Shown here piece by piece: positions 1 to 64,000 of a stretch of DNA of 64,000 nucleotides; positions within the stretch are counted from its first letter, which is position 1; the number at the start of each line of letters is the position of its first letter. The stretch comes from a virus. The DNA lies in the IMG/VR virus record IMGVR_UViG_3300027833_000015, positions 32,001-96,000 of that record, one strand, 5' to 3'. The translations under genes and the position numbers were made by a program. Below the pieces are notes generated by a model. It was not told where the DNA came from. It saw nothing but the letters and a program-made list of their open reading frames with translations, and did no database searches.

Positions 1-1507
1 TCTTCATCTTGGCAATCTGCCTCCACGTGAACAACAATGCCAAGTCGATGCGCTGCTTCTCTCCCTCGGAGAAAGATGCGTATGAGAATGAATCCCTGTG
101 ACGCGAACGGATAGTTTCTTCGAACTTTTCATCAAGGTCGAAGTGGACATAGAAGTCGAGGATAGACAGGTACTGATTAACCAGTTTGTTGATGACAGGC
201 AGGTACTGCTTGATCACCTTAGTCTTGATGCCACTGTCTTTGAGCATCTCAGAGATGACCGTATTATATGCTGCTTGGTCATTCATCGTGTTGCGGTGAT
301 CCATCAACTCGTGGTACTCTTTCATGAGCACGTCATATTCGTTATTCGCAGTTGCGAGGTCAGACGCACCACCACTCAGGGAAGCAATGTCAGCGCGATT
401 CTTTTCTATGTTCTTATTGTGTGTCGCGATAGTCTGAAGATTGCCCTGTACATTCGTTAACAGAGATTGAACCTCCCTCATCTTCAACTCGTACTCTGTA
501 ATATTAACAGTCACCTCATCACGGGAGGTTGCAACCTCTGCACCAGCAGACTGTAACTCTGCTGCTTGCTCTTTTGCTGTCTTCAGTTTACTTTCCTTCA
601 GGGAAACGTCGATGTCTTGGTCGCAGGTCTCACAGTGATCATTCACCTCATAGAATTTAGCAGTCTTGACCAATGCTTTGATCTTTGTATTGAACTCTGA
701 CTCGAAACCATTGAGTCGGGCGAGTTGCTTGCGTTGATCTTCCAGTAGTGGAGCGATCTCTAGACTTATATCATTCGCCTTGCTTTGGTTGGTCGCATTC
801 TCACCAACGAGTTGTTCGATCTCAGCAGTAGTCTCAGCAATGTAGTCGTCTTTCTGTTTCTTGGCATCGTGATTCAACTTTGAAATGTCGCGGATGTATT
901 TCTTCTGCGAGTCAGTCTTGGTTTCGTTTATGGCAATCTTGTGGTACACAGCGTTGACCTGTTCCTTCAACGTTGCGTTCTTCTCTTTGAGCAGACCGTT
1001 CATCTTCGAGAACACACCAATATCCAGCAGGTCTTCAATCACGTCACGACGATTCAGGGCAGACAACTGCATGAATGGCACGAACGATGAGGAACCGAGT
1101 ACAACCACTTGGTGGAAGGTCTTGTGGTTCAACTTGAGGATGTTCTGCTCGAGGACTTTCTGATACTCTTTGTTGTGCGAGTTCTGGTTGATCATCGTAC
1201 CATTGGCATAGATCTCAAACTTGACTGGTTTGATACCGCGCACAACTTTGTACTCTTTGTTGCCTATGGCAAACTCAACCTCAACCTGCATGCCCTTGTT
1301 GTTGATAGAGTTTACCAACTGTGCCTTGCTTATGCTTCTGTGTGACTTACCAAACAGACCATATGATATGGCATCCAGCATAGTCGACTTACCAGCACCG
1401 TTCTGACCAACGATCAGGGTGTGCTCACTTTTGTTCAGGAATATCTCCGTCCAGTTATCTCCCGTTGATAAGAAATTCTTGTATCGGATGGTCTTGAAAA
1501 TAATCAT
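1..1507 (-). CDS. gp46: Recombination endonuclease subunit gp46 (SbcC/Rad50-like ATPase); 3' end runs off the window
   Basis: Translated by hand from ATG at 1507: MIIFKTIRYKNFLSTGDNW...LIVGQNGAGKSTMLDAI (Walker A), then QVVVLGSSSFVPFMQL, coiled coil and a CETC zinc hook. TAATG overlap with gp47. Confidence 0.95.
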   Translation of the reverse strand, partial: MIIFKTIRYKNFLSTGDNWTEIFLNKSEHTLIVGQNGAGKSTMLDAISYGLFGKSHRSISKAQLVNSINNKGMQVEVEFAIGNKEYKVVRGIKPVKFEIYANGTMINQNSHNKEYQKVLEQNILKLNHKTFHQVVVLGSSSFVPFMQLSALNRRDVIEDLLDIGVFSKMNGLLKEKNATLKEQVNAVYHKIAINETKTDSQKKYIRDISKLNHDAKKQKDDYIAETTAEIEQLVGENATNQSKANDISLEIAPLLEDQRKQLARLNGFESEFNTKIKALVKTAKFYEVNDHCETCDQDIDVSLKESKLKTAKEQAAELQSAGAEVATSRDEVTVNITEYELKMREVQSLLTNVQGNLQTIATHNKNIEKNRADIASLSGGASDLATANNEYDVLMKEYHELMDHRNTMNDQAAYNTVISEMLKDSGIKTKVIKQYLPVINKLVNQYLSILDFYVHFDLDEKFEETIRSRHRDSFSYASFSEGEKQRIDLALLFTWRQIAKMK

Positions 1508-2568
1508 TAAACAACGTCCTGTGATTGTGCTTCAGTCATGAGGTCAAGGACTTCACTTTTAATACGTTCCTTGTTGAGTACAGTCTCGACATTATCGACA
1601 TATGCGCTGAGAAGTGAAGAAGTGTCTTCGACCTCGAGTCCATCGTCAGCAACGTTTGTACCTTCAAACTCGGAGAAGTCCTCTTGTATCTTGAGGTCAT
1701 ATGTGTCACGCTGTTGTATGCGATCAATGAATCGATCGAACGTGAACGAGTCTGCTTTCTTGATGACAACAACCTTGACGAATTGCTTGTCGAACCGAGC
1801 AGTGTCATACTCGCTGTAATCATTCTTGGTGTCATCATAGTAGACGCGCTGGAACAATGTCAGTGGGTTTTGTACAGGAAGCAATTCACGAGTATCCGTA
1901 TCAAGGATGTGGAAGAACTTATCATCGTGAGCATCGTTCCAGAAGAACTCCATCTGCGAACCAAGATAGTGGATGTTTTCTTGGTTTGACTTCACGTGGT
2001 AATGACCAGACAGAACCAACTCGAAACGGTGCAGGTTCTCAGCAGACATACCGTGTGTACAAGGCACACCGCGCAGCATGTCAAACCCATTGAGTTCGAA
2101 GTGACCGCCAATGACATCTGCCTTACAGTTGACAAGGAAGTCCATACACTCTTGTTCATTCTCAGGACAGATCCACGGAACAAGACCAACCTTCATGCCA
2201 TCGTAATCAAGTACAGAACAGTCCTGAACGATGTTGACTTCGTTCATGTAGTGACCCAGCAACTCCTTCAGGGAGTTTAGGTCGTTTGTGTTCTTGTAAT
2301 AGGTGTCGTGGTTTCCTGGAATTATATCCATGGTGATACCGTCAGAACGTAAACGCTCAAGGAACACTTTGCGGTTGCTGTTCAGTGCCTTGAAGTTTAT
2401 GAATCGACGGTTCTCATAGTAGTCGCCCAAGTGCAGTATCTGGGTGATGTTGTTGTCATTCAGGTAGGGAAAGAACACCTCGTTGTAGAAGCGTTCTTGG
2501 TACTCTATAAAAATGTCACTGCTGTTCCTGATACCACAATGTGTATCATTTAGGATTGCGATCTTAAT
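1507..2568 (-). CDS. gp47: Recombination nuclease gp47 (Mre11/SbcD-like metallophosphoesterase); probable ATT start
   Basis: Metallophosphoesterase motifs HLGDYY, PGNHD, GHFE, SGHYH. The frame extends upstream of the track ORF to ATT-AAG-ATC-GCA-ATC-CTA-AAT-GAT-ACA-CAT (KIAILNDTH, motif I). Confidence 0.93.
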   Translation of the reverse strand: MKIAILNDTHCGIRNSSDIFIEYQERFYNEVFFPYLNDNNITQILHLGDYYENRRFINFKALNSNRKVFLERLRSDGITMDIIPGNHDTYYKNTNDLNSLKELLGHYMNEVNIVQDCSVLDYDGMKVGLVPWICPENEQECMDFLVNCKADVIGGHFELNGFDMLRGVPCTHGMSAENLHRFELVLSGHYHVKSNQENIHYLGSQMEFFWNDAHDDKFFHILDTDTRELLPVQNPLTLFQRVYYDDTKNDYSEYDTARFDKQFVKVVVIKKADSFTFDRFIDRIQQRDTYDLKIQEDFSEFEGTNVADDGLEVEDTSSLLSAYVDNVETVLNKERIKSEVLDLMTEAQSQDVV

Positions 2569-2571
2569 AAA

Positions 2572-3159
2572 TTACTCCTCGAAGAAAGCAGAGAGGTCAG
2601 AATCAACTCTCACTGTGCGCTTTGTTACCATTTTCTTCTTATAGTCTTTTATCTTGGTATCGTTTTCTTTGACATCGTCAATCCTGCGTCGCAGGTTATC
2701 GACAAATGATTGCACTGCCTTGGCGACCTGTGGATCTTCATTCGGGTCAACCATAAACTCTTCCAGACCAGACTCAGCAAGATAGTTCAGTTTGACATCT
2801 TGTTGACGCTGCTCTTTCTTGATGCGTCGAAGGAAAGCATACCATGCAATCTGGGTGAAGTAACCAAACGCATTTGGTTTGCCCTTGCGTGTTGCTGCTT
2901 CGACGTTATAGTTCTTGCATGCGCGGAGACAGTTCTCAACAGCATCCATGACCATCTCTTCACGATAGGTGTACCGCACAAAGTTAGACTTGTGTGACAA
3001 TCCTTCAGAGATCTTCAGGAAGCACTCAGCAACGTAACGTGGCATCTGTGGTATCTTTTCTCCTGCTGCTTCTGCCTCACGGACAGATATAACATGATCT
3101 ACAACTGATTGTGAGAACAGGGCATTATTAACATAATGTGGGCGTTCGCTGGGTTTCAT
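2572..3159 (-). CDS. gp55: Late-transcription sigma factor gp55
   Basis: HYVNN, NFVRYTYREEMVMDAVENCL and NAFGYFTQIAWYAFLRRIKKE are typical gp55 motifs; gp55-gp47-gp46 synteny. Confidence 0.95.
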   Translation of the reverse strand: MKPSERPHYVNNALFSQSVVDHVISVREAEAAGEKIPQMPRYVAECFLKISEGLSHKSNFVRYTYREEMVMDAVENCLRACKNYNVEAATRKGKPNAFGYFTQIAWYAFLRRIKKEQRQQDVKLNYLAESGLEEFMVDPNEDPQVAKAVQSFVDNLRRRIDDVKENDTKIKDYKKKMVTKRTVRVDSDLSAFFEE

Positions 3160-3192
3160 AATTTATTCCATTGTTTCATACGGTAGAACTCT

Positions 3193-3221
3193 ATTGTACA
3201 TCAAGTAGTATGTAATGTCAA
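3193..3221 (-). promoter_or_regulatory. sigma70-type promoter for gp55-47-46
   Basis: Minus strand TTGACA-N17-TACAAT just upstream of gp55. Confidence 0.8.
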
Positions 3222-3634
3222 TCTTCGGTCAACAGTTTAGGTGGGAAGGAAAGTATATTGCCTCTTGGTGTGGGGTCGGGGTCACTGCCATCGTCAACAG
3301 GGTTGTCGTCGATCAACATCTCCTGTATGGCATCACAAGAACTGGTATACTGCTCAATCACCTTCTTGCTTGGTTTGTTGATACAAACAATCGAAGATGG
3401 GTTAACAGAAACAGCGACATCTAGTGCTTCAGGATATGATACAAACGGACGCAAGATATAATACGACTTGTTCAACTGCAACTCGTCATCTTCATACTCA
3501 ACAGCAACCATTTCAAGCGCATGACTGACAATGAACGTTTCTTTGGTTTCAATGTCGATGGACTGCGCGAGAATTTCTTGGCCAGTGGTTAGTTTGATCT
3601 GTAATATTTTCTCTATTTCTAATTCTATGTTCAT
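3218..3634 (-). CDS. Hypothetical protein, possibly Sm-like fold, downstream of uvsW
   Basis: 138 aa ORF with ATGA overlap to uvsW; QIKLTTGQEILA N-terminus resembles proteins at this position in T4-like phages. Confidence 0.7.
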   Translation of the reverse strand: MNIELEIEKILQIKLTTGQEILAQSIDIETKETFIVSHALEMVAVEYEDDELQLNKSYYILRPFVSYPEALDVAVSVNPSSIVCINKPSKKVIEQYTSSCDAIQEMLIDDNPVDDGSDPDPTPRGNILSFPPKLLTED

Positions 3635-5094
3635 AGGATTACCTTGTGTATATCGAATTCAAACTTTTCTTTGTTGTACATCTTAACCCTTTCCTCTGCA
3701 TGCTTCAGAGTAAAGTTCTTCTTGGACTTGTTAGACAGGTCATCGGATAGGTCATACAACTTTGTGTCCTGTCCGTTCTCTGCCTTACGAAGTCCCCTGC
3801 CAATTGCCTGTAATACTTTCACCTGTGACTTTGATGGTGAAGCAAATACAATGTTGTGCAGGTTCTTGATGTTGATGCCTGTACTAAATGTACCCATGGA
3901 GGCAACGATTATGGCACCTTCACTACGCTCAACGATACCACGGATTGCTTCCCTATCGGAAACGTCCGTTCCACCGTGCACATAGAACACCTGATCGTTC
4001 TTCTCCTTGATCATCTTGTACAGTATCTCACCATGCTTCTCTACAAACTGATACAGTACCAAAGTGTTGCCAGTCTGAGTCAACGCAATGTTGCGTATCA
4101 GTTTGTTCCTCGGTTCGTAACCAACGAGGAAGTCTACTTCTTCCTGATAATTTCGATCTCTATTAAGTATACGCATCTCCTTTGAGTAGTCAAGCATAAG
4201 CATGTCTATCTTCAATCGGGCGAGTGTACCGTTGTCCTGCAAGTCTCTGGTGAACGTGACACGCTTTGTTGGACCAAATAGTCCCTCAAGTACCAACTTG
4301 TTGCACTGTGTGCCGTCCAGTGTACCAGTGGTGCCGAATCGATACTCTGCTTCGCTACACTTGTTCATCATAGTCGCGAGGGACTTTGCTTTGAACAGGT
4401 GACACTCATCACCGAACACGCAACCAAAGGCATCAAACCAATCTGGTCCAAGTCGGAACACTGACTGCCATGTAGTGACGATAACTCTCTTGGTCGTCTT
4501 CTTGTCCTTGCCCGAGTAGATCTTATGCACTTCGGTATCAACGTCCATGCCATAGTCAGCGAAGTCTTTGTACATCTGCTCCACGAGGGAGGTCGTCGGC
4601 ACAACGACAAGGACTGCTTTGTCATACCCGTCCAAGTACCAGCGCATCAGGTTGTATATGATGAACGACTTACCAGAACCAGTTGGGGACAGCAGGATGC
4701 AACGCTTGTTCGCGATACCGTGGGTGATTGCATCGTACTGGTACTTGCGTGGTGGGAATGGCATCTTCCACATCGCCTGTGATGCTACCAAGTGTTGGTG
4801 GTCGACTTTGTTCCTTGCTGTTGGCAGACCATAGTCGCTATCTTCCATCTGGATGTGATAGTGGCGGTCAGCAGCAAACTTGCAGAGTTTGGTGTAGAGT
4901 CCAACGTTCAGTTCAGCAGTGACTCCGTTGAAGAGTCTGATCTTACCGTCCCACTGCTTGCGCTTGAACGCTGGCATGAACTTAGCACCTGGAACCATGA
5001 ATGCGAAATACTCAGAGAGTTCTGCGCGGATACCAGCGTCACAGTCAACAAACATGTTGGCGTGGTTCAGTAGTTTAACAGTGAGTGTTGCCAT
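3631..5094 (-). CDS. uvsW: UvsW SF2 DNA/RNA helicase
   Basis: SPTGSGKS (motif I), GDECH (II), TGT (III), QAIGRGLR (VI); adjacent to uvsY. Confidence 0.95.
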   Translation of the reverse strand: MATLTVKLLNHANMFVDCDAGIRAELSEYFAFMVPGAKFMPAFKRKQWDGKIRLFNGVTAELNVGLYTKLCKFAADRHYHIQMEDSDYGLPTARNKVDHQHLVASQAMWKMPFPPRKYQYDAITHGIANKRCILLSPTGSGKSFIIYNLMRWYLDGYDKAVLVVVPTTSLVEQMYKDFADYGMDVDTEVHKIYSGKDKKTTKRVIVTTWQSVFRLGPDWFDAFGCVFGDECHLFKAKSLATMMNKCSEAEYRFGTTGTLDGTQCNKLVLEGLFGPTKRVTFTRDLQDNGTLARLKIDMLMLDYSKEMRILNRDRNYQEEVDFLVGYEPRNKLIRNIALTQTGNTLVLYQFVEKHGEILYKMIKEKNDQVFYVHGGTDVSDREAIRGIVERSEGAIIVASMGTFSTGINIKNLHNIVFASPSKSQVKVLQAIGRGLRKAENGQDTKLYDLSDDLSNKSKKNFTLKHAEERVKMYNKEKFEFDIHKVIL

Positions 5095-5124
5095 TACAAA
5101 TGCCTATAGGAGAATGTCTCCTGC

Positions 5125-5132
5125 TATTTAGG
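5125..5132 (-). promoter_or_regulatory. Late promoter variant CCTAAATA upstream of uvsW
   Basis: Variant of the T4 late box TATAAATA; the same variant recurs intergenically at 6110, 25328 and 55433. Confidence 0.5.
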
Positions 5133-5568
5133 CACCTGCTTCGAACTGCTTCCAGCGGATAGAATTACCGATTGTCTGGTGTCGCCACTTGAGGGAGTCA
5201 ATAATTTCCTTCAGTGCTTCGACCATCGTCTTGTAGTACACAACAGTTGCTTCGCTTTGTTGTATCTCTGGGTCACTGTCATAATAGTACGACAAGTCGC
5301 CCTTCATGATCTTGAGACCATTGAATGGGTCAGGTTCCCAACCAAGATCAACAATCTCTTCTTGGGACATCTTGCCATTGTACCACAGGAACTTATTCTT
5401 GAGGAGGGTTTGTTGCTTATCTTCTGCTCGTTTCATCAGAAGTTTTGCTTGTATATAATAACCAAGATATTGTCCGTGTAACTTGGGAGTCTCACGTGAT
5501 GCTACATCTAGGTTATGTCCGATCTCACAGTCCGTTGCCCATTGGGCGAGGATACCATCTAAATCCAT
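5128..5568 (-). CDS. uvsY: UvsY recombination mediator
   Basis: ETPKLHGQY, WYNGK, YYDSDPEI, RHQTIGNSIRWKQFEAG; gp3-uvsY-uvsW synteny. Confidence 0.9.
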   Translation of the reverse strand: MDLDGILAQWATDCEIGHNLDVASRETPKLHGQYLGYYIQAKLLMKRAEDKQQTLLKNKFLWYNGKMSQEEIVDLGWEPDPFNGLKIMKGDLSYYYDSDPEIQQSEATVVYYKTMVEALKEIIDSLKWRHQTIGNSIRWKQFEAGA

Positions 5569-5571
5569 ATA

Positions 5572-6075
5572 TTATTCAACTATCTCAAAGTAGGAAAATC
5601 TAAAGGAGGCAGGGAATGTTACATATTCCACTGACTGGTTGGTTGATTCAAAACGTATGTCGCCAACAGAAACTGGCAGCGCATCAATGTATTTGAATCT
5701 GATGCTGGTGTTGTTGTGACTCGTAAGAGCAACAATGGTTATGTCCGAGTAACTCGGTTGGGAAGATGTTTTGCCTCCAAAGTCATCACGCTTTGTGATC
5801 ATTGGACTATTGACACTTCGCAACATCCAGTTGTACATCTCTGTGTACGACTGCATCTTCTCGTCAAGCAGGACGTCCATGGTAAGTTCACCGAACTCCA
5901 TCTGACCTCCAGGCATTGGTACGCTCTGTATGCGCTTGACTGATGTTTCTACAGCAGGGCATGACGCTCCTGGATGTGTAACTGCCTGTACATAGAATTC
6001 TAAGTTGCTATAGTTCTTGCGATCTATGACTACTTTAAATCCCGTTGGTTGAAATAAATTTGCTGGTCCGTCCAT
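5572..6075 (-). CDS. gp3: Tail completion / tube terminator gp3
   Basis: NLFQPTGFK, FGELTMDVLLDEKMQSYTEMYNW, FKYIDALPVS; downstream of gp23. Confidence 0.85.
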   Translation of the reverse strand: MDGPANLFQPTGFKVVIDRKNYSNLEFYVQAVTHPGASCPAVETSVKRIQSVPMPGGQMEFGELTMDVLLDEKMQSYTEMYNWMLRSVNSPMITKRDDFGGKTSSQPSYSDITIVALTSHNNTSIRFKYIDALPVSVGDIRFESTNQSVEYVTFPASFRFSYFEIVE

Positions 6076-6101
6076 TTGTATTCCCCGACTTAACTCTCTC
6101 T

Positions 6102-6129
6102 ATTATCTCTATTTAGGATGAAATGTCAA
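6102..6129 (-). promoter_or_regulatory. sigma70-like promoter with an embedded late-box variant
   Basis: TTGACA-N16-GATAAT on the minus strand with CCTAAATA (6110-6117) inside the spacer. Confidence 0.55.
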
Positions 6130-6226
6130 CACGAACTTTCGAGACCTAAATTTTATGCCGCGAAAATTGCGACGCCCTTTTACTTTTCATCTTTTTGGAG
6201 GTTTTGACCCCTTGATTTGCAGACAT

Positions 6227-6252
6227 AAAAAAACCCGCACCTAAATGCGGGT
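6227..6252 (-). terminator. Rho-independent terminator after gp23
   Basis: ACCCGCA-tttagg-TGCGGGT followed by a T run on the minus strand. Confidence 0.85.
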
Positions 6253-6350
6253 CATAAACCTATTATAATTATTTCGGTTTTGGTCCCAAGGTAGGGAAGG
6301 TTTGGGCAACGATCAAGTCGCCCAATTCTTTCTACCGTACTACAATCGAC

Positions 6351-7688
6351 TTATGCAGAAACCATCAGGTTGTCCACTCGGAAGATACGATAGTACTGGT
6401 TGGTTTTTGCAGTAGCAAGACCGTTTGCAGGAGTGTCTCCAACAAAAGGATTAGACGCCATACCATAACGAGTCTTGAACCCGATACGTGGTTGGAAGTC
6501 ATTCTCGCCAACAGCACGAACCATTTGCAGAGGAACGTATGGGCAGTAGAATATACCTGCGTCATAAGCGTTTGTTCCTTTGTAACCAACAGTGACATAG
6601 TCGCTGACGGCATATGGATCGATGTATACACGCAGACGACCGTTCAGAACACCAGCAAAGGTGTTGCCAGTATCATCTACTTGCAGGTTAGCAGCGATTG
6701 CAGGAGCGTAGTCCAGCATGCCAGAAGCAACAAGAGCAGTAGCAACGTCAGAAGAGACGATAGCAACGTTTCCTTTACCACGACGAGTTTCTTTCGCGAT
6801 AACGTTTGCTTCACGGTCAAGTTGTACCAACAGACCTTTGAACTTCTCAGCAGACCAACGTCCATCAGCATCAGTGCTGAGGTCGAAGATACCATTGATT
6901 GCAGTGTTAGCAGTGCTAGCACCAGTTTTTGCTTGACTGTTTACAGTACGGATAACTTCACGGTTGATTTCAGCAAGGATCTCAACAGAAAGAATGTTAG
7001 CAAGTTCTGATTCAGCGTCAAGACCGTGGATTGCTTTCAGGTCTTGTGCAAGTTCAATGGTGTACTCTGCTTTCAGGGCACGTGACTTTGCTTCAACTGC
7101 TGCTTTCTCAATGGTGAAACCCATTTCGGCGAAATCGCCTCCAGTGTTACCCAATGCTTCAGCGGCAGCAGTAGTGATACCACCACCAACAGTTGGACCA
7201 GTTCGTTGGTCATCGATAGTGCTATCAGCGTCAGTGTCAGTAAGACCACCAAGACCAGAAGGACCACCAGTTTGTGTTACAGAAGAGTCGCCAGAGAAAG
7301 GTGTTAATGCTTCACCGAACAATGCCTCGTCACCATTTGTTGCTCCACCTTTAGTGGTCTTGTACTTGCTCTTCATAGCGAAGATCAAACCAGTAGGACC
7401 AGTCATTGGTTGAACACCACAGATGTCGTATGCCATCAGGTTAGGCATGGCACGACGAACGAGTGAAATCAGTACTGGATTCCAGTTAGCGACGTTTGCG
7501 CCAGTAGCGTTTGCAGCAGTTTCAGTCATAAACTGAGACTGACTACCTTCAGCAATCATTGCACGTTCTTGGTTTTCAAGAATGGCAGCAGTTACATTGC
7601 GACGGTGACGGTCTGTGATGTTGCCAGCAGACTCTTCGTTTAATACTGGTGCCCATTTTGAGACCAGTGATTCGTAGTTAATTTCCAT
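6351..7688 (-). CDS. gp23: Major capsid protein gp23
   Basis: KWAPVL, LISLVRRAMPNLMAYDICGVQPMTGPTGLIFAM, SRALKAEYTIELAQDLKAIHGLDAE, FQPRIGFKTRYG. Confidence 0.99.
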   Translation of the reverse strand: MEINYESLVSKWAPVLNEESAGNITDRHRRNVTAAILENQERAMIAEGSQSQFMTETAANATGANVANWNPVLISLVRRAMPNLMAYDICGVQPMTGPTGLIFAMKSKYKTTKGGATNGDEALFGEALTPFSGDSSVTQTGGPSGLGGLTDTDADSTIDDQRTGPTVGGGITTAAAEALGNTGGDFAEMGFTIEKAAVEAKSRALKAEYTIELAQDLKAIHGLDAESELANILSVEILAEINREVIRTVNSQAKTGASTANTAINGIFDLSTDADGRWSAEKFKGLLVQLDREANVIAKETRRGKGNVAIVSSDVATALVASGMLDYAPAIAANLQVDDTGNTFAGVLNGRLRVYIDPYAVSDYVTVGYKGTNAYDAGIFYCPYVPLQMVRAVGENDFQPRIGFKTRYGMASNPFVGDTPANGLATAKTNQYYRIFRVDNLMVSA

Positions 7689-7718
7689 TTAAAATACTCC
7701 TTGAGAGTGTTATGGGTT

Positions 7719-8747
7719 TTACTTTTGGTTTGTGTTGCGTATTGCCTGCAAGTATGAGGACATAGACGGAGCAACTTCTTCAGTCAATGCAACAGCATCG
7801 TCTTCAGTAACTACTTCTTCTGCGACTTCAACACTTTTGGCGAAGAAAGATTCTTTGACAGTGGCAACTTTGTATGCAAATGTTTCAGCATCTTCAAAGT
7901 CTACACTTTCAACTAACTTTTCAAACTTTTCTGCTTGGGTGTCTGCAAGATCAGCAATTGCTTCAGAGACGATTGCGCTCCGAGTCAATACTTCAACATG
8001 CTCGCCCAATACGATTGCGTCTTCAGTAGTTCTGTTGAGTGCCTCTTCGAGTTCCTCAACTTGATCTGCTAAATCATCAACCAGGTCTACCTTTGAGTCA
8101 GGCACTTCAATGTAAGACTCAACGAACAATCCTTTCAGATTCTCCATGAAGTTCTCAGCGATTTCAGCACGCAGACCGTTTTGAATAGCAACTTCGTTCT
8201 CTGCCATCCAGTTCTCAACTACATAGTTCAGGTAGGAATCTACTTTCTCGACCAACTCAGAGTTCTGCGTAGCAGTCTCTTCAGCGAGTTTGTCTTCGTA
8301 AGCAGTTTCAATTCGCTCAACTTCTTCAGCGAGTTTTGATTTCAATGCTGCTTCAAAGATGACAGCGGTCTTAACTTTAAACTCTTCGGAAAGAGTTGCT
8401 TCAGACTCAACCAACGCAGTCAATTCTTCAGAGTAGTCTTCGGCAGATTCTTCTGCAACAAAGTCTTCTTCAGAAAGGTCAACGTCTTCGCCCATAACAC
8501 CACCGTAAGCAGCAGAAAGAGATGCTTTATTCATCCCACTCAACTTGCTATACATGGCGTTGATCATAGCACCTTTGGTTTTTGGCATTGGATCGCTGTT
8601 CTTCTTGTCACCCTTACGTGCTGGTGCGCTAGAAGTAGCATCAGTTGTTTTGTCTACCGACGCAACAGACTGCTGTTCAGCGTTCTTCATGTCATGTACT
8701 GCTTCTACAACTTCGTCTTGAAGTTCTATATTGTTTTCTTCATCCAT
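7719..8747 (-). CDS. gp22: Prohead core scaffold gp22
   Basis: Acidic coiled coil; LSEEFKVKTAVIFEAA, VDSYLNYVVENW; lies between gp21 and gp23. Confidence 0.93.
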   Translation of the reverse strand: MDEENNIELQDEVVEAVHDMKNAEQQSVASVDKTTDATSSAPARKGDKKNSDPMPKTKGAMINAMYSKLSGMNKASLSAAYGGVMGEDVDLSEEDFVAEESAEDYSEELTALVESEATLSEEFKVKTAVIFEAALKSKLAEEVERIETAYEDKLAEETATQNSELVEKVDSYLNYVVENWMAENEVAIQNGLRAEIAENFMENLKGLFVESYIEVPDSKVDLVDDLADQVEELEEALNRTTEDAIVLGEHVEVLTRSAIVSEAIADLADTQAEKFEKLVESVDFEDAETFAYKVATVKESFFAKSVEVAEEVVTEDDAVALTEEVAPSMSSYLQAIRNTNQK

Positions 8748-8759
8748 AATGGACTCCTT

Positions 8760-9425
8760 TTATAAGGTTTCTTTTAGGGAGGAGAGGAAATTTTTGAACT
8801 CACGAGTTTGCTCAGCATACGAATATACTTTGCTAGAAGGAGTAATGATTTCAGTCTCTTGTTCTTCACATATTTCCTGCGCGACGAGAATGCCTTTGTT
8901 CCATACCCAATCCACACCTTCCATGATTCCGTTTACGAAAGCACCAGGAGCGGATGGATCCTGTACAATATCAATTGTACTTAAAACAAAGTCTTCTCCG
9001 ACATACGAGGCACCGCCACGTTGCACAAGACTACCCATACCACGAGTTGAGACACCAAGGTTGACCCCACCAGAAAGCAAACCTTTTACGATTTTACCCA
9101 TGGGAGTATCTAATATTGATGCCTTTCCGATCACGTCATTGCCTTCAAAATGAAGGTCAGTGATGAGATGCGAAACTTTGTCGAGGTTGACTGTTGGACC
9201 ATCTGGATGGTTCAACTCGCCAACTGCTCGGTTCTTTGAAACTTGCTCTTCAACATACTTGTCTACAGCAGACTGCATAGTCTTCTTCGGGTAGACTCTA
9301 CCGTTCCGATTCTTTTGCTCTGCCTGTGCAAATACACCTTCGATGGTGAAAGACTTTTCGCCTTTCTCATTTTTCTCGACGATGCATTGAACATTTTGTT
9401 CGTTGAATTCAGCGATCAGTTTCAT
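8760..9425 (-). CDS. gp21: Prohead protease gp21
   Basis: NRNGRVYP, GELNHP, GVSTRGMGS, DIVQDPSAPGAFV. Confidence 0.96.
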   Translation of the reverse strand: MKLIAEFNEQNVQCIVEKNEKGEKSFTIEGVFAQAEQKNRNGRVYPKKTMQSAVDKYVEEQVSKNRAVGELNHPDGPTVNLDKVSHLITDLHFEGNDVIGKASILDTPMGKIVKGLLSGGVNLGVSTRGMGSLVQRGGASYVGEDFVLSTIDIVQDPSAPGAFVNGIMEGVDWVWNKGILVAQEICEEQETEIITPSSKVYSYAEQTREFKNFLSSLKETL

Positions 9426-9625
9426 TAAAATAATTCCTTGATTGCGGTCTCTATTGATTTTACAGCGTCCTTTTCAGAACGGAAGGTGTCGAGATGGTCA
9501 CCGTCAATGTATGCTTCAAAACCTTTATTGGTCTTGTATACAGCGCACTTTACTTTCTTGTGCTTCTTGCTGTACACAAGGTCACCCTTTGGGGTTTTGC
9601 TGCGAATTTCTGAAAAGTATTTCAT
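9425..9625 (-). CDS. Small basic protein in the gp68 position
   Basis: 66 aa; TAATG-coupled to gp21; preceded by a late promoter. Confidence 0.7.
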   Translation of the reverse strand: MKYFSEIRSKTPKGDLVYSKKHKKVKCAVYKTNKGFEAYIDGDHLDTFRSEKDAVKSIETAIKELF

Positions 9626-9631
9626 ACTGTT

Positions 9632-9639
9632 TATTTATA
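9632..9639 (-). promoter_or_regulatory. T4 late promoter TATAAATA
   Basis: Exact consensus, 6 nt upstream of the ATG at 9625. Confidence 0.8.
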
Positions 9640-9645
9640 CTAATC

Positions 9646-10089
9646 CTATTCTTCGTCTTCATCATCAGACAAAATATCTTCTATGTCTGATTCTGCTTCG
9701 TCTTCGTCGTAGAGACCAAGAGCATCTTCTGGTTCTTCATGCTCATCATCGCCACCCAGATCGATATCTAAGACATCTTCTGGTTCTTCATCTGCTAATA
9801 GAGCATCAACTTCTGCTTCTACTTCAGGGTCCAACTCTTCTTCTTCAACGTCGGAATCAATTTCTTCTTCCTCAGTTTCTTCTTCCTCAGTTTCTTCTTC
9901 CTCTTCCTGACCATTATACACAATATTGGCAATGCGTACTTTTTCCTGAGCAAGAGCGTCATCGATCTTACCTGCCATCAGGTCAGCAAATATCTTACCT
10001 GAGTCAAGTGTTTCGTTGCCTTTGATTGAGTGCAACAGGTCGTCTATACTTGGTGTAATAACTTCCACGTCCATTGTATCGTCTTCCAT
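9646..10089 (-). CDS. Acidic prohead core protein, gp67-like
   Basis: Very D/E-rich with short EEETE repeats; immediately downstream of the portal gene. Confidence 0.7.
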   Translation of the reverse strand: MEDDTMDVEVITPSIDDLLHSIKGNETLDSGKIFADLMAGKIDDALAQEKVRIANIVYNGQEEEEETEEEETEEEEIDSDVEEEELDPEVEAEVDALLADEEPEDVLDIDLGGDDEHEEPEDALGLYDEDEAESDIEDILSDDEDEE

Positions 10090-10133
10090 AATATTCTCCA
10101 GTTTTATACGTTACAGTTTATATAGGACAAGGA

Positions 10134-11708
10134 TTAACCTTGTTCCTTTTCGTCATCTTCAGCGTCGACTTCGACTTCACCAGATTCAATTTCCGCTTGC
10201 ATCTGCTTCTTCATGTCTTCCGCTTCTTCTTTGGTAAACCTGAACACGTTAGTCATTACCCAATCTTTGCTCAGGTATTCACCAACATATTGTGCTGCTT
10301 GATCGACCAGTTGAAGTCTTTGTGTCAATACCTCTGCGTCTTTCAACTCAGTGTAGTGATTGTCTTTGTAGAACTCAACACGAACACGGTTGTGGAAAAG
10401 TTCTTTCCAATCAGCGTCTGTTATAACACCCTTCAGTATCAACTGCTGACGCAGGATATGGGTGAACAACTTGCCGAACCGCTGGCGTAGTCGAGTGATA
10501 AACTTCTGAAACTTGATTTCTTCTCGGTTGATCTCTGTAGCACGACCGAGGGAGTATGCTGACTCTTGCTCAAGGCGAGACACAGGCACGTTCAATGCTT
10601 GGTATACTTTGCGCTGGAAGTATTTGACGTCATCAATCTCGCCAAGGTTTGTGCCACCTGGAAGTGTAGTCACTTCAGTACCACGACCACCTTCACGACG
10701 AGGCAACCAGAAGTCATCCAGCATAGACATATGCTTGCGGGAGTCTTTCAATTCACCAGTGCTTTGATCGTACACAAGTTTGTTGCGGTAGCGTGTCATC
10801 AAATCATTGACATACTGTTCTGATTTACCCTTCGGCATGTTACCAGTATCAACGTAGAAGATTCGACGTTCTGGTGCACGTGCTAAACGATAGATGATCA
10901 GAGAGTCTTCCATCATACGCAGTTGGTTGATAGGACGCAGTGCTTTGTGTAAGTGGGAGATGACTCGTGACTTTGTTTCGTCAAGCAGACCAGAGGTCAC
11001 ATAACTCACAGAGTCATTACTCAGACGAACAGCACTGGTCTTTGCACCTGCTGTTATAGTAGCGTTGGCATTCTTCTTATCATTACCGTTCTTCTCATTG
11101 TAGATATAATATTCTTCTACCTTGTCAACAACGTCGACGCCAGTCGCTGGGTCTTTCTTCTTTACAACCTGTTTAACCTTGCGCACTTTAAGAGCATCGA
11201 TGTAACGAACTTCTTGTATGCCTTCTTTTGTTTTACTTGAGTCGACGATTAGGTGGTGGTACAATCGTCCGTCTACATACCAAGAGCGGAATATGTCGTG
11301 CGCTCTTTCGTTGAATGTAAGCATGTTGAGCACATGTTGAAATTCTACATGCACTTTCTTCTTGAGAGATTCAGACATATCAACACCGTCGAGGTTTAAC
11401 TCAACAACGTTCTCGTCGTCGGGGACTACAATTGCCTCGTTGACGATTTCTTCAATTGCCATATCTACTTCTGGGTGTGTAGCGTTGGCGCGATATTTGC
11501 GAATCTGATCTGCTTGGTCTTTAAATTGGAGGTCAGCATATATGTCCATATGCGTGCCGTAATGACTGGATGGCGAGGTTACATAACCAGTGCCGTCATC
11601 GTCTGTAGGTGCTACAACGGATGCAGCGGGAATTGGATCAACCGCTTGCTGGTCTTTCTTAGATCGGTTTATTTCGAAACCGAAAAGTTTGATACCGTTA
11701 TCTGCCAT
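10134..11708 (-). CDS. gp20: Portal protein gp20
   Basis: KLFGFEI, WYVDGRLY, NQLRMMEDSLIIYRLARAPERRIFYVDTGN, DDFWLPRREGGRGTEVTTLPGG. Confidence 0.99.
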   Translation of the reverse strand: MADNGIKLFGFEINRSKKDQQAVDPIPAASVVAPTDDDGTGYVTSPSSHYGTHMDIYADLQFKDQADQIRKYRANATHPEVDMAIEEIVNEAIVVPDDENVVELNLDGVDMSESLKKKVHVEFQHVLNMLTFNERAHDIFRSWYVDGRLYHHLIVDSSKTKEGIQEVRYIDALKVRKVKQVVKKKDPATGVDVVDKVEEYYIYNEKNGNDKKNANATITAGAKTSAVRLSNDSVSYVTSGLLDETKSRVISHLHKALRPINQLRMMEDSLIIYRLARAPERRIFYVDTGNMPKGKSEQYVNDLMTRYRNKLVYDQSTGELKDSRKHMSMLDDFWLPRREGGRGTEVTTLPGGTNLGEIDDVKYFQRKVYQALNVPVSRLEQESAYSLGRATEINREEIKFQKFITRLRQRFGKLFTHILRQQLILKGVITDADWKELFHNRVRVEFYKDNHYTELKDAEVLTQRLQLVDQAAQYVGEYLSKDWVMTNVFRFTKEEAEDMKKQMQAEIESGEVEVDAEDDEKEQG

Positions 11709-11742
11709 TTTGTTTTCCTGTTTGGTAATACAATAATATAAT

Positions 11743-11773
11743 AAAAAGCAGGAGGAGTTTCCCCCTCCTGCTT
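11743..11773 (-). terminator. Terminator between gp19 and gp20
   Basis: Inverted repeat AAGCAGGAG...CTCCTGCTT followed by TTATT on the minus strand. Confidence 0.75.
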
Positions 11774-11796
11774 ATACTTAGGACGACTCGCCAACC

Positions 11797-12336
11797 TTAG
11801 TTGGTGTTGTCGTTTGTCCAGTAGTCATACTCAATAGTAACAGTGAACTGCTCGATCTCGCTTTGTTGTGAATAGTCGAGTTCGATAGCAGATATCTGCG
11901 TTGGGAAACAGTTCTTCAAGAAGTAAGTCTTGATAGGAGACTGAATCTGATCGAGTTGTATAACTTCAATGTTGGTCGCATATGTACCAACGCCAGAGTT
12001 ATTTGCAAACACACCAGAGTTTCCACCATGAGTATTCATGCCATCCATCCATGCTTCGAATGCATCACGCACTGAGAAGTTTGTATCGTTATAGACAGTC
12101 ATTGTCCACGGTTCAAATGTACGGTCGCCCGCAAGTTTGACGATACGCCCACGGAATGGGACTTCGACAGGGTTGACTGTTGATGCAGGTAAGTTTGCTG
12201 CACGACACATGAAGTTAGTCAGTTCTTTGTTACCACCAGTATAACCTGGAAAGTTCACATTGACTTCGAACATGTTAGAGCGAGCACCGCCACCTGTTAA
12301 CTTCCCTTTGAAGTCATCTACACGTAAAATTGCCAT
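11797..12336 (-). CDS. gp19: Tail tube protein gp19
   Basis: GGGARSNMFEV, VPFRGRIVKLAGDRTFEPW, FPTQISAIELD. Confidence 0.96.
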   Translation of the reverse strand: MAILRVDDFKGKLTGGGARSNMFEVNVNFPGYTGGNKELTNFMCRAANLPASTVNPVEVPFRGRIVKLAGDRTFEPWTMTVYNDTNFSVRDAFEAWMDGMNTHGGNSGVFANNSGVGTYATNIEVIQLDQIQSPIKTYFLKNCFPTQISAIELDYSQQSEIEQFTVTIEYDYWTNDNTN

Positions 12337-12360
12337 CTTTGTTTCTCCTTAGATGAGTTC

Positions 12361-14136
12361 TTAAGAAAGTGTACCAACAACTTCTTCAAAGTCAAGTCCA
12401 GCGCGAGTAGCGACGAAGTTGAGAGTGATAAAGTTGATAGAGTACGTTGGTTTGATGAATATAGAAGCAACCAATTCATTGCGCGCACGCACTTCATCAG
12501 TATTGTTTCTGCTATCACACTGGACGTAGAAGTCTTCGATACCACGACGCGATTGAATTTCACGCAGTAATGGTTCGACGATCGCTACCAATTCAGAGCG
12601 AGTAAATTCATCGTTAAACTCGAACATAAAGTTACGAGCAGCGAGTGCGACAGATTTCTCAACCGCAAGGAACAAACGACGAACATTGATGCGATCAAAC
12701 GCACTTGCTCGTGATTGCTTAGTCTTGTCACCGAACAACAGTATACCGCGACCAGCAAATTGTACGACTGGGTTTACACCAACTTTGTACAACTCATCAC
12801 GCTGTGCTTTGTTCGGGGAATATGCAAGACCAGTAGCACCGAAGTATTCACCGCGACGTTCGCCAGCAGGAGAGTACCATGGACCATAGGATGCATCAGT
12901 AGCAGCAAGCAATCCAGCAGTAGTTGAAGCGGCAGGCACATAGATGTACGTGTCGTTAAACTCGTCTGCAACTCGCAGATAGTTGTTATCAACCATCAGA
13001 TAGTTGGAAGCACTGAACTGGTTAGTGGTTTGGATAGTAGCGTCAACTGCGTTGACGTTGCCCACGACTGCTGCTCGGTTAGGAGAAGCAACAACAACGC
13101 AATCTTTGCGAGTTGCAGAAGCAATACCTACCAAGTTATTGACTACAGCGACATGATCTTCTTCTGTATTCATTCCTGGAGCGATAAGGATCTGGACATC
13201 TATCTCTTCTTTGTCTTCGAAGTGTGAGAACCCTGCTTGGTAATCAGCAACTTCAAGCACTGGGCAGTCACGACCGCCAGCAAACTGACCAGTGGCAGAA
13301 TCTTGTGACCATGTGTTTGCGCCAAAGTTTTGAACGGTTGGTCCACTAGGTGCTGTGCCCCAAAGTGTGCCGCCAATCATGTTATCCGAGTCGCCAAATT
13401 GGCCAAAGCGGACATAGTTTGAACCATTGTTTATAACGGTTCCGATGTAGTTGTCTCCACCATCAACAGTCTTTGCGCCTTTGGCAACAGAAACGTATGG
13501 GAAAACTTCGAGAACTGTGTTCTTAGTTCCGCTGATAAGACCTGCTTTGTCGACGACTGCAACGTGAATTTCGTCAAACTTGACATCGCCTTCGAGACTT
13601 GCTGCCCAAGGAGAAGTTCCTGGGAAACCATTAAAGGCAGCAGAATACTTCCAACCGTCATATGTGGCGGTCAGTGCAGCATCATCAAGGAGATCTGTTT
13701 TGAGTCGTTGGAACAATGATACTTCGATCGAGTTGCCAAGTTCTCCAGGATATTTTGCTAGGAACAACTGACTTCCAGCATAGGATTCAAATACTTTATC
13801 GTTTTCGATAAGTACTGGAACACTGCTAAGAGTGGCGTTCACTGCGCTGTCGCCAATCGGTGCTGAGTTGTTGACTTGACGGTTTAAGATAAGGTTTCCA
13901 GAGTATCGCAGATACTGCTCAGCAGAGTAGTAGTCTACAGCACGCAAGTTGTCGGGTGCCCCGAACTGTGATGCGAGTTGCTCTTTGTTTTGGACCCGTT
14001 GTGGATCGTTAACTGGACCCCATTTGAATTGCCCCACCATACCGCTTAAAGAAGTCTCAACATTTGGCGCAACGCCAGTTAGGTCGATTTCTTTAATAAC
14101 GATTGCTGGAGAAACAGAAGGTGTTGTAAGTGCCAT
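12361..14136 (-). CDS. gp18: Tail sheath protein gp18
   Basis: SPAIVIKEIDLT, GQFKWGPV, PWYSPAG, GDKT...AFDRINVRRLF, FEFNDEFTR, SINFITLNFVATR. Confidence 0.97.
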   Translation of the reverse strand: MALTTPSVSPAIVIKEIDLTGVAPNVETSLSGMVGQFKWGPVNDPQRVQNKEQLASQFGAPDNLRAVDYYSAEQYLRYSGNLILNRQVNNSAPIGDSAVNATLSSVPVLIENDKVFESYAGSQLFLAKYPGELGNSIEVSLFQRLKTDLLDDAALTATYDGWKYSAAFNGFPGTSPWAASLEGDVKFDEIHVAVVDKAGLISGTKNTVLEVFPYVSVAKGAKTVDGGDNYIGTVINNGSNYVRFGQFGDSDNMIGGTLWGTAPSGPTVQNFGANTWSQDSATGQFAGGRDCPVLEVADYQAGFSHFEDKEEIDVQILIAPGMNTEEDHVAVVNNLVGIASATRKDCVVVASPNRAAVVGNVNAVDATIQTTNQFSASNYLMVDNNYLRVADEFNDTYIYVPAASTTAGLLAATDASYGPWYSPAGERRGEYFGATGLAYSPNKAQRDELYKVGVNPVVQFAGRGILLFGDKTKQSRASAFDRINVRRLFLAVEKSVALAARNFMFEFNDEFTRSELVAIVEPLLREIQSRRGIEDFYVQCDSRNNTDEVRARNELVASIFIKPTYSINFITLNFVATRAGLDFEEVVGTLS

Positions 14137-14215
14137 TTTCGTTTCCTCGTTTCGATCGAAAAATTATATGTATCATTATAAGAATGACACTCGCCATCGA
14201 GCGTTCACATGCTCT

Positions 14216-14223
14216 TATTTATA
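14216..14223 (-). promoter_or_regulatory. T4 late promoter TATAAATA for gp18-19
   Basis: Exact consensus in the intergenic region. Confidence 0.8.
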
Positions 14224-14240
14224 CCGATTGCTATTTACGA

Positions 14241-14390
14241 TTACCAGTGGTGAATTGCATTGGCGATGATGAACAAGCAGGTAGAGAAATTCACCACAAC
14301 AATGATTGTTCGGATGACCGCAACCTTGTCTGCATCTGAGTCTGTGTTGCCAGTCTTCTCACCGACTGCCTTCGCCCAGAGATTCCACAT
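14241..14390 (-). CDS. Small 49-aa single-pass membrane protein
   Basis: MWNLWAKAVGEKTGNTDSDADKVAVIRTIIVVVNFSTCLFIIANAIHHW; fills the gap between gp17 and the late promoter. Confidence 0.7.
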   Translation of the reverse strand: MWNLWAKAVGEKTGNTDSDADKVAVIRTIIVVVNFSTCLFIIANAIHHW

Positions 14391-14394
14391 ATGC

Positions 14395-16023
14395 TTACCA
14401 GTCATCGTCATCCTTATGCAACATGCTCCATGGATCCATCTTTTCTTCGTATGTGATTTCTTCTGTGGTAGTTTGCTGGAAACCAAACGGTGGAACGTCC
14501 TCTTCAATCTGTTGCATTCTCTGGTCGAACATCATCTTCTTGATATCGATGTCAGTCAACTCTTGGAACATTGTGGTTGATGTCAGGTATCCAAACATAA
14601 CAAAGTTCATAACCAAATCATCGTGGTTACCAGAAGATGCTTCGTACGAGGCACCTTTGACTTCGAATGTAGATATCTCTAGTATAGTGTTCTCGTCTAC
14701 GATGTCAAGTTTATTTGTCTCCATCAGGTCTTTAAAACCAGAACAACCAAGACGCTTTATCCTTCTAGTCATCTCAACACCAATGCCACTCGACTTTGTC
14801 ATTGACTCCATGTGGACATTTTCATATTCCATCTCATGATAGATGCCCTGACAAACCAAAGCACCAGCATCATTTGATTCAATTACAACGTATGCCTGAT
14901 TGTAGGAATTCGCCCACTTATAGATAATATCAGGAAAGAGCAATGGAGAGATAAGATTGTTGCGATAGACAGCGACCTGCTTGAAAGGTCTGCTACTAAT
15001 ATCGATGACGTTAAACGTACTAAAATCCTGCCCCCTACCTTTCGCCACGTCGACACACATGACGTACTGAGAACCATTGCGAGGTTCATCGTATACCATT
15101 AAGTCTCCACCCTCGAGGATCTGTTTTGGTCTTGAGGTCTTCAGGTTCAACAGAGTTTCTGGATTGATCAGAGTATCGCCAGTTCCGAAGAACGTGTTTC
15201 CGAATTCCTGATCGAACTGTAATTGTGAAGTGTTAGCAATAGTCTCTTGCTTCCATGCCTCATCACGTCCTGGAACGTCCCACCAGTCAACACGGAATGG
15301 TTTGAATTCATTCACGCCCTGTACCGCACCTTCCCATATCTTATGGAACGGATTACCAATACCATTGGCAGTAGATGTCACGATGACCTTTGTGTTCTTA
15401 CCAGAAGATACAACAGGGTACGTTGATGTGTAGAACTCTGCTGCCTTTTCAACGAACGCAAACTCATCCATGAACAGTAGGTTGACCGACTGACCACGAA
15501 TGGAAGAACCTGATGTGGCGGCAGCGAATACTTTCGAGTTGTTGCTGAACTCAATCGTGCCTTTGTTCAGAGTCTTACATCCAGGTTGTAGGAAGAACGG
15601 GAGGTTCTCGAGCATCAGGGTAACACGAGAGAGCATCTCTCTGGCAGTTGCGCCTTTGTTTGCTACCACAGCAATGTTCTTCTCTGGGTGGAAGAGAGCA
15701 AACCAGAGGATGTATCCAACAGATGAGATAGACTTACCTGACTGGCGGCATGCCAGCACGATAGAGAATCGATTGCTATTGAAGTGGTTGAACATTTCTT
15801 CCTGATACGGATAAAGTTCAAACGGAACAAGACCATCGTTGAGGTTGATTACTTTGAGGTGAGTGCGAGCAAAGTATGCAGGGTCTGCCATACACTTGGC
15901 ATACTCAGCAACCTTGTCTTGAGTCCAGTCTTCTTCAATACCATCTTTCTTGACATGGGGATTGCCAAGGTAACTGGTATCGCCCTTATCCTTCGTCGTG
16001 TCTACTATCTTCGATGGTATCAT
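14395..16023 (-). CDS. gp17: Terminase large subunit gp17
   Basis: YLGNP, ACRQSGKS (Walker A), LLFMDEFAFV (Walker B), STANG, CVDVAKGRGQDFS, NHDDLVM. Confidence 0.98.
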   Translation of the reverse strand: MIPSKIVDTTKDKGDTSYLGNPHVKKDGIEEDWTQDKVAEYAKCMADPAYFARTHLKVINLNDGLVPFELYPYQEEMFNHFNSNRFSIVLACRQSGKSISSVGYILWFALFHPEKNIAVVANKGATAREMLSRVTLMLENLPFFLQPGCKTLNKGTIEFSNNSKVFAAATSGSSIRGQSVNLLFMDEFAFVEKAAEFYTSTYPVVSSGKNTKVIVTSTANGIGNPFHKIWEGAVQGVNEFKPFRVDWWDVPGRDEAWKQETIANTSQLQFDQEFGNTFFGTGDTLINPETLLNLKTSRPKQILEGGDLMVYDEPRNGSQYVMCVDVAKGRGQDFSTFNVIDISSRPFKQVAVYRNNLISPLLFPDIIYKWANSYNQAYVVIESNDAGALVCQGIYHEMEYENVHMESMTKSSGIGVEMTRRIKRLGCSGFKDLMETNKLDIVDENTILEISTFEVKGASYEASSGNHDDLVMNFVMFGYLTSTTMFQELTDIDIKKMMFDQRMQQIEEDVPPFGFQQTTTEEITYEEKMDPWSMLHKDDDDW

Positions 16024-16366
16024 AATCTGCTTTCACTTCCTTCTCATTAATGTCTTTCAACATACGTTGCAGGTCTGTAGTAGAACCGATGAACACATTG
16101 GTGTCGCCAGCAGGTAGTGCTGCTTGCTTCGGTTTGTCTTCTTTCTCAATATTCTTTTTCTGTTGGTGTAGGTTCATCAACTGGCCAGAAACATCAGCAG
16201 TATCCTTCATCAGTTTAGCAAGGACTTCATATGCACGTGGGTGCTCAGACGCTTTGGCGACCTCAAGCATTTCTTCAACGCCATCCCTACCCTTGCAGAT
16301 CATGTCATACAGAGTTTCGCGAGCAAACTCGTAATCATTATCCTTGTCTTCTTTATCGTCACTCAT
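15986..16366 (-). CDS. gp16: Terminase small subunit gp16
   Basis: DYEFARETL, SEHPRAYEV, NVFIGSTTDLQRML. Confidence 0.93.
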   Translation of the reverse strand: MSDDKEDKDNDYEFARETLYDMICKGRDGVEEMLEVAKASEHPRAYEVLAKLMKDTADVSGQLMNLHQQKKNIEKEDKPKQAALPAGDTNVFIGSTTDLQRMLKDINEKEVKADYDTIEDSRHDEG

Positions 16367-17007
16367 GACATCAACATTCCTTTAGTGTACAGAGTATATA
16401 GGGTTTCTACACCGCAGGCAAATGCAATGGAAACGCTCGCTCTATACTTGTCGTTGTTCTCTATTCCATGTACTCGTTCAGTGTCAGCAACATAACAGGG
16501 TGACCAACCAACAGACAGCGTTCCTCCTTCTGGTGGATAGAAAGTGAGAGGTGCCCAGTCTTCACCAGAGTATGGTGTCAGAGGCAGGAACATAACTGCT
16601 TTGCGTGGTTCGTTATAGATTTGATAGTCTGTGTGAGGCGACATGAAACCATTAGGTGCGCACCTTGATAGAATTATATACGACAGGTGCTTCTTTGCTT
16701 CTGGGTGTATCAGGTTATACAGTGTCCTGATCTCTGGTTCTTGACCGTTCCAGATCAAGTCAATGCCTTCGTTGGCAGGAGTGGTTCTTATTATATGTCG
16801 CACACTATTGACATGATCTAGGTCACGGGTCTGCCACTGTTCGATAACATCCCGAGTCGGGTCATCGCCTGACCAACTTGGTGCGGTATCGAGTTTGGAT
16901 TGTTTGATCAGAACTTCCCGCAATTCAGCAGGAAGTTCAGTGCCATCTACGTGGAAGAAGTAACCTTCTTCACGTGCGGGAGTGTGGTACAAATTGGTCA
17001 CTGTCAA
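16363..17007 (-). CDS. Putative 2OG-Fe(II) oxygenase (Asp/Asn beta-hydroxylase-like)
   Basis: HxD motif (MSPHTD), distal His (RVHGIEN) and Arg (KYRAS) of the double-stranded beta-helix fold. Confidence 0.65.
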   Translation of the reverse strand: MTVTNLYHTPAREEGYFFHVDGTELPAELREVLIKQSKLDTAPSWSGDDPTRDVIEQWQTRDLDHVNSVRHIIRTTPANEGIDLIWNGQEPEIRTLYNLIHPEAKKHLSYIILSRCAPNGFMSPHTDYQIYNEPRKAVMFLPLTPYSGEDWAPLTFYPPEGGTLSVGWSPCYVADTERVHGIENNDKYRASVSIAFACGVETLYTLYTKGMLMS

Positions 17008-17767
17008 GTATGCTCGTCACAATAGTATAATCAGAATCAGCAGAGACGGGTAATGGGTTCGTTGTTACACGAACTGTTTCTGCATAGTCAGAGTCATTTG
17101 GCACTGTACCATCCATGGCATATAGATCTATATCTATGCGGTTGATAAGTGCAGTGTCATCTGCTTTTGGACCATAGAAGTTTATCTTCATATCAAACTG
17201 TAGCGTGTATATGATAGTCCGTCTTGCTTCCATAGCACCTTCAAAGTCATCAGTGAATGCGACTGACTGTAGAATGATAGGAACATCTTCTACTATGTCG
17301 ACATCAGAAAGAGGTTTGACTGACAGAGTGTACTGTGGACCAAAGTATGGAAGTATCTGCTCAACGACTTGCAATGCATCATCGTGCTGCTTGGCATATA
17401 TACTTAACTCAAACGAGATGATGTATGGTGTGGGTGAATAGAACTTCTTTCCATTTCCAGGAGTATCTCCTACACCCTTGAATGAGTTCATCTTCGGCAT
17501 CTGACGTTGTGCATCATACTGCATGTTCACTATCTCGAATGACATCCGAGGTAGTTTGATTGCGAGTTGCCTTTCATTGTCTTCACCGTTGTTCATCTCA
17601 GCAATGCGCTCGAGGAACTTACGCTGGGGAGCATATGCCAAAGGCACCTTCATCTGGTCGTATGTGGTTGAACCTTTCTTGCGAATGATATACAGGTTGT
17701 CGAACATCGCACCAAAGATGGCAACAGACTTTCGTACACGCTCGTTGTAGAAGTGCTTGCCGAACAT
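16970..17767 (-). CDS. gp15: Tail sheath stabiliser / terminator gp15
   Basis: MFGKHFYNE, KVPLAYAP, LPRMSFE, QVVEQILPYF, RRTIIYTLQF. Confidence 0.95.
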   Translation of the reverse strand: MFGKHFYNERVRKSVAIFGAMFDNLYIIRKKGSTTYDQMKVPLAYAPQRKFLERIAEMNNGEDNERQLAIKLPRMSFEIVNMQYDAQRQMPKMNSFKGVGDTPGNGKKFYSPTPYIISFELSIYAKQHDDALQVVEQILPYFGPQYTLSVKPLSDVDIVEDVPIILQSVAFTDDFEGAMEARRTIIYTLQFDMKINFYGPKADDTALINRIDIDLYAMDGTVPNDSDYAETVRVTTNPLPVSADSDYTIVTSILDSDQFVPHSRT

Positions 17768-18681
17768 TATATGATTCCTCCAAAGGGATTAGTCTCACTG
17801 AAGTCGAGGAACTCAAACGCAGATACGCTGAACGAGTCTACAGTGCCATCGGCACCTCCAGGACTTGCTGGTTGTATCTCCTGTAACTCTTGTATGAGAG
17901 TTGGGGTAGCAATAGCACCCGACTCTGTACCGATAACAGCAATGGATGGGGTGAATTCCCTGTACTCGCCAGTGTTGTTACCGACATGTGCAAGATACAA
18001 TTGGTTGTCACCGTCAGCAACGTCAGAATCTTTCCAACCAACAACCTCACCATTGACGATATGATTGGTGTGCGTCTGTGTGACTGTTTCGCCTCTGATA
18101 TAACCAACAGAAGCAGAGTCCATAGTCAACTGGTATTGGTACGCTGCATATTCTTCTATGTCGTCTACCTCTGGTACACCAGTCTCAAAGTCGGCATTGG
18201 TGAATTCAAACAACTCGCAACGCATCTTGAACACAGGCAGTTTGCCCAGTTGATAGAATGGGTTCTCGTCTTCCACCTTCATTATCTCGAAAGTAGATCC
18301 ACTCAGAGGCACGTGGATAAGGTCGCCTTCACGTGGGCGATAATATTTCTCTTCTGTTGTCTCTTGATACTTGCGTATCTCGTTGTTCCATCGTCGACGT
18401 GCCATGAGCAGGGTTGCTGCGTCACGTATCTCTACGCCAAACTTAGAGAATAGATCTCCGTCACCGTCAAACCCTTCGAGGTTTTCTAGGTAGACTTCAA
18501 TCCTGTATGCATAAGCAAAGCGAGAAAGAGTCTCATCATTGAATATCATATCACGTGCTACAACCTCGCGTGGGAGATAGTAGATGTCTGTTCCGAAGAA
18601 TCTCATGGACTCGATAATCAAGTCCTCATATAAATTCTGTTCAGAGCGAACGTTGTGTCGGAAATGTCTGGAAGTTGCCAT
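17767..18681 (-). CDS. gp14: Neck protein gp14
   Basis: EQNLYEDLIIES, GDLFSKFGVEIRD, RPREGDLI, PFYQLGK, DFSETNPFG. Confidence 0.95.
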   Translation of the reverse strand: MATSRHFRHNVRSEQNLYEDLIIESMRFFGTDIYYLPREVVARDMIFNDETLSRFAYAYRIEVYLENLEGFDGDGDLFSKFGVEIRDAATLLMARRRWNNEIRKYQETTEEKYYRPREGDLIHVPLSGSTFEIMKVEDENPFYQLGKLPVFKMRCELFEFTNADFETGVPEVDDIEEYAAYQYQLTMDSASVGYIRGETVTQTHTNHIVNGEVVGWKDSDVADGDNQLYLAHVGNNTGEYREFTPSIAVIGTESGAIATPTLIQELQEIQPASPGGADGTVDSFSVSAFEFLDFSETNPFGGII

Positions 18682-18684
18682 TGT

Positions 18685-19449
18685 CTATCCTACAAAGAAA
18701 TCAGGTGGAACTTCTTGCTCCAACCGCATGCGCTCACGCAACTCGGTTATCTCTGCCTTTGCTTCTTCAAGGATCTGACGACCAGATATGGTCACGCCAC
18801 CTGGAAGTTGCATACCTTCAAACTTGGACATGTTCTGACCCCACTGCTCTTTGATCAGGGCAGTCGTAAAGTCTTTTACAAACATATCATTCCAAACAGA
18901 ACTATGGGTGCTCGGGTCGACTGATTGATATACTTCGAATGCAACGTGCTTGCCTGCTACGAGTTGGCCATCTTCGATGTCACTGTGTATGTAAACTCGG
19001 TTTGCTCGTCGAGAGAAAGTGATTAAAGGGAGACCATTTAACTTCATGTCAAGCATAGCAAGGTGTTGCTGGGTCTGCTCGTAGTATGCCATACCACCTG
19101 TGCCGTACCCAGCACCAGTTCTATTTCCCATGTCGCTCATGGCGAACTGGTACTGGAAAGAGAAGAAGTTTGAACTGCCTATCATTGCGCTGTTTACAGG
19201 AAACATCTTCGTGACAAACAAGATGTGGGCAGGGATGTCGACATATTTGTTCGCAATATCATCCTCAGTCATCTGGTGCTCGTAGTAGACGCGCTCGGTT
19301 GCGTCACCGTGAAACTCTTGATAGACTTGAAGTGCGTCATCGACTTTGTCTTCTATCTGATCTTCATCGACGTTGATTTCGATGACAGGTTCACCGAGTC
19401 GTCGTAGACTATAGTCGATGAGTCCTTGCCTTGTAGATATAATCGCCAT
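18685..19449 (-). CDS. gp13: Neck protein gp13
   Basis: LRRLGEPVIEINVDEDQ, ALIKEQWGQNMSKFEGMQLPGGV. Confidence 0.95.
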   Translation of the reverse strand: MAIISTRQGLIDYSLRRLGEPVIEINVDEDQIEDKVDDALQVYQEFHGDATERVYYEHQMTEDDIANKYVDIPAHILFVTKMFPVNSAMIGSSNFFSFQYQFAMSDMGNRTGAGYGTGGMAYYEQTQQHLAMLDMKLNGLPLITFSRRANRVYIHSDIEDGQLVAGKHVAFEVYQSVDPSTHSSVWNDMFVKDFTTALIKEQWGQNMSKFEGMQLPGGVTISGRQILEEAKAEITELRERMRLEQEVPPDFFVG

Positions 19450-19478
19450 TGTATTACCCTAGTATGTTCTGATAGTTC

Positions 19479-19486
19479 TATTTATA
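19479..19486 (-). promoter_or_regulatory. T4 late promoter TATAAATA for gp13-17
   Basis: Exact consensus upstream of gp13. Confidence 0.8.
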
Positions 19487-19975
19487 CTATTCGAAATTGT
19501 ATATGGATTCTTTTGCTCGCTCAAGTAGCAATCCAGAATTATACTCTTCCTTTGAGTAGTCCCAGCGGACGTAAGGAACACCAGAGTTGGTGGTCTTTTC
19601 CGTGGGTGTCATAGGTGCGCCATTGACATGGTTCATAAAACCAATGATCTTCTTGTCGTTGTGTCGGACAAACCCATGCATAGAGTCTATGCCTATGGTG
19701 TCGAATGCCCATGTCATGGCAAGGTAGATGCCAACGTCTCGGGTCTTTTTCTTTTGTGATTTTGAGAGAGGGTATGAGTGTAGTCTGTGCCAGTCAGAAA
19801 CAGCACTGACCTCAACTGTGTTGTTGGGGCAGTCTTTGAGGAGGAACATAAAGTAAACTTCGCCATGGACTGTGCCAACAAAGTATCTATCAGCAGTCCA
19901 TTGCCTCAGTGTTCCCTTTGAATCTATATACTTTTGAGCATATCCATCCCATTCATTATAAAAATATTTCACCAT
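19487..19975 (-). CDS. Putative GNAT-fold (RimJ/RimL-like) acetyltransferase
   Basis: GIYLAMTWAFDTIGIDSMHGFVRHND resembles the C-terminal half of RimJ/L GNAT proteins. Confidence 0.5.
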   Translation of the reverse strand: MVKYFYNEWDGYAQKYIDSKGTLRQWTADRYFVGTVHGEVYFMFLLKDCPNNTVEVSAVSDWHRLHSYPLSKSQKKKTRDVGIYLAMTWAFDTIGIDSMHGFVRHNDKKIIGFMNHVNGAPMTPTEKTTNSGVPYVRWDYSKEEYNSGLLLERAKESIYNFE

Positions 19976-19981
19976 ATTATA

Positions 19982-20323
19982 TCAATCGAATTTACAGTCA
20001 CTCAACGCAGCGCGAACAATTTCAATCTTATCTATCAACCTGTCTATGTCCTCTTCCGCATGCTGAATTCGAACAGTCTGTTCAAAGTCTTTAGGCAGTT
20101 GTCCAAGATCTCCTCTTGGCCACAGAATACGAAACTCTGTATTCTGTTTTACCTGCCCTACAATACGAATAGAACCATCCTCAAGAAAATCTAATCTGCT
20201 AGTGATCAGGAAATACTGACCCAGAAACAAAGATATTAAGACGGCAATTCCAATTAGGTTCTTTAATGGTATCGTTAATTTTGTACCTTCGCTCAATGAG
20301 ACTGGTTCAATAGGATCATCCAT
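19982..20323 (-). CDS. Single-pass membrane protein with coiled coil
   Basis: Hydrophobic LIGIAVLISLFLGQYFLI segment followed by NTEFRILWPRG. Confidence 0.7.
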   Translation of the reverse strand: MDDPIEPVSLSEGTKLTIPLKNLIGIAVLISLFLGQYFLITSRLDFLEDGSIRIVGQVKQNTEFRILWPRGDLGQLPKDFEQTVRIQHAEEDIDRLIDKIEIVRAALSDCKFD

Positions 20324-22325
20324 TCAATAAATTACCAGCAAGGTCGTAGATGCCAATACCGTGGAACCCGTCTACCTTATCGGCATTCAGGTTTGTTACT
20401 ACGGTGCCAGAAGCAACGTCAGTCAGGTCGAAGATAGAGGCAGCAGCGATACGCGCATCTGCTCTGGCGTTTGTATAGTATAGTCTAGTGCCTTCACTCA
20501 GGTTTGTTGTAGACTTGGCGGTGAATCCTGCGTCGACTCTTGCGTCTGCTCGTGCTTGAGTATAGTATAGTCTAGTGCCTTCACTAATGTCTGTTGTTGT
20601 AATACTTGCATTGATGTATGCATCAACATCAGCATCGTCATAAGCAGCAGCAGAGGAGATTGTACCGTTTGCAGCAATACTGATATTGGTACCAGCAGTA
20701 AGTGAAGCGACAACGTTGGCAGTATCAGTGACATCTGCCAGTGCTTCTATGTCAACCAACTTGGTATTGAGAGCAGCGGTGAAATTCTTTTGAGTCAGTC
20801 CACCATCACCCACTGAATAGGTAGTGTCGGTCGAGGAGATTGTGCCGTTTGCAGCAATACTGATATTGGTACCAGCAGTAAGAGCAGCAACAACATTGGT
20901 AGTGTCAGTAACATCTGCCAGTGCTTCTATGCCGTCGAGTTTGGTTCCGTCTGCTGCAACGTCACGACCATCCACATTACCGCTTACGGTTATTGCTCCA
21001 GTAACATCCAGACCAGCACTTGAAATATTGACACGTTGGGTGCCACCAGTGCTGAAACCGATGACCTCATCACTTGGCCAGTATATGCCTGTGTTTGTGT
21101 CACCATCATTACACAGCGTGGGAGCGGTCACCGATCCATCAGATAATCTGATAGTTCCCTCTATCTGATTGACAGTGCTGCCTAGGAGTTTAATGCCCCA
21201 ATTTGTTGTGGTAGGTGTACCTGTAACGGAATACAGACCATGGTAGAGATATGCAGTAGTAATTTCACCAGCATTATGATCGATTAACGTCCTAGCACCA
21301 TATGCAGTGCCAATTTCACCTTCATTGTGAGTTATTCTACCATAGATACCATGTGCAGAACCGACACGCCCTGTGGTACCAGTGGTGCCGTTGCTGTGTA
21401 AACCATACACACCGTATGCATTAGTGATCTGATTGGTTGATGCAGCAGTACCGTTGTCCATCGCAGAGTAACCATACACACCGATCTGTACAGAATTCAG
21501 GGTTGCTCTATTTTGATCTGCTTGGCCATAAACACCATACACGGTTGTTGTATTAGTCGACACGTTGGCATTTGTGCCGCTTGTCTGCCCGAGGAAATAT
21601 CCTCCTATAACTACGTCATTGTCGCCAGAGGATGTAGAGGTGGCATAGATACCATATGCCCGACCTTCATTGCTGTTGTCACCACCAGTGTATGAGGTAT
21701 CAACATCGACCTGTATTCCGATGTGACTATGGTCAGCAGTAGCAGCATCATTTCCCGAGACGTTCAGGTCGAAAAATGCACCCTGGATCTGATTATTTCC
21801 AGTGGTGTAGTCAACCTTCGAATGTATTGACCTCGTGTTGGCAGCAGGGTCCAGGTCGAGTGTTTTGAAGACATCGATATCAGTGGCGGTTGCTGTGAGG
21901 GAAGAAGTGCCGCCTTGGGTTAGATTTAATGTGTTTGCTCCAAAACTCAGGTAGTTGTCAGCATCACCATTGTGAGAGAGTTTTGAGTTGATCTGTACAT
22001 CAGCAACATTGAATGTCATTGAACTCTGATTTAACTGGGCACGAATAGCACTAGCGACATAGAACTTCAGATTGGCGTCTGTTTTGTTACCCATTATCGC
22101 AGGTCTTGCGGTGCCTCCACCCCAAGCAATAATTTCATCTTCTGCGATGTTTATTTCGTTAGTAGTTGTTATGTCGCCTGTGAGTGACCCACCTGCCAAT
22201 GGGAGGTAGTCTCCAAGGGCAGTTGTGGTGGTTGTTAAATCTGTGTTTAGATTGGAAAAGTTATCGTCCAACTCAGCGAAAGTCAGTGCGCTTCCCTTAC
22301 CTGATCTTAATGTGAGTGTGGTCAT
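20316..22325 (-). CDS. Tail fibre protein, 669 aa
   Basis: N-terminal LRSGKGSALTFAELDDNFSNL anchor, central YGxYG beta-helix-like repeats, GDTNTGIYWP, VDGRDVAADGTKLDGIE and internal duplications. Confidence 0.85.
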   Translation of the reverse strand: MTTLTLRSGKGSALTFAELDDNFSNLNTDLTTTTTALGDYLPLAGGSLTGDITTTNEINIAEDEIIAWGGGTARPAIMGNKTDANLKFYVASAIRAQLNQSSMTFNVADVQINSKLSHNGDADNYLSFGANTLNLTQGGTSSLTATATDIDVFKTLDLDPAANTRSIHSKVDYTTGNNQIQGAFFDLNVSGNDAATADHSHIGIQVDVDTSYTGGDNSNEGRAYGIYATSTSSGDNDVVIGGYFLGQTSGTNANVSTNTTTVYGVYGQADQNRATLNSVQIGVYGYSAMDNGTAASTNQITNAYGVYGLHSNGTTGTTGRVGSAHGIYGRITHNEGEIGTAYGARTLIDHNAGEITTAYLYHGLYSVTGTPTTTNWGIKLLGSTVNQIEGTIRLSDGSVTAPTLCNDGDTNTGIYWPSDEVIGFSTGGTQRVNISSAGLDVTGAITVSGNVDGRDVAADGTKLDGIEALADVTDTTNVVAALTAGTNISIAANGTISSTDTTYSVGDGGLTQKNFTAALNTKLVDIEALADVTDTANVVASLTAGTNISIAANGTISSAAAYDDADVDAYINASITTTDISEGTRLYYTQARADARVDAGFTAKSTTNLSEGTRLYYTNARADARIAAASIFDLTDVASGTVVTNLNADKVDGFHGIGIYDLAGNLLNG
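20440..20940 (-). repeat. Internal duplications in the fibre gene
   Basis: IEALADVTDTxNVVAxLTAGTNISIAANGTISS twice and SEGTRLYYTxARADAR twice, also conserved at DNA level. Confidence 0.85.
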
Positions 22326-22358
22326 TTAACCTTGCCCTTCGGGTTAGTATAGAATAAT

Positions 22359-22388
22359 AAAAAAGAGTTGGGAGAAATTGCTCCCCCA
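22359..22388 (-). terminator. Probable terminator
   Basis: GGGAG-caattt-CTCCC followed by AACTC and a T run. Confidence 0.5.
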
Positions 22389-22412
22389 TAGAGTAGTGAC
22401 CCAGTCTCTTTC

Positions 22413-22790
22413 TTAGTTTGGTGCTTCGTATGTAAGTGAAGAGATACTAATTGTATCGCCATCGCCAATAATAACAGAAGACAATATGATGTCACCTGTG
22501 TTAGCAGCAGTGTTCGATACATCGCCTTGGAATACCGTGGCACCAGCACCAGACTTGACTACAAACTTTGATACTGTTCCAGGTTCGCAGTCCGTGTCGT
22601 CAGCAATCGAACCAGCAGAGGCGATGCCATTTGCAGCATCACCGAAAGCAGTTGCGCTGAATGTCAGTGTTGCAACTACGGCACTTGCAGTAGTTTGGAA
22701 TTCAATCGATCCAGCACCGCCATTGTCGATCTTATCAACAATCAGGTCTGCAATATCGTTACGAATTGTTGTTGGGTGTGTTACTGCCAT
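22413..22790 (-). CDS. Small beta-rich virion structural protein
   Basis: 125 aa, A/G/T/S-rich; strong SD (AAGGAG); located in the fibre region. Confidence 0.7.
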   Translation of the reverse strand: MAVTHPTTIRNDIADLIVDKIDNGGAGSIEFQTTASAVVATLTFSATAFGDAANGIASAGSIADDTDCEPGTVSKFVVKSGAGATVFQGDVSNTAANTGDIILSSVIIGDGDTISISSLTYEAPN

Positions 22791-22792
22791 TT

Positions 22793-22963
22793 TTACTTCT
22801 CCTTGATACTAGGGTCACTATTTGCGATTGAACATTCAATCGACTTGCCTTGTTCTTCAGTTACAGGTATCTCTATAGAAACTTCTTCTTTGGTACCATC
22901 CTTACGAATGACAACAGCGGTTCCTTTCAACTTACCCAAACTACCTTTTGCTCTTATACTCAT
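22793..22963 (-). CDS. 56-aa hypothetical protein, not in the ORF track
   Basis: MSIRAKGSLGKLKGTAVVIRKDGTKEEV...; fills the intergenic gap exactly. Confidence 0.6.
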   Translation of the reverse strand: MSIRAKGSLGKLKGTAVVIRKDGTKEEVSIEIPVTEEQGKSIECSIANSDPSIKEK

Positions 22964-22971
22964 TATTTATA
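22964..22971 (-). promoter_or_regulatory. T4 late promoter TATAAATA
   Basis: Exact consensus. Confidence 0.7.
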
Positions 22972-22984
22972 CACCTTCGAGTTC

Positions 22985-23347
22985 TTAATCAAATTTACTT
23001 ACGCTGCGAGAAATAATGAGGTTCCCTTCAAGTATTCTCTCTACCATTGTCACGCCAGACCCAGGATCAACATACTCTACTTCCAGGTCATACACATAAC
23101 GTCGACGCTGCATAGCATCTGTCTGGGTGTTTGTCAACATGAACTCGATAACACCACCTGTTGATGGTGGTAGCAATGACGTGGTGAACGAGATCATCTC
23201 GCTCGAGTCAGCGTCATAACTTCTGTTGACATTACCACGGACAGTATAACCTGTGGTGTCTCTGGGAGATCCATCAGTGGATAGCATCTTGACTTGCCAC
23301 TTTATGTCTGACCCTTGGTCTAATTCTAAATCTTCGTACTGCGCCAT
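22985..23347 (-). CDS. Virion structural protein, BppU-N / Ig-like adaptor type
   Basis: LELDQGSD...LTNTQT...RYVYDLE...RILEG pattern; ACTAAATA late-box variant upstream (23374-23381). Confidence 0.7.
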   Translation of the reverse strand: MAQYEDLELDQGSDIKWQVKMLSTDGSPRDTTGYTVRGNVNRSYDADSSEMISFTTSLLPPSTGGVIEFMLTNTQTDAMQRRRYVYDLEVEYVDPGSGVTMVERILEGNLIISRSVSKFD

Positions 23348-23404
23348 TGTTCAGATCCGTTTTAATATATCTCTATTTAGTCATTCTCGAAACGCGAGTC
23401 CCGA

Positions 23405-25297
23405 TTATTCTTGTCCGTCGAAAGAAATACTACAACGTATTTGTCGAGTATCTTTTTGTTTCACGGTGATATTATATACTGCTTTCGCGGAGACGTTTAT
23501 CGCGCGAGTATCTTTTTCTTTCACCGTGGTATTATATATTCCTTTCGCGGAGACGTTTATCAAGCGAGTATCTTTTTGTCTGACATTAACGTATTTTGCT
23601 AATGGCACCTTTCCGTATTTTCTGAACAGTATAGTAGAAGCACTGATAACGGAAGGACTTGCCTTTGGAGTTGAATCAACTCCTGTCACCGTCCTCTTGG
23701 TTGTTCCCACGACAATAGCAGGCGATGGTTGAATGTGAATTCTTGGTTCTATTTCTCGTTCACCAGTGCATAGAACCACGCAGTTCGTGGTCTGTAGAGC
23801 ACCACTTGCTGTGATCACCCTTTCCGCAGAACCAGAAAGATTAGAAGGTTGAGATTCAAGTTGTGTATCGACCGTGTCTTTTATTGTTCTTTCTGCGATG
23901 CCATCTACTTTGACTTCGGTATCTTGACAGATCGCAGAAACTACGACTACAACTACACGCTCACCATCTCCCGCAACAGTTACAACACCGACCTCATCTG
24001 CTGTGAGAGCACCATCAAGAACATTGATGGTCCTTCCTCCAGCACCAACTACTGTGCTGGCAGTTGATTGTACTGCTTGGTCTATTTCGTTTGTTTCAAT
24101 TTCGCGTTCAGCGAGACCGACAACAGAGGATGCTGTAGTTTCGAGTGTGCCTTGTATCGATATAATTCTTTCTGATGAACCGACCACTTTGCTCTGGTCA
24201 TTGACCAGACTACCACTGGCATTGATTATTCTCTCAGCAACGCCACTCGCTACGCTGGCAGATGATTGTACTGCTTGGTCTAATTCGTTTGTTTCTATTT
24301 CTCTCTCAGCGACACCATCCACAAGTGAAGCAGTGGTATCACAGTAACCATAACCAAATACAGAACGCTTAGTAGTGGCAGCAACAACGGAGGGACTTGC
24401 CTTTGGAGTCGAATCAACTCCAGTCACTGTTCGTTTGGTTGTACCAGAGACGACATTCGATATTGTCGGGCGAATGACGACGGAAGGTCTTATTTCTCGT
24501 TCAGAGACGCCATCGACTTTGCTCTGGTCGACGACCACAGCACCACTGCCAGTGATTACTCGTTCAGAGACGCCAACGACTTCGATCTGGTCGTCGACGA
24601 CCAGAGTACCACTGCCTGTGACTGTTCTCTGTGCTGTTGCAGAGACGGTGGAGGTCTGTGCTTGAAGTGCCTGAGTAGTTTCATTTATCTCGACGATACG
24701 TTCGGCAACACCGCTGGCAACAGAAACTCCTGTGGTCAGGGCAACGGTGGATCGTATCTCTCGTTCACTGGTAGAAGAAACATTTGCATCAGCGGTAACT
24801 ATTACACCTGTACCAACAATCGTTCTCTCTGCTGTTGCAGAGGCAGTGGAGGTCTGTGCTTCTAGTGATATGGAGGTTCTTATTTGCCTCTCAGCGACAC
24901 CAGAGACGACATTCGATATTGTCGGTCGAATAACGACAGTCCCTGGTTTTCGACCAACATCTGCTATACCACTGACAACGGATGGGGTGGAGACTTCGAC
25001 TGCGGAAACTACGGTTACAACTACACGCTCACCATCTCCAGCGACAGTTACAACACCGACCTCATCTGATGAGAGGTCGCCATTGACTACATTGATTTGA
25101 CGTTTAGAGGTGCCGCTTACAGAAGCATCGCCAGTTACAAGGATGGCGTCTACAGAATTGCGTTGTAGTGTTGCTTGCCCAGAGACTTCGGAATCTTGGG
25201 AAACGAGTTCCACGACCAGAACATGAAGACTGGTTGCATAGTCGACCGCGACATAGTCGATATCGACGTATTCGAAAATTTGACCAGATGATGCCAA
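23405..25297 (-). CDS. Repetitive V/S/T/A-rich fibre-like protein, 630 aa
   Basis: About 20 imperfect SGxAERxI repeats, block duplications and a basic C-terminal 20-aa repeat x3; TTG start; CCTAAATA upstream. Confidence 0.75.
   Translation of the reverse strand: MASSGQIFEYVDIDYVAVDYATSLHVLVVELVSQDSEVSGQATLQRNSVDAILVTGDASVSGTSKRQINVVNGDLSSDEVGVVTVAGDGERVVVTVVSAVEVSTPSVVSGIADVGRKPGTVVIRPTISNVVSGVAERQIRTSISLEAQTSTASATAERTIVGTGVIVTADANVSSTSEREIRSTVALTTGVSVASGVAERIVEINETTQALQAQTSTVSATAQRTVTGSGTLVVDDQIEVVGVSERVITGSGAVVVDQSKVDGVSEREIRPSVVIRPTISNVVSGTTKRTVTGVDSTPKASPSVVAATTKRSVFGYGYCDTTASLVDGVAEREIETNELDQAVQSSASVASGVAERIINASGSLVNDQSKVVGSSERIISIQGTLETTASSVVGLAEREIETNEIDQAVQSTASTVVGAGGRTINVLDGALTADEVGVVTVAGDGERVVVVVVSAICQDTEVKVDGIAERTIKDTVDTQLESQPSNLSGSAERVITASGALQTTNCVVLCTGEREIEPRIHIQPSPAIVVGTTKRTVTGVDSTPKASPSVISASTILFRKYGKVPLAKYVNVRQKDTRLINVSAKGIYNTTVKEKDTRAINVSAKAVYNITVKQKDTRQIRCSISFDGQE
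23440..23590 (-). repeat. 60-bp tandem repeat, about 2.5 copies
   Basis: cgagtatctttt...ttcgcggagacgtttatc repeated with a 60-nt period. Confidence 0.85.
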
Positions 25298-25330
25298 GTG
25301 AGTTCCTGAAGATGAGTTATCACATCTTAT

Positions 25331-25981
25331 TTAGGACTCAGAAATATCCTCGATCAACATCTCTGCCATTTGCTTGCCAGTTTCATCTGGATTAAACATG
25401 TATGCTATGGTTGCACGGAGGCAGTTGGTGCTTGCTGCGTGGTACATCAACTTGTCTTGCTCGTCATATGTACCATAATATCCAAACTTGCACTGCCAAC
25501 CTTTAACATCAGGCACGACAACATGTTCGTTGGTGATAGGGTCGATGTATTCAAATTGTCCGTCACCTTCAGATGACCATGTAAACAGCACATTATATCC
25601 AGGAGCGTTTGCATTGTTGTGCCAAGAAATAAACCCACCAGCAGGGTACACGGCACTCAGAGCATTGTTCCTTGTGCCTGCCCATGCTTGCAGGTCTTCT
25701 TTAATCGCTAGTGCTGGTTGGGTGACTTCATGCCAGTGGTCATGGTTTTTGCATGAGAAATTTGATGGAGAGATCTCACAACCAACCATCATTCCTGGAA
25801 ACCCAGAGTGTTGTTTGCCCTGACCCATTATATACTTCAGGTAATCTTCGTTACAAAACTCGTCACGTTTGGATGTGTCGCGATCCATTGCCACTTTATC
25901 GAATTCAATCATTTCGAATATGGGAATGAACCTATTGAGTATCTCAAGCAGTTCTGGATTTAATATGGGCACAGTCTTCAT
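25331..25981 (-). CDS. Putative 2OG-Fe(II) oxygenase / cupin
   Basis: YPAGGFISWHNN (HxN in place of HxD), distal YHAA His and CLR Arg. Confidence 0.65.
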   Translation of the reverse strand: MKTVPILNPELLEILNRFIPIFEMIEFDKVAMDRDTSKRDEFCNEDYLKYIMGQGKQHSGFPGMMVGCEISPSNFSCKNHDHWHEVTQPALAIKEDLQAWAGTRNNALSAVYPAGGFISWHNNANAPGYNVLFTWSSEGDGQFEYIDPITNEHVVVPDVKGWQCKFGYYGTYDEQDKLMYHAASTNCLRATIAYMFNPDETGKQMAEMLIEDISES

Positions 25982-26727
25982 AGTATAACATCACTCAGGT
26001 TTTTTGATGCTGCTGACGACATATGCACAAGTACTGTGTCATCGGGTTTGGGGAATTTTATGGGGTCAAGAATACTCCACCAATTCCACTTCTCATTATT
26101 GGCAAACTCTCCAACGATCAGACTGGCATACTTCGGTTCTTTATTGACCAACCACCACAGAGTGAATTGATCCCATATCGCTAGGCATCTCGGATACAAC
26201 TCGTAATCATACTCGCCTTTGTCGTTTAGTGGCCACCAATTACCTGACTGCTGCTCAACATATATGTCGTACCAATCCTGCATGAACTGATCAACGAGTT
26301 CGCTTTTTCTATATAGACAAACAGCGCCACACAATTCAAACTTACCTCCAGGGAAGTCGACATCTGCAAATATATGGTAGTGTTCGGGTTGAAGAGTCGT
26401 GTACACCATGTCGGAATCACCCAAATCGTCAAACACCTTTGAGATATCCTCATGGATAATTTCCATGTCGGCATCGATATAGAAGGTTATGTCCCATGGA
26501 CTATTTGCCATGCCCCAGAGTTTTGCGCGATAGTGATCGTCACAGAATAATATCTTATCTGCTTGGTCTGCTCGGTGGTCGAGGTATTTTTCTTCTACTA
26601 CAAGGCAGACATTTGCTTCTGGGTAGAAGTCTTTGATTCCATCAAGGAGGTTGCACGCCCAATCATAGTATATGGTTTCTCTCGAAGCAACTATGAGGTA
26701 TCCTTTAGTCTTTTTGCTCGGCATCAT
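25978..26727 (-). CDS. Putative GT-A glycosyltransferase
   Basis: KGYLIVAS beta-1, RAKLWGM, SPWDITFYIDAD (DxD), CGAVCLY, WDQFTLW and terminal VLVH resemble GT8/GT77-type nucleotide-sugar transferases. Confidence 0.75.
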   Translation of the reverse strand: MMPSKKTKGYLIVASRETIYYDWACNLLDGIKDFYPEANVCLVVEEKYLDHRADQADKILFCDDHYRAKLWGMANSPWDITFYIDADMEIIHEDISKVFDDLGDSDMVYTTLQPEHYHIFADVDFPGGKFELCGAVCLYRKSELVDQFMQDWYDIYVEQQSGNWWPLNDKGEYDYELYPRCLAIWDQFTLWWLVNKEPKYASLIVGEFANNEKWNWWSILDPIKFPKPDDTVLVHMSSAASKNLSDVIL

Positions 26728-27187
26728 AAGTCACAAATCCAATTCCATTTTCTTCCATAACGATTAGTTGCGCATACATGTTCAATTCTACAATGTTCTT
26801 TGAACGACGCAACTTGCTTTTGAGTGTCTTGTTCTTTGTATTAGATATCATGTCGATAGCAAGCATCTTGATCTTGGAGTCGAATAATCGCTCAAGTTCC
26901 TTTGCCTGTGCTTCTGCCTTATCGCGTGCACCTTTCTGCTCGCGCTCTCGTTCCTTTCGGTCACCCCTTTCCTTGGTGTTCTCGTCTATTTTATCTACAC
27001 CAATCACATCAAGTAGTTCGGTGAAGTCTGGATTCTCTTCGCCCTTTTCAGTAATTTTACGGACGGTGAGAACCTGGGATATTTTTCGACCATCTGCATC
27101 TTCGATTACAAGAATCGCTTCTGCGCAATCTTTTTCTTTAGTATTCCAGAATGCGTTATCTAACCAGTTTCGTGATTGTACTGCCAT
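26705..27187 (-). CDS. Hypothetical protein, possible fibre assembly chaperone
   Basis: 160 aa, charged and helical; SD GGAGG; directly follows the repeat proteins and overlaps the glycosyltransferase gene. Confidence 0.6.
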   Translation of the reverse strand: MAVQSRNWLDNAFWNTKEKDCAEAILVIEDADGRKISQVLTVRKITEKGEENPDFTELLDVIGVDKIDENTKERGDRKEREREQKGARDKAEAQAKELERLFDSKIKMLAIDMISNTKNKTLKSKLRRSKNIVELNMYAQLIVMEENGIGFVTYDAEQKD

Positions 27188-27245
27188 GATATACCTCCAT
27201 GATATATTTCAGTTTGTAATTTATATATACGCCAACGAAAGACGG

Positions 27246-28892
27246 TTAATCGTCATACCGTACATACAGGGTGTATGTTTCTATAAGGGAAGATGTACTC
27301 TGAACGAGTTGGCCACCGTACTGCACCTGTCCCGTGAAATTCTGATTGATGAATCCTCTTGTACCGAGGAACGGGCGTGTGCCTTGGAAGTTTCTAGTGC
27401 CTTGGAAGTTTCTAGTGCCTTGGAAGTTTCGACTGCCTTGGAAGTTTCGAGTGCCTTGGAAAGATCGCGAACCTTGAAAACTCCGCGATCCAAGAAAGTT
27501 GGTGTTTCTAGCACCAATATAATATCGGGGTCCACTAAAGAAAGCAATGCGAGCACCCGCATATTGGATGTTTCGAGATCCAGCATAATATCCTACGAAC
27601 TGTCTCGTTCCAGCAAACTTTTCTTGACTGGCAAATTGTTGGAAAAATTGCTGTCCACCCTTACCGCTGTTTCGAACTCCCGCATACTGTACTTGACTTG
27701 CGAACTGTTGTGATGCGCTCACGTATGTTCCACCAAAGTCGCTGTTTACCGTCCCCCCGTATTGTCCGCTAAAAGCATTGAGGAACTGGTTGTAGTAATC
27801 CCCTAATATTCCACCATCCACCCACCTGTTGCCAGCGAAGTAATACTGTGGTTGCCCCACGAAATTCACGTTACCAACTGTCCACGAAGTTTGTACTCCA
27901 TTCGTCCATGATAACAATGCACTCGTATAGTCTGCTTGTGCACTTGCAAAGTCTGTTTGTGCGCTTGTAAAGTCTGCTTGTGCACTTGTATAGTCTGCTT
28001 GTCCACTTACGAAATACTCTTGTGGTGACTGGCGTGTTCCTGCATAATCTACATCGCCAACGTATTGTACTACATTAGTATCTCGACGTCTGTCTGTTGC
28101 TGTTCCTCTTGCTGTCCAAGACCCAGAATACCCAGCAGCGGTGGGAGTGCCTTGAGAAGATGAAAGTAATAGGTAGTCGCCTATGCCAGTGCTGGCGCGT
28201 AATTTCATTGTCAGATATGCATAATACTCTGCCATCTGTGCCTCTGTCAAACCCTTTACTGCGGGTTTTGAGGAAACCACATCGTACACTACGTTATTAC
28301 CAAGAGACCCTGCCCATGGAGCAGAGGTAGTTGGAGTGGAAAGATTGGTCTTTCTGTAGATGTCATACCCCACACTGCTTCCGTAGTCGTCTACGAAAAT
28401 GTTCTCGTCCCAAAGTTCATGTGTAGCAGCATCTGGGTTAGATGATGCGAGGACAAAAGTTCCAGGGTACTGATCGTCAATTGCCGTGCTGTATGACGCT
28501 TTGACTTCTAAACTCAACATGGCATCAGTCATTTTATATATCTGACCATCGCTGTCCGCAGAAAGAATCGGTGCAAACGAAGGCGATGTATATGCATCAT
28601 CTAACTGATGGAATGGGTAGGCAGTCTCAGTGTATTGTATTTCCGAGTTAGTTCCATGAGAACCAGTTGCAACATCATACTGCGTATCGGTCGCTGTACC
28701 TATGAGCGTGGATGTAGTTGCGTTGAAACATACAGATCCGTTGTAGCGATCAGTCGATGCTGCGTATGTATCTACGAGATACTCGCCTGCCTTTTCCCAT
28801 GCATATGCCAATGATGCGGCATTCACTTGCTCCAAATTTCCATCAGTATCTTTGATGGTCAAAGGATACTTTGTCATATGTTCTGATGACAT
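27246..28892 (-). CDS. [FY]xGxR-repeat protein B, 548 aa; probable virion fibre component
   Basis: Globular N-domain, about 260 aa of G/Q/R/aromatic repeats, C-terminal ETYTLY; paralog of 28897..30954. Confidence 0.8.
   Translation of the reverse strand: MSSEHMTKYPLTIKDTDGNLEQVNAASLAYAWEKAGEYLVDTYAASTDRYNGSVCFNATTSTLIGTATDTQYDVATGSHGTNSEIQYTETAYPFHQLDDAYTSPSFAPILSADSDGQIYKMTDAMLSLEVKASYSTAIDDQYPGTFVLASSNPDAATHELWDENIFVDDYGSSVGYDIYRKTNLSTPTTSAPWAGSLGNNVVYDVVSSKPAVKGLTEAQMAEYYAYLTMKLRASTGIGDYLLLSSSQGTPTAAGYSGSWTARGTATDRRRDTNVVQYVGDVDYAGTRQSPQEYFVSGQADYTSAQADFTSAQTDFASAQADYTSALLSWTNGVQTSWTVGNVNFVGQPQYYFAGNRWVDGGILGDYYNQFLNAFSGQYGGTVNSDFGGTYVSASQQFASQVQYAGVRNSGKGGQQFFQQFASQEKFAGTRQFVGYYAGSRNIQYAGARIAFFSGPRYYIGARNTNFLGSRSFQGSRSFQGTRNFQGSRNFQGTRNFQGTRNFQGTRPFLGTRGFINQNFTGQVQYGGQLVQSTSSLIETYTLYVRYDD
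27379..27486 (-). repeat. 18-bp tandem repeat (RNFQGT, about 6 copies)
   Basis: gtgccttggaagtttcta and variants in tandem. Confidence 0.9.
27925..28005 (-). repeat. 21-bp tandem repeat (QADYTSA-like, about 4 copies)
   Basis: agtctgcttgtgcacttg... repeated with a 21-nt period. Confidence 0.85.
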
Positions 28893-28896
28893 GGTG

Positions 28897-30954
28897 TCAG
28901 GACTCAGAAACTTTACAATACAGGGTGTATGTCTCTAGGACTGTTGCTACTGCGGTCAAAGTGTCTCCCGCATACTGCTGGGAATTCTGACCAACGTATT
29001 CTCGAGTATACTGGCCAGCATATGTACCAGAGTACTGCGCTGAGTAGTTTGTAGGTACTGTACTCGGTCTCTGGATCGTAGAGTTTCTCGTATAAGTACC
29101 AGAGAATGTTCGCTGTCCAGTGAACGCTCCCGCATTATTTCGATACCCTGCGTATTGTTCGATGAATGTCCTCGAACCTCCAAACTGTCCGTTAGATCCA
29201 CCTTGTGCTGTTGTACGAGTACCAGCGTAGTTTGCTGCTCCCACATATCTCTCACTGATTAGACGCGACCCTGCATATTGATTGCCGTATGCTCTTTGTC
29301 CACCAAAGGATTGGTACGCAGTGTAATATCTGTTGCCACCGAACCAACGCTGGCCAGCATACTGAACCTGTCTTTGACCAGAAAATTGTCGGGTTCCAGA
29401 AAACGCTGCAAGGCGAACACCACTGAACTGTCGGGTTCCAGTGAACTGAGCGAATTTGGTGTAGTATCTGGGGACACCACCTCCCCAACCACTGCCCTTA
29501 CCGCCACCGCCAAAAGTGGTCGATGAGCGCGATCCAGCAAACTGTGTTTGACCACCGAAACTGCCATTGACAATACGGAGGAACTGGTTGAAGTAATTTC
29601 CGAGTCCAGGAAGGTTTACCCACCTGTTGCCAGCGAAGTTGGTGTTACCTTGTTGTGTTCCAACAAAGTAGTAGTATCCAGTAAAATAGTTGAAGCGTGC
29701 ATTGTTGCGAGTGCCAGCGAAGTATCCCAGATATTGACGCGAACCAGCGAATTGTTGGTATTGAATATTGACGAATGCGCGTGACCCAGAAAAGTTTCTT
29801 GTGCCAACATACTGGGTAGTGTATGTCCTCGAACCTAAATACTGGCCACTGTATGTGCGAGTAGAAACGAACTGAGTCGGTGCACCGTTCTGGTAGTTTG
29901 TTCGACTGCCTGAGAATGATAATAGTCGCTGGCCAGCATACTGCACTGGGACGTCAGCAGATGAAAACCCTGTATATTGACCAGTGTATTGTCCCGTGAA
30001 TTGTTCATTACTATATGATAGAAAAAACACAGAAGAATATTGGATAGATTCCAACACGTTTATTGTGTCTGATATAGTACCACGAGGTTGCCATGTGCCC
30101 GTTTCTCCTGTACTCGCAGGAGTTTGTGTAGAGGGTAATAGAACCATCTTACCGAGGTCGCTGAATACCCGAGCATGTCGGCATGCTTGTGCCATAGACA
30201 ACTCAAGGTTTGCTGATACGTTCTCTTTGATGTCATGTGTTTGATATGATGCATCGTCATCCGAAGGGAGAACAAGCAGGTTCATTTTCGCGGCATTGTA
30301 TGCAGACTGTTCAGCGGTTGTGCCGTCAGTCTTTCTATAGATGTTATATGGAGTTGATGTTGAAGCAGTCGTATCAGAGAAGGCAGAATTATTCCACACT
30401 TCCCATGATCCACCCTGCATAGCAGAGGGATTGGTGGTGCCTATACGAAACGAACCCACACTCTCTGTTGACAATGAATACTGCAACAGTCTCTTACCAA
30501 ACATTATAGTATAATCAGAGTCCATTTCACGGATGTCACCGTCAGAATCGACAGCAACTAATCTGCTGGCGAGCGATCCCGATTGTGTCGGGTAATCGAT
30601 ATGACTCAAACTATCACGGGCAGAACTATCATAACACTGGAATAGTGGAGTGGTGGTAGTTGAACTGCTCAGAGAAGTTCCTGGGTGTGTGCCAACTGCC
30701 TGATTGTAGAATGTGTCCGTGTACGAACCAATCTGAATCATGTCCGAATCCGCTACACGTGTCGCATAACGATCAATGGAACCATGATAGTTTCTGGCGT
30801 CATCATCAACCGTGCCAAGGTTACTGGCAGGATGATTATCTACAATATATTTCTCTGCGAAGATTGAGAGAGATTCTTCTTCTGCTGCTGTCAATGAGCG
30901 CAGGTCTGCGCCCGTACCCTTCAGCGTCAGAGGTATTGATTTCGAATGTGCCAT
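28897..30954 (-). CDS. [FY]xGxR-repeat protein A, 685 aa; probable virion fibre component
   Basis: N-domain homologous to protein B (PLTLK, IGSYTDTFY, GTWQPRGTISD), about 360 aa repeat region, C-terminal ETYTLY. Confidence 0.8.
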   Translation of the reverse strand: MAHSKSIPLTLKGTGADLRSLTAAEEESLSIFAEKYIVDNHPASNLGTVDDDARNYHGSIDRYATRVADSDMIQIGSYTDTFYNQAVGTHPGTSLSSSTTTTPLFQCYDSSARDSLSHIDYPTQSGSLASRLVAVDSDGDIREMDSDYTIMFGKRLLQYSLSTESVGSFRIGTTNPSAMQGGSWEVWNNSAFSDTTASTSTPYNIYRKTDGTTAEQSAYNAAKMNLLVLPSDDDASYQTHDIKENVSANLELSMAQACRHARVFSDLGKMVLLPSTQTPASTGETGTWQPRGTISDTINVLESIQYSSVFFLSYSNEQFTGQYTGQYTGFSSADVPVQYAGQRLLSFSGSRTNYQNGAPTQFVSTRTYSGQYLGSRTYTTQYVGTRNFSGSRAFVNIQYQQFAGSRQYLGYFAGTRNNARFNYFTGYYYFVGTQQGNTNFAGNRWVNLPGLGNYFNQFLRIVNGSFGGQTQFAGSRSSTTFGGGGKGSGWGGGVPRYYTKFAQFTGTRQFSGVRLAAFSGTRQFSGQRQVQYAGQRWFGGNRYYTAYQSFGGQRAYGNQYAGSRLISERYVGAANYAGTRTTAQGGSNGQFGGSRTFIEQYAGYRNNAGAFTGQRTFSGTYTRNSTIQRPSTVPTNYSAQYSGTYAGQYTREYVGQNSQQYAGDTLTAVATVLETYTLYCKVSES

Positions 30955-30968
30955 GTACTAACCTCTGA

Positions 30969-31628
30969 TTATGGATTCAACAGAGTGCCAGCAGCGTTGT
31001 AGACATTGGGGATACGAGCATTCACCTCGTCTATTGCGCCATGCACTGTGTTGGCAGATATCTCACTACTACTTATACTACCTGTACCAGTGGTTGGCAG
31101 GGTGATTGAACCATAGAACTGCGAGTTGGCGTTGGTGAATCTGAGGGCATTCGTATTACTTGCGCCTGATTTAATTCTCAATTGCCCTGACGCTTGGGAG
31201 AGTTGTGCAAAGTTGACCCCACCATCTCTTAGTACAATGTCACCGCCATTAGCATCAAGGACGATATCATTTGGAGTGATAATAGAGAACGTGCTGGTTG
31301 CAGTAATATTGTTATCGCTGGCATCAAACACTGCTTCTATTTCGTTTATTGCAGCAACCAAGTTCGACTTGTCAGTGGTGTCCAGAGTAGAGATAACTCC
31401 AATCTCTATATCATGTTCGTTGATTGCATCTATAAGACTCTTGGCGGTTGTGGTGATTCCTGTGAGAGAGAATACAGAACTTCCTGGAAGTGGACCAAAT
31501 GCTGAGTCGAGATATGCCAAGTCAGAATCGAGTTGGGTGCGACCAAGGTTAAGTTTGTCGACCAACTGTTGGAATGTGTCTGTGGTCTGATATATCGGTT
31601 GGTCTTTTGGTTGCCATTCAATGGTCAT
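30969..31628 (-). CDS. Short fibre / connector protein, 219 aa
   Basis: TDTFQQLVDKLN N-terminus, SLIDAINE and NLVAAINE coiled repeats, DIVLDANGGDIVLRDGG, C-terminal VYNAAGTLLN. Confidence 0.75.
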   Translation of the reverse strand: MTIEWQPKDQPIYQTTDTFQQLVDKLNLGRTQLDSDLAYLDSAFGPLPGSSVFSLTGITTTAKSLIDAINEHDIEIGVISTLDTTDKSNLVAAINEIEAVFDASDNNITATSTFSIITPNDIVLDANGGDIVLRDGGVNFAQLSQASGQLRIKSGASNTNALRFTNANSQFYGSITLPTTGTGSISSSEISANTVHGAIDEVNARIPNVYNAAGTLLNP

Positions 31629-31629
31629 C

Positions 31630-31860
31630 TTATTTTCCTTCTACCAGAGTTTGTATTAGTGCTTTGAGTTCTGCCATCTCATCCTTCAGGGAAGAGATCT
31701 CGGTCTTCATATTATCTTTTGTTTCTCGTTCTTGTATTGAAAACTCCTTGCGCTTTCGTGCAAGGAGTATATCATCTTCGTTAGTATTTATAACGGTTCC
31801 TGTCTCTATATTCTTATACCAACCAGACATACCCTTTACTTTGACAAGGTTCGCTTCCAT
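31630..31860 (-). CDS. Small coiled-coil protein following the VrlC-like gene
   Basis: MEANLVKVKGMSGWYKNIETGTVIN...; TAATG coupling gives the start at 31860. Confidence 0.75.
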   Translation of the reverse strand: MEANLVKVKGMSGWYKNIETGTVINTNEDDILLARKRKEFSIQERETKDNMKTEISSLKDEMAELKALIQTLVEGK

Positions 31861-34800
31861 TACGTGAGAGCAATGGAGCGAATAGACTGCAATATGGGTG
31901 CCTGACAATTGTTGGATGTCTTCATAACAACCTTCAACTGAAACGATACAAAGGAGGGCAGGTCGCCATCTTCGCCACCAATGAGGTACTTGTACTCAGA
32001 GTACTGCTGTTCCTCTTCATTATTGACCCATGTGTTCTTCAAAGGGAAGTTTTGACTATTCATCTGTGTCCAAGATTTATTATACAGATCCTCATCACTT
32101 GTAACACCAGTACGATAGTACAGAGTGATGCTCGCCAATGGAGGCACATACGCATCAATGAATACACGTACACCGCCAGAACCCTGACCCAGTTGAACAG
32201 TCTTGGTTATGTGCTTCGAAGGACTCGAACCAGATAAAGAGGCAGTCTCAGAGACCCAATCAGCAGGTTTGTTACGGACACCAGGATAGGCAACCTCACT
32301 ATCTGAATCAACCTGATTGTCGATAACATTATCTATGAGCAGCATGCTGAGATTCTGTGCGTCGATTATAGGAGTTATATCAGAAACATACCCAAACTCC
32401 TTGGCAATGGAACCTGTTAATCCACCGAAGTTCGAACGTTGGAGAGACGACAAGTTTGCTCCTACAACAACCGATGCCGTGTTGCCGCCCAGTGGGAACA
32501 ATTTCTTCAGTACTTGGTCGTCGTTGCCAAGGTATCTTGGTTTGTTGAAGTAGTGCGTAACCTGATTACCAAGCGGTGTATTAACATTGTCGATGTCAAA
32601 CCGTGGGTCGCCACCTGCTTCACCAGTGTTACTGACCTCTGCGTGACTCATACCAGTTACGAAAGATCCTTGATAAGATATTTTCGTAGCATCGAAGAGT
32701 TCGTCTGCGAAGTCCACCGTTGCTTCACTGAAAGACATTGCTCGGTTTGTTTCTATGACTGATGCACCGAACCCACCTTTGCTTGTAAATAGAGCACTAG
32801 AATTCGCGCCAAGTGGGTCTGCTAAGTCCACATAATACCCTTGTGTGTCTGGGTCTGTGACTCTGTTTTGTGGATGTTGTATCACATTATCAGCAACGCC
32901 TCTGTAAATTCCTGCTGGAAGGTTTTCCATACCCACGGAGTCACCAGTACCCAGACCATGATTCGCATGATGAACCCTATAGCGTGAATTCGACAGATTA
33001 TCTACAGTCAATGATCTGGCACGGTTGTGCAAGAATTTTTCCGCGTTTTGACTATAGAAGTTCGCTGAACCTGCTGGTTTGAACTTTGCAGTATAGATAC
33101 GATATGCCATATCCTGATTCTGCTTTGGAGTCCATGTAGAACCATTCTGCGACAAGAACAACGAACCAGTGGCAGGTTGTTTGCTTACTCGCTTGGTGGT
33201 TGAACCCAATACTTCATCGTATGTTGACGCAACATATGCTTCATACTCGTCACAATCAGAGAGGAGGACGATAGCATATTCTTCACCGTTTCTGATGAAT
33301 ACAGGTTCTTCTAATTCGAATGTTACAGGGCGTGCCAATACGCTTGACAAGTTGTTTTTGTTCATACCGCTTATCGCTTGTCGCACAGAAGAAGCAGATT
33401 TATATACTCTGTGTTGGTTGCTGATCGAGTCACGTTCTGGAACACCAGAAGTAGTGCCCCTTATCTGAAGTTGGATAGCAGTGTTCTCGAACTGACTGCC
33501 TACTGCTGGAGCACTACGCAGGAAGACGTCAACCTTGGTAATGAATACACCAGGAACATCGTTTGCAGCAGCGAGAGCGAAGGTCTGTGCCAGAGGGTCG
33601 CAGTATTGATAATATCCTGTAACATTAACTACAGGATCTCCAACTGGTTGCGGGTTGCTGCTGGCATAGTATGCGTCCGAGTATGTAAGAGTTCGGGTCG
33701 AATGCATCTGGTTCTGTCTTACCTTTCGTGTACCATTTGCATCATAAAAAGACCGTGCAGTGCTTAGTGGTTTTGCGTTGTCGTTATCGACAGAAATATC
33801 AAGGAGTTTCACCTCGGTTTGTTTTGCCGCAAATTTCCACCCGATGGCATCATATGTTGCTGCGCTCTTCCCACCATAGGTAAGTGCCGCATTCTTTTGC
33901 GCCCTCTGCCAGTTTCGCCATTCATTTTCAGATGAAAACCGAGTAGAAAGAGGTACAGAAATGCTTGATGTATTCGGAATCCACATCTCGAAATACAACT
34001 CTCCATTCAGGTCACTCACCAAACGTTGTGCAGATGCACTTGTTGTTGGGTGGCCAGTAAGGTTAACATTGGTTGATGGCAGTGGCAGATTTTGAACTCC
34101 TGCTGCTTTATCATTTAACCAATCTGCCTTGGTGCGTGTCTTGATCCACTGCGACATTGGCGTGCCATCAAAGAACATGTAGTATCGGTGATTGGAGCGC
34201 AAACCTTTTGCATGACAGAACACACGCTTCTGGCGCATCCAAGGCATGGACATCGAAAGAACTATCTTATCCTGTCTCCTTGTCACGACGGTGGAATCAC
34301 CGACCTTACGGGTTGTGACACTCTGTCGCTGCGATGAATATTGTTTCGAAGTGATTGTGATAACAGGGCGTCTACGTCGACCAGACTTGGGGTCGATTGC
34401 CCAATTGCCATAATATCTCTTGGACGATGTTCTGCTGTATGTTACGTTCCTTGGATAAAGAGTTTGTCCACTCTTACGGGTGATTGTTGACGCTGATACA
34501 ATCTTGTCTGGTAATCGAGTTGTGTCACTCCAGTTATCAACTGCTGGGTGTAACGCTAATATACCCTCACCCGTGAAGACATTGAATGGGTTTACATTAT
34601 AGTATCCAAATTCTTCATAGGCACTTCCTGGACCACGCCAAGAAATAACTTCCTGTTTCATGCTGGGGTCAAGAACCTCGAAGTAATCCAACATAACCAA
34701 TTCGCCCTTTTGAACCACATTTGCATTCAAGACAGGTCGTCTGGAGGCAGGCAAGAAGTTTGTCTTCTCATACTCAAACCCAACATGTTCAACATTAAAC

Positions 34801-37553
34801 TTGCTATTCAATGTATGCAGGTCTTCGTTCATAGAAGATGTTGCAAATGACTCATCATCAATGAATGCGTTTTGCACAGAGGTTGCAGTAAATGCGTACC
34901 CTTGAGAGAAGTCCTCAATAAAGAATCCAGTCTTTGAGCGTATCGCACCTTCAGAAGTCACCTCTACAAGATTACTTGCTTCTGCTTCCATTGCAGTGAG
35001 GGTGACTGTCTCTTCGAGGTTAGAAAGTCTATCTTCGAGTTCAGCAACGTCGGACATCTTATATCCGCGATACTTCCGACGGTTGAACCTAACGTCATTC
35101 TGATCCTTGACGTTTCCTGGAAGGAGCACATCAAACAATACCATCTGCTTATCGTATTCAGTTGGAGGAACCGCTTGTTGTCCTTCTTCACCCTTGTTGA
35201 CAACAATAATAGGTTTGAAGTCTTCGCCATATGTTAAGGCGATATGGTCGAGGCGCATGTTATAGAAAACCACATCATACACAATACCATCACCATCGCG
35301 TGGCATATCAAAGCGATCAGTTGCGCCCATATTGTTTGCGTTTGGGTCTAACTTTGGTCGAAAGTCGATGTAATCATGCATCTCATATTCTTCTCCGCTG
35401 ATGGGAGATTTGTATGTCGGGATATCACCGTAGTCGAACAAAGGCAGGGTTGGTGTTGCAGTAGTTCGAAGTGCGTATGAATTAACAGAGAAGTAGTCAC
35501 CTGTTGTTCCGTGATCAAAATACCCAACCTTACATGTTAGTGTTGTCACCGCATCACCAATTCCGTCTGGGGTCAATTGTATTGGACCATAGAAGTTGTC
35601 GCGCTGACCGCCATCAAAGATAACCTCTTCGAGATAATCTATAGTGCCATCAAGTGCTTCTAAGAGTTCAACACCATCATAGAGGTCGGTGAACTTAAAG
35701 ACGTCACCAGCAGGGTCACCAGCAGATGTTCTTGTTGCAGTAAAAGTTTCTGTCTTATAAACCTTTGTTCTGTGAGCAGGGGCAGACTTGGTTACATAGA
35801 AATAAACGTGACATACATCCCCAGCGGTGCCAGTTGTCGTAATTGTCGCTTGGTTGTTGACGATGATGATATTGCCACTAGGAACTCGATCGACTTTGTC
35901 CTGAGTGGTGTTTATAATTATCCACTCGCCTTTATCAACGAGGTCTTCATTCGCGCCACAGGAGACAACGATCTTGAGGTTTGCTGCTACGGTATCTGTA
36001 TCGAAGCGTTGAACCGTTATTGCAGTCGGAAGCATAGAACTCACACGACCTCCAGGAACCTCAAAAAGAGAGATACTGGTTGACGGGTCTTTGATATACA
36101 ACTGATTATCTTCAAGACCGACCACTGCACCTGGAGTCGATGCGCCAGTGCTATTGATCTTTCGAACATCTCTAAAGTTGTTAGAACCGATCATCTTCGT
36201 ATCGTACAGGTACATGCGATATGCGTCACTGTCTTCAGTGTTACGGGAAACAAGCGACTTCAACCGAGTGTTACCGATAACAGAACCACCTGAATTCAGG
36301 AGAGATAATTTCTCCTGCTGATTGAGCGTTGTGGTGAATGAACCCAGTGAGGTGTCACCAGCAGCATCGGTCGGAGCATCGAAAGTGACATAGTTTTTAT
36401 ACCCAACCTGCATGCCTTGATCGATCTCTGCTTTGGTCGATAATGGTTTTGGTGCAGAGAAACTAGACCACTGGGTGTGCTCAAGATAATAACCATCAAG
36501 GTATGCGAGAGGTGGAGTACCAAACATTGCCCCAGGAATATTATAGAGTATCTTCTCTGCGGAGTCAGCGTTACGGAATTGAACAACAAAGTCGTTGACA
36601 ATGAAATCACCGTGGGTGGCACTATGCCTTTGCGCCATGCGCTTTTCGATCATATTATAGTCTTGGTTGCCTTCTTTGATCTGTACGATCTTTGAAGAAC
36701 GAACTGTGGCAAACGTCACAAAAGAAGTGTCGTCAGCGACGGTGGCACGAGTGTTCAGTATCATGCTTATACGATATCGGTCTGCTCCTGGAGCAGAAAG
36801 GTTTGGTCGAGAACCTTGGTTGTCGTATAACCTAACATCATCAGAAACAGTTACGATATCTTGCACTACTTCAAAACCAACCTCACAATCAACAAGACCT
36901 TCGTACTTGCTGATTACAGCAGTTTGTTTAGGGACATATACGAAGTGACCTTGTGTATAGAACTCTGCGCTCTGCAATGAGAAGAGGACACCAAGACCGA
37001 CAGACAGCAATTCGGATTCTGCTGGTTGTGTGTATACAGTCAATGTTGGCATTCCACTGCCACCGATAGCAGTAAGAGTATCACCTTCGAGGGCAACCAG
37101 AGGAGATGCTTGAACGTCATTGGATGTCGCATTCGTTTGGTTGTATGATATATAACGACCGTACAGAGTTGCTTGATCATCACCTGTGGCGTCGACAACC
37201 CATGTTACTTGAAACTGAAGACCGAGGGTGCCGCTTTGCGGTGGAGTTTGGAATGCTGTGCCGATAAAACTTTCGACAGTTATACCAGCAGAGAGGTTCA
37301 AACTTTCTACAATGATGTAGTCGGAGATGTCCGTACTGGCACCAGATGACTTCGGGGATACAGCAGCACCATCCATGAAGATGTTGTCTGCCATACGAGT
37401 GACCTGTTTTTGCAGAATAGTCTGCAACTGGTTCAACTCTCGTCCTTGAAGTGCACGCCCAGAATTAAATAAGACTTTGTGATAACCATCGCTATCCCTG
37501 TAGTCGTCTTTATATGTTCCTGAGAATGTTGTTCCTGTAAACTGGTTTGCCAT
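31860..37553 (-). CDS. Large baseplate/virion structural protein (VrlC / DUF4815-like), 1897 aa
   Basis: YKDDY...YHKVLFNSGRALQGRELNQLQTILQ, APGADRY, NVNPFNVF, DPLAQTF, GSLFLSQNGSTW; follows gp8. Confidence 0.88.
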   Translation of the reverse strand: MANQFTGTTFSGTYKDDYRDSDGYHKVLFNSGRALQGRELNQLQTILQKQVTRMADNIFMDGAAVSPKSSGASTDISDYIIVESLNLSAGITVESFIGTAFQTPPQSGTLGLQFQVTWVVDATGDDQATLYGRYISYNQTNATSNDVQASPLVALEGDTLTAIGGSGMPTLTVYTQPAESELLSVGLGVLFSLQSAEFYTQGHFVYVPKQTAVISKYEGLVDCEVGFEVVQDIVTVSDDVRLYDNQGSRPNLSAPGADRYRISMILNTRATVADDTSFVTFATVRSSKIVQIKEGNQDYNMIEKRMAQRHSATHGDFIVNDFVVQFRNADSAEKILYNIPGAMFGTPPLAYLDGYYLEHTQWSSFSAPKPLSTKAEIDQGMQVGYKNYVTFDAPTDAAGDTSLGSFTTTLNQQEKLSLLNSGGSVIGNTRLKSLVSRNTEDSDAYRMYLYDTKMIGSNNFRDVRKINSTGASTPGAVVGLEDNQLYIKDPSTSISLFEVPGGRVSSMLPTAITVQRFDTDTVAANLKIVVSCGANEDLVDKGEWIIINTTQDKVDRVPSGNIIIVNNQATITTTGTAGDVCHVYFYVTKSAPAHRTKVYKTETFTATRTSAGDPAGDVFKFTDLYDGVELLEALDGTIDYLEEVIFDGGQRDNFYGPIQLTPDGIGDAVTTLTCKVGYFDHGTTGDYFSVNSYALRTTATPTLPLFDYGDIPTYKSPISGEEYEMHDYIDFRPKLDPNANNMGATDRFDMPRDGDGIVYDVVFYNMRLDHIALTYGEDFKPIIVVNKGEEGQQAVPPTEYDKQMVLFDVLLPGNVKDQNDVRFNRRKYRGYKMSDVAELEDRLSNLEETVTLTAMEAEASNLVEVTSEGAIRSKTGFFIEDFSQGYAFTATSVQNAFIDDESFATSSMNEDLHTLNSKFNVEHVGFEYEKTNFLPASRRPVLNANVVQKGELVMLDYFEVLDPSMKQEVISWRGPGSAYEEFGYYNVNPFNVFTGEGILALHPAVDNWSDTTRLPDKIVSASTITRKSGQTLYPRNVTYSRTSSKRYYGNWAIDPKSGRRRRPVITITSKQYSSQRQSVTTRKVGDSTVVTRRQDKIVLSMSMPWMRQKRVFCHAKGLRSNHRYYMFFDGTPMSQWIKTRTKADWLNDKAAGVQNLPLPSTNVNLTGHPTTSASAQRLVSDLNGELYFEMWIPNTSSISVPLSTRFSSENEWRNWQRAQKNAALTYGGKSAATYDAIGWKFAAKQTEVKLLDISVDNDNAKPLSTARSFYDANGTRKVRQNQMHSTRTLTYSDAYYASSNPQPVGDPVVNVTGYYQYCDPLAQTFALAAANDVPGVFITKVDVFLRSAPAVGSQFENTAIQLQIRGTTSGVPERDSISNQHRVYKSASSVRQAISGMNKNNLSSVLARPVTFELEEPVFIRNGEEYAIVLLSDCDEYEAYVASTYDEVLGSTTKRVSKQPATGSLFLSQNGSTWTPKQNQDMAYRIYTAKFKPAGSANFYSQNAEKFLHNRARSLTVDNLSNSRYRVHHANHGLGTGDSVGMENLPAGIYRGVADNVIQHPQNRVTDPDTQGYYVDLADPLGANSSALFTSKGGFGASVIETNRAMSFSEATVDFADELFDATKISYQGSFVTGMSHAEVSNTGEAGGDPRFDIDNVNTPLGNQVTHYFNKPRYLGNDDQVLKKLFPLGGNTASVVVGANLSSLQRSNFGGLTGSIAKEFGYVSDITPIIDAQNLSMLLIDNVIDNQVDSDSEVAYPGVRNKPADWVSETASLSGSSPSKHITKTVQLGQGSGGVRVFIDAYVPPLASITLYYRTGVTSDEDLYNKSWTQMNSQNFPLKNTWVNNEEEQQYSEYKYLIGGEDGDLPSFVSFQLKVVMKTSNNCQAPILQSIRSIALT

Positions 37554-37566
37554 TTCTTACTTTCCT

Positions 37567-39063
37567 TTAGAGGTCAATTACTACCTTGATATCTTCTATT
37601 TGATCAGCGTCACGAGAAACTGCTATTCTGTTATCTATGTATATAACTTCTCCGCTGTATACATCAACCTCTGATGGACGAAGAACTGGTTGAAGGTTGA
37701 TACCGATTGGTGTTGCTGTACCGCCACCACCGCTGATCTGACATACTGAATAACTATCAAAGGCAGAGTAACCAGTTTCTCTTGTTTGGTGTACGAACAT
37801 TATTCCGCGAGCAGCATCGTAGAAGTCTATGATTGCTACAGAACCTGCTTGTGTGATCGTTTGATCGCCTGTGATGTTTTCAGGTACTAGACTTGCTGTG
37901 TTTACATACAACCTCTTGAAAGCAGACAGAGTTGGTGCCGTACACTCAGGGACTTCAACAAATGAAGCAAACTGAGCAGAGTCTTTCACTGGGTTGCGGA
38001 CGATTCCGATTTGTCGGAAGTCATTAGTTGTTTGGAAGTCGTCGTTCTCGTTTCCATTCAACTGCGAATTAAACATCATGGCAGAAGAATGAAGATCAAG
38101 TGTACTGTTGCCGCCCATGCCCGAGTCACCAGAAATAAGAGCGCGAAGTATTGCACCAGATCCAGAACCACCAGAGACCTTAATGGAAGCATCAGCATAG
38201 TCTCGACCGAATACGAAATCGGCATCGTCAGAGTTATTCTTCATGAAGATGTCGGTTATCCCGCCATTAAAAATCTTCGCAGAAGCAGTTGCAGGAGTGG
38301 GGACTTGGCCAAATCCCTGTCGTGCGCGACCAGTTATAGTGATGGTCGGAGCACTGGTATAACCAGTTCCAGGGTTTTCAATATGAATGCCAATGAGTTG
38401 TCCAGGGATTGCTCCTGCCTGTATACCACGTTGTTGTAGTCTAGACACAGAAAGATCCTCATCCGCTGGACCACCTGCTGCTTCATCGACAACTCGCTCG
38501 ACTGGCATGTAGGTTGATGTCAGGAACTTTCGTGCTTCAGCGGCACCGATGTTGTATAGGAACTTCCAGTAGTATCCGTCTTGTCCAGCACTGAATACTT
38601 CTGTGCTATTATTGGTTGGTTTAAATAAAGATGCGCGAGGAGTTCCACCAACAGTCCTGCCTTGTTTAATGCAAACATACACGTTGTTATCGTCTGTTAG
38701 TACATAATATGGGTTTGGGGCAAATGCGCCACTGGCAGTTGTGCCACTTTTAATTTCGGTATTTGAACCATACTCTGATGACCATCCTTCATAGAAGTTG
38801 CCAGCAATCCAAGAGAAACGAGGAACAACGTATGAGACGTCAGGCACCTGTTTCATTGATTGGATAGATGAGCGGAACACCAAACTCTCCTCAGTTCCAG
38901 AGTATGGAGTAGGTGGGAGGGATTCTTCATTCCATTCCTCAGAACGCCCAATAGCAATGTAGTGTCTGTCAGAATCCCCAAGAGCGACGCCAACGTTCTG
39001 TGTGCGGTCGAATATACTTACCAGCATTTCGCGTTTGAGTACATCTGTAATTGTTGCTGCCAT
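37567..39063 (-). CDS. gp8: Baseplate wedge gp8
   Basis: YIAIGRSEEW, VSYVVPR, YYVLTDDNNVYVCI, DGYYWKFLY, NDFRQIGIVRNP, SGEVIYIDNR...QIEDIKVVI. Confidence 0.9.
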   Translation of the reverse strand: MAATITDVLKREMLVSIFDRTQNVGVALGDSDRHYIAIGRSEEWNEESLPPTPYSGTEESLVFRSSIQSMKQVPDVSYVVPRFSWIAGNFYEGWSSEYGSNTEIKSGTTASGAFAPNPYYVLTDDNNVYVCIKQGRTVGGTPRASLFKPTNNSTEVFSAGQDGYYWKFLYNIGAAEARKFLTSTYMPVERVVDEAAGGPADEDLSVSRLQQRGIQAGAIPGQLIGIHIENPGTGYTSAPTITITGRARQGFGQVPTPATASAKIFNGGITDIFMKNNSDDADFVFGRDYADASIKVSGGSGSGAILRALISGDSGMGGNSTLDLHSSAMMFNSQLNGNENDDFQTTNDFRQIGIVRNPVKDSAQFASFVEVPECTAPTLSAFKRLYVNTASLVPENITGDQTITQAGSVAIIDFYDAARGIMFVHQTRETGYSAFDSYSVCQISGGGGTATPIGINLQPVLRPSEVDVYSGEVIYIDNRIAVSRDADQIEDIKVVIDL

Positions 39064-39115
39064 ACTTTGTCCCTTTACAACTTGCCTTGTTGTTTACAAT
39101 TGTTTAATATAGATC

Positions 39116-39123
39116 TATTTATA
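39116..39123 (-). promoter_or_regulatory. T4 late promoter TATAAATA
   Basis: Exact consensus upstream of gp8. Confidence 0.8.
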
Positions 39124-39145
39124 CTCTTCTCGGGAGCGTATAAAA

Positions 39146-42100
39146 TTATTGTTCAACCCAATCAGTACCGTCGAATAGATAAACATCACCATCCGTTTCG
39201 AGTCGGACAGGATGACCAGCAGCATATGTGCCTGTGCGCCAAGATTCTGTTCCACCTGTGCCGTCATCATAGTACCATTTCTCATTAAGATCACGAAGAC
39301 CAGTATTGACATCTATGTCCCATAATGTCTCTTCTGTCTTAATTCCCGCAGCGTCACCATTGAATATTTCTTCACTCACCATGAGGTTGTCCCTGTAGTA
39401 TTCTTGCTTGATACGGAAACCGCTGGTGTTATAATATATCTTGCGCGTGATCGGTGCGTTCAAGGTCGGTGTGTCCACTGCCTTGACAAAATTACGCTGG
39501 GTCACCAAACCATTCGCATAAATATCTTGCTGAGTCATTGCGAATAAAGCGTAGATGTTTGGCACTTCGCCTAAGTGAACCGTCGAAGATACCCCTGTTG
39601 CTGTTGCTGGATCCAATACAATTGCCTCGGTATTTCCGTCTGGGGAACTCCATATTTTGTAAGTCCAATCAAAATTGGCAGGTTTTGCTGACAGTACATC
39701 AATAGAATTACTTGTCGTTGTTACAATCAATTGGTTGCTGATTCTTCCTTTCAATCCACTGTGCTCTACCGCACGTGCGGTGTATGTACCAGCGTCTCCT
39801 ACAGAAACAGTAGTTCCGCTTATCGAAAGGGCACTACCGATTGGAACATTGTCTTTGAAGATCTCGTATCCTTTTGTTTCGTAGTGGTTTTCTCCAGGAA
39901 TAAGTTCAATCGAACCACCTTCTATCCGCAGATATGGGGAGTCTGGTAATCTAACAACCGAGACAAACAGGTCAGTTTGTCTTTGGTGTATAAGGTCGCC
40001 AGAATCAGGTTCAGCACCTGTGCCATCTGGGAATTTAGTAGCACTCATCCAATTTGGTGGGGTTCCAGTTCCCCTCAAGGCAGGTGGTATGAGACGAGAC
40101 TCTAGGTCGGTGATGATCTTATCTTTATCAATGCCACGTGCCTGTGTGCCCAATTCTCCTCGTGTAATTCCAGTGAAGGTAGTTGATGTTATGCCCGTAT
40201 ATCCTATGACTTCGCCATTGGGTGATGCTATATAACCACTTGTCGGGAACCCAGCAGTACTGCTAACATTTAATGGCGAAGTGCTTGTGGTGCTTGCCAC
40301 ATGAGTTGTGAGTCTAGTAGACTGGCCATTTTCAATATCAAAGTTGCTTACGAAAGCAACCTTGGTTCCATCTGGACTACCCTTTCCGTCGTAGTCCCAT
40401 GGTTCCGACTGGTCGCCTTGAGTGTTTCCATTAGCATCGAGTATAGGATATATGAGGCGTGTACGAGAAGCGGGAACGAATTTTGTGGCACCTGTTCTGA
40501 GGTCAAGAATTTTACCGTCACTAAAAATCCACCGACCGCTCTTGCCGCATGCGCCTGGATCTGACACACGAGAGTTTGCAAGTCGTTCCATGTTACTTGG
40601 CCACGGTTCGTCCCACTTACGACCAACCAATTGCTGGTTGCCGATCAGATGCCACATACCATCGCCAGACCAGCACTGGTGGCCATCGCCCAAGAAAGTT
40701 GTCGCCTTGCGGATGTTACCGCCATCAAGGTCAGACCAACTACGACTTTGCCCGAATGGTGCAGTAGTCTCGTTCTCTCCTGCTGTTTTATTTCTCATCA
40801 TAACAACAGGGCGGTTGACGTCGGGGTTGGGTAGTGGTCGCTTGCCAGATCCATCGCCCAACTGAGTCGGGATATTAACAGTTCCGTCATTTTCAAGTCG
40901 GACTGATTTATATTCTCCCGACAGTATCGGGTTGTGGACATTGATATCGTCCCAATCGCGGTAACGCTGAACACCATAGAGGTGTGAATCGTTTGCGCTA
41001 GTTTCACCCAAATTCTCTATACCATAACCGATAGTTTCTATAGTATCGGTCGCGACAGTGTATCGTTTAACTGCTGCACCTGAGTTGGATGATGTGTCAT
41101 ACTTCGCGCCACCTGTGTCGGTGTATTCGACGAAGAATAATGTGTTGTCGGTCTTGCCCCAGCGAGGTTCGGTACCAAAAGCAACAAATTGGTCGGAGTC
41201 ATTGGCCAAGTCTAGTAATCGTACTTGTCTTTGCCTGTCCAATGAACCGCTGGTCCATCTATCAACAAGCAGGTACTGGCCATCGTGACTCCAAGACTGA
41301 GTATTGTGATAGTTGTGGTAGTCTCTCATGGTTGGGTTGTTGGTCATCCTCCACATGGGTGATGCAATAGCGGTGTCGGGGTCAATGAATTCAGACCTGC
41401 TCAGCAACCCAGAAACAGTCAGGGTAGCAGTGACATCAATGGTGGGATCTGTTGACACTACGGTGCCACGTATGAGTAAGGAATGACCTCCCCCACTTCC
41501 GTCTCCCCCTGCAAATCGGTCATTGTACCCGTATATCGGAACATTTTCAATTGGGTGTACATAGTCGTAGTGCCAAACATCTTCGTCCATCAGGTTGATG
41601 ATGTTAGACATATCAATGTATGTCTCATCCATTGTACGAGCGTTGATGTCATCTGCGTTTGCCATATTCTCGTACTGGGTATGCCAGTTCGCCACTGTTT
41701 GTGGTTTGAATTGATCGTTAATACGAGACAGTACCTTATATCCATTTGGACCTGGACCAATCTCTGCATAGGAAGTTGAATGTAAACCCAGATTGTTCTG
41801 AGCAAGCATTACTCTTGCTGTTCCTTCTAATACGATAGGTGGCGGTGGTTGTATAATGGCATCTGGCATTGCTCCCAATCCACTACTGATCTGCCATATT
41901 GCACGCTGCGCGAGCGGAATGTCACGAATCATCAAGTAGGTAGACGACAATGCCACTTGGCCAGAGAGGTACATACCTGCTGGGTGGACGAATGTCTTAT
42001 ATGCTTCTTGCCATAAGTTGACAGACAATGGTGTTGAAACCAACAAACCATACAGTTGGTAGAATTTGTTATCAGTTATGCGCTTGTCCGTTACATCAGC

Positions 42101-42826
42101 ACCAATAGATGTAAAGGTAGATAAGTTTGTCTGTATGCGTATTGTTACTCCATCTGGAAGAACACCCGTTTGTGTGTTAACCACACCGAGAGCGGGATCG
42201 TCGTGTACGAGGAGGACAACCTTGTTGTTCGCGTAGTCAATTCTGAAGTGAACGCCTTCTAACAACTGGGCGGTCTTCGTCAGCGAGTCAGAGGGGTCAA
42301 CGTATGGGGTGGTGACTTCAACAGTACCATTCGGGAAAGTCAAATCGAAGTCTGAATCGGAAATAGAACCAGAACCAGTATACTCTACAGTTTCTGCTGT
42401 GGGTTCTCCCACGATAAACATTTCATCACGACCATAACCTACTTCGATGTCCACACCAAAGAAGATACGGAAGAATTGTTTGATCGAAAACTCAGTACCC
42501 TTCGACCGATACAACAGACTGGAGTACTGAAGAGCAGATCGTTTGTCGTTGAAAGACTCGAAGTATGGTTTGCCTAACAACAGTTCGTTGGATATGTATG
42601 AGAGAAATTCTTCTCTTGTTTGTACTATGTCCCGAGCGACCATCAGGTCTTTGATATCAGAGACAGGGTTTGATGAGTCTTCTAGACTCTTATAATATGC
42701 CTTGAGGAAAGCAACGAGTTTTGGATATCGTTCCAGATAGTGTTCAGGGAGAACAGTCTCGACTTCGTAGCGATCGAATTTAAGATCGCGACGATAGATA
42801 TCTGTTAGCGTTTTATCAAGGGACAT
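39146..42826 (-). CDS. gp7: Baseplate wedge gp7-like protein with a C-terminal beta-propeller extension
   Basis: N-terminal YPKLVAFLKAYY, LYRSKGTEFSIKQFFRIFFG, YKTFVHPAGMY; then a GGDGSGGG linker and WSHDG / WSGDG / SPDG propeller repeats. Confidence 0.75.
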   Translation of the reverse strand: MSLDKTLTDIYRRDLKFDRYEVETVLPEHYLERYPKLVAFLKAYYKSLEDSSNPVSDIKDLMVARDIVQTREEFLSYISNELLLGKPYFESFNDKRSALQYSSLLYRSKGTEFSIKQFFRIFFGVDIEVGYGRDEMFIVGEPTAETVEYTGSGSISDSDFDLTFPNGTVEVTTPYVDPSDSLTKTAQLLEGVHFRIDYANNKVVLLVHDDPALGVVNTQTGVLPDGVTIRIQTNLSTFTSIGADVTDKRITDNKFYQLYGLLVSTPLSVNLWQEAYKTFVHPAGMYLSGQVALSSTYLMIRDIPLAQRAIWQISSGLGAMPDAIIQPPPPIVLEGTARVMLAQNNLGLHSTSYAEIGPGPNGYKVLSRINDQFKPQTVANWHTQYENMANADDINARTMDETYIDMSNIINLMDEDVWHYDYVHPIENVPIYGYNDRFAGGDGSGGGHSLLIRGTVVSTDPTIDVTATLTVSGLLSRSEFIDPDTAIASPMWRMTNNPTMRDYHNYHNTQSWSHDGQYLLVDRWTSGSLDRQRQVRLLDLANDSDQFVAFGTEPRWGKTDNTLFFVEYTDTGGAKYDTSSNSGAAVKRYTVATDTIETIGYGIENLGETSANDSHLYGVQRYRDWDDINVHNPILSGEYKSVRLENDGTVNIPTQLGDGSGKRPLPNPDVNRPVVMMRNKTAGENETTAPFGQSRSWSDLDGGNIRKATTFLGDGHQCWSGDGMWHLIGNQQLVGRKWDEPWPSNMERLANSRVSDPGACGKSGRWIFSDGKILDLRTGATKFVPASRTRLIYPILDANGNTQGDQSEPWDYDGKGSPDGTKVAFVSNFDIENGQSTRLTTHVASTTSTSPLNVSSTAGFPTSGYIASPNGEVIGYTGITSTTFTGITRGELGTQARGIDKDKIITDLESRLIPPALRGTGTPPNWMSATKFPDGTGAEPDSGDLIHQRQTDLFVSVVRLPDSPYLRIEGGSIELIPGENHYETKGYEIFKDNVPIGSALSISGTTVSVGDAGTYTARAVEHSGLKGRISNQLIVTTTSNSIDVLSAKPANFDWTYKIWSSPDGNTEAIVLDPATATGVSSTVHLGEVPNIYALFAMTQQDIYANGLVTQRNFVKAVDTPTLNAPITRKIYYNTSGFRIKQEYYRDNLMVSEEIFNGDAAGIKTEETLWDIDVNTGLRDLNEKWYYDDGTGGTESWRTGTYAAGHPVRLETDGDVYLFDGTDWVEQ

Positions 42827-42831
42827 ATATT

Positions 42832-44736
42832 CTACCTAGTGTCGACAATTACTGCTTGAGTGAATGATTGGTCTGCATCATACTTCACGATATTATTCCG
42901 CACAGAGTTAATAACAGACTGGTTGGCAGGAACTGCGAATACCTTTATATAGTTCACCGAGTTGGGCACTGATTGCACAGTCAGTGATGTGATAGTCACG
43001 TTGCCTGTTAACTTATCATATGACCCCACGTTGTCGAGAACAATTTCGCCTTCTGTATCAATCATCTCAAGAGTGTTTGTTGCCTGTACTTGAAAGATGA
43101 CAGGGGTCACACCTGGACCAGAGATCTGAGTCCTTTGATCGAGTTTGTTTCGTATTGTGACAGTCTTGTTCTCATAAGAAAACTGCGAAGAGTATACGGA
43201 CGCAGAAGTAGATTGTTGGGCATCCCTTATAGGTGTTGGGAAAGAAACTGTATAGTCTCTTGTTGTTGCCAACTGTGGAACAATGCGTCTGTTGATAATA
43301 ACGTTCGCGCGAGATGATAACACAGAAGGATCCGTGGCATCGATATCAGTCAGTAAGTTGGACAGGCGAAATACTTGGGCAAACTTTCCTGTATTCTCTA
43401 TGAAGTAATCAGCAATAGACTGATCGACTGCTGCGCGAATGGAAGACGGAGACGCTCCAGACAGTGCAGGGTTGAACTGAAAGAACACCTCAGTAGAAAT
43501 ATATGTTACGACAGGGTCGGTGAATGTCAAAGAGAAAGAAGCAATCTGAAACTGGTCAGCAAGTGCAATAATGCCTTGTCGCGTGTTAGAGATTGCTGTG
43601 GCATTAAGGTTCTCTTTCCATACAATGGAAGTGAACACCGTACCGTAATCAGGTTCTGGGTTATCTTCACCACCCCAAGACTGAATGTCGGTGATGAATG
43701 TCGAATACTTCTTCAGTATCAGTGTAGAGTAGTCGTCAGAAGTTACCATTCTATTCTGTGCAGCAAACTGGTATGGTGCGTTCTTACGAATCGACTCAAT
43801 ACCTTCTTTTTCACCACCACCTGCTGCTCTCTGTATAACACTCACGGATAAATTATTCGGTGGAATTATAACCGAACCCAGTTTCACGTCAGATATAACT
43901 TCTACTGAAGAGATACCATTCGCCAAGTCTCCAGAGGTTCGAAGATAATCTACTTCGACAACCTGTCCTCCAGTCGGTGCAACACCAAGGGAAGTGCCAT
44001 TACCAAAAGACACTTCATAGTATGCATTGGGCGATTCGCGAAGAACATATAACCGAGAGGTAGAACTAACTGTTGATGCGTCAAGCAGATTTGTGTATAA
44101 GGAGAACTCACCACCATCTGTGATGGCAGAACTTTGGTCTTCAAACACTTTTATGATTGCTGTTGCAATATCAATTTCTTGGTCAGGAAGAACATAGACA
44201 GCATCGTTCGAATTACCGACTATAAATTGTAGACTGCGGTTGTCACCTTCGTGAAGTACGATTGGATTGTCTGGTGATGCTACAGGAAAAAATGTATAGA
44301 TGCCATTACTTCTTGTTGCTTTAAGGGCGAGTCTATTAGAGAACGTATAGTCAATGTCGTCTCTCGTTCCACGACAAATCAGTTCTCCAGGTTGTATAGA
44401 ATAGTTTTCGTCAAGTGATGGGATACCAACAGCATTCACTGCAAATGATATAGTCATTTCTGATGACTTCTTGGAGTCAGGAATATAACCCAATGACTCG
44501 GAAAGGGATATGACAGAAGGACGCAACTGTGCGGTGACAAGGAAAGATTCGTTCAGCGCAAAGTTTGTTTGCAATGCATTGTAGTGCGTGTTGTATGCAA
44601 GAACGTCGAGCACACTGCTTATGCCAGAACCCTCAAAGTCGTAGTCGTTGAATTCTCCAGTCGTCTTCAGGTACGTCTTGAGGTTTTCTTTGATCGTCTG
44701 AAAGTCTAGTTCAGTTGATTTGATTGTTGTGGTCAT
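42832..44736 (-). CDS. gp6: Baseplate wedge gp6
   Basis: LDFQTIKENLK, DYDFEGS, LDVLAYNTHY, NESFLVTAQLR, AQNRMVTSDDY, WGGEDN. Confidence 0.95.
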   Translation of the reverse strand: MTTTIKSTELDFQTIKENLKTYLKTTGEFNDYDFEGSGISSVLDVLAYNTHYNALQTNFALNESFLVTAQLRPSVISLSESLGYIPDSKKSSEMTISFAVNAVGIPSLDENYSIQPGELICRGTRDDIDYTFSNRLALKATRSNGIYTFFPVASPDNPIVLHEGDNRSLQFIVGNSNDAVYVLPDQEIDIATAIIKVFEDQSSAITDGGEFSLYTNLLDASTVSSTSRLYVLRESPNAYYEVSFGNGTSLGVAPTGGQVVEVDYLRTSGDLANGISSVEVISDVKLGSVIIPPNNLSVSVIQRAAGGGEKEGIESIRKNAPYQFAAQNRMVTSDDYSTLILKKYSTFITDIQSWGGEDNPEPDYGTVFTSIVWKENLNATAISNTRQGIIALADQFQIASFSLTFTDPVVTYISTEVFFQFNPALSGASPSSIRAAVDQSIADYFIENTGKFAQVFRLSNLLTDIDATDPSVLSSRANVIINRRIVPQLATTRDYTVSFPTPIRDAQQSTSASVYSSQFSYENKTVTIRNKLDQRTQISGPGVTPVIFQVQATNTLEMIDTEGEIVLDNVGSYDKLTGNVTITSLTVQSVPNSVNYIKVFAVPANQSVINSVRNNIVKYDADQSFTQAVIVDTR

Positions 44737-45230
44737 TATCGAAACCTATTTAGATTAATGGTCGTTGTGAATCCATTATTATTTATTGTCAGTTCAACTA
44801 TGATGCGGACAGTATTGAGTACACGTTCGCCAAAGTTTGAGATACCCTGCTCTATAAGTTGATCACCAACGTAGTATTGTACCTTTTCTACATGCGCCCT
44901 TGGTTCCCAGCGTTTGATTTCTGTTTCTATTCTGGTTGTCAGTACAGATTCTGAGAAGTTAAGGTGCATATCAAAGAGCATTGCAGATATGTTTGCACCA
45001 AACGTTGGTTCGAATGGTTTTTCAAGGGTGTTTGTCATTAGGATATTTTGCACTGCTTGTTCAACAGCGCGGATATCTAACTTTTTATATATGTCTCCAG
45101 TGTATACACCATTCTCATCTGGACTACCCGTCTTGGGGGTGAACGAAAGGTCGATGTCAGAATAAAATTTCTTCTTCGTTGTAACCTTTGTCGACGGTGT
45201 CAGTCCAGGTGATATTCTTTGTAGTGCCAT
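44736..45230 (-). CDS. gp25: Baseplate wedge gp25
   Basis: YSDIDLSF, AVEQAVQNILMTN...EKPFEPTFG, WEPR. Confidence 0.9.
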   Translation of the reverse strand: MALQRISPGLTPSTKVTTKKKFYSDIDLSFTPKTGSPDENGVYTGDIYKKLDIRAVEQAVQNILMTNTLEKPFEPTFGANISAMLFDMHLNFSESVLTTRIETEIKRWEPRAHVEKVQYYVGDQLIEQGISNFGERVLNTVRIIVELTINNNGFTTTINLNRFR

Positions 45231-45257
45231 GGTGCGCTCCAGTTGATCTACTGGATC

Positions 45258-45265
45258 TATTTATA
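45258..45265 (-). promoter_or_regulatory. T4 late promoter TATAAATA for gp25-6-7
   Basis: Exact consensus. Confidence 0.8.
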
Positions 45266-45276
45266 CGCCTTCCAAC

Positions 45277-47721
45277 CTATGTTTCACCTATGTGAACAAG
45301 TTCGTTGCTCGAGTAGACTTTGCGGTTGAAATACGTGCACGCATACATACGATAAATTGCCTCAAAAGAAGGAGTCACTTCTGGCATGATAACGATCAAC
45401 TGTTGAGTCATTGTTCCATCTGGACGAGTTGTATCGTAATCCAATGACAACTGCTCATAGAACAGGTGGTCGCGAATGTATAATGCGAGGTCATATGTTG
45501 CTGCAAAATCGATCTTACCATGAGCATCATATAATGTGTACACAACCGCACGACCACTGTGCTTCAATTCACTTATGGTTTGTGGTATCGTGTTTCGAGA
45601 TTTTTGTATTTGCAAACCACCCAACTCATACTTAAATGGTTCTGTCCAGTATCGAGATCTCGTCGAAACTGATGGGTCGTACTGTTCGCGAATACCAGTG
45701 GCAGGTTTGTAATACCCTTCGGTAACTTGTAATCGATACGATGAGAATTCCTTTACAGCAGCGACTGCTTCCATCAACTCTGCATGCAAGTACCATTGCC
45801 GTGCAAGGTTTTGTCTGTCAGTAAGCATTGGTACTGAATCAATGGAGCACTTAGATCCAGGTGCACCAAAGAATTTAGATATAGTCGTTGACCTAGACAA
45901 CTTGGTCGAACTACTTATTGGGGCAGTTTGCGTGTCTGGGTTGTATATTGGATCTGCGACTATAGTCCGTGTGACTCCCTTTCTATTTTTTGGCATGAAT
46001 GTCTTTGAAATCCTTTCTATTGGATTACCAAGGAGAGTCTTACCGAACGCAGGAGTGGGAGATGCACCGCTGCGTCTCAACACGCCATAAGTTCCTGTAG
46101 GTGAACCTAAGAAATATCTCGGGTTCAATCTATTTTCAGTCACAAGGGAAACGATGCATTGTTCCCCATTAAGTTGGCCATCTGGTGCCGACTTACTATC
46201 CTGAGCACCCTCAAGAGTCCTCAGTTTCGAGCGTATCTCTGCTGTACTTGGAGTGTGCTTGAAGTAATGTGTATACTGATCGAGTTTAGATATCTTATTT
46301 TCAATAGTGTTATCCTTATCGACAACAACTTGCCGCACAGCATACGGTGAAATTTTATTCCACAATTCCCACCAGTTTCTTGTAGTGCTGAATTCATATG
46401 GAGTATCTACCCCACAGCGTGCTTTAGCAAGATCGTGGGAGGTGTCCAAGTCTTCATGGTTGAAGATCATGTATCGTATGTCTTCGTCCCAGAACATTTG
46501 ATACACGGGCGTTTCATAATTTTTATATTCTGACTCCCCGATAAAATCCTGTATGTCTGGCAGGTTAGAATATCCCTCATAAGGTTTTGAAACCGCATCG
46601 ATTATAATTTGCGCTGCTGTGCCTGCTTCGCCAGTGCTATCAGGAGTTGCTGATACCGCAAGTGCCGCTGACCCTGCTATTGCAGCAGATGTGGCATAAA
46701 TTGAATGCAGTGCTTCTGTTGCCATAAGTGAACGGTGAGCAGATTGTGCGTACTGAGCAAAATTAGATGTGTGTGCCTCGGACGCTTTGCCTATGAGGTT
46801 GCCTTGGAATACAGTTTTTCTACCGTTGTCATCGTCTGGACCAGTGTATAGTTTGCCAGTGTATATGAAATTCTCACCACCAATCTTTCCCGTTGCTCCT
46901 GTGACGACAACGTCATCACCAGAGATAACAGTGTTCGCACCAGATGAGGTAGTGAATTTCTGTTGTGCTGTGAATCGATTGTGTCTGGCAGAGTTCACAA
47001 TGAAGTCTCTGGCACTAATCATCCGTATGTCTTTCTTCGAAACAAATTTCACTTCCGAAGAATAGAAGTTAAACACGTCACCCCAGACCTTCACGTCTTG
47101 GTTGCCACGAACCAGTGTGCTGTGTATGTCAGCAACTTCTGTCAGGTGAGATCCGTTTACAGTGTGGTTGAAGTTTGCACCAACCCTCAAGTTATACGTG
47201 CCGCCCACGTCGACATTGTAGTCGCCATTGACAGTCAGGTTCAGGTCACCGTTGTATGTCAGGTTTCCTGCTCCACTTACGACCAACTCATGGTCTGCTC
47301 CAACAACCTGGATTTGGTGTGAACGTGATGCAATGGCAACAGAACCGTCTTGCTTCAACTCTACACCAGCACCTGTGTGGTGCTTGATCAGTATGCGCTC
47401 GTTTCCTGGAGTGTCGTCAATCTCGAACGAGTGGCCAGAAGGAGTGGTGTTTGCTTGGTTGAATGGATATATCGAAGACGTGGCGAATGGAACGTCAAAA
47501 CTGACACCCATAGTTGATCCACCCATCCAGAGATCGTTTATAATAATCCCACGAGCAGCACCACTTACGCTTGACTGGAACCAGTTATCTCTTTTCGGAT
47601 ATTCACCAGTCGGGTCAGCGTATCCATCTTGTGGGACGCCTGTAGTAGACTCTGCTTCGATCCCCCACACCCCTGCAGAAGTGTTTAGACGATCACCAAT
47701 CTTTGAATTATTCGTTGTCAA
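45277..47721 (-). CDS. gp5 C-terminal part: beta-helix spike plus degenerate peptidase-M15-like domain
   Basis: DPTGEYP, YPFNQANTTPSGHSFEIDDTPGNERI, VxGx beta-helix repeats; C-terminal VTEGYY and SGRAV; TTG start. Confidence 0.8.
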   Translation of the reverse strand: MTTNNSKIGDRLNTSAGVWGIEAESTTGVPQDGYADPTGEYPKRDNWFQSSVSGAARGIIINDLWMGGSTMGVSFDVPFATSSIYPFNQANTTPSGHSFEIDDTPGNERILIKHHTGAGVELKQDGSVAIASRSHQIQVVGADHELVVSGAGNLTYNGDLNLTVNGDYNVDVGGTYNLRVGANFNHTVNGSHLTEVADIHSTLVRGNQDVKVWGDVFNFYSSEVKFVSKKDIRMISARDFIVNSARHNRFTAQQKFTTSSGANTVISGDDVVVTGATGKIGGENFIYTGKLYTGPDDDNGRKTVFQGNLIGKASEAHTSNFAQYAQSAHRSLMATEALHSIYATSAAIAGSAALAVSATPDSTGEAGTAAQIIIDAVSKPYEGYSNLPDIQDFIGESEYKNYETPVYQMFWDEDIRYMIFNHEDLDTSHDLAKARCGVDTPYEFSTTRNWWELWNKISPYAVRQVVVDKDNTIENKISKLDQYTHYFKHTPSTAEIRSKLRTLEGAQDSKSAPDGQLNGEQCIVSLVTENRLNPRYFLGSPTGTYGVLRRSGASPTPAFGKTLLGNPIERISKTFMPKNRKGVTRTIVADPIYNPDTQTAPISSSTKLSRSTTISKFFGAPGSKCSIDSVPMLTDRQNLARQWYLHAELMEAVAAVKEFSSYRLQVTEGYYKPATGIREQYDPSVSTRSRYWTEPFKYELGGLQIQKSRNTIPQTISELKHSGRAVVYTLYDAHGKIDFAATYDLALYIRDHLFYEQLSLDYDTTRPDGTMTQQLIVIMPEVTPSFEAIYRMYACTYFNRKVYSSNELVHIGET

Positions 47722-49226
47722 AAGTTTTGCTCCACTATATCGATATTCTTATTTAGTGGTTCTAGAGTACTGGATATCCCTTTGCCCTCGAGTATCTCAA
47801 GGAGGTCTGTCGGAGACAGTGCTGACTGTTCGTATGAATTACTGTACATAGTTTGTTTACTGAAGTTATTTAAAGCATACTCTCTCACGTCAAATCCAGG
47901 GTCTACCTGCTCAGGGTCAATGTCCATGTGACCCAGAACCTGACCTCCAGGAAAATGGACAAAGAAAGTTTGCATTATTTGATAGAACGAATTATACTGA
48001 GACAGAGTCAGTGAACGGGCAGAAGCAACTTCGTACAGATCGTCAGAACCACTCGACACATTAAGACCTCCGACAAAACAAACACCAATAGAATATGCGT
48101 TATGGTTGTTGGTGGGGCAGTGTCTGCCTGGATAGTTTAAAGGCATCCCGCGTTCCACAGAACCATCCCTGCGGATGAGCAGGTGGTATGTATACTGGTC
48201 ATCATACATACTGAATCCGTTTAGGTATGCATTGGTGTATGTCTCCGTCCAATGCACGATCATCTCACTGACAGGTCTTGTGATGGTCGCCATGTCAGCA
48301 GAGAGTTCTTCAACAGAAGTAATGTCCTGTGAAAATTCTAAGTAGAACTCATTACCATCTACCACATATGGGTTGGGTCCAGGAAGTGGGGTTTCCTGAC
48401 TGATGGTGCCTGCGATGGTGCCTCTTGTTTGTGCCGAGGTATCCTTTAGTTGCCGTATAGATGCAGGAGACCCAGACGCCTGCTTCACATATATGGCAAC
48501 CAGTTCATCTCTTCCCTCACCCGAAAGTGTATCCAAGTCGAGGGCAAGTGGTGGTGGTTCTATGTCTGATGTGGGGTCTGGAATCAGCGTATCGCTGAAA
48601 AATGGGTTTGTCAGTGATGCTGGGGGCAGGTTAGGGATATCTCGTAATGGTTGAATAAAACCACTTCCCTCCATGAACGTGTATATGACATCTGCGGATA
48701 CTTTACTCAACTCTGATACTGATAAAATACCGCTGAATGATGATGAGATAAGCAACCTTGTGCCGCCAGTCAACTCCTCGGTTATCGATGCGAGTTGGTC
48801 GCTGATGCCGAATGCGCCAAGTACCGCATCAAACCCACCTGTGACTGCCAGTAGTTTTTGCTCATACAGGTTCACAAAACCATCAAGTTGATTTGTTATG
48901 ATAGCATCAACATTGAAGTCGCCTGCATTGATTGAACCGAATACGCTGTTCGACTGTAACACAGCAGACAGGGATTCTTTTGTCAAGGAAGGTGTGAAAG
49001 GCAACATCATATCTGCGACAGTGGTATACATTTCCAGAGGAATGTTTCCTGCGATGTCAGGGTCGAGACCCTTCATCACACCTGCCACATAACTGGCGAT
49101 TCCAGTGCGCACTGATTCGGGCATCGTGCCGCCACTCAAAGATGCGATGTTGTCCGCAGTCCCTTTGGCATTCTGTATGCCAGTTGCGACCATATTATTG
49201 AGGTTTGATTGAAAGGGTATTGCCAT
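47718..49226 (-). CDS. Virion-associated N-acetylmuramoyl-L-alanine amidase (T7-lysozyme/Amidase_2 type) with long N-terminal extension
   Basis: IVHWT, YHLLIRRDGSVERG, HNAYSIGVCFVGG, VLGHMDIDPEQVDPGFDV. Confidence 0.85.
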   Translation of the reverse strand: MAIPFQSNLNNMVATGIQNAKGTADNIASLSGGTMPESVRTGIASYVAGVMKGLDPDIAGNIPLEMYTTVADMMLPFTPSLTKESLSAVLQSNSVFGSINAGDFNVDAIITNQLDGFVNLYEQKLLAVTGGFDAVLGAFGISDQLASITEELTGGTRLLISSSFSGILSVSELSKVSADVIYTFMEGSGFIQPLRDIPNLPPASLTNPFFSDTLIPDPTSDIEPPPLALDLDTLSGEGRDELVAIYVKQASGSPASIRQLKDTSAQTRGTIAGTISQETPLPGPNPYVVDGNEFYLEFSQDITSVEELSADMATITRPVSEMIVHWTETYTNAYLNGFSMYDDQYTYHLLIRRDGSVERGMPLNYPGRHCPTNNHNAYSIGVCFVGGLNVSSGSDDLYEVASARSLTLSQYNSFYQIMQTFFVHFPGGQVLGHMDIDPEQVDPGFDVREYALNNFSKQTMYSNSYEQSALSPTDLLEILEGKGISSTLEPLNKNIDIVEQNF

Positions 49227-49242
49227 GATTGTGCCTAATCTA

Positions 49243-50616
49243 TTAAGGTGCGTTTTGGACACCAAAGAATGGTTGGTCGTATCCAAACCATTGTCGGTGG
49301 TATAGACTGCGCTTTAGCACTCCATTAAAGTATTTTGGTTTTGGTGCTGGTCTGTTAAAAAATGACTGAGAACTATTCGACTGCAACTTTCCGTCCCAAG
49401 GTTCTTTTGCAATGTTTCCCCTCTTGTAATCAACCCGACCAAGTCTTACTTCTCTTCTTCCCGTATATACTTCGCGCTGGCCAGCGACTTTTCCTCGGAC
49501 GGTATAATCAACAAACTCATAAGCGTTCGGGTCATCTTTATCTATCGACTGCATAGTTGCATATGCGATGTTGAGATGGTAAGAACCACCTGCGTCAAGG
49601 AGAGGTATCTCAGGTGTGGTCCGTCCCTCAGCGGATTCATCAAAGATTTCTTTTGACGTTGTATAGTCTAAAAAGAATCCTCTTACCGCAGGTGCCGTAA
49701 CAACACCATCAATTGCTTCCATTCCAGGATCTCGCGAGAACCAGAGGACTGCCTGTTCTGTTATAACCCCTGTTGGTACGATGAACTGCATCGTGGCGAA
49801 ATAGTCTGTATAGTTCGGCATTGTTATAGGCATCGAAAGAACCTGATCTGGTCGCACAAAGATAAAGTCTATCTCGTTGGGGATTCCCGCCCAAGTTGGC
49901 GTGTCGAAGTATGATGGCGAGTATCCATTAGCAGGATGAAAGCACATACCAAGCGAGGGAACAGCACTACTTCCAAAACCGCAAGTAGGGTTGGGGAATT
50001 TACCATTAACCGAACCAGGATATGCAGACGGGAGGATTAGTGCATCGTCTATGACAATGGGAGTGTCATTCCATTCTGGAGGGTACTGAAATTGTGGTGT
50101 ACTCGAATACACTGGTGGTGGGTTGGGCACTTCAGGCGTAGGTGCTGGTGCGGGGATTATGCTGCCCGATCCAGAGGTAGCGATATTTGGAGTGGTCTCG
50201 ATAGTGAGCATAAGTTCTGGTACACCGACTTCGTCGTCAAACTTCTCGATGTTGATGAAGTAGTCTGTTGATGTATTCAACTTTGCAACGCGAGTGTCGA
50301 CAGCACTTTCACCGCCTTGATCATAATCTATAACAAAGTATCCTGAACGATTCTGCACCAGAGAATTGCCAGATATTGGTGGGTCTCCTGGATTATCTTT
50401 AGATATCCATGCATTATAACTTGGCGCAATACCAGCACCCAAATGAGCATGAATGATCTCGCCTACATCGCCATCAAATGGAGTGGTAGAGAACTTCACA
50501 CTACGAATCTTGTCTGTCGGTACTGTGATCTTCTCTTGATAATCAGTACCAATACCGAGGGTTGCTGAGTCGAGCGCGCCCGCATATAAGACTGTGTCTG
50601 GGATAATGAATGTCAT
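49243..50616 (-). CDS. Hypothetical protein with two related beta domains and a Pro-rich linker
   Basis: 457 aa; coupled to neighbours; internal similarity visible by eye. Confidence 0.75.
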   Translation of the reverse strand: MTFIIPDTVLYAGALDSATLGIGTDYQEKITVPTDKIRSVKFSTTPFDGDVGEIIHAHLGAGIAPSYNAWISKDNPGDPPISGNSLVQNRSGYFVIDYDQGGESAVDTRVAKLNTSTDYFINIEKFDDEVGVPELMLTIETTPNIATSGSGSIIPAPAPTPEVPNPPPVYSSTPQFQYPPEWNDTPIVIDDALILPSAYPGSVNGKFPNPTCGFGSSAVPSLGMCFHPANGYSPSYFDTPTWAGIPNEIDFIFVRPDQVLSMPITMPNYTDYFATMQFIVPTGVITEQAVLWFSRDPGMEAIDGVVTAPAVRGFFLDYTTSKEIFDESAEGRTTPEIPLLDAGGSYHLNIAYATMQSIDKDDPNAYEFVDYTVRGKVAGQREVYTGRREVRLGRVDYKRGNIAKEPWDGKLQSNSSQSFFNRPAPKPKYFNGVLKRSLYHRQWFGYDQPFFGVQNAP

Positions 50617-51542
50617 AATTTTTTATCGTACGTGGGATCTGTAGACAATGGGGAAATATATTCCATGATCCTTTTCTTATCAGATGAAGACACTTGCATA
50701 CGATTCTTTGGTGCCCAGTTTCCTCTGCGCTTGGCGACTTGCGGTATGCCCCCGACGCCATCGCTATTATTAAACGTTTGGTCCAGCATGGTAGAAATGC
50801 TTTCAGGTTGTGCAGAGTTGATGACAATGAGGGGGAAGTTGTGTCTCTCATTGTCTACATCGTAGACTTGCGAGTCATTGAATGTTGCAGTGACACCACT
50901 GTATGCTCGGGGACGAGTTACCGAATATGTACCATTGCCGTTATGCGTGCGGGGTGCAATTCCACCCACTGATGACATTATGTTATGATACCCGATCCTG
51001 CCTTCATCCTGAGCAAACGTTCTCCTTTCTATCCATCCCCACAAGAACCCTGGTGCTGGAGGCAGATTTTGAGGGTCATAGGTTTCGCCTTCTTCCAGTT
51101 TCGGAAGTTCGATAATTAGTTCCCGCTCCACCCGAGCATAATATGGTCCAGGATATACATTCGGACGTTCGTCATATATCTGATCTTCACCATTTTCGTC
51201 GCAGTTACGGAAACAACTGTTTTTTATGGTTGCCTGTCTTGTCGGTAGTTGCATCTCACCGTTAATGAATAATATCCCAGTACCATATGTAATGTGATCG
51301 ATCTCTGTAACTTCTTCTGTGACTGCAATCCAACCGTCTTGACGACCTTGCTTGCTCGCGGAACCATTGAGTCTTCCAAACCGTTCGAAGTCTCTGTTCG
51401 AGTATCTACCGATAATTGACATGTTGGCAAGGAACCATGAGCGTATTGCACCTGCTGCGTTGGCGGTCAGATCCTTTACATCAAGTTGTTCATATAGGTT
51501 TGATACAAAAGTATTTACCTCATCTAATCTAACTTTAAGCAT
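50613..51542 (-). CDS. Hypothetical protein, 309 aa
   Basis: TAATG and ATGA coupling to both neighbours. Confidence 0.75.
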   Translation of the reverse strand: MLKVRLDEVNTFVSNLYEQLDVKDLTANAAGAIRSWFLANMSIIGRYSNRDFERFGRLNGSASKQGRQDGWIAVTEEVTEIDHITYGTGILFINGEMQLPTRQATIKNSCFRNCDENGEDQIYDERPNVYPGPYYARVERELIIELPKLEEGETYDPQNLPPAPGFLWGWIERRTFAQDEGRIGYHNIMSSVGGIAPRTHNGNGTYSVTRPRAYSGVTATFNDSQVYDVDNERHNFPLIVINSAQPESISTMLDQTFNNSDGVGGIPQVAKRRGNWAPKNRMQVSSSDKKRIMEYISPLSTDPTYDKKL

Positions 51543-52414
51543 TATCTTCCTCCGATCGTATCGCGGTATTGGTGCGCCAAAGCAATGGCGTCTGCTATGT
51601 TGACGGGTGTTAATGGGTGTAGATAGTATTTAGCGAGATACAAAACATGCTGGTCCATATCCCGAGTTCGTATCATTTTAGAATATGCTATTGACCGACT
51701 CGTCTTCAATTCATGCAAGACATACATCAACTGCCCTTGGTAGTCGGTAGTTTGACGAGAAGGAGAAAGTCTTTGTATGTATGAAACAAAGCGAGCATAG
51801 CGAGATGAGTCGGTGGGATATCCAACAATACCAAAACCGTTGCTCTCATTGTATTGGTCTAGTCCAGTGGCAGCATACAGCACAGCAGTAATGGAACATG
51901 CCTCGTATGATGTCATTCCGTTGTCTATAAAGAATCGTACCACACCAGCGGGATCTGAACCTAATGGTGCACCTACAGTTCCTGGGTTGTTGATATAGAA
52001 GACTGGGTCTTGCATCTGCGAGTTAGACTGCACGAAGTCGTACGCGAATGAATTAGTTGAGATATCTTGTCTTTGTGCTGCTTGTACACTTGTCGGATAT
52101 TCTACCCTCGGCAAAGAACCAAGTACCATAGGCAACTGTGAGTGTGTTCCATCAAGGAACATGCCAAAGACAAGAGTTGATGGTAATATCTGGCAGTGTG
52201 TACCGAACCCAGAACCACCAAATGTATCACTCGGTGTCATGACCTGCGCCCATGGTAGATCTTTTTGCGGGATGTCGTTCGTGTCGCCTGAGTGTATGCC
52301 GTGGATACGAACTTGCACTCGACCTTCCAGACCATATGGTGGAGAATTATCTATTACAGTTGCAACAAACCATCGGAAGTCGTCACCGTAATATTCTTTA
52401 TTCAAGATGCTCAT
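51542..52414 (-). CDS. gp5: gp5 N-terminal OB-fold plus degenerate phage-tail-lysozyme domain
   Basis: FRWFVATV, GRVQVRIHGIH, DLPWAQV, VFGMFLDG..SQLPMVLGSLP; C-terminal QLMYVLHEL. Confidence 0.85.
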   Translation of the reverse strand: MSILNKEYYGDDFRWFVATVIDNSPPYGLEGRVQVRIHGIHSGDTNDIPQKDLPWAQVMTPSDTFGGSGFGTHCQILPSTLVFGMFLDGTHSQLPMVLGSLPRVEYPTSVQAAQRQDISTNSFAYDFVQSNSQMQDPVFYINNPGTVGAPLGSDPAGVVRFFIDNGMTSYEACSITAVLYAATGLDQYNESNGFGIVGYPTDSSRYARFVSYIQRLSPSRQTTDYQGQLMYVLHELKTSRSIAYSKMIRTRDMDQHVLYLAKYYLHPLTPVNIADAIALAHQYRDTIGGR

Positions 52415-53790
52415 ACTAGGCGTGGACCCCTTGATGCGAATTTAGAAATAGTCACGACAATTTCGTGTGTGGTGCCTTTGAATATATTTCTACATCTATG
52501 TATCAAATACTTCCCCGACAGTTCTTCATTAAAAGCATCGGGAGAGTCTTCGTCTGTATTAGAATTCAAGAAGTCGATCATAACTGTATCGCCCACAGAG
52601 ACACCAGAGTTACCATCGCGCAGTGCCTGCATGAAAGCAATTCCTGGTATTACTATATCAAACATATTCTTGTTTAGCATACTTTTGACAGCGGGTCCAC
52701 GAAGTTTGTTTACATTGTCAGACGCATCCTGCGTGTCGTGATAACTATTCACGGAACCATATGTACCATAGGATGTTATCGTGCAGTATTCACGAGAGTT
52801 CAATTCATGCATGGACTTTTCTTTGCCACCAACTCTTAGTTTATTGTCTTCGTCATAGATGTTTTGGTTCGCGCCAAACGGAACCACTCGCATTTTCTCC
52901 AATCTCGAAAGGTGTTCTTTGATGGAGTAATGTTTCCTATCCACATCACTTGTGTATGTGTCGACAGTTTTTATAGAAGAACCGATAGAACCTTCGTACA
53001 CCATCTTCAGCGTGTCTTGTATATTCTCAACCTTGATGCCCTTGACTGTGACCCCCTGTTCCGACAGGTTGCTCCCCCCTACATCTGCTGCTGCTGCTGC
53101 GGAGTAGATGAGAGGGACATCTTCATTGTAGGTTGGCGCGTTCATCATTTGCTCAAGGTTGCCAAAACGAACAGTGTCTCTGCCATCTACTTGGTCGTAG
53201 ATAGTTTGCCAAGTATAGAACGGGGAACCAATCAAAGTTGTGGCGCGATCGAGCAACCACTCAACTGTCTCGAGAGGAGTGAGGTATGGGATAAGAACCT
53301 TCACTGGACCTTGTAGGGAAGACCACCCACCTGTATATGATATATCAACGTCAACGTCAAGATGGTTCTTCAACACTGCCTCGGCAGTCAGTTCGAGTTT
53401 TCCTGTATACGATCGAGATACCCTTATGTTGGGATCGCGATATGCGTGAGGAGAGATAAGGTTGATGTGATATATTTCTGTTCGGTCAGTCACCTTGTTC
53501 GTCAGTATAATTGAAACGAGATTGAGTACGATAGTGAAACTCAAATTACCAACAGACTCATCAGCAGACTCAATAGTGAACCGAATCTGTTCTGTGCCGA
53601 GAGGTTTTATCTCATCAAAGACTCCAATGTCATCCATGCAAACGAGTTGCGCGGTCACATAAGGTCGCTCGATGTCTTCAAAGAAGGACAACTCACCGAT
53701 GTAGTTGGTGATATTATATTCTTTATCGAGTCTGTCAGCAAATATCACTGCTTCGGTGATCTTATACTCTTGTGCTCGCTGCAACGCCAT
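52411..53790 (-). CDS. Baseplate hub protein, gp27-like
   Basis: FFEDIERPYVTA, VSRSYTG, IPGI...VGDTV, LSGKYLIHRCRNIF; lies between gp53 and gp5. Confidence 0.7.
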   Translation of the reverse strand: MALQRAQEYKITEAVIFADRLDKEYNITNYIGELSFFEDIERPYVTAQLVCMDDIGVFDEIKPLGTEQIRFTIESADESVGNLSFTIVLNLVSIILTNKVTDRTEIYHINLISPHAYRDPNIRVSRSYTGKLELTAEAVLKNHLDVDVDISYTGGWSSLQGPVKVLIPYLTPLETVEWLLDRATTLIGSPFYTWQTIYDQVDGRDTVRFGNLEQMMNAPTYNEDVPLIYSAAAAADVGGSNLSEQGVTVKGIKVENIQDTLKMVYEGSIGSSIKTVDTYTSDVDRKHYSIKEHLSRLEKMRVVPFGANQNIYDEDNKLRVGGKEKSMHELNSREYCTITSYGTYGSVNSYHDTQDASDNVNKLRGPAVKSMLNKNMFDIVIPGIAFMQALRDGNSGVSVGDTVMIDFLNSNTDEDSPDAFNEELSGKYLIHRCRNIFKGTTHEIVVTISKFASRGPRLV

Positions 53791-54659
53791 TACAATCTCT
53801 GCTTCAATAGCATGTTGAATTCAGAGATAACAGTGAGTACTGTTTCGGGACGAAGAATCGAGATGGTACGTTTTTCGTCATTGAGATCTTGGAGTCTCTG
53901 GAGGTATGATATAGACTGCATGGTGCTCACTGAAGTCCAGTCGAACGCATACGGTGCTGTTGCAGAGAATGATGGAAACACCCAATCTTTTTTGGAATCT
54001 TCATAGTGGTGTATTGCATCATGACCAGCGTATGATTTCTCTATTGAAGTTGTCTCGATAACCTGTGGTTCGAACGTGGGGTTTGCTGTTAATTGATCAG
54101 CGATATATGTTGAGGCATCAGCAGCAGAGATAACATGCAATGCGTCTCCCCGTCCGAGTGGAGCGCAACCAGTACAATCCAACCATAAAGTTGCGAGGTT
54201 ATCATCTATTCGAATTATCTGAGCAGCAAATTTTGTTTCTGGGGCATACACCCAAGACCCCACTAGAAAATTGTCCGAGGAGCAAAGCGGTGCCTCAGAG
54301 ACACCCCCAAACTGTTGTATTATACTAATACCGTTGGTGCTCAACGCCATGTTCGGGTAATACTCTATTGAGCGTTCATAAACTTCCCAGTCAGCAAGTG
54401 GCCAACCGTTCGTTCTTAGATGTTCGTTGTTGAGGAACAATGTCCAATAGTAGTCGGTTGTACCATAAACCTCGTACGAGAGTTGGTCTGGTCGCTGGTT
54501 GCTCTTGATATAATACGACTGATAATATATGTGCTCCTCGCGGAGTTGGTCGAATGTATCAATGAACACCGATAAGTTTTGGAAAGAAACAGGTGCTTCA
54601 TGATCTCCAAAATTATAATCGACGGTGGGAAACTTTTCAAAAAACTTAGTACCTGACAT
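53790..54659 (-). CDS. gp53: Baseplate wedge gp53
   Basis: FFEKFPTVDY, RPDQLSYEVYGTTDYYWT (LysM-like), GWPL, IHHYED, NDEKRTISILRPE. Confidence 0.9.
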   Translation of the reverse strand: MSGTKFFEKFPTVDYNFGDHEAPVSFQNLSVFIDTFDQLREEHIYYQSYYIKSNQRPDQLSYEVYGTTDYYWTLFLNNEHLRTNGWPLADWEVYERSIEYYPNMALSTNGISIIQQFGGVSEAPLCSSDNFLVGSWVYAPETKFAAQIIRIDDNLATLWLDCTGCAPLGRGDALHVISAADASTYIADQLTANPTFEPQVIETTSIEKSYAGHDAIHHYEDSKKDWVFPSFSATAPYAFDWTSVSTMQSISYLQRLQDLNDEKRTISILRPETVLTVISEFNMLLKQRL

Positions 54660-55423
54660 TAGAATCCGAATCCTATATCTTTTCTGCTTAGTGGTTTAGA
54701 CTCCATAAAGGTCATGGCGATGTCTATCTCTGCGAAATATGGTTTGCCGTTCTTTCCGCGCAGGAATGTTTGATTCGCTGAGTTGTAACTTGTCGTGAAC
54801 GAATCCAGATATGCGGGTGCTATCTTTTGTGCTGGGAGTTCTTTGTTGCCATAGAATTGCTGTATAAAGAACCTGTCTGGAAAGTTATAACCAGCACTGG
54901 CGTTGATGCCGAGACCCTGTGCTTGTATCATAGAAGGATACAACTCAGTCCTGAAAACTTTGATTATCCGTCCAATCATTTCTGCTTCTGCTTCAGACAC
55001 AGGTTGTAATTTGAATTGGAAAGAGAATGAGCGCAGATTGACCTGCTTAAATAATGCGCGAGTGTTTGGGTTTGGTGCCACCTTGTTTCTTGCCCTTGCT
55101 ACCTCTGCTGCTCCTGGAGAGAAAGTCTTCGTGATACCGTTGACAAGCAGTCCCTGAATACCTTTGTCGGCAAGTTGCTCGGAAGGTATACTGAAATCAG
55201 GGGCAGCATTTCCGTCAGCAATTGCACCACCTACTGCACCGAGTTCAGCGTTCTCATATTCTACCTTGTCGGCATACTGGACGCCTTGAGGGAGGAACAA
55301 GTGTATTGTGTTACCTTTAAACTTCGCATTGTCAGTATCACTACGCTCAAGTGAGTCAACCAATGAGAATCGGATTTCTCCTTTATACGACTCAGCGTCG
55401 AGGGGGAACCTTAATTCTGCCAT
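54659..55423 (-). CDS. gp48: Baseplate tail-tube cap gp48
   Basis: LRFPLD, IHLFLP, NPNTRALFKQVNLRSFSFQFKLQPVSEAEA, MTFME. Confidence 0.85.
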   Translation of the reverse strand: MAELRFPLDAESYKGEIRFSLVDSLERSDTDNAKFKGNTIHLFLPQGVQYADKVEYENAELGAVGGAIADGNAAPDFSIPSEQLADKGIQGLLVNGITKTFSPGAAEVARARNKVAPNPNTRALFKQVNLRSFSFQFKLQPVSEAEAEMIGRIIKVFRTELYPSMIQAQGLGINASAGYNFPDRFFIQQFYGNKELPAQKIAPAYLDSFTTSYNSANQTFLRGKNGKPYFAEIDIAMTFMESKPLSRKDIGFGF

Positions 55424-55432
55424 CTTCTTCTG

Positions 55433-55464
55433 CCTAAATAGGTTTATCTTTCAATCTATTTATA
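55433..55464. promoter_or_regulatory. Face-to-face late promoters for gp4 (+) and the gp48 operon (-)
   Basis: CCTAAATA on + (55433-55440) and TATAAATA on - (55457-55464). Confidence 0.65.
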
Positions 55465-55468
55465 CACC

Positions 55469-55978
55469 ATGAACAAGACTTATAAAGGCAAATACAAAGT
55501 CAAGAACCCAAAGAAGTATAAAGGGGACGTGAACAACGTTGTCTATAGAAGTGGTTGGGAACGTGATGTGATGGTATACCTTGACGACCACACTGGTGTT
55601 GCTGAGTGGAACAGTGAAGATTTTATAATAAGATACTTCTATGAAGTTGATAAGAAGAACCACAACTACCACATGGACTTCTGGATAAAGTTCACCAACG
55701 GAACTATCCTACTTGTTGAAGTCAAACCCAAACGTCAGACAGAACCACCCAAGTCTAAGAACCCTCGGTCAAAGAGGGGACTCACAGAAGCGTTCGCGTA
55801 CATAAAGAACCGCAACAAGTGGGATGCAGCAGAGAAGGTTGCCAAGGATAATGGTTATGGTTTTGTTATCTGGACAGAAGTCGAGTTGACAGAAATGGGC
55901 ATCCTCAAGAAAACTCCTGGCACCATCAAGAAACTGAAACCGATGGCACCTTACCGCAAGAAGAAGAAAAAGACTTAA
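55469..55978 (+). CDS. gp4: Head completion nuclease gp4
   Basis: YKGKYKVKNPKKYKGD, YRSGWE, WNSE, YHMDF, LVEVKPKRQT, NRNKWDAA; the only plus-strand gene. Confidence 0.93.
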   Translation: MNKTYKGKYKVKNPKKYKGDVNNVVYRSGWERDVMVYLDDHTGVAEWNSEDFIIRYFYEVDKKNHNYHMDFWIKFTNGTILLVEVKPKRQTEPPKSKNPRSKRGLTEAFAYIKNRNKWDAAEKVAKDNGYGFVIWTEVELTEMGILKKTPGTIKKLKPMAPYRKKKKKT

Positions 55979-57834
55979 CCTCTTCGTCTCCTGTCGGTTC
56001 GATCGCTGGCATCCATAGCATTCGGCATAGCACCACGGTGAGTCGTGTTGCTCACATTCGTTGTGGTTGACGGTGCGTTGACCGCGACAGCAGCACCCCC
56101 TCCAGCACCTGCAAGATCAGACTTACCATCATTCATCTTTGTTGTGCTTTGCTGCATTTGAGCAGAGGCAGCAAGGGAAGTGCCAGAACCTGCCATGGAA
56201 GGTCTAACTGTCTCCACTTCCTGTCCATATGTATCAGCAAACATAGATGCCTTTTCAAAATCATCGAATGTCTCAACTTGTCCAGACATAGGGTCAAACA
56301 CCCTGAACGTAGATCCTTCACTACCTGCTGGTGCTTTGATCGAACCTGACATTGGGAGACCAGTTACAGGGTCGCGTTGCATGGCAGTAGCGACAGTTGC
56401 CGTCTTCGAAGACGGTTCGCTAATACCCATCTCTGCTTGGATCTGAGCGAGTTCTTCGGGTGGGATTGATGCCAAAAATGCATCGCTTTTTGCCTTTGAT
56501 GCTGCTGCATTCACTTTTGCTTGTGCTGCCTCATCTGGTGTCATTTCAGGCGAGACCTGCTTTATTGCAGCAAGTAGTGAGTCATCACCAGACGGTGCCG
56601 ACCCTCCTGTCATTTGCCTCAACATGTCTTTGACCAACTTCATCTGGTCGTCAGAGAGGTCATCGTCGTTTACGATTGCCTGTAGTTGTTCTGGTGTGGC
56701 ACTCGCAAGCATGCTCTCATCTACCACTGAGTCAACGTTACCAGTAAGTCCTACTGTGTTCTTCTCATACAGACCAGAGTTTTTCGCTGCTCTCTCAGCA
56801 TCATTTTGTTGCCCTTGATCTAATTCTATCACAGGTGCTTCGGGTTCAGTCGATTCGGGAAATGATATACCCAAGAACTTTGCTGCGGTGGCACCGATGT
56901 CTATGATCCAATCGATGAATGCACCAATCCCGTCGAACATTGCTGCCATACCTTTCCGTGCAGGTTCAAAGTTTTCCCAGACTTTCATGACATATCCCCC
57001 TACCGTCTTTGCGATGTCGACGAAAACGTCTTGAATGTCACCCATAAGAGAGAAGAAGTCACTGACAATAGCAGACAAAGTATCAAAGATGGTGAATGAA
57101 TCGAGGAAATCACTGACGAAGTTTCCTTCACCAAGTATAGAAGTTGCAATGTAAGACAGTCCGTCTTTGAGGAAGTCGAGAGGCAATGTGACAACTTTCA
57201 AGATACCTTGAAAGAATCCCTCAATTCCTGCCATAAGTTTTTCGGCAAAGGATCCTTCGTTGGCGTTAAAATAATCGAATGCTTGCATCAACCCATATAC
57301 AACTGCACCAATTGCAACACCAACTGCCAGTATGACAGGGATGAGGGGAATTATTACTGCTGTCATGGTACCAAACGCTGCACCAAGTCCACCCATCATT
57401 GCCGAGATAGGGAGAAAACTATCGAGCAGTCCTTCAACACCATCTTCACCCGCACCCTCTTTGCCTTTGTTGAATTCAGAAAGAAACTTGCTGCCCTTCT
57501 TTTCATCTTCCCCTTCGGGGTCTTTGTTTCTCTTTTTCTTTTTGGCGGCAAGTGCATCTGCGTCCAGTTCAGCATCTGACATTTCGAGCGCAGTAGCGAT
57601 TTGATTTTGACTGGCAATTTCAATGGTAGCAGGTATCACATCTAAGAAAGTCAACAGGATTCCTTCGATACGCAGGAGGGTCTGTGACATGAGATCCATC
57701 GAGTTGCCGTTGACTTCCTCAAGACTCTCAAACGTGCCTTCGATACTCTCGAATTGCGCGTCCATCAAAGCAGGAAGGTTTTGATTGAACAAAACCAACT
57801 CCTTTGATACACCTTCCAATATACTGTCTGCCAT
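55975..57834 (-). CDS. Probable tape measure / baseplate hub protein, gp29-like
   Basis: About 619 aa helical protein with hydrophobic segments and a C-terminal VNAPSTTTNVSN motif; directly after gp51; TAATG coupling sets the start at 57834. Confidence 0.65.
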   Translation of the reverse strand: MADSILEGVSKELVLFNQNLPALMDAQFESIEGTFESLEEVNGNSMDLMSQTLLRIEGILLTFLDVIPATIEIASQNQIATALEMSDAELDADALAAKKKKRNKDPEGEDEKKGSKFLSEFNKGKEGAGEDGVEGLLDSFLPISAMMGGLGAAFGTMTAVIIPLIPVILAVGVAIGAVVYGLMQAFDYFNANEGSFAEKLMAGIEGFFQGILKVVTLPLDFLKDGLSYIATSILGEGNFVSDFLDSFTIFDTLSAIVSDFFSLMGDIQDVFVDIAKTVGGYVMKVWENFEPARKGMAAMFDGIGAFIDWIIDIGATAAKFLGISFPESTEPEAPVIELDQGQQNDAERAAKNSGLYEKNTVGLTGNVDSVVDESMLASATPEQLQAIVNDDDLSDDQMKLVKDMLRQMTGGSAPSGDDSLLAAIKQVSPEMTPDEAAQAKVNAAASKAKSDAFLASIPPEELAQIQAEMGISEPSSKTATVATAMQRDPVTGLPMSGSIKAPAGSEGSTFRVFDPMSGQVETFDDFEKASMFADTYGQEVETVRPSMAGSGTSLAASAQMQQSTTKMNDGKSDLAGAGGGAAVAVNAPSTTTNVSNTTHRGAMPNAMDASDRTDRRRRG

Positions 57835-58031
57835 TATCGTGCCGCCTTTCTCTGTTCCGCTTTCTCGTTTTCTTCTTTTATGTACTGAGTAAGCAACGCA
57901 ATGTAGATTGCCCTCTCCCACGGTAACATATTATCCAACTCCGTCAAACTATAATTATGGTGTTGCATCAAAGCGAAATTGGTCTTGTAATGGTTTACAA
58001 GGTTATCATGAGACAGGGTTATTAGAAAAAA
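57834..58031 (-). CDS. gp51: gp51 baseplate hub assembly reading frame, probably reached by -1 frameshift from gp26; first ATG at 57968
   Basis: FFLITLSHDNLVNHYKTNFALMQHHNYSLTELDNMLPWERAIYIALL...; not in the ORF track. Confidence 0.85.
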   Translation of the reverse strand, partial: FFLITLSHDNLVNHYKTNFALMQHHNYSLTELDNMLPWERAIYIALLTQYIKEENEKAEQRKAAR

Positions 58032-58771
58032 TCAGATAACCCTTTCAACTCTACAGCGTTTTTGCTTCCACATTTAGTACACTCGAATTCCGCATTGTGT
58101 TTCAATGCAGGCATATTTTCTAAAAAGTCTGTCATCACCTTTAACTGATTCGCTGTCATATTATCGACAAACGCGATCATGTCTTCTAAGGATTCGTTTT
58201 TCGAATCAATTCTTTCGTCCTGTGTCAGAACAGCACCGATACAACTCGCCAGCAGTTCAATTACATTGGTGGACTTTTTCTCTTCTGCTTGAGAGACGCC
58301 CTCGCGTATCATAGTCTCATACGTGGGATACTTCATCTCCACAGATATTTCTGGTGTTATAACGACAACATTACCACCATCAGCAGCAGAGACAGATAAC
58401 TGGTCGAGGTCTATCGTGTATTCATTTTGCTCACCACAAGTTGTTCGCTTTGGGTTTATACCATCAATCAATGAAGTGCACGAGATCATTATCGTGGATG
58501 TTTCCCCTACAGACTTTGACCGTAGTTGGGTAAACATAAACTCGATGTCGAACGTGGCGAGTTGCTCTACATTTAAGTTTGCCTTTGGATCCACGCATGC
58601 GTTCAGAGTATCTGCCATGGCAGACAAACACATATGCATATCCTTTGACTCAAACGCTTGTAGTAATATCTTCTCTTCTTTGACCAAGTATGGTCGGTAT
58701 TTGACACGCTGCCCAGTTGAGGGGATTGTCATATTAAAATTCAGCGTTTCGTTAATCTTGGGTAATGCCAT
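58022..58771 (-). CDS. gp26: Baseplate hub assembly chaperone gp26
   Basis: MALPKIN, IPSTG...YRPYLVKEEKILL, FDIEFMFTQLRSKSVGE, MKYP, CTKC, GLSDFF. Confidence 0.9.
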   Translation of the reverse strand: MALPKINETLNFNMTIPSTGQRVKYRPYLVKEEKILLQAFESKDMHMCLSAMADTLNACVDPKANLNVEQLATFDIEFMFTQLRSKSVGETSTIMISCTSLIDGINPKRTTCGEQNEYTIDLDQLSVSAADGGNVVVITPEISVEMKYPTYETMIREGVSQAEEKKSTNVIELLASCIGAVLTQDERIDSKNESLEDMIAFVDNMTANQLKVMTDFLENMPALKHNAEFECTKCGSKNAVELKGLSDFF

Positions 58772-58816
58772 TATATTAAACTCCAGTTCAATTGTGTAAT
58801 AAAGTATGTATGTATA

Positions 58817-59407
58817 TCAAAGCAAATCAAATCGATCGATTTGATCCTGCTTCTTCACAAGGTAATTTGAGTATGTAAAGTTTACAGTCAATTCCATTCC
58901 TGCTGTCTGTGCTTGATTATTTAGGTCTATCTCCGACATAGATATTGGATATGCCTTTATCAACTCCGTTTCGAATACGACAGAACCTGTCTTGTCCTTA
59001 TTCAGTTGGTATATGGTGACACTCTTCGCATAGTTTTCGTGGAACCCTGCCTCGAATGGTGGTGTTGGTGTTACTATACAATCCATCCACTCTTGGAAAT
59101 ATGTGCGAGCAGAATAGTCATTAGTCATATAGAAGGTTAGGTTGACCTCTTGGAAGTTGAATCCGTTGGCGACCTTGATCTGTTCCATACCGATCACCCT
59201 CTCCGCTGTGGTGATATTCTTTCCAGGAATTTTAGCAGCAGTACAAAGGTCACTCAGGTCTCGTCTGTCGACCAAATCATTTGCTGTGCCGCCAGCAGGT
59301 TTTACTGTACCCGAAAGTGTAGGGAGCAGTATTTTATATCGGTTTGACGATGCAAGTCCACCACTGGCGTCTATAACTCCCCTCAGTCTGTCTGTACTAA
59401 ATCTCAT
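58817..59407 (-). CDS. Tail-tube-like baseplate protein (gp54 / gp19-like)
   Basis: GGLASSNRY, IPGK, VNLTFY, FQEWMD, AYPISMSEIDL. Confidence 0.75.
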   Translation of the reverse strand: MRFSTDRLRGVIDASGGLASSNRYKILLPTLSGTVKPAGGTANDLVDRRDLSDLCTAAKIPGKNITTAERVIGMEQIKVANGFNFQEVNLTFYMTNDYSARTYFQEWMDCIVTPTPPFEAGFHENYAKSVTIYQLNKDKTGSVVFETELIKAYPISMSEIDLNNQAQTAGMELTVNFTYSNYLVKKQDQIDRFDLL

Positions 59408-60009
59408 ATTGGTTTCCTTGCCATTATCCTGCTCTCTTTATGCACTTTGCTTTCAGTTGCCTTCCTAAAGTATGCTGTTGGGAGATGCACTGCAACTTCC
59501 CATTCATTGGCAGGTACATTAGCAACCCTTCCTATCATATTCGAATACCGATACCGTTTGATGCAGGGTCTGTGTGCCTTCAGAAACGTCTTGCCTTGCA
59601 GATAGTCATAGTTGATCTTGAGTCTTGTCTTTGGTCCAAAATTATCTAACTGCGTAGTCGCTCGAGGTAGAAGGTTGTAGTACAACCGTTGCCTCAAGTC
59701 TATCGGGAGATAGTGCAGGTTGAGTCCAAGAAACCCTTCCTTGTATAATTCCAACATTATAACCAGAGGGAACCTGTCGTAGTATCTCAATGTCATTATG
59801 TTCTTCGGTTTATAGAAGAACATGTACATCCTACCGATGAAGTAAGTTGCCGCCACTGGCATCTGCGTCTTTATCTTGTTTCGGTTGACGTCCAGACCAT
59901 TTATCTCATCCATCTTATCAAAGAACCAATCACGGGATGCCTTTGTGTTAGCATCCAGACCTTCTGCTTCGAGTTGTTGCTTGTATATTTCGAATTGGTT
60001 CTCATCCAT
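59404..60009 (-). CDS. gp2: DNA end protector protein gp2
   Basis: GRMYMFFYKPK, YYDRFPLV, GFLGLNLHYLP, CIKRY, LPTAYF. Confidence 0.93.
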   Translation of the reverse strand: MDENQFEIYKQQLEAEGLDANTKASRDWFFDKMDEINGLDVNRNKIKTQMPVAATYFIGRMYMFFYKPKNIMTLRYYDRFPLVIMLELYKEGFLGLNLHYLPIDLRQRLYYNLLPRATTQLDNFGPKTRLKINYDYLQGKTFLKAHRPCIKRYRYSNMIGRVANVPANEWEVAVHLPTAYFRKATESKVHKESRIMARKPI

Positions 60010-60015
60010 ACTGTT

Positions 60016-60023
60016 TATTTATA
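60016..60023 (-). promoter_or_regulatory. T4 late promoter TATAAATA
   Basis: Exact consensus, 6 nt upstream of the gp2 ATG. Confidence 0.8.
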
Positions 60024-60050
60024 TAGATCGGAAGACTGTTTTTGAGGAAT

Positions 60051-60075
60051 AAAAAAAGCACCCCGCAGGGTGCTT
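60051..60075 (-). terminator. Rho-independent terminator after gp32
   Basis: GCACCC-tgcg-GGGTGC followed by T7 on the minus strand. Confidence 0.9.
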
Positions 60076-60098
60076 GCATAATCGAACAGATCTAGATG

Positions 60099-61013
60099 TT
60101 AGTCAGCGTTGGCCAACTTCTGGAAGTATGAGAAAGCATCCTCATCACCACCGTCGCCTGCTTCTTCAGCAGTGGCAGCAGCACTTACAGCAACCTCTGG
60201 TTCACGAGCAGTCGGGGCAGAAGGTGCCTCTTCAACTTTATCGATAGCAACGTCACCAGCAATTGTGGTTGGTGCAGTCTGTCCTAACACTTCAAACAGT
60301 TTAGTCTGTAGTGCGTCGAAAGACTTGTAGTTTGCTGGATCGATATACTGGTTGATATCGTGCAGACCATTCATAGTGGTTTGCAGTTCAGTTTCATTAC
60401 CACCGTGGAGTTCAGATGCTGCCTTGAACTCAGAACGATCGTAGTTGCGGTATCCCTCAACCTGACGGATCTTCAACTGGAAGTCAGCACCGTTCCAAAG
60501 ATCGAAAGGATCTACAGGAGTTTCTCCTGGGAACTGAGGTGACATCATGTCTTGGATCTTATCAAAGATCTTCTTACCGAACTGATACATGAAGACTTTG
60601 CCTTCGTTCTCAGGGGCAGATGGATCTGATACAACAAGGATGTTGCAGACGTAGTGAAGTCGACGCTTCTGTTTACGAACAGTCTCGCGGTCTTCCTCGT
60701 TGCCAGAGTTCCACAGTTTGGTGTTGTACTCGCCAAGAGGGTCTTGGTTGCCGAGGGAAGTCAGTGACTTCTCGATGTACCACTTACCAGTTGGTCCTTT
60801 GAAACCGTGGTCCCAGTATCGTACCCAAGGCACTTCGTTTTCAGAAGGGAGGAATCGGATGACAGCATAACCATTCTGCGCTTTGTCTACAGTTGGTTTC
60901 CAGATGTCTGGGTTGTCTTTGCGATCGGTTTTATCACCGCCACCTGCTTCTTGTGCAGCAGAGACGAGTTTGTTGATGTCATAACGACGTGATTTTAATT
61001 TACTAATATCCAT
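60099..61013 (-). CDS. gp32: Single-stranded DNA-binding protein gp32
   Basis: NGYAVIRFLP, HGFKGPTGKWYIEKSLTS, ENEGKVF, FGKKIFDKI, YRNYDRSEF, acidic tail ending YFQKLA. Confidence 0.97.
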   Translation of the reverse strand: MDISKLKSRRYDINKLVSAAQEAGGGDKTDRKDNPDIWKPTVDKAQNGYAVIRFLPSENEVPWVRYWDHGFKGPTGKWYIEKSLTSLGNQDPLGEYNTKLWNSGNEEDRETVRKQKRRLHYVCNILVVSDPSAPENEGKVFMYQFGKKIFDKIQDMMSPQFPGETPVDPFDLWNGADFQLKIRQVEGYRNYDRSEFKAASELHGGNETELQTTMNGLHDINQYIDPANYKSFDALQTKLFEVLGQTAPTTIAGDVAIDKVEEAPSAPTAREPEVAVSAAATAEEAGDGGDEDAFSYFQKLANAD

Positions 61014-61099
61014 ATTGGATCCTTATATTGCTGAAGTATGATTGTATTCGCCCGACAGTATTAGTCGAACATGCTTGGCAGTATGCGCCAAGAGTATCT

Positions 61100-61128
61100 A
61101 TAATAACCGAACGGGATTGATATGTCAA
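61100..61128 (-). promoter_or_regulatory. sigma70 promoter for gp32
   Basis: TTGACA-N17-TATTAT. Confidence 0.8.
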
Positions 61129-61138
61129 CAGATGATTA

Positions 61139-61384
61139 TTATTCAAATGGCAACTCTGCTGATTTCTCTAAAAAGTTTAGACTCATCGCTTCTGCTTCCA
61201 ACTTTGCCTTGATGACAGTTGATACATACTTGCGAGCATCTTCCACTTCGATCTTATTTTCTTCACAGCAATGAATGACCGCATCGATGTACGACAGTCG
61301 GTGTTCTTGAACTGCTACTTCAACAAGTTTGCTGAACTTTGACTTGGTCAAGAACTCAAGAGCAGGATTGACTTCTTCAGTCAT
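61139..61384 (-). CDS. gp33: Late transcription co-activator gp33
   Basis: FLTKSKFSKLVE, SYIDAVIHCCEENKIEVE, KLEAEAMSLNFL. Confidence 0.88.
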   Translation of the reverse strand: MTEEVNPALEFLTKSKFSKLVEVAVQEHRLSYIDAVIHCCEENKIEVEDARKYVSTVIKAKLEAEAMSLNFLEKSAELPFE

Positions 61385-61553
61385 CTGCTTCTCCGTCTTT
61401 CTGCTCGGGTGCAACCGTAATGACCTGTGAATCTTTTTGCAGATCTTGAATCATTTTCGATACTTGACCGTATGGTTGCGACATAAGATAGTCGACTATA
61501 CTGTTGAACATTGGGCGGGATAAACCAACCAGTGTGTTTTCTTCGCTTTCCAT
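61377..61553 (-). CDS. 58-aa hypothetical protein, not in the ORF track
   Basis: MESEENTLVGLSRPMFNSIVDYLMSQPYGQVSKMI...; SD AGGAG. Confidence 0.7.
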   Translation of the reverse strand: MESEENTLVGLSRPMFNSIVDYLMSQPYGQVSKMIQDLQKDSQVITVAPEQKDGEADD

Positions 61554-61561
61554 ATTATCTC

Positions 61562-62137
61562 CTAATTGTACTCAGCGGCAAGTTCTTCTGTCCAGACTTC
61601 GTCGAGGTCAGGGTAGAACATACCCAGTGTGCGCTTGACAGACCCATCAGGGTTGTACGCATTCACGATTGATATGATGTTCATAGTTCCTTCTCTATTT
61701 GCACCATACTTGTGGTCAAGGTAGATACCGTCCTTGATGTATATTGCGAGGTTCTTTACATATGCCTCTGCGACCTGATACTCACGACGAGCGTTTGTAT
61801 CTTTTGAATCTTTCTGGTCACGCATTGCTCGCAGTTTATCTCGCCAATCTTTGAGTATCACCTTGGTGTTATTATAACTCAGCGGATGTGCGTCATCGAG
61901 AGCAGCAACGTCAGGGTGGCAGTTAGGTGCCTTGCCTGCATTCTTCTTCTCTCGTGCTGCTGCCAACCTTGCAACTGCTGCTGCTTTCTGCTCAGGGGAC
62001 ATCGGTTTACGAGTCCTCTTCACTTTGGTTGGTTTACGAGGAGCAACACCCATTTGTTCGAGCATTGCTACTTGTTTCTCTTCCTTCTTCTTGGCGCGTT
62101 TCTGCGCTGGAGTCAGGAGGTGGTCCATATCACTCAT
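61562..62137 (-). CDS. Hypothetical protein with a basic N-terminus
   Basis: RKPMSPEQKAAAVARLAAAR, YVKNLAIYIKDGIYLD, GSVKRTLG; TAATG coupling gives the start at 62137. Confidence 0.75.
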   Translation of the reverse strand: MSDMDHLLTPAQKRAKKKEEKQVAMLEQMGVAPRKPTKVKRTRKPMSPEQKAAAVARLAAAREKKNAGKAPNCHPDVAALDDAHPLSYNNTKVILKDWRDKLRAMRDQKDSKDTNARREYQVAEAYVKNLAIYIKDGIYLDHKYGANREGTMNIISIVNAYNPDGSVKRTLGMFYPDLDEVWTEELAAEYN

Positions 62138-62406
62138 TATGATTTCCCGTTGTATTCGGTCAATGTGCTCAGGTTGAAAGACCTCCAACCAGCAGCATCA
62201 ATATCCCAGCAGACAACAAGGTCATCGGAGTTTGAAGGTGGGTTGGGAGAAGTCTCTTTGTGCTGGAGAGGAGAGATGAATGTGTTTAACAATGTCCCGT
62301 TCATCTCACGGAGTTCACCGTTCTTCTTTTCAAATTTAAAATTGACTGGACCCAGTTTCATTTGGGCAATGACAGTTTCTTTCTTTGGTATAAGTTGTTT
62401 CTTCAT
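62137..62406 (-). CDS. SH3-beta-barrel / WYL_2-like protein
   Basis: FKFEKKNGELREMNGTL...VCWDIDAAGWRSF. Confidence 0.75.
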   Translation of the reverse strand: MKKQLIPKKETVIAQMKLGPVNFKFEKKNGELREMNGTLLNTFISPLQHKETSPNPPSNSDDLVVCWDIDAAGWRSFNLSTLTEYNGKS

Positions 62407-62561
62407 GATACGTCCTTCGTCTCAATGTTCCATTTACGATCAGGATACTCGCGCTCGAGTCTCTCGACCATCTCTAAGGCAGCAGAGTATGTACTCGCTT
62501 GCCTTTTGTACGGGGACTCTTCTTGTCCTTCGTAGGTGATCAGTATTACTTCAGTTGCCAT
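62403..62561 (-). CDS. 52-aa hypothetical protein, not in the ORF track
   Basis: MATEVILITYEGQEESPYKRQ...; SD GAGG; ATGA overlap with the next gene. Confidence 0.65.
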   Translation of the reverse strand: MATEVILITYEGQEESPYKRQASTYSAALEMVERLEREYPDRKWNIETKDVS

Positions 62562-62584
62562 GTTATTCCTCGAGTGCAGACTCT

Positions 62585-62613
62585 ATTATCGTTCAAACGG
62601 ATTCAGATGTCAA
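62585..62613 (-). promoter_or_regulatory. sigma70 promoter
   Basis: TTGACA-N17-GATAAT. Confidence 0.75.
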
Positions 62614-62826
62614 GCGACTGCGTGGAGTGATCGGCATGCTCCTCAAACGATACTCCCCGACGCTTGTTGCAAATATAGCATTGTCTTCATCAGTCCACTC
62701 TATTTTTACCTTCTCGGTGAGAGAGACTTCTGAGTGATTGAAGAGAAACTCTTCCTTCGCCTGTTGTAATGTGGCAAACCAAATGCTGTCATCGGGACTG
62801 TCGACAAAATACACTTTATCTCTCAT
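62593..62826 (-). CDS. Small early hypothetical protein
   Basis: 77 aa; SD GGAGG. Confidence 0.7.
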   Translation of the reverse strand: MRDKVYFVDSPDDSIWFATLQQAKEEFLFNHSEVSLTEKVKIEWTDEDNAIFATSVGEYRLRSMPITPRSRLTSESV

Positions 62827-62829
62827 GGT

Positions 62830-63078
62830 CTATGCCTCCAGTGTTTTCTCTGACATATAGAAACCACCATTGCGAAAACGGAAGTATGCTGATTTCACGT
62901 GCTGATCGTTTTTATCCAGTGTGAGTTGCATCTCTCCAAGATGTTCCGTACCCAACTCTGCCATGTGGGCATACCTGCGATGCAGTTCACGCATTGCACC
63001 CTCAAGGGTGGCGTGTATGGTTTGAAGGTAATCGCCTTCATAATCAACATTTTCTTCTATAACAAATACAGTGTTCAT
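62830..63078 (-). CDS. Small early hypothetical protein
   Basis: 82 aa; tightly packed in the operon. Confidence 0.7.
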   Translation of the reverse strand: MNTVFVIEENVDYEGDYLQTIHATLEGAMRELHRRYAHMAELGTEHLGEMQLTLDKNDQHVKSAYFRFRNGGFYMSEKTLEA

Positions 63079-63080
63079 TT

Positions 63081-63335
63081 CTATCTTCCTTGCTTTGAAA
63101 GTTGTTCAACGTCTGACTCGTCTTCGGCAAAAATGCTTTCGAGTTTCCTTTGTGCGTCCTCGGCAGCAGCACGCTCTATCTGGAGTTTCCTTTGTGCTTG
63201 CTTCTGCATAGACTCGATGATACGCTGCTGGTCATCGCAAAGTTCGCGCAGTGCTTCGAGTTCTTGACGTGCCTGTTTCTTGGCATCGTCTGCGCCTTGG
63301 AGGTATGCTTGACTCATTTTATCTGCTACTGACAT
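63081..63335 (-). CDS. Small early coiled-coil protein
   Basis: 84 aa; follows a promoter cassette and SD AGGA. Confidence 0.7.
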   Translation of the reverse strand: MSVADKMSQAYLQGADDAKKQARQELEALRELCDDQQRIIESMQKQAQRKLQIERAAAEDAQRKLESIFAEDESDVEQLSKQGR

Positions 63336-63351
63336 AATCTCTTCCTTTTGG

Positions 63352-63433
63352 TTTCTCTCTCAACTTGCAACCATTATACCGCGATGAGGGTACAAAGGCA
63401 AAGTCTAAAAAAGTGAATAGAATCAACAACTTA
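63352..63433 (-). promoter_or_regulatory. Early promoter cassette, copy 1 (IHF-like box plus sigma70 promoter)
   Basis: TTGCCT-N17-TATAAT (63401-63373); AATCAACAACTTA at 63421-63433; near-identical to copy 2. Confidence 0.85.
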
Positions 63434-63655
63434 GACAACAACCCTGAACCATGGTTGGTTACGGTTGCGAGCAGTATTGACCGCCACGAACCCCAGATCA
63501 GCGAAGTCGTACAATTCGTCTTTGATCTTCTGGAGATTTTCGCTGGTGGTATCGATGTTCGCCAACACTGCGATGCTATGTGCATTCAAAGACGAGTTGG
63601 ACTCGCTCAGTGCTTTCAGGATACCATATGCTGTTACTTCGTTTTTCATACTCAC
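63431..63655 (-). CDS. Small winged-helix protein, Z-alpha-like
   Basis: ILKALSE...AHSIA...KIKDELYDFADLGFV...QPWFRV; SD GAGGA. Confidence 0.6.
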   Translation of the reverse strand: MSMKNEVTAYGILKALSESNSSLNAHSIAVLANIDTTSENLQKIKDELYDFADLGFVAVNTARNRNQPWFRVVV

Positions 63656-63665
63656 TTCCTCTTGT

Positions 63666-63746
63666 GTTCTCTCTCAACTGCAACCATTATAGCGCGATGA
63701 GGGTACAAAGACAAAGTCTGAAAAACTGAATAGAATCAACAACTTA
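63666..63746 (-). promoter_or_regulatory. Early promoter cassette, copy 2
   Basis: TTGTCT-N17-TATAAT (63714-63686); AATCAACAACTTA at 63734-63746. Confidence 0.85.
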
Positions 63747-64000
63747 CGTTGATGTGACGAATTCCACATTGGAGGGTGTGGGTATTTTGGTGTTGGGGTG
63801 CTTGTGATATAGGACGAATTTGGTGTCCTTGAACTCATTGAATATCCCCGTCCAGATCGGACGCCAGATATCAAGCAGTCTGTGGTTGTTGATACCACTA
63901 CGGTCACTGTTCAGGACAACGTCCGTGTACGAGCGCATGTTGTGGTCAAAGATCGAGTCGAATCCATACATGTGGATCTCGTCGGGTTGATGCCGTGTGG
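63744..64000 (-). CDS. C-terminal part of a hypothetical protein (start outside the window); possible GT29/MptE-like fold
   Basis: Frame is open to the window edge; PDEIHMYGFDS resembles the IxLxGFD strand of such folds. Confidence 0.5.
   Translation of the reverse strand, partial: TRHQPDEIHMYGFDSIFDHNMRSYTDVVLNSDRSGINNHRLLDIWRPIWTGIFNEFKDTKFVLYHKHPNTKIPTPSNVEFVTST

Follow-up and report, generated by a model that had tools for sequence, protein, structure and literature searches.

A gene module of aquatic T4-like phages linking repeat fibre proteins to a predicted glycosyltransferase and an HxN oxygenase-like protein

The DNA analysed here (the window; 64,000 nucleotides, positions 32,001 to 96,000 of IMG/VR record IMGVR_UViG_3300027833_000015) originates from an uncultured marine T4-like phage. 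It carries a compact set of genes, in which two large repeat fibre proteins are encoded together with a small charged protein, a putative GT8-like glycosyltransferase and an oxygenase-like protein with an HxN motif (Table 1). The predicted folds of the latter two, their linkage to the fibre family in both directions and their position in a late unit strongly suggest that the phage chemically tailors its repeat fibres. To our knowledge, tailoring enzymes for virion proteins have been described in giant algal viruses and mycobacteriophages, not in T4-like phages, and we know of none tied to a fibre family of the [Y/F]-x-[G/R]-x repeat type. The fibre-cassette module is common, although its four families are all absent from Pfam and PHROGs.

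Table 1. Features of the late unit, in positions of the window
Feature	Position	Strand	Description
T4-type late promoter TATAAATA	31785..31792	-	ahead of the 219-aa gene; marks the start of the unit
219-aa fibre-like protein	30969..31628	-	weak PHROG tail-fibre matches
Repeat fibre protein A, 685 aa	28897..30954	-	N-domain conserved; [FY]xG..R repeats; ends in the ...ETYTLYCKVSES tail
Repeat fibre protein B, 548 aa	27246..28892	-	paralogue of A; tail ...ETYTLYVRYDD
160-aa conserved protein	26705..27187	-	charged helical middle; first cassette gene
GT8/glycogenin-like GT-A glycosyltransferase (predicted), 249 aa	25978..26727	-	AF2 model, fold matches and invariant motifs
PHD/P4H-like 2OG-oxygenase-fold protein (predicted), 216 aa	25331..25981	-	AF2 model, fold matches and invariant motifs; HxN...H...RxT
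630-aa Ser/Val/Thr/Glu-rich repeat protein	23405..25297	-	VSGVAERxI-type units; second fibre-like gene, non-universal
120-aa T5 p132 homologue	22985..23347	-	last gene of the unit

Organization of the late unit and its linkage to a fibre family

The cassette and fibre genes all belong to a T4-like structural module and are encoded on its minus strand. The minus-strand open reading frames match exactly the tightly packed order described in an earlier note on this DNA, with the last three genes overlapping. Gaps of 14 nt (219-aa gene/repeat A), 4 nt (repeat A/repeat B) and 58 nt (repeat B/160-aa gene) are followed by overlaps of 23 nt (160-aa/249-aa genes) and 4 nt (249-aa/216-aa genes). The same note had placed this run behind the baseplate genes and the enzymes within a structural operon, away from genes of DNA metabolism. 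Both placements hold, as gp5-, gp6-, gp7- and gp8-like baseplate genes and the gene of a 1897-aa protein are located upstream, and further fibre-like genes followed by neck, terminase, sheath, portal and capsid genes downstream. The late promoter sequence TATAAATA has nine exact matches across the window (1.36 expected), all of them intergenic and on the minus strand. The next site downstream is found at 22964-22971, such that the unit is flanked on both sides. The fibre genes and both enzyme genes share one late transcription unit.

Repeat proteins A and B are paralogues (E 2e-26) with N-domains at residues 3-306 and 5-277, respectively. Their repeats have a period of six residues, [FY]xG[ST]Rx, and in B the GTRNFQ units are encoded by 18-nt tandem repeats. 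Throughout the family, a conserved 280-aa N-domain is followed by a stretch of [Y/F]-x-[G/R]-x repeats, 60-3000 aa long, and by an invariant tail of the ...TYTLYVRxA type; distant homologues carry period-4 [Y/F]-x-G-[N/D] repeats in place of the G[ST]R units. The repeat regions are nearly devoid of Pro, Lys and Cys (1.4% Pro and 0.3% Lys in 54,078 residues), the presumed substrate contains 12% Tyr, and the N-domain has a single invariant Pro (P250 when numbered as in repeat B). Sequence and profile searches with the repeat proteins returned nothing from Pfam, PHROG or PDB, and the N-domain, whose family comprises 649 cluster representatives at 50% identity, had no match in the ESM Atlas. This tyrosine/glycine-rich repeat fibre family is new.

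Co-occurrence of the enzymes with the repeat proteins had been set beforehand as a test, and the association turned out to be adjacent and obligatory both ways in diverse phages. Gene presence was counted over 81 loci and forward linkage over 65 testable IMG/VR loci. The gene directly upstream of the cassette encoded a repeat protein ending in ...TYTLYVRxA in 62 of these 65 loci. Conversely, when loci were chosen by the tail motif alone, both enzyme genes followed downstream wherever there was enough downstream DNA (65/65). The 55 other instances of the motif can be put down to truncation of the locus, to a second paralogue lying in between or to a fibre-then-oxygenase order. In some lineages (six loci), a fibre gene is interleaved between the transferase and oxygenase-like genes. 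The linkage holds over sequences down to approx. 35% identity, and no clean counter-example was found among the loci covered. One candidate, a lone oxygenase-like gene between a tail-tube-like gene and uvsY, was rejected as it is a second paralogue on a contig with a full canonical module 20 kb away. The module is restricted to phages. The oxygenase-like gene is present on more than 561 IMG/VR contigs, and only three MAG contigs from 185,579 genomes carry the family; two of them were large enough for inspection, and both proved to belong to T4-like phages and to contain the canonical module.

The remaining genes of the unit differ in how widely they are conserved. The 219-aa protein, called a short fibre in the earlier note, is fibre-like, the sole basis of this label being weak PHROG tail-fibre matches at residues 59-112 (phrog_25848, E 7e-6, residues 59-109). 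Its homologues (184-990 aa) occupy the equivalent position in 36 loci. The 160-aa gene is found in 73 of the 81 loci, invariably immediately ahead of the transferase gene. Its product had no match in PDB, Pfam or PHROG by sequence and profile searches, and the ESM Atlas gave sub-threshold leads only, to tail-assembly-chaperone families (0.77-0.79). That it acts as an adaptor or, as the earlier note labelled it, a chaperone is a guess. Homologues of the 630-aa protein (612-1795 aa) were detected in 15 loci, between the oxygenase-like and p132-like genes. The latter gene is present in 80/81 loci, and by sequence comparison its 120-aa product can be assigned to the p132 family of phage T5, annotated as 'L-shaped tail fibre assembly' (phrog_1084, E 3e-20; phrog_3304, E 2e-9; family profile against T5 p132, PDB 7qg9 chain R, E 1e-5 over residues 27-118).

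Predicted folds and conserved residues of the two enzyme-like proteins

Structure prediction bears out the GT-A glycosyltransferase assignment that had been made from an IDAD motif. The AF2 model of the 249-aa protein (pLDDT 92, pTM 0.89) matched glycogenin in Foldseek (E 1e-8), with LgtC also among the fold matches, and was aligned by VIA with glycogenin 3t7n at Z 17.1 (rmsd 3.9, 196 residues aligned, 14% identity). Further VIA matches were GlyE (Z 15.2), the Skp1 galactosyltransferase 6mw5 (15.0) and PBCV-1 A64R (14.4). The nearest structures, which also include UGGT, are all protein glycosyltransferases. Among approx. 218 unique transferase sequences, R67, K69, D85-x-D87, D186-Q187, H235 and S237 are invariant; the DxD motif reads Y-I-D-A-D, and D85 and D87 are kept in 218/219 unique sequences. 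H235 and D186-Q187 are probably equivalent to residues of the catalytic centre of glycogenin and LgtC, where a His is the third metal ligand and a D-Q pair is present. At the level of the modelled fold, the protein is thus classified as a GT8/glycogenin-like GT-A transferase. The protein itself had no match in Pfam (including Glyco_transf_8), PHROG or PDB sequences, and 43 family members gave weak Pfam matches only, to Glycos_transf_2 in 13 (best E 0.012) and to Nucleotid_trans in two.

The 216-aa protein had been called a 2OG oxygenase on account of a WHNN...YH...R pattern. The fold speaks in favor of this assignment, and the pattern, like IDAD in the transferase, is invariant in more than 200 homologues. 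According to the AF2 model (pLDDT 95.5), the protein has a prolyl-hydroxylase-type 2OG-oxygenase fold, i.e. a double-stranded beta-helix. VIA aligned 145 residues with PHD2 (Z 10.9, rmsd 3.5), followed by PiuC (Z 10.0), 6t8m of the Skp1 pathway (9.5) and PBCV-1 vCPH (9.2), and when 48,161 chains were searched independently of Foldseek, 2OG oxygenases took all of the first 43 ranks (best Z 9.6). Its nearest structures are protein prolyl hydroxylases. H58, Y112, H121, N123, N125, K165, H181, R189 and T/S191 are invariant among approx. 208 unique oxygenase-like sequences, in an alignment with a mean column identity of approx. 49%. The canonical 2-His-1-carboxylate triad, HxD/E...H, is absent. Instead, the proteins carry H121-N-N123...H181, and N123 is Asn in 208/208 informative sequences, never Asp or Glu; in the model, its location at a strand end with a loop behind it probably corresponds to the usual place of the triad. 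The invariant R189-x-T/S191, eight residues past H181 at the start of the next strand, resembles the RxS/T motif for the 2OG C5 carboxylate. With HxN in place of HxD, different chemistry or none is possible for this protein, and the strictly conserved site would provide a test case for the flexibility of the 2-His-1-carboxylate rule.

Searches for relatives of the oxygenase-like protein gave no relevant Pfam match among 45 members (E up to 1) and, for the 216-aa protein, no PHROG or PDB sequence match. An hhalign comparison with the genome's own 2OG-FeII_Oxy_3-like protein, which looks canonical and has an H-H-D motif, revealed no relation (probability 0.6%). A 288-aa protein in which a bacterial-type GT2 domain is joined to the last 115 residues of the oxygenase-like protein was discarded as a natural fusion, since it occurs on a single contig and probably reflects a chimeric assembly. 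Literature searches on an HxN 2OG oxygenase or on the fibre-cassette module yielded nothing specific.

Candidate fibre tailoring and competing explanations

Gene adjacency is not proof of an enzyme-substrate relation. On balance, we give a little better than even chances to the view that aquatic T4-like phages possess a late-expressed module for fibre tailoring, the enzymes of which modify the fibre proteins. One or two large fibre-like proteins, each built of the conserved N-domain, hypervariable low-complexity repeats and the invariant tail, would be co-produced with three dedicated small proteins, the helical 160-aa factor, the transferase and the oxygenase-like protein, and both enzymes would act in the cytoplasm on newly made fibre proteins ahead of assembly. 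The transferase would be a retaining GT8-like enzyme of the Mn/UDP-sugar type, O-glycosylating Thr, Ser or Tyr or a hydroxyl made by its partner. The oxygenase-like protein might oxidise a side chain, the candidates being either the invariant N-domain Pro or, within the repeats, Asn, Asp or Arg. Altered solubility, stability or receptor binding of the fibre could be the outcome. Substrate, chemistry, order of the steps and the part played by the 160-aa protein are what we infer here. The earlier note had envisaged a decoration of the fibre proteins resembling that of collagen and Skp1. Decoration as such is supported by the folds, the linkage and the late unit, but Pro and Lys targets are nearly missing from the repeats, which makes it unlikely that the repeats themselves undergo hydroxylation of the collagen or Skp1 type. 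Should the fibres indeed be modified, an abundant group of aquatic myoviruses recognizes its hosts by way of chemistry that is missed by sequence-based predictions of receptor binding.

A bolder version, to which we assign a small but appreciable chance, credits the HxN protein with oxygenase activity at a metal site of a new kind and has it work with the glycogenin-like transferase in modifying the non-Pro, non-Lys tetrapeptide repeats directly. Each molecule might then carry tens to hundreds of modified sites, e.g. with Asn or Asp hydroxylated in G-[N/D]-[Y/F], or with Tyr, Thr or Arg glycosylated. If true, a Tyr/Arg-rich low-complexity chain would be turned into a glycan-coated or sticky adhesive fibre, an appendage and a type of protein modification undescribed in phages.

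The replacement of the triad carboxylate by Asn in all 208 sequences and the lack of a sequence-level tie to any 2OG-oxygenase family would also fit a pseudo-enzyme. One or both 'enzymes' might assist in folding or assembly, or be minor virion components, and bind the fibre, e.g. at its C-terminal tail, with no covalent modification of it; the T5 p132 homologue is another assembly- or anchor-type gene accompanying the cassette. Yet in the alignment of the oxygenase-like family, invariance extends to the two His residues, the putative RxT motif for 2OG binding and several residues of the second shell, and the transferase appears to retain every GT8 catalytic motif. Such invariance is the pattern of an active site and counts against mere binding, which we consider unlikely. 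It is improbable as well, to a slightly greater degree, that the enzymes remodel the host surface (LPS, O-chain or surface protein) late in infection, thereby blocking superinfection or preventing re-adsorption of progeny to lysed cells. Adjacency to the fibre genes would then reflect only a hypervariable host-recognition island. LPS synthesis is the best-known role of GT8 enzymes, the fold matches of the transferase include LgtC, and GT8 genes in the tail-fibre clusters of pelagimyophages were proposed to modify the host O-chain (PMC7029224). However, a cassette tied to one fibre family both ways, across the divergence covered, is not a floating island gene. The late promoter of the unit and best transferase matches that are protein glycosyltransferases and not LPS enzymes point in the same direction, and no other LPS, nucleotide-sugar, GT2 or sugar-epimerase genes were found in the genome record. 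As glucosylation of phage DNA is common, the pair could in principle hydroxylate a DNA base and then glycosylate it. We attach very little weight to this idea, because the oxygenase fold is nearest to protein prolyl hydroxylases and not to TET/JBP (NgTET1 ranked 15 with Z 8.3 in the Foldseek-independent search), the genes reside in a late structural unit far from those of DNA metabolism, and the linkage to the fibre family is strict.

Relation to known systems

The pairing favored here, fibre tailoring by a transferase and an oxygenase-like protein, has partial counterparts elsewhere. In the Skp1 pathway of Dictyostelium and Toxoplasma, the prolyl hydroxylase PhyA is combined with GT-A transferases including the GT8-like Skp1 alpha-galactosyltransferase. 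Both systems comprise a protein of the PHD-type 2OG-oxygenase fold and a GT8-like retaining transferase (a predicted one in the phage), in the Skp1 case acting on protein, and structures from this pathway are among the matches of both models. In contrast, the phage protein has HxN and not HxD, one transferase is present and not several, the presumed substrate is poor in Pro, the setting is a phage and there is no sequence-level kinship to the phage pair. Glycogenin, a GT8 enzyme, glucosylates its own tyrosine. It is the best structural match of the phage transferase and shares the D-A-D metal motif and, probably, the DQ pair and the C-terminal His; the phage protein differs by its low sequence identity and by lacking a Glyco_transf_8 match, and nothing points to self-glucosylation or a Tyr acceptor. 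Serine-rich-repeat adhesins of streptococci are glycosylated by GtfA/B and, in the case of PsrP, the GT8 enzyme GlyE. There, too, the gene of a long low-complexity adhesin rich in hydroxy amino acids adjoins that of a dedicated GT8-fold enzyme, but the system is bacterial, uses an accessory Sec export pathway and has no oxygenase partner.

Among viruses, PBCV-1 encodes the prolyl hydroxylase vCPH and the capsid glycosyltransferase A64R, and mycobacteriophages have glycosylated capsid and tail proteins; their transferase genes reportedly adjoin structural genes. These are viral enzymes acting on virion proteins, and vCPH and A64R are fold matches of the phage pair. Nevertheless, they belong to other hosts and virus groups, their targets are collagen-like, capsid or tail-tube proteins, a GT8-like transferase is not paired with an HxN oxygenase, and neither system is tied to a repeat fibre of the [Y/F]-x-[G/R]-x type. 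Within the GenBank phage set, the region produced no megablast match, and the sole relative detected by tblastn was phage C48C1 (OQ984149, Kyanoviridae). It has a corresponding gene order, a 3347-aa tail-bearing repeat protein being followed by 153-aa, 242-aa and 235-aa genes and a p132-like gene. In place of two shorter period-6 paralogues, C48C1 contains one giant fibre gene with period-4 GNY/YSR/YTR repeats, and all of these genes are annotated as hypothetical.

Genome setting and late promoters

The window comes from an uncultured T4-like myovirus and spans its structural module, with every gene on the minus strand (source record: IMG/VR, 153,883 bases, completeness estimate 85%). The baseplate genes, recognized by PHROG matches, are followed by a gene for a 1897-aa protein (phrog_358), and the neck, terminase, sheath, portal and capsid genes lie beyond the fibre and cassette region. 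The six ORFs between these blocks code for a 219-aa protein, repeat proteins A (685 aa) and B (548 aa), and the three products of the cassette, namely a 160-aa protein, a 249-aa glycosyltransferase-like protein and a 216-aa oxygenase-like protein. Their order and tight packing are as claimed in the earlier note, with gaps of 14, 4 and 58 nt, and the overlap described for the last three ORFs amounts to 23 and 4 nt. Two further genes, encoding a 630-aa repeat protein and a 120-aa homologue of phage T5 p132, extend the run past the oxygenase-like gene.

The T4 late-promoter box TATAAATA occurs in nine exact copies in the window versus 1.36 expected, all of them intergenic. Since two successive boxes flank the run, the eight genes from the 219-aa gene through the p132-like gene look like a single late transcription unit. 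The sites can be read as a map of such units across the whole structural module.

Coordinates of the features discussed (window positions unless a locus is named)
Feature	Position	Strand	Remarks
TATAAATA box	31785-31792	minus	just upstream of 219-aa gene
TATAAATA box	22964-22971	minus	just after p132-like gene; next box downstream of 31785-31792
TATAAATA sites in the window	9632, 14216, 19479, 22964, 31785, 39116, 45258, 55457, 60016	all minus	exact match
gp5-, gp25/53-, gp6-, gp7-, gp8-like genes	37567-47721	minus	baseplate
311-aa ORF	26778-27713	plus	antisense to 160-aa and repeat B genes
630-aa protein	23405-25297	minus	about 25-aa VSGVAERxI-type units; rich in Ser, Val, Thr, Glu
60-nt tandem repeat	23445-23577		closes 630-aa gene
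120-aa p132 homologue	22985-23347	minus	PHROG label 'L-shaped tail fibre assembly'
669-aa protein	20316-22325	minus	classic tail-fibre N-terminus LTFAELDDNFSNL; C-terminal GIEALADVTDT...NISIAANGTISS units duplicated
Second oxygenase-like paralogue	L201 7989-8639	plus	between tail-tube-like gene and uvsY
195-aa protein	L206 1471-2058 (G000:C1 about 106986-107573)	minus	outside the window

Repeat fibres and their linkage to the cassette

The paralogous repeat proteins A and B belong to a large family built from three parts, none of which matched Pfam, PHROGs or PDB. The N-terminus is always formed by a conserved N-domain some 280 aa long (649 cluster representatives at 50% identity; invariant G65, G77, G144, D168, G238, P250, G257, W259 and G263); the other two parts are a low-complexity stretch, whose length varies from 60 to about 3000 aa, and an almost invariant C-terminal tail, ...E-T-Y-T-L-Y-V-R-x-A. 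Of the 150 best representatives picked by the N-domain alone, 120 have the tail, and the remainder are mostly incomplete proteins. The window proteins repeat every 6 residues, as [FY]-x-G-[ST]-R-x, and more distant members every 4, as [Y/F]-[T/A/S/V]-[G/R]-[N/D/T], where autocorrelation at lag 4 reaches 0.86. Counted over 54,078 residues, the repeats are rich in T (13.7%), G (11.7%), Y (11.7%), R (10.0%), S (9.0%), N (8.5%) and F (6.7%) and poor in Pro (1.4%), Lys (0.3%) and Cys (0.0%). The Ser/Leu-rich 311-aa ORF on the opposite strand is, in all likelihood, no gene but a side effect of the coding-strand repeats.

Scanning IMG/VR with the oxygenase-like profile yielded at least 561 relatives, and the 80 retained loci, the most distant at 36% identity, share nearly one gene order: 1897-aa-like gene, 219-aa-like gene, one or two repeat proteins, 160-aa gene, transferase, oxygenase-like gene, an optional 630-aa-like or roughly 250-aa gene, and p132-like gene. 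Variation includes a fibre gene between transferase and oxygenase-like gene (L010, L011, L014-16, L019). The co-occurrence of repeat proteins and enzymes, which the earlier note had suggested as a check, was borne out in both directions. Of 65 loci that extend far enough upstream, 62 have the tail motif at the end of the ORF immediately preceding the cassette (57 exact matches and 5 W/K variants). Conversely, when a degenerate DNA pattern representing nothing but the tail was run against IMG/VR, both enzymes lay downstream in 65 instances, and the other 55 are all explained by a locus ending too early, a second fibre paralogue in between or a fibre-then-oxygenase order. Neither test gave a clean case of fibre without cassette or cassette without fibre.

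Among 185,579 prokaryote genomes, the family occurred on three MAG contigs only, two of them clearly T4-like phage with the canonical module and the third a 911-base fragment. One of the two phage contigs, Porticoccaceae MAG contig JAYQEC010000001.1, carries a solitary second paralogue of the HxN oxygenase-like gene in addition to the full canonical module (L203). The only GenBank relative is phage C48C1, whose corresponding genes are all annotated as hypothetical.

Predicted structures of the two enzymes

Neither enzyme matched Pfam, PHROGs or PDB sequences, and the metagenomic homologues of each, numbering hundreds, carry no annotation. The AlphaFold model of the transferase (from family alignment A1; pLDDT 92.0) has a predicted GT-A fold nearest to glycogenin (Foldseek E 1e-8; VIA Z 17.1; 196 residues aligned), with other matches to GlyE, an enzyme of the serine-rich adhesin pathway in pneumococci (Z 15.2), Skp1 alpha-galactosyltransferase (15.0), UGGT (14.8) and PBCV-1 A64R (14.4). 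R67, K69, D85-x-D87, D186-Q187, H235 and S237 are essentially invariant among 219 unique sequences, a combination of DxD, DQ and late His that we take to be the GT8 pattern known from glycogenin and LgtC. Each enzyme gene has a single copy in the genome of the window, where a search at E <= 0.001 gave neither a GT2 nor a sugar-epimerase gene.

The oxygenase-like model (from family alignment A2; pLDDT 95.5) is a predicted double-stranded beta-helix whose best matches are protein prolyl hydroxylases (PHD2 Z 10.9, PiuC 10.0, Pseudomonas P4H 9.8, PBCV-1 vCPH 9.2), and the top 43 rows of a Foldseek-independent search were all 2OG oxygenases. H121, N123, H181, R189 and T/S191 are invariant in about 208 unique sequences, and their modelled places at strand ends and starts would match the usual HxD...H...RxS layout. 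The predicted 2OG-oxygenase fold and a putative 2OG-binding motif, RxT/S, are present; the defining 2-His-1-carboxylate triad is absent, the carboxylate position always being Asn. Human collagen prolyl hydroxylase with an Asp-to-Asn change keeps partial activity, and AspH and halogenases lack the triad carboxylate.

Two other proteins deserve mention. P0171, a 288-aa ENA metagenome protein, fuses an N-terminal GT2 domain of bacterial type to the last 115 residues of the oxygenase-like protein (70% identity); it probably reflects a chimeric assembly. The 195-aa protein at L206 has a canonical-looking H-H-D motif, a sub-threshold 2OG-FeII_Oxy_3 match (24.7 bits versus a family cut-off of 27 bits) and no sequence relation to the fibre-linked protein; directly downstream of its gene lies one for a 326-aa protein resembling ribonucleotide-reductase small subunit.

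Possible roles of the cassette and its neighbours

The best reading of the cassette is a dedicated fibre-tailoring module, to which we give a chance slightly above even; it rests on obligatory adjacency to the fibre genes, the late promoter, restriction to phages and the protein-modifying nature of the nearest structures. With so little Pro and Lys in them, the repeats are poor candidates for collagen-type chemistry. The transferase might use the abundant Thr, Ser and Tyr as acceptors, and candidate targets of the oxygenase-like protein would be Asn or Asp preceding an aromatic residue, Arg, or the invariant Pro of the N-domain. A chaperone role of the 160-aa protein is a guess.

The cassette enzymes might instead remodel the host surface, a role suggested for the GT8 genes found in fibre clusters of pelagimyophages (PMC7029224), but strict linkage of fibre and cassette in both directions is not what such a role predicts. 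The HxN site would suit a non-catalytic function in assembly, against which stands the invariance of the catalytic motifs, and modification of DNA is unlikely, as fold and genomic context both speak against it. Fibre tailoring would belong to a known kind of activity, virus-encoded modification of virion proteins; the literature searched has no description of the fibre-linked module.

The 630-aa repeat protein, with homologues (612-1795 aa) in only 15 of 81 loci, is a possible second substrate of the transferase. The 120-aa protein is related to T5 p132 (profile E 1e-5 to PDB 7qg9; phrog_3304), a structural collar protein and the attachment point of the T5 side fibres. Since 80 of 81 related loci have the gene for the 120-aa protein, its product may be what anchors the repeat fibres, and not a chaperone. 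The 669-aa protein is probably a conventional receptor-binding fibre.

Follow-up and report, generated by a model that had tools for sequence, protein, structure and literature searches.

A gp26-like gene of a T4-like virus probably yields a short and a long tail assembly chaperone by −1 frameshifting on a conserved T run

Two reading frames that overlap ahead of a long gene in an uncultured marine T4-like virus, one resembling gp26 and the other gp51, raise the question of whether they are two genes or the two products of one. The locus lies on the minus strand of the window, the 64,000-nucleotide stretch analyzed here, which is part of a 153,883-bp virus record. The gp26-like gene (58771..58022) encodes 249 residues in the 0 frame, the putative short form of a tail assembly chaperone (TAC-N), and its 3' end reads GGG TTA TCT GAT TTT TTC TAA TAA. 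A heptamer, T_TTT_TTC, thus stands in X_XXY_YYZ phase (58031..58025, minus) against paired 0-frame stops, TAA TAA (58024..58019, minus). The −1 frame is shut by a TGA directly 5' of the heptamer (58034..58032, minus); beyond it run 65 open codons, beginning FFLITLSHDNLVNHYKTNFALMQHH and ending at a TAA (57836-57834) that overlaps the ATG at 57834 of a 619-residue gene. The part of this frame past the slip, a gp51-like C-terminal extension of 63 residues, occupies 58025..57834 (minus). Its earliest possible starts are a TTG at 57971 and the first ATG at 57968-57966 (together 57971..57966, minus), 20-21 codons past the heptamer, and no SD-like 4-mer precedes that ATG. A sequence-only reading had proposed a −1 frameshift here, and the sequence and translations agree with its placing of the heptamer, of the frame that opens on it, of the overlap with the next gene and of gp51-like coding upstream of an ATG lacking an SD. 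Joining the 249-residue frame to the −1 extension predicts a fusion of 312 residues, rather than the approximately 313 given there, with the junction peptide GLSDFFLITLSHDNLVNHYK.

The two frames have clear counterparts among T4-type proteins. The 249-residue product matches PF12322 (E 8.9e-54; 182.9 bits against a cut-off of 24.5) and positions 5-232 of the 282 in phrog_150, 'baseplate hub' (E 3e-55), and the virus record has no other PF12322 gene. The −1 frame matches phrog_634, 'baseplate hub assembly catalyst' (E 3.5e-28), as well as positions 231-281 of phrog_150 (E 9.4e-8), so that in the predicted fusion a gp51-specific C-tail is joined to a PF12322 body. Over their full length the predicted fusions can be aligned with gp51 of T4, Aeromonas phage 25 and Acinetobacter phage Kimel, each an in-frame protein; T-even gp26 terminates 0-5 residues past the FF position in the alignment. 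In Aeromonas phage 25, gp51 consists of PF12322 (residues 2-198) and the C-tail in one frame, and gp26 of PF12322 only; across 1,376 T-even-type records gp51 is a single in-frame piece. As judged from these alignments, T4-type gp26 is a paralogue whose end falls at the slip position and T4-type gp51 is a homologue of the whole fusion. In T4, gp26 (208 residues) and gp51 (249 residues) both carry the PF12322 body, as does the window gene; the C-tail of T4 gp51 is the counterpart of the −1 frame extension, and T4 gp26 ends where the window gene has its 0-frame stop. The T4-type arrangement is nevertheless different, with two divergently transcribed paralogous genes and no slip site, whereas the window has one gene and putative recoding. 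A 13-row tree separated T-even gp26, T-even gp51 and the single-gene forms into three clans with no usable root, and we therefore rejected it as a guide to the direction of the gp26/gp51 duplication. Both proteins are listed as hub assembly chaperones, and T4 gp51 is required for assembly yet absent from virions (PMC3004832).

We consider it likely that one gp26-like gene makes both the 249-residue and the 312-residue protein through a −1 ribosomal frameshift on T_TTT_TTC. The T4-type tail (hub/tape-measure) assembly chaperone would then have both its forms from a single PF12322 gene. At the TAA at 58024-58022 most ribosomes would stop and release the short form, the equivalent of T4 gp26 (TAC-N). 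A minority would step back by one base, with two tRNA-Phe on UUU UUC of U_UUU_UUC, decode CUA AUA ACC and add 63 residues to give the long form, the equivalent of T4 gp51 (TAC-NC). We infer that the slip is ribosomal and of low efficiency. The case for a frameshift at gp26/gp51 is sound, but it has already been reported and is not new. [quoted passage not shown] PMC12846349 credits that study with poly-T signals for −1 frameshifting where the TAC-N gene of T4-like phages ends, and the PRFect paper (PMC10885494) attributes to it the finding that some T4-like phages have one short and one long fused gene instead. A search of the literature on gp26, gp51 and the baseplate hub found no description of a frameshift; the prior art sits in the tail assembly chaperone literature.

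A frameshift signal should be visible in relatives, and the sequence-only reading had proposed aligning the junction across T4-like phages. We compared 94 frameshift-type junctions from cyanophages, a pelagiphage, rhizobiophages, a KVP40-type vibriophage, a Cronobacter phage and 80 IMG/VR contigs. The T6 run is invariant and in the same phase in all 94, and the coding strand of the window holds only nine runs of at least six T in 64 kb; with the synonymous positions described below, this places the heptamer beyond chance. In a set of 88 junctions (Kyanoviridae, a pelagiphage, Emdodecavirus, a KVP40-type vibriophage, Nanhuvirus and 80 IMG/VR contigs), 87 have T_TTT_TTN in this phase with a 0-frame stop 0-2 codons after it, the stop lying 0 or 1 codon past the heptamer in 85; in pelagiphage Mosig it lies 8 codons past. 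The run is also present in six additional junctions, including Pootjesviridae. The −1 frame is closed immediately upstream of the heptamer (0 codons) in 25 of the 88 and within 14 codons in 85. A further search of viral contigs, with the KVP40-type peptide as query, yielded no more than two near-identical loci.

The pattern of constraint was read from 60 dereplicated sequences. Offsets 0-5 are invariant, and this includes two synonymous third positions of the 0 frame, which are T in 60/60; elsewhere in the same ORFs TTT accounts for 67% of Phe codons and NNT for 69% of Asp/Asn/Ser(AGY) codons. The final base of the heptamer varies (T in 29, C in 25, A in 5 and G in 1), and a T at offset +10 is again invariant (60/60). 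TTTTTT[TCA] is kept in phase across deep T4-like lineages; the alignment proposed at the outset was to test for TTTTTT[CT], and it came out in favor. In the entropy profile, it is the third positions of the 0 frame that wobble until the heptamer and those of the −1 frame afterwards, with codon periodicity tracking the −1 frame from about offset +15. A second check proposed at the outset, for coding upstream of the gp51 ATG, likewise came out in favor: −1 frame conservation begins at the heptamer, before any ATG.

Does anything beyond the T run drive the slip? In the window, an SD-like AAAGGG (58045..58040, minus), 8 nt upstream of the heptamer, is a candidate stimulator of the dnaX type. SD-like 4-mers occur at −16..−7 in 56 of the 60 dereplicated relatives, mostly starting at −13. 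This signal is confounded by conserved Lys/Glu/Arg-Gly coding, in which the third base of Gly is free (entropy 1.93), and the element may reflect coding constraint only. The likeness to E. coli dnaX (gamma/tau) consists in a purine-rich SD-like element about 9-10 nt upstream (AAAGGG in the window, RAGG in 56 of the 60 relatives) and a 0-frame stop directly behind the site; unlike dnaX, which has A_AAA_AAG and a strong downstream hairpin, the gp26-like junctions showed no conserved hairpin. A conserved downstream RNA stimulator was rejected on two grounds: RNAalifold found no consensus structure, hairpin or pseudoknot, in 49 or 60 ungapped junctions, and pairs of the hairpin found in the window are kept in about half of the relatives. 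That hairpin, a 7-bp CUUGUAA-ACCA-UUACAAG (58001..57984, minus), starts 23 nt past the heptamer in a 90-nt stretch whose folding gave a z of −2.06, and its third-codon-position pairs are kept in 23 and 27 of 49 relatives; it is probably not a stimulator. Strong hairpins of a lineage-specific kind do occur 5-7 nt downstream in P-SSM2, S-8S55 and S-H34, in registers that differ.

A broader account, to which we give rather little weight, is that the signal has parts other than poly-T, namely an RAGG 9-10 nt upstream together with the abutting 0-frame stop, or else that the event is transcriptional. An internal RAGG would act as in dnaX, in concert with a 0-frame stop, often doubled, that abuts the heptamer. 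If so, RAGG and stop would act jointly as a stimulator that needs no RNA structure and is conserved in every non-T-even T4-like lineage; if instead the event were transcriptional, no other transcriptional-slippage gene in marine viruses would be as widespread.

The transcriptional possibility, which on its own we judge distinctly unlikely, supposes that RNA polymerase adds one U on the T6 run, joining the two ORFs in some of the mRNA and giving the same 312-residue fusion. Hybrids of rU:dA are the most slippage-prone, every one of the 94 junctions has a homopolymeric run of 6-8 T, and no conserved RNA stimulator was found downstream, all of which would suit such a mechanism. Against this, described bacterial sites of transcriptional slippage mostly have nine or more A or T, whereas the window has six T, below the length of about nine or more; low-level slippage on runs shorter than nine may nonetheless occur. 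The run is six T in 46 of the 94 junctions, seven in 42, eight in 6 and never above eight, and it is never extended upstream, although a longer run would favor slippage. Moreover, it always stands in exact X_XXY_YYZ phase. Published usage points the same way: PMC12846349 names the poly-T stretches −1 frameshift slippery sequences, and PMC10885494 takes the 'other mechanism' of the 2022 paper to mean two separate genes. We thus retain ribosomal frameshifting as the preferred reading.

It is also conceivable that no fusion is made and that ribosomes translate the small ORF alone, starting at the TTG/ATG (57971-57966) or re-initiating once gp26 has terminated; the T run would then be conserved only as Phe-Phe coding in both frames. 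Such a scheme fits the annotation in GenBank, where the two are separate genes, and finds some support in individual phages: in Pseudomonas phage Cygsa01 there is no T6 run and the ATG of the small ORF overlaps the gp26 stop, and in Rhizobium phage AF3, P-SSM2 and S-8S55 an ATG lies 4-5 codons past the heptamer. To go by these starts, some lineages may have a free-standing small gp51. As a general explanation we find it very improbable. The first ATG falls 20-21 codons into a conserved −1 protein stretch in the window and in 49 of the 60 relatives, and an SD-like 4-mer 4-16 nt before the first possible start was found in 0/60. The first T of the heptamer is invariant even though it is a synonymous third position in the 0 frame and plays no part in coding the −1 product. 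Finally, the in-frame gp51 of T-even phages indicates that the C-tail normally sits on a PF12322 body. That a sequencing or assembly error in the homopolymer broke one in-frame ORF of 312 residues is scarcely credible: homopolymers are error-prone, and in-frame fused metagenome proteins do exist (P0004, P0009, P0010 and P0011; also P0007), but most of these are singletons from contigs of 1-2 kb, whereas the split layout recurs in 94/94 independent junctions, some of them in finished genomes of cultured phages from different platforms, and almost all of the 150 best cluster representatives terminate at the FF position of the query.

What, then, is the small gene that databases call gp51? The slip would yield a gp51-type fusion, and we therefore take the small 'gp51' annotated in cyanophages and in other T4-like phages outside the T-even group to be the C-terminal extension of the long form; on comparative grounds it is probably not a separate protein in these phages. 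Frameshifting would explain the roughly 60-residue, often start-less 'gp51' of cyanophages, pelagiphages, rhizobiophages and KVP40-type vibriophages. That cyanophage gp51 lacks the first ~200 residues had been remarked on without explanation (PMC3037559). Every GenBank or RefSeq record examined has two separate genes or omits the small one, in line with the expectation of the sequence-only reading that the pair is usually annotated as independent genes. The −1 peptide matches 612 records, T-even-type ones included (for example Aeromonas phage 25, where gp51 is one in-frame gene), and many of them would be better annotated with one joined CDS and ribosomal slippage. The T4 superfamily would thereby fall under the rule of long-tailed phages, by which a short and a long tail chaperone are made, with T4 itself having replaced recoding by two genes.

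The position of the chaperone gene would accord with such a role if the long gene next to it is a tape measure. The sequence-only reading had put gp26/gp51 directly upstream of the tape-measure gene, and the adjacency to the 619-residue gene (57834..55975, minus) holds; for that gene, a likely tape measure or gp29 equivalent, the label draws on synteny, size and weak similarity. On one side it has the chaperone gene and on the other a gp48-like tube cap gene, a placing like that of T4 gene 29; a gp54-like tube gene lies upstream of the chaperone gene. In T4, genes 27 and 28 stand between 51 and 29, whereas here the long gene follows at once. Its match to phrog_1272 (tape measure) is weak (E 0.027), and a protein-atlas cluster that carries PF25671, T4_Tape_measure, matches it with a score of 0.95, which we treat as a lead only. 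BLASTP gave no significant similarity to T4 gp29, and searches of Pfam and NCBIfam gave no match and no match of value, respectively.

The comparison with other phages finally bears on what the short form is. Levin in 1993 for lambda G/GT, Christie in 2002 for P2 E/E' and Xu, Hendrix and Duda in 2004 for HK97 gp13 are said to have described frameshifts in tail chaperone genes. What the window would share with these systems is a heptamer that closes a short ORF ahead of the tape measure gene, a likely one in the window, and on which a −1 slip gives a short and a long chaperone; P2 E/E' slips on a T run, as we propose for the window heptamer. By analogy with lambda G/GT, the two products would act on the downstream tape-measure-like protein. 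No sequence similarity of the window chaperone to those of lambda, HK97 or P2 was detected, and sequence searches against solved structures gave no match. For structure prediction we used the in-frame relative P0009, whose AlphaFold model, built with an alignment, has a pLDDT of 91. Of 48,161 chains, 2ob9_B, from the HK97 tail assembly chaperone, matches residues 1-90 of this model best (Z 7.7, rmsd 3.6, 84 of 104 residues aligned); ranks 2-3 also fall there, and below them Z declines to 5.1, while Foldseek of the model against the PDB returned nothing below E 0.3. With its modest Z, the model lends support to, but does not prove, a tail assembly chaperone fold for the N-terminal domain of the short form. 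The conserved in-phase signal, the in-frame homologue in T4-type gp51 and the HK97 chaperone match all favor the view, first put forward from the sequence, that gp26/gp51 is the equivalent of G/GT, with the mechanism as we have proposed it. Compared with the lambda, HK97 and P2 proteins, the gp26-like short form is about twice as long and has extra domains after residue 90. The short form of the window also carries four Cys residues in a zinc-ribbon-like pattern.

The gp26-like gene of the window is a 249-aa ORF on the minus strand (58771-58022) that carries PF12322 'T4_baseplate' (E 8.9e-54) and aligns with positions 5-232 of the 282-position profile phrog_150 ('baseplate hub'). Its 3' end, GGG TTA TCT GAT TTT TTC TAA TAA, holds the slippery heptamer T TTT TTC (58031-58025, minus strand), a canonical X_XXY_YYZ sequence. 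The -1 frame on this strand is closed by a TGA (58034-58032), becomes open at the heptamer and continues for 65 codons to a TAA (57836-57834) that overlaps the ATG of the following 619-aa gene. For the -1 peptide there is a match to phrog_634 ('baseplate hub assembly catalyst', gp51; E 3.5e-28), and phrog_150 is shared out between the two frames, the upstream ORF filling the profile to position 232 and the -1 peptide matching 231-281. The ORF end, the in-phase heptamer, the TGA and the overlap with the tape-measure gene had been described in a sequence-only reading of this DNA, and that description is exact. That reading also proposed a gp26-gp51 fusion of about 313 aa; the fusion is likewise predicted here, with a length of 312 aa. 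The gp26-like protein (58771-58022) keeps four cysteines (SCTS..., TCGEQ, ECTKCG) that align with the CxxC pairs of T4 gp26 and gp51 and of the vibriophage and Cronobacter forms, and that form a putative zinc-ribbon-like element; these cysteines have been lost from the proteins of cyanophages and pelagiphages.

At the DNA level, the window resembles cultured phages only across the junction and its -1 ORF. We read the junctions of P-SSM2, ACG-2014i, Pelagibacter phage Mosig, Sinorhizobium phage phiN3, Vibrio phage phi-pp2 (KVP40 species), Cronobacter phage LPCS28, Rhizobium phage AF3, Agrobacterium phage OLIVR5, S-H34, S-CAM8 and S-8S55, together with those of 80 IMG/VR contigs. The T run had been expected to be conserved in one phase across T4-like relatives, and indeed six T's from the identical codon phase are present in 94/94 frameshift-type junctions. 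The run is six to eight T's long and extends upstream in none of them; T, C and A all occur as the seventh base, with a single G (in AF3). The 0-frame stop lies 0 or 1 codon past the heptamer in 85/88 junctions. Positional entropy was profiled over 60 sequences dereplicated at 85% identity. Third-position wobble tracks the 0 frame before the heptamer and the -1 frame after it, and entropy is zero at offsets 0-5 from the heptamer's first base, including two 0-frame third positions with a synonymous C option; comparable codons elsewhere in those ORFs have T in only 67-69%. Since the first T of the heptamer is invariant without a coding role in the -1 product, its conservation points to selection acting on the slip site as such. 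Nearly all sequences have a 0-frame stop at offset +10 to +12 (T in 60/60, A in 53/60), and a first stop abutting the heptamer therefore gives two consecutive stops (58019-58024 in the window).

The simplest reading of these alignments is that the fusion probably arises by tandem -1 slippage, in which two tRNA-Phe on U_UUU_UUN would slip back together by -1. No conserved downstream RNA structure was found among the junctions compared. In 56/60 sequences the heptamer is preceded, at a distance of 9-10 nt, by an SD-like, purine-rich RAGG, as in dnaX, although here it overlaps conserved coding sequence (Lys/Glu/Arg-Gly codons). Strong 10-11-bp hairpins starting 5-7 nt past the heptamer (z -2.6 to -3.8) occur in P-SSM2 (L001:2513-2543 in our locus extract) and, at the same offsets, in S-8S55 and S-H34; their spacing suits a frameshift stimulator, their registers vary by lineage, and the window has none. 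Transcriptional slippage would yield an identical protein, but the T run is only six long in half of the sequences, and we consider this route unlikely.

It is improbable that the window phage translates a small gp51 on its own. As had been noted, the earliest -1-frame ATG (57968, 21 codons in) has no SD-like motif before it. Among the 60 sequences, this ATG is codon 20 or 21 in 49 and an SD-like 4-mer precedes the first possible -1-frame start in none; with -1-frame wobble beginning after the heptamer, coding conservation upstream of the gp51 ATG is as anticipated. A small gp51 may be made independently in Pseudomonas phage Cygsa01 (PP179332.1, L098:1150-1230), where the gp26 ORF ends AGC ATT TTC ACC TAA TG, the T6 run is absent and the start ATG of a small gp51 ORF overlaps the gp26 stop; this lineage may produce a free-standing C-tail through translational coupling, not fusion. 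Rhizobium phage AF3 (L095:1195-1220), the sole junction with T_TTT_TTG, has an ATG overlapping the 0-frame TGA, and from its sequence both the fusion and the free-standing route to the C-tail look possible. The metagenome proteins P0004, P0009, P0010, P0011 and P0115 are in-frame gp26-gp51 fusions joined exactly as a -1 slip predicts (e.g. ...GLNDFFRIALSH). Most are singletons on contigs of 1-2 kb, and they may be natural fusions or the result of homopolymer errors.

Gene 51 of Aeromonas phage 25, T4 and Acinetobacter phage Kimel encodes 249-251 aa in one frame, with a PF12322 body and a C-tail, and gene 26, on the opposite strand, encodes 201-214 aa with the PF12322 body only. Conceptual -1 fusions built for seven phages can be aligned with these gp51 proteins over their whole length, and the three gp26 proteins terminate 0-5 residues past the Phe-Phe position read on the heptamer. 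In-frame gp51 is present in 1,376 T-even-type records (tblastn). In marine relatives, nearly all of the 150 top-ranking representatives of clusters at 50% terminate at the Phe-Phe position. The short and long forms would therefore come from two paralogous genes in T-even phages and from one recoded gene in other T4-like lineages, such as the window phage, whose 153,883-bp parent IMG/VR record has one PF12322 gene in total, with its -1 extension. The root of the gp26/gp51 duplication was not obtainable from the tree. Sullivan et al. (2010; PMC3037559) left unexplained that the first ~200 residues are missing from cyanophage and vibriophage gp51, and Leiman et al. (2010; PMC3004832) listed gp26 and gp51 among hub assembly chaperones. 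Vladimirov, Gautam and Davidson (2022) are cited in a passage of the PRFect paper (PMC10885494) for some T4-like phages having a short chaperone gene and a long fused one in place of frameshifting, and are credited in a passage of PMC12846349 with poly-T -1 frameshift signals in T4-like TAC-N (short-form) genes. Because these passages cite that work for it, the gp26/gp51 frameshift in T4-like phages is, by their account, already known. In the GenBank record of Kimel, gp26, gp28 and gp51 already bear the name 'tape measure protein assembly chaperone'.

We modelled P0009, a natural in-frame relative, with a 90-row alignment (pLDDT 91, pTM 0.81). Foldseek gave no match to the model in the PDB. 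In an exhaustive structural alignment the top rank went to 2ob9, the HK97 tail assembly chaperone (Z 7.7, rmsd 3.6 A, 84 residues; residues 1-90 of the model). Two small proteins came next, over the same part of the model (Z 7.2 and 7.0), before a drop to Z 5.1; this ranking, at a modest Z, is what a chaperone reading would predict. Searching a viral model library showed the predicted fold again in proteins named 'baseplate hub' from many groups of myoviruses.

Around the junction the genes run in the order gp32, gp2 (the DNA end protector), a tube gene resembling gp54, the gp26-like gene and its -1 extension, the 619-aa gene, and then genes for a gp48-like tube cap and a wedge protein resembling gp53. 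From its position and size, the 619-aa gene is likely the tape measure. Its product has hydrophobic segments and matches a tape-measure PHROG weakly (E 0.027); similarity to T4 gp29 could not be detected. A neighbour cluster in a protein atlas (score 0.95) carries PF25671 T4_Tape_measure, which is a lead only. At this position after the chaperone gene, ACG-2014i has a long gene annotated 'endolysin' (L002:2708-5132) and S-H34 one annotated 'chitinase' (L097:1429-2586); each probably encodes a tape measure that includes a lytic domain. In the window, a 550-bp stretch (55423-55975) separates the tape-measure-like gene from the gp48-like gene, its only ORFs being one of 169 aa on the plus strand (55469-55978) and one of 70 aa on the minus strand.
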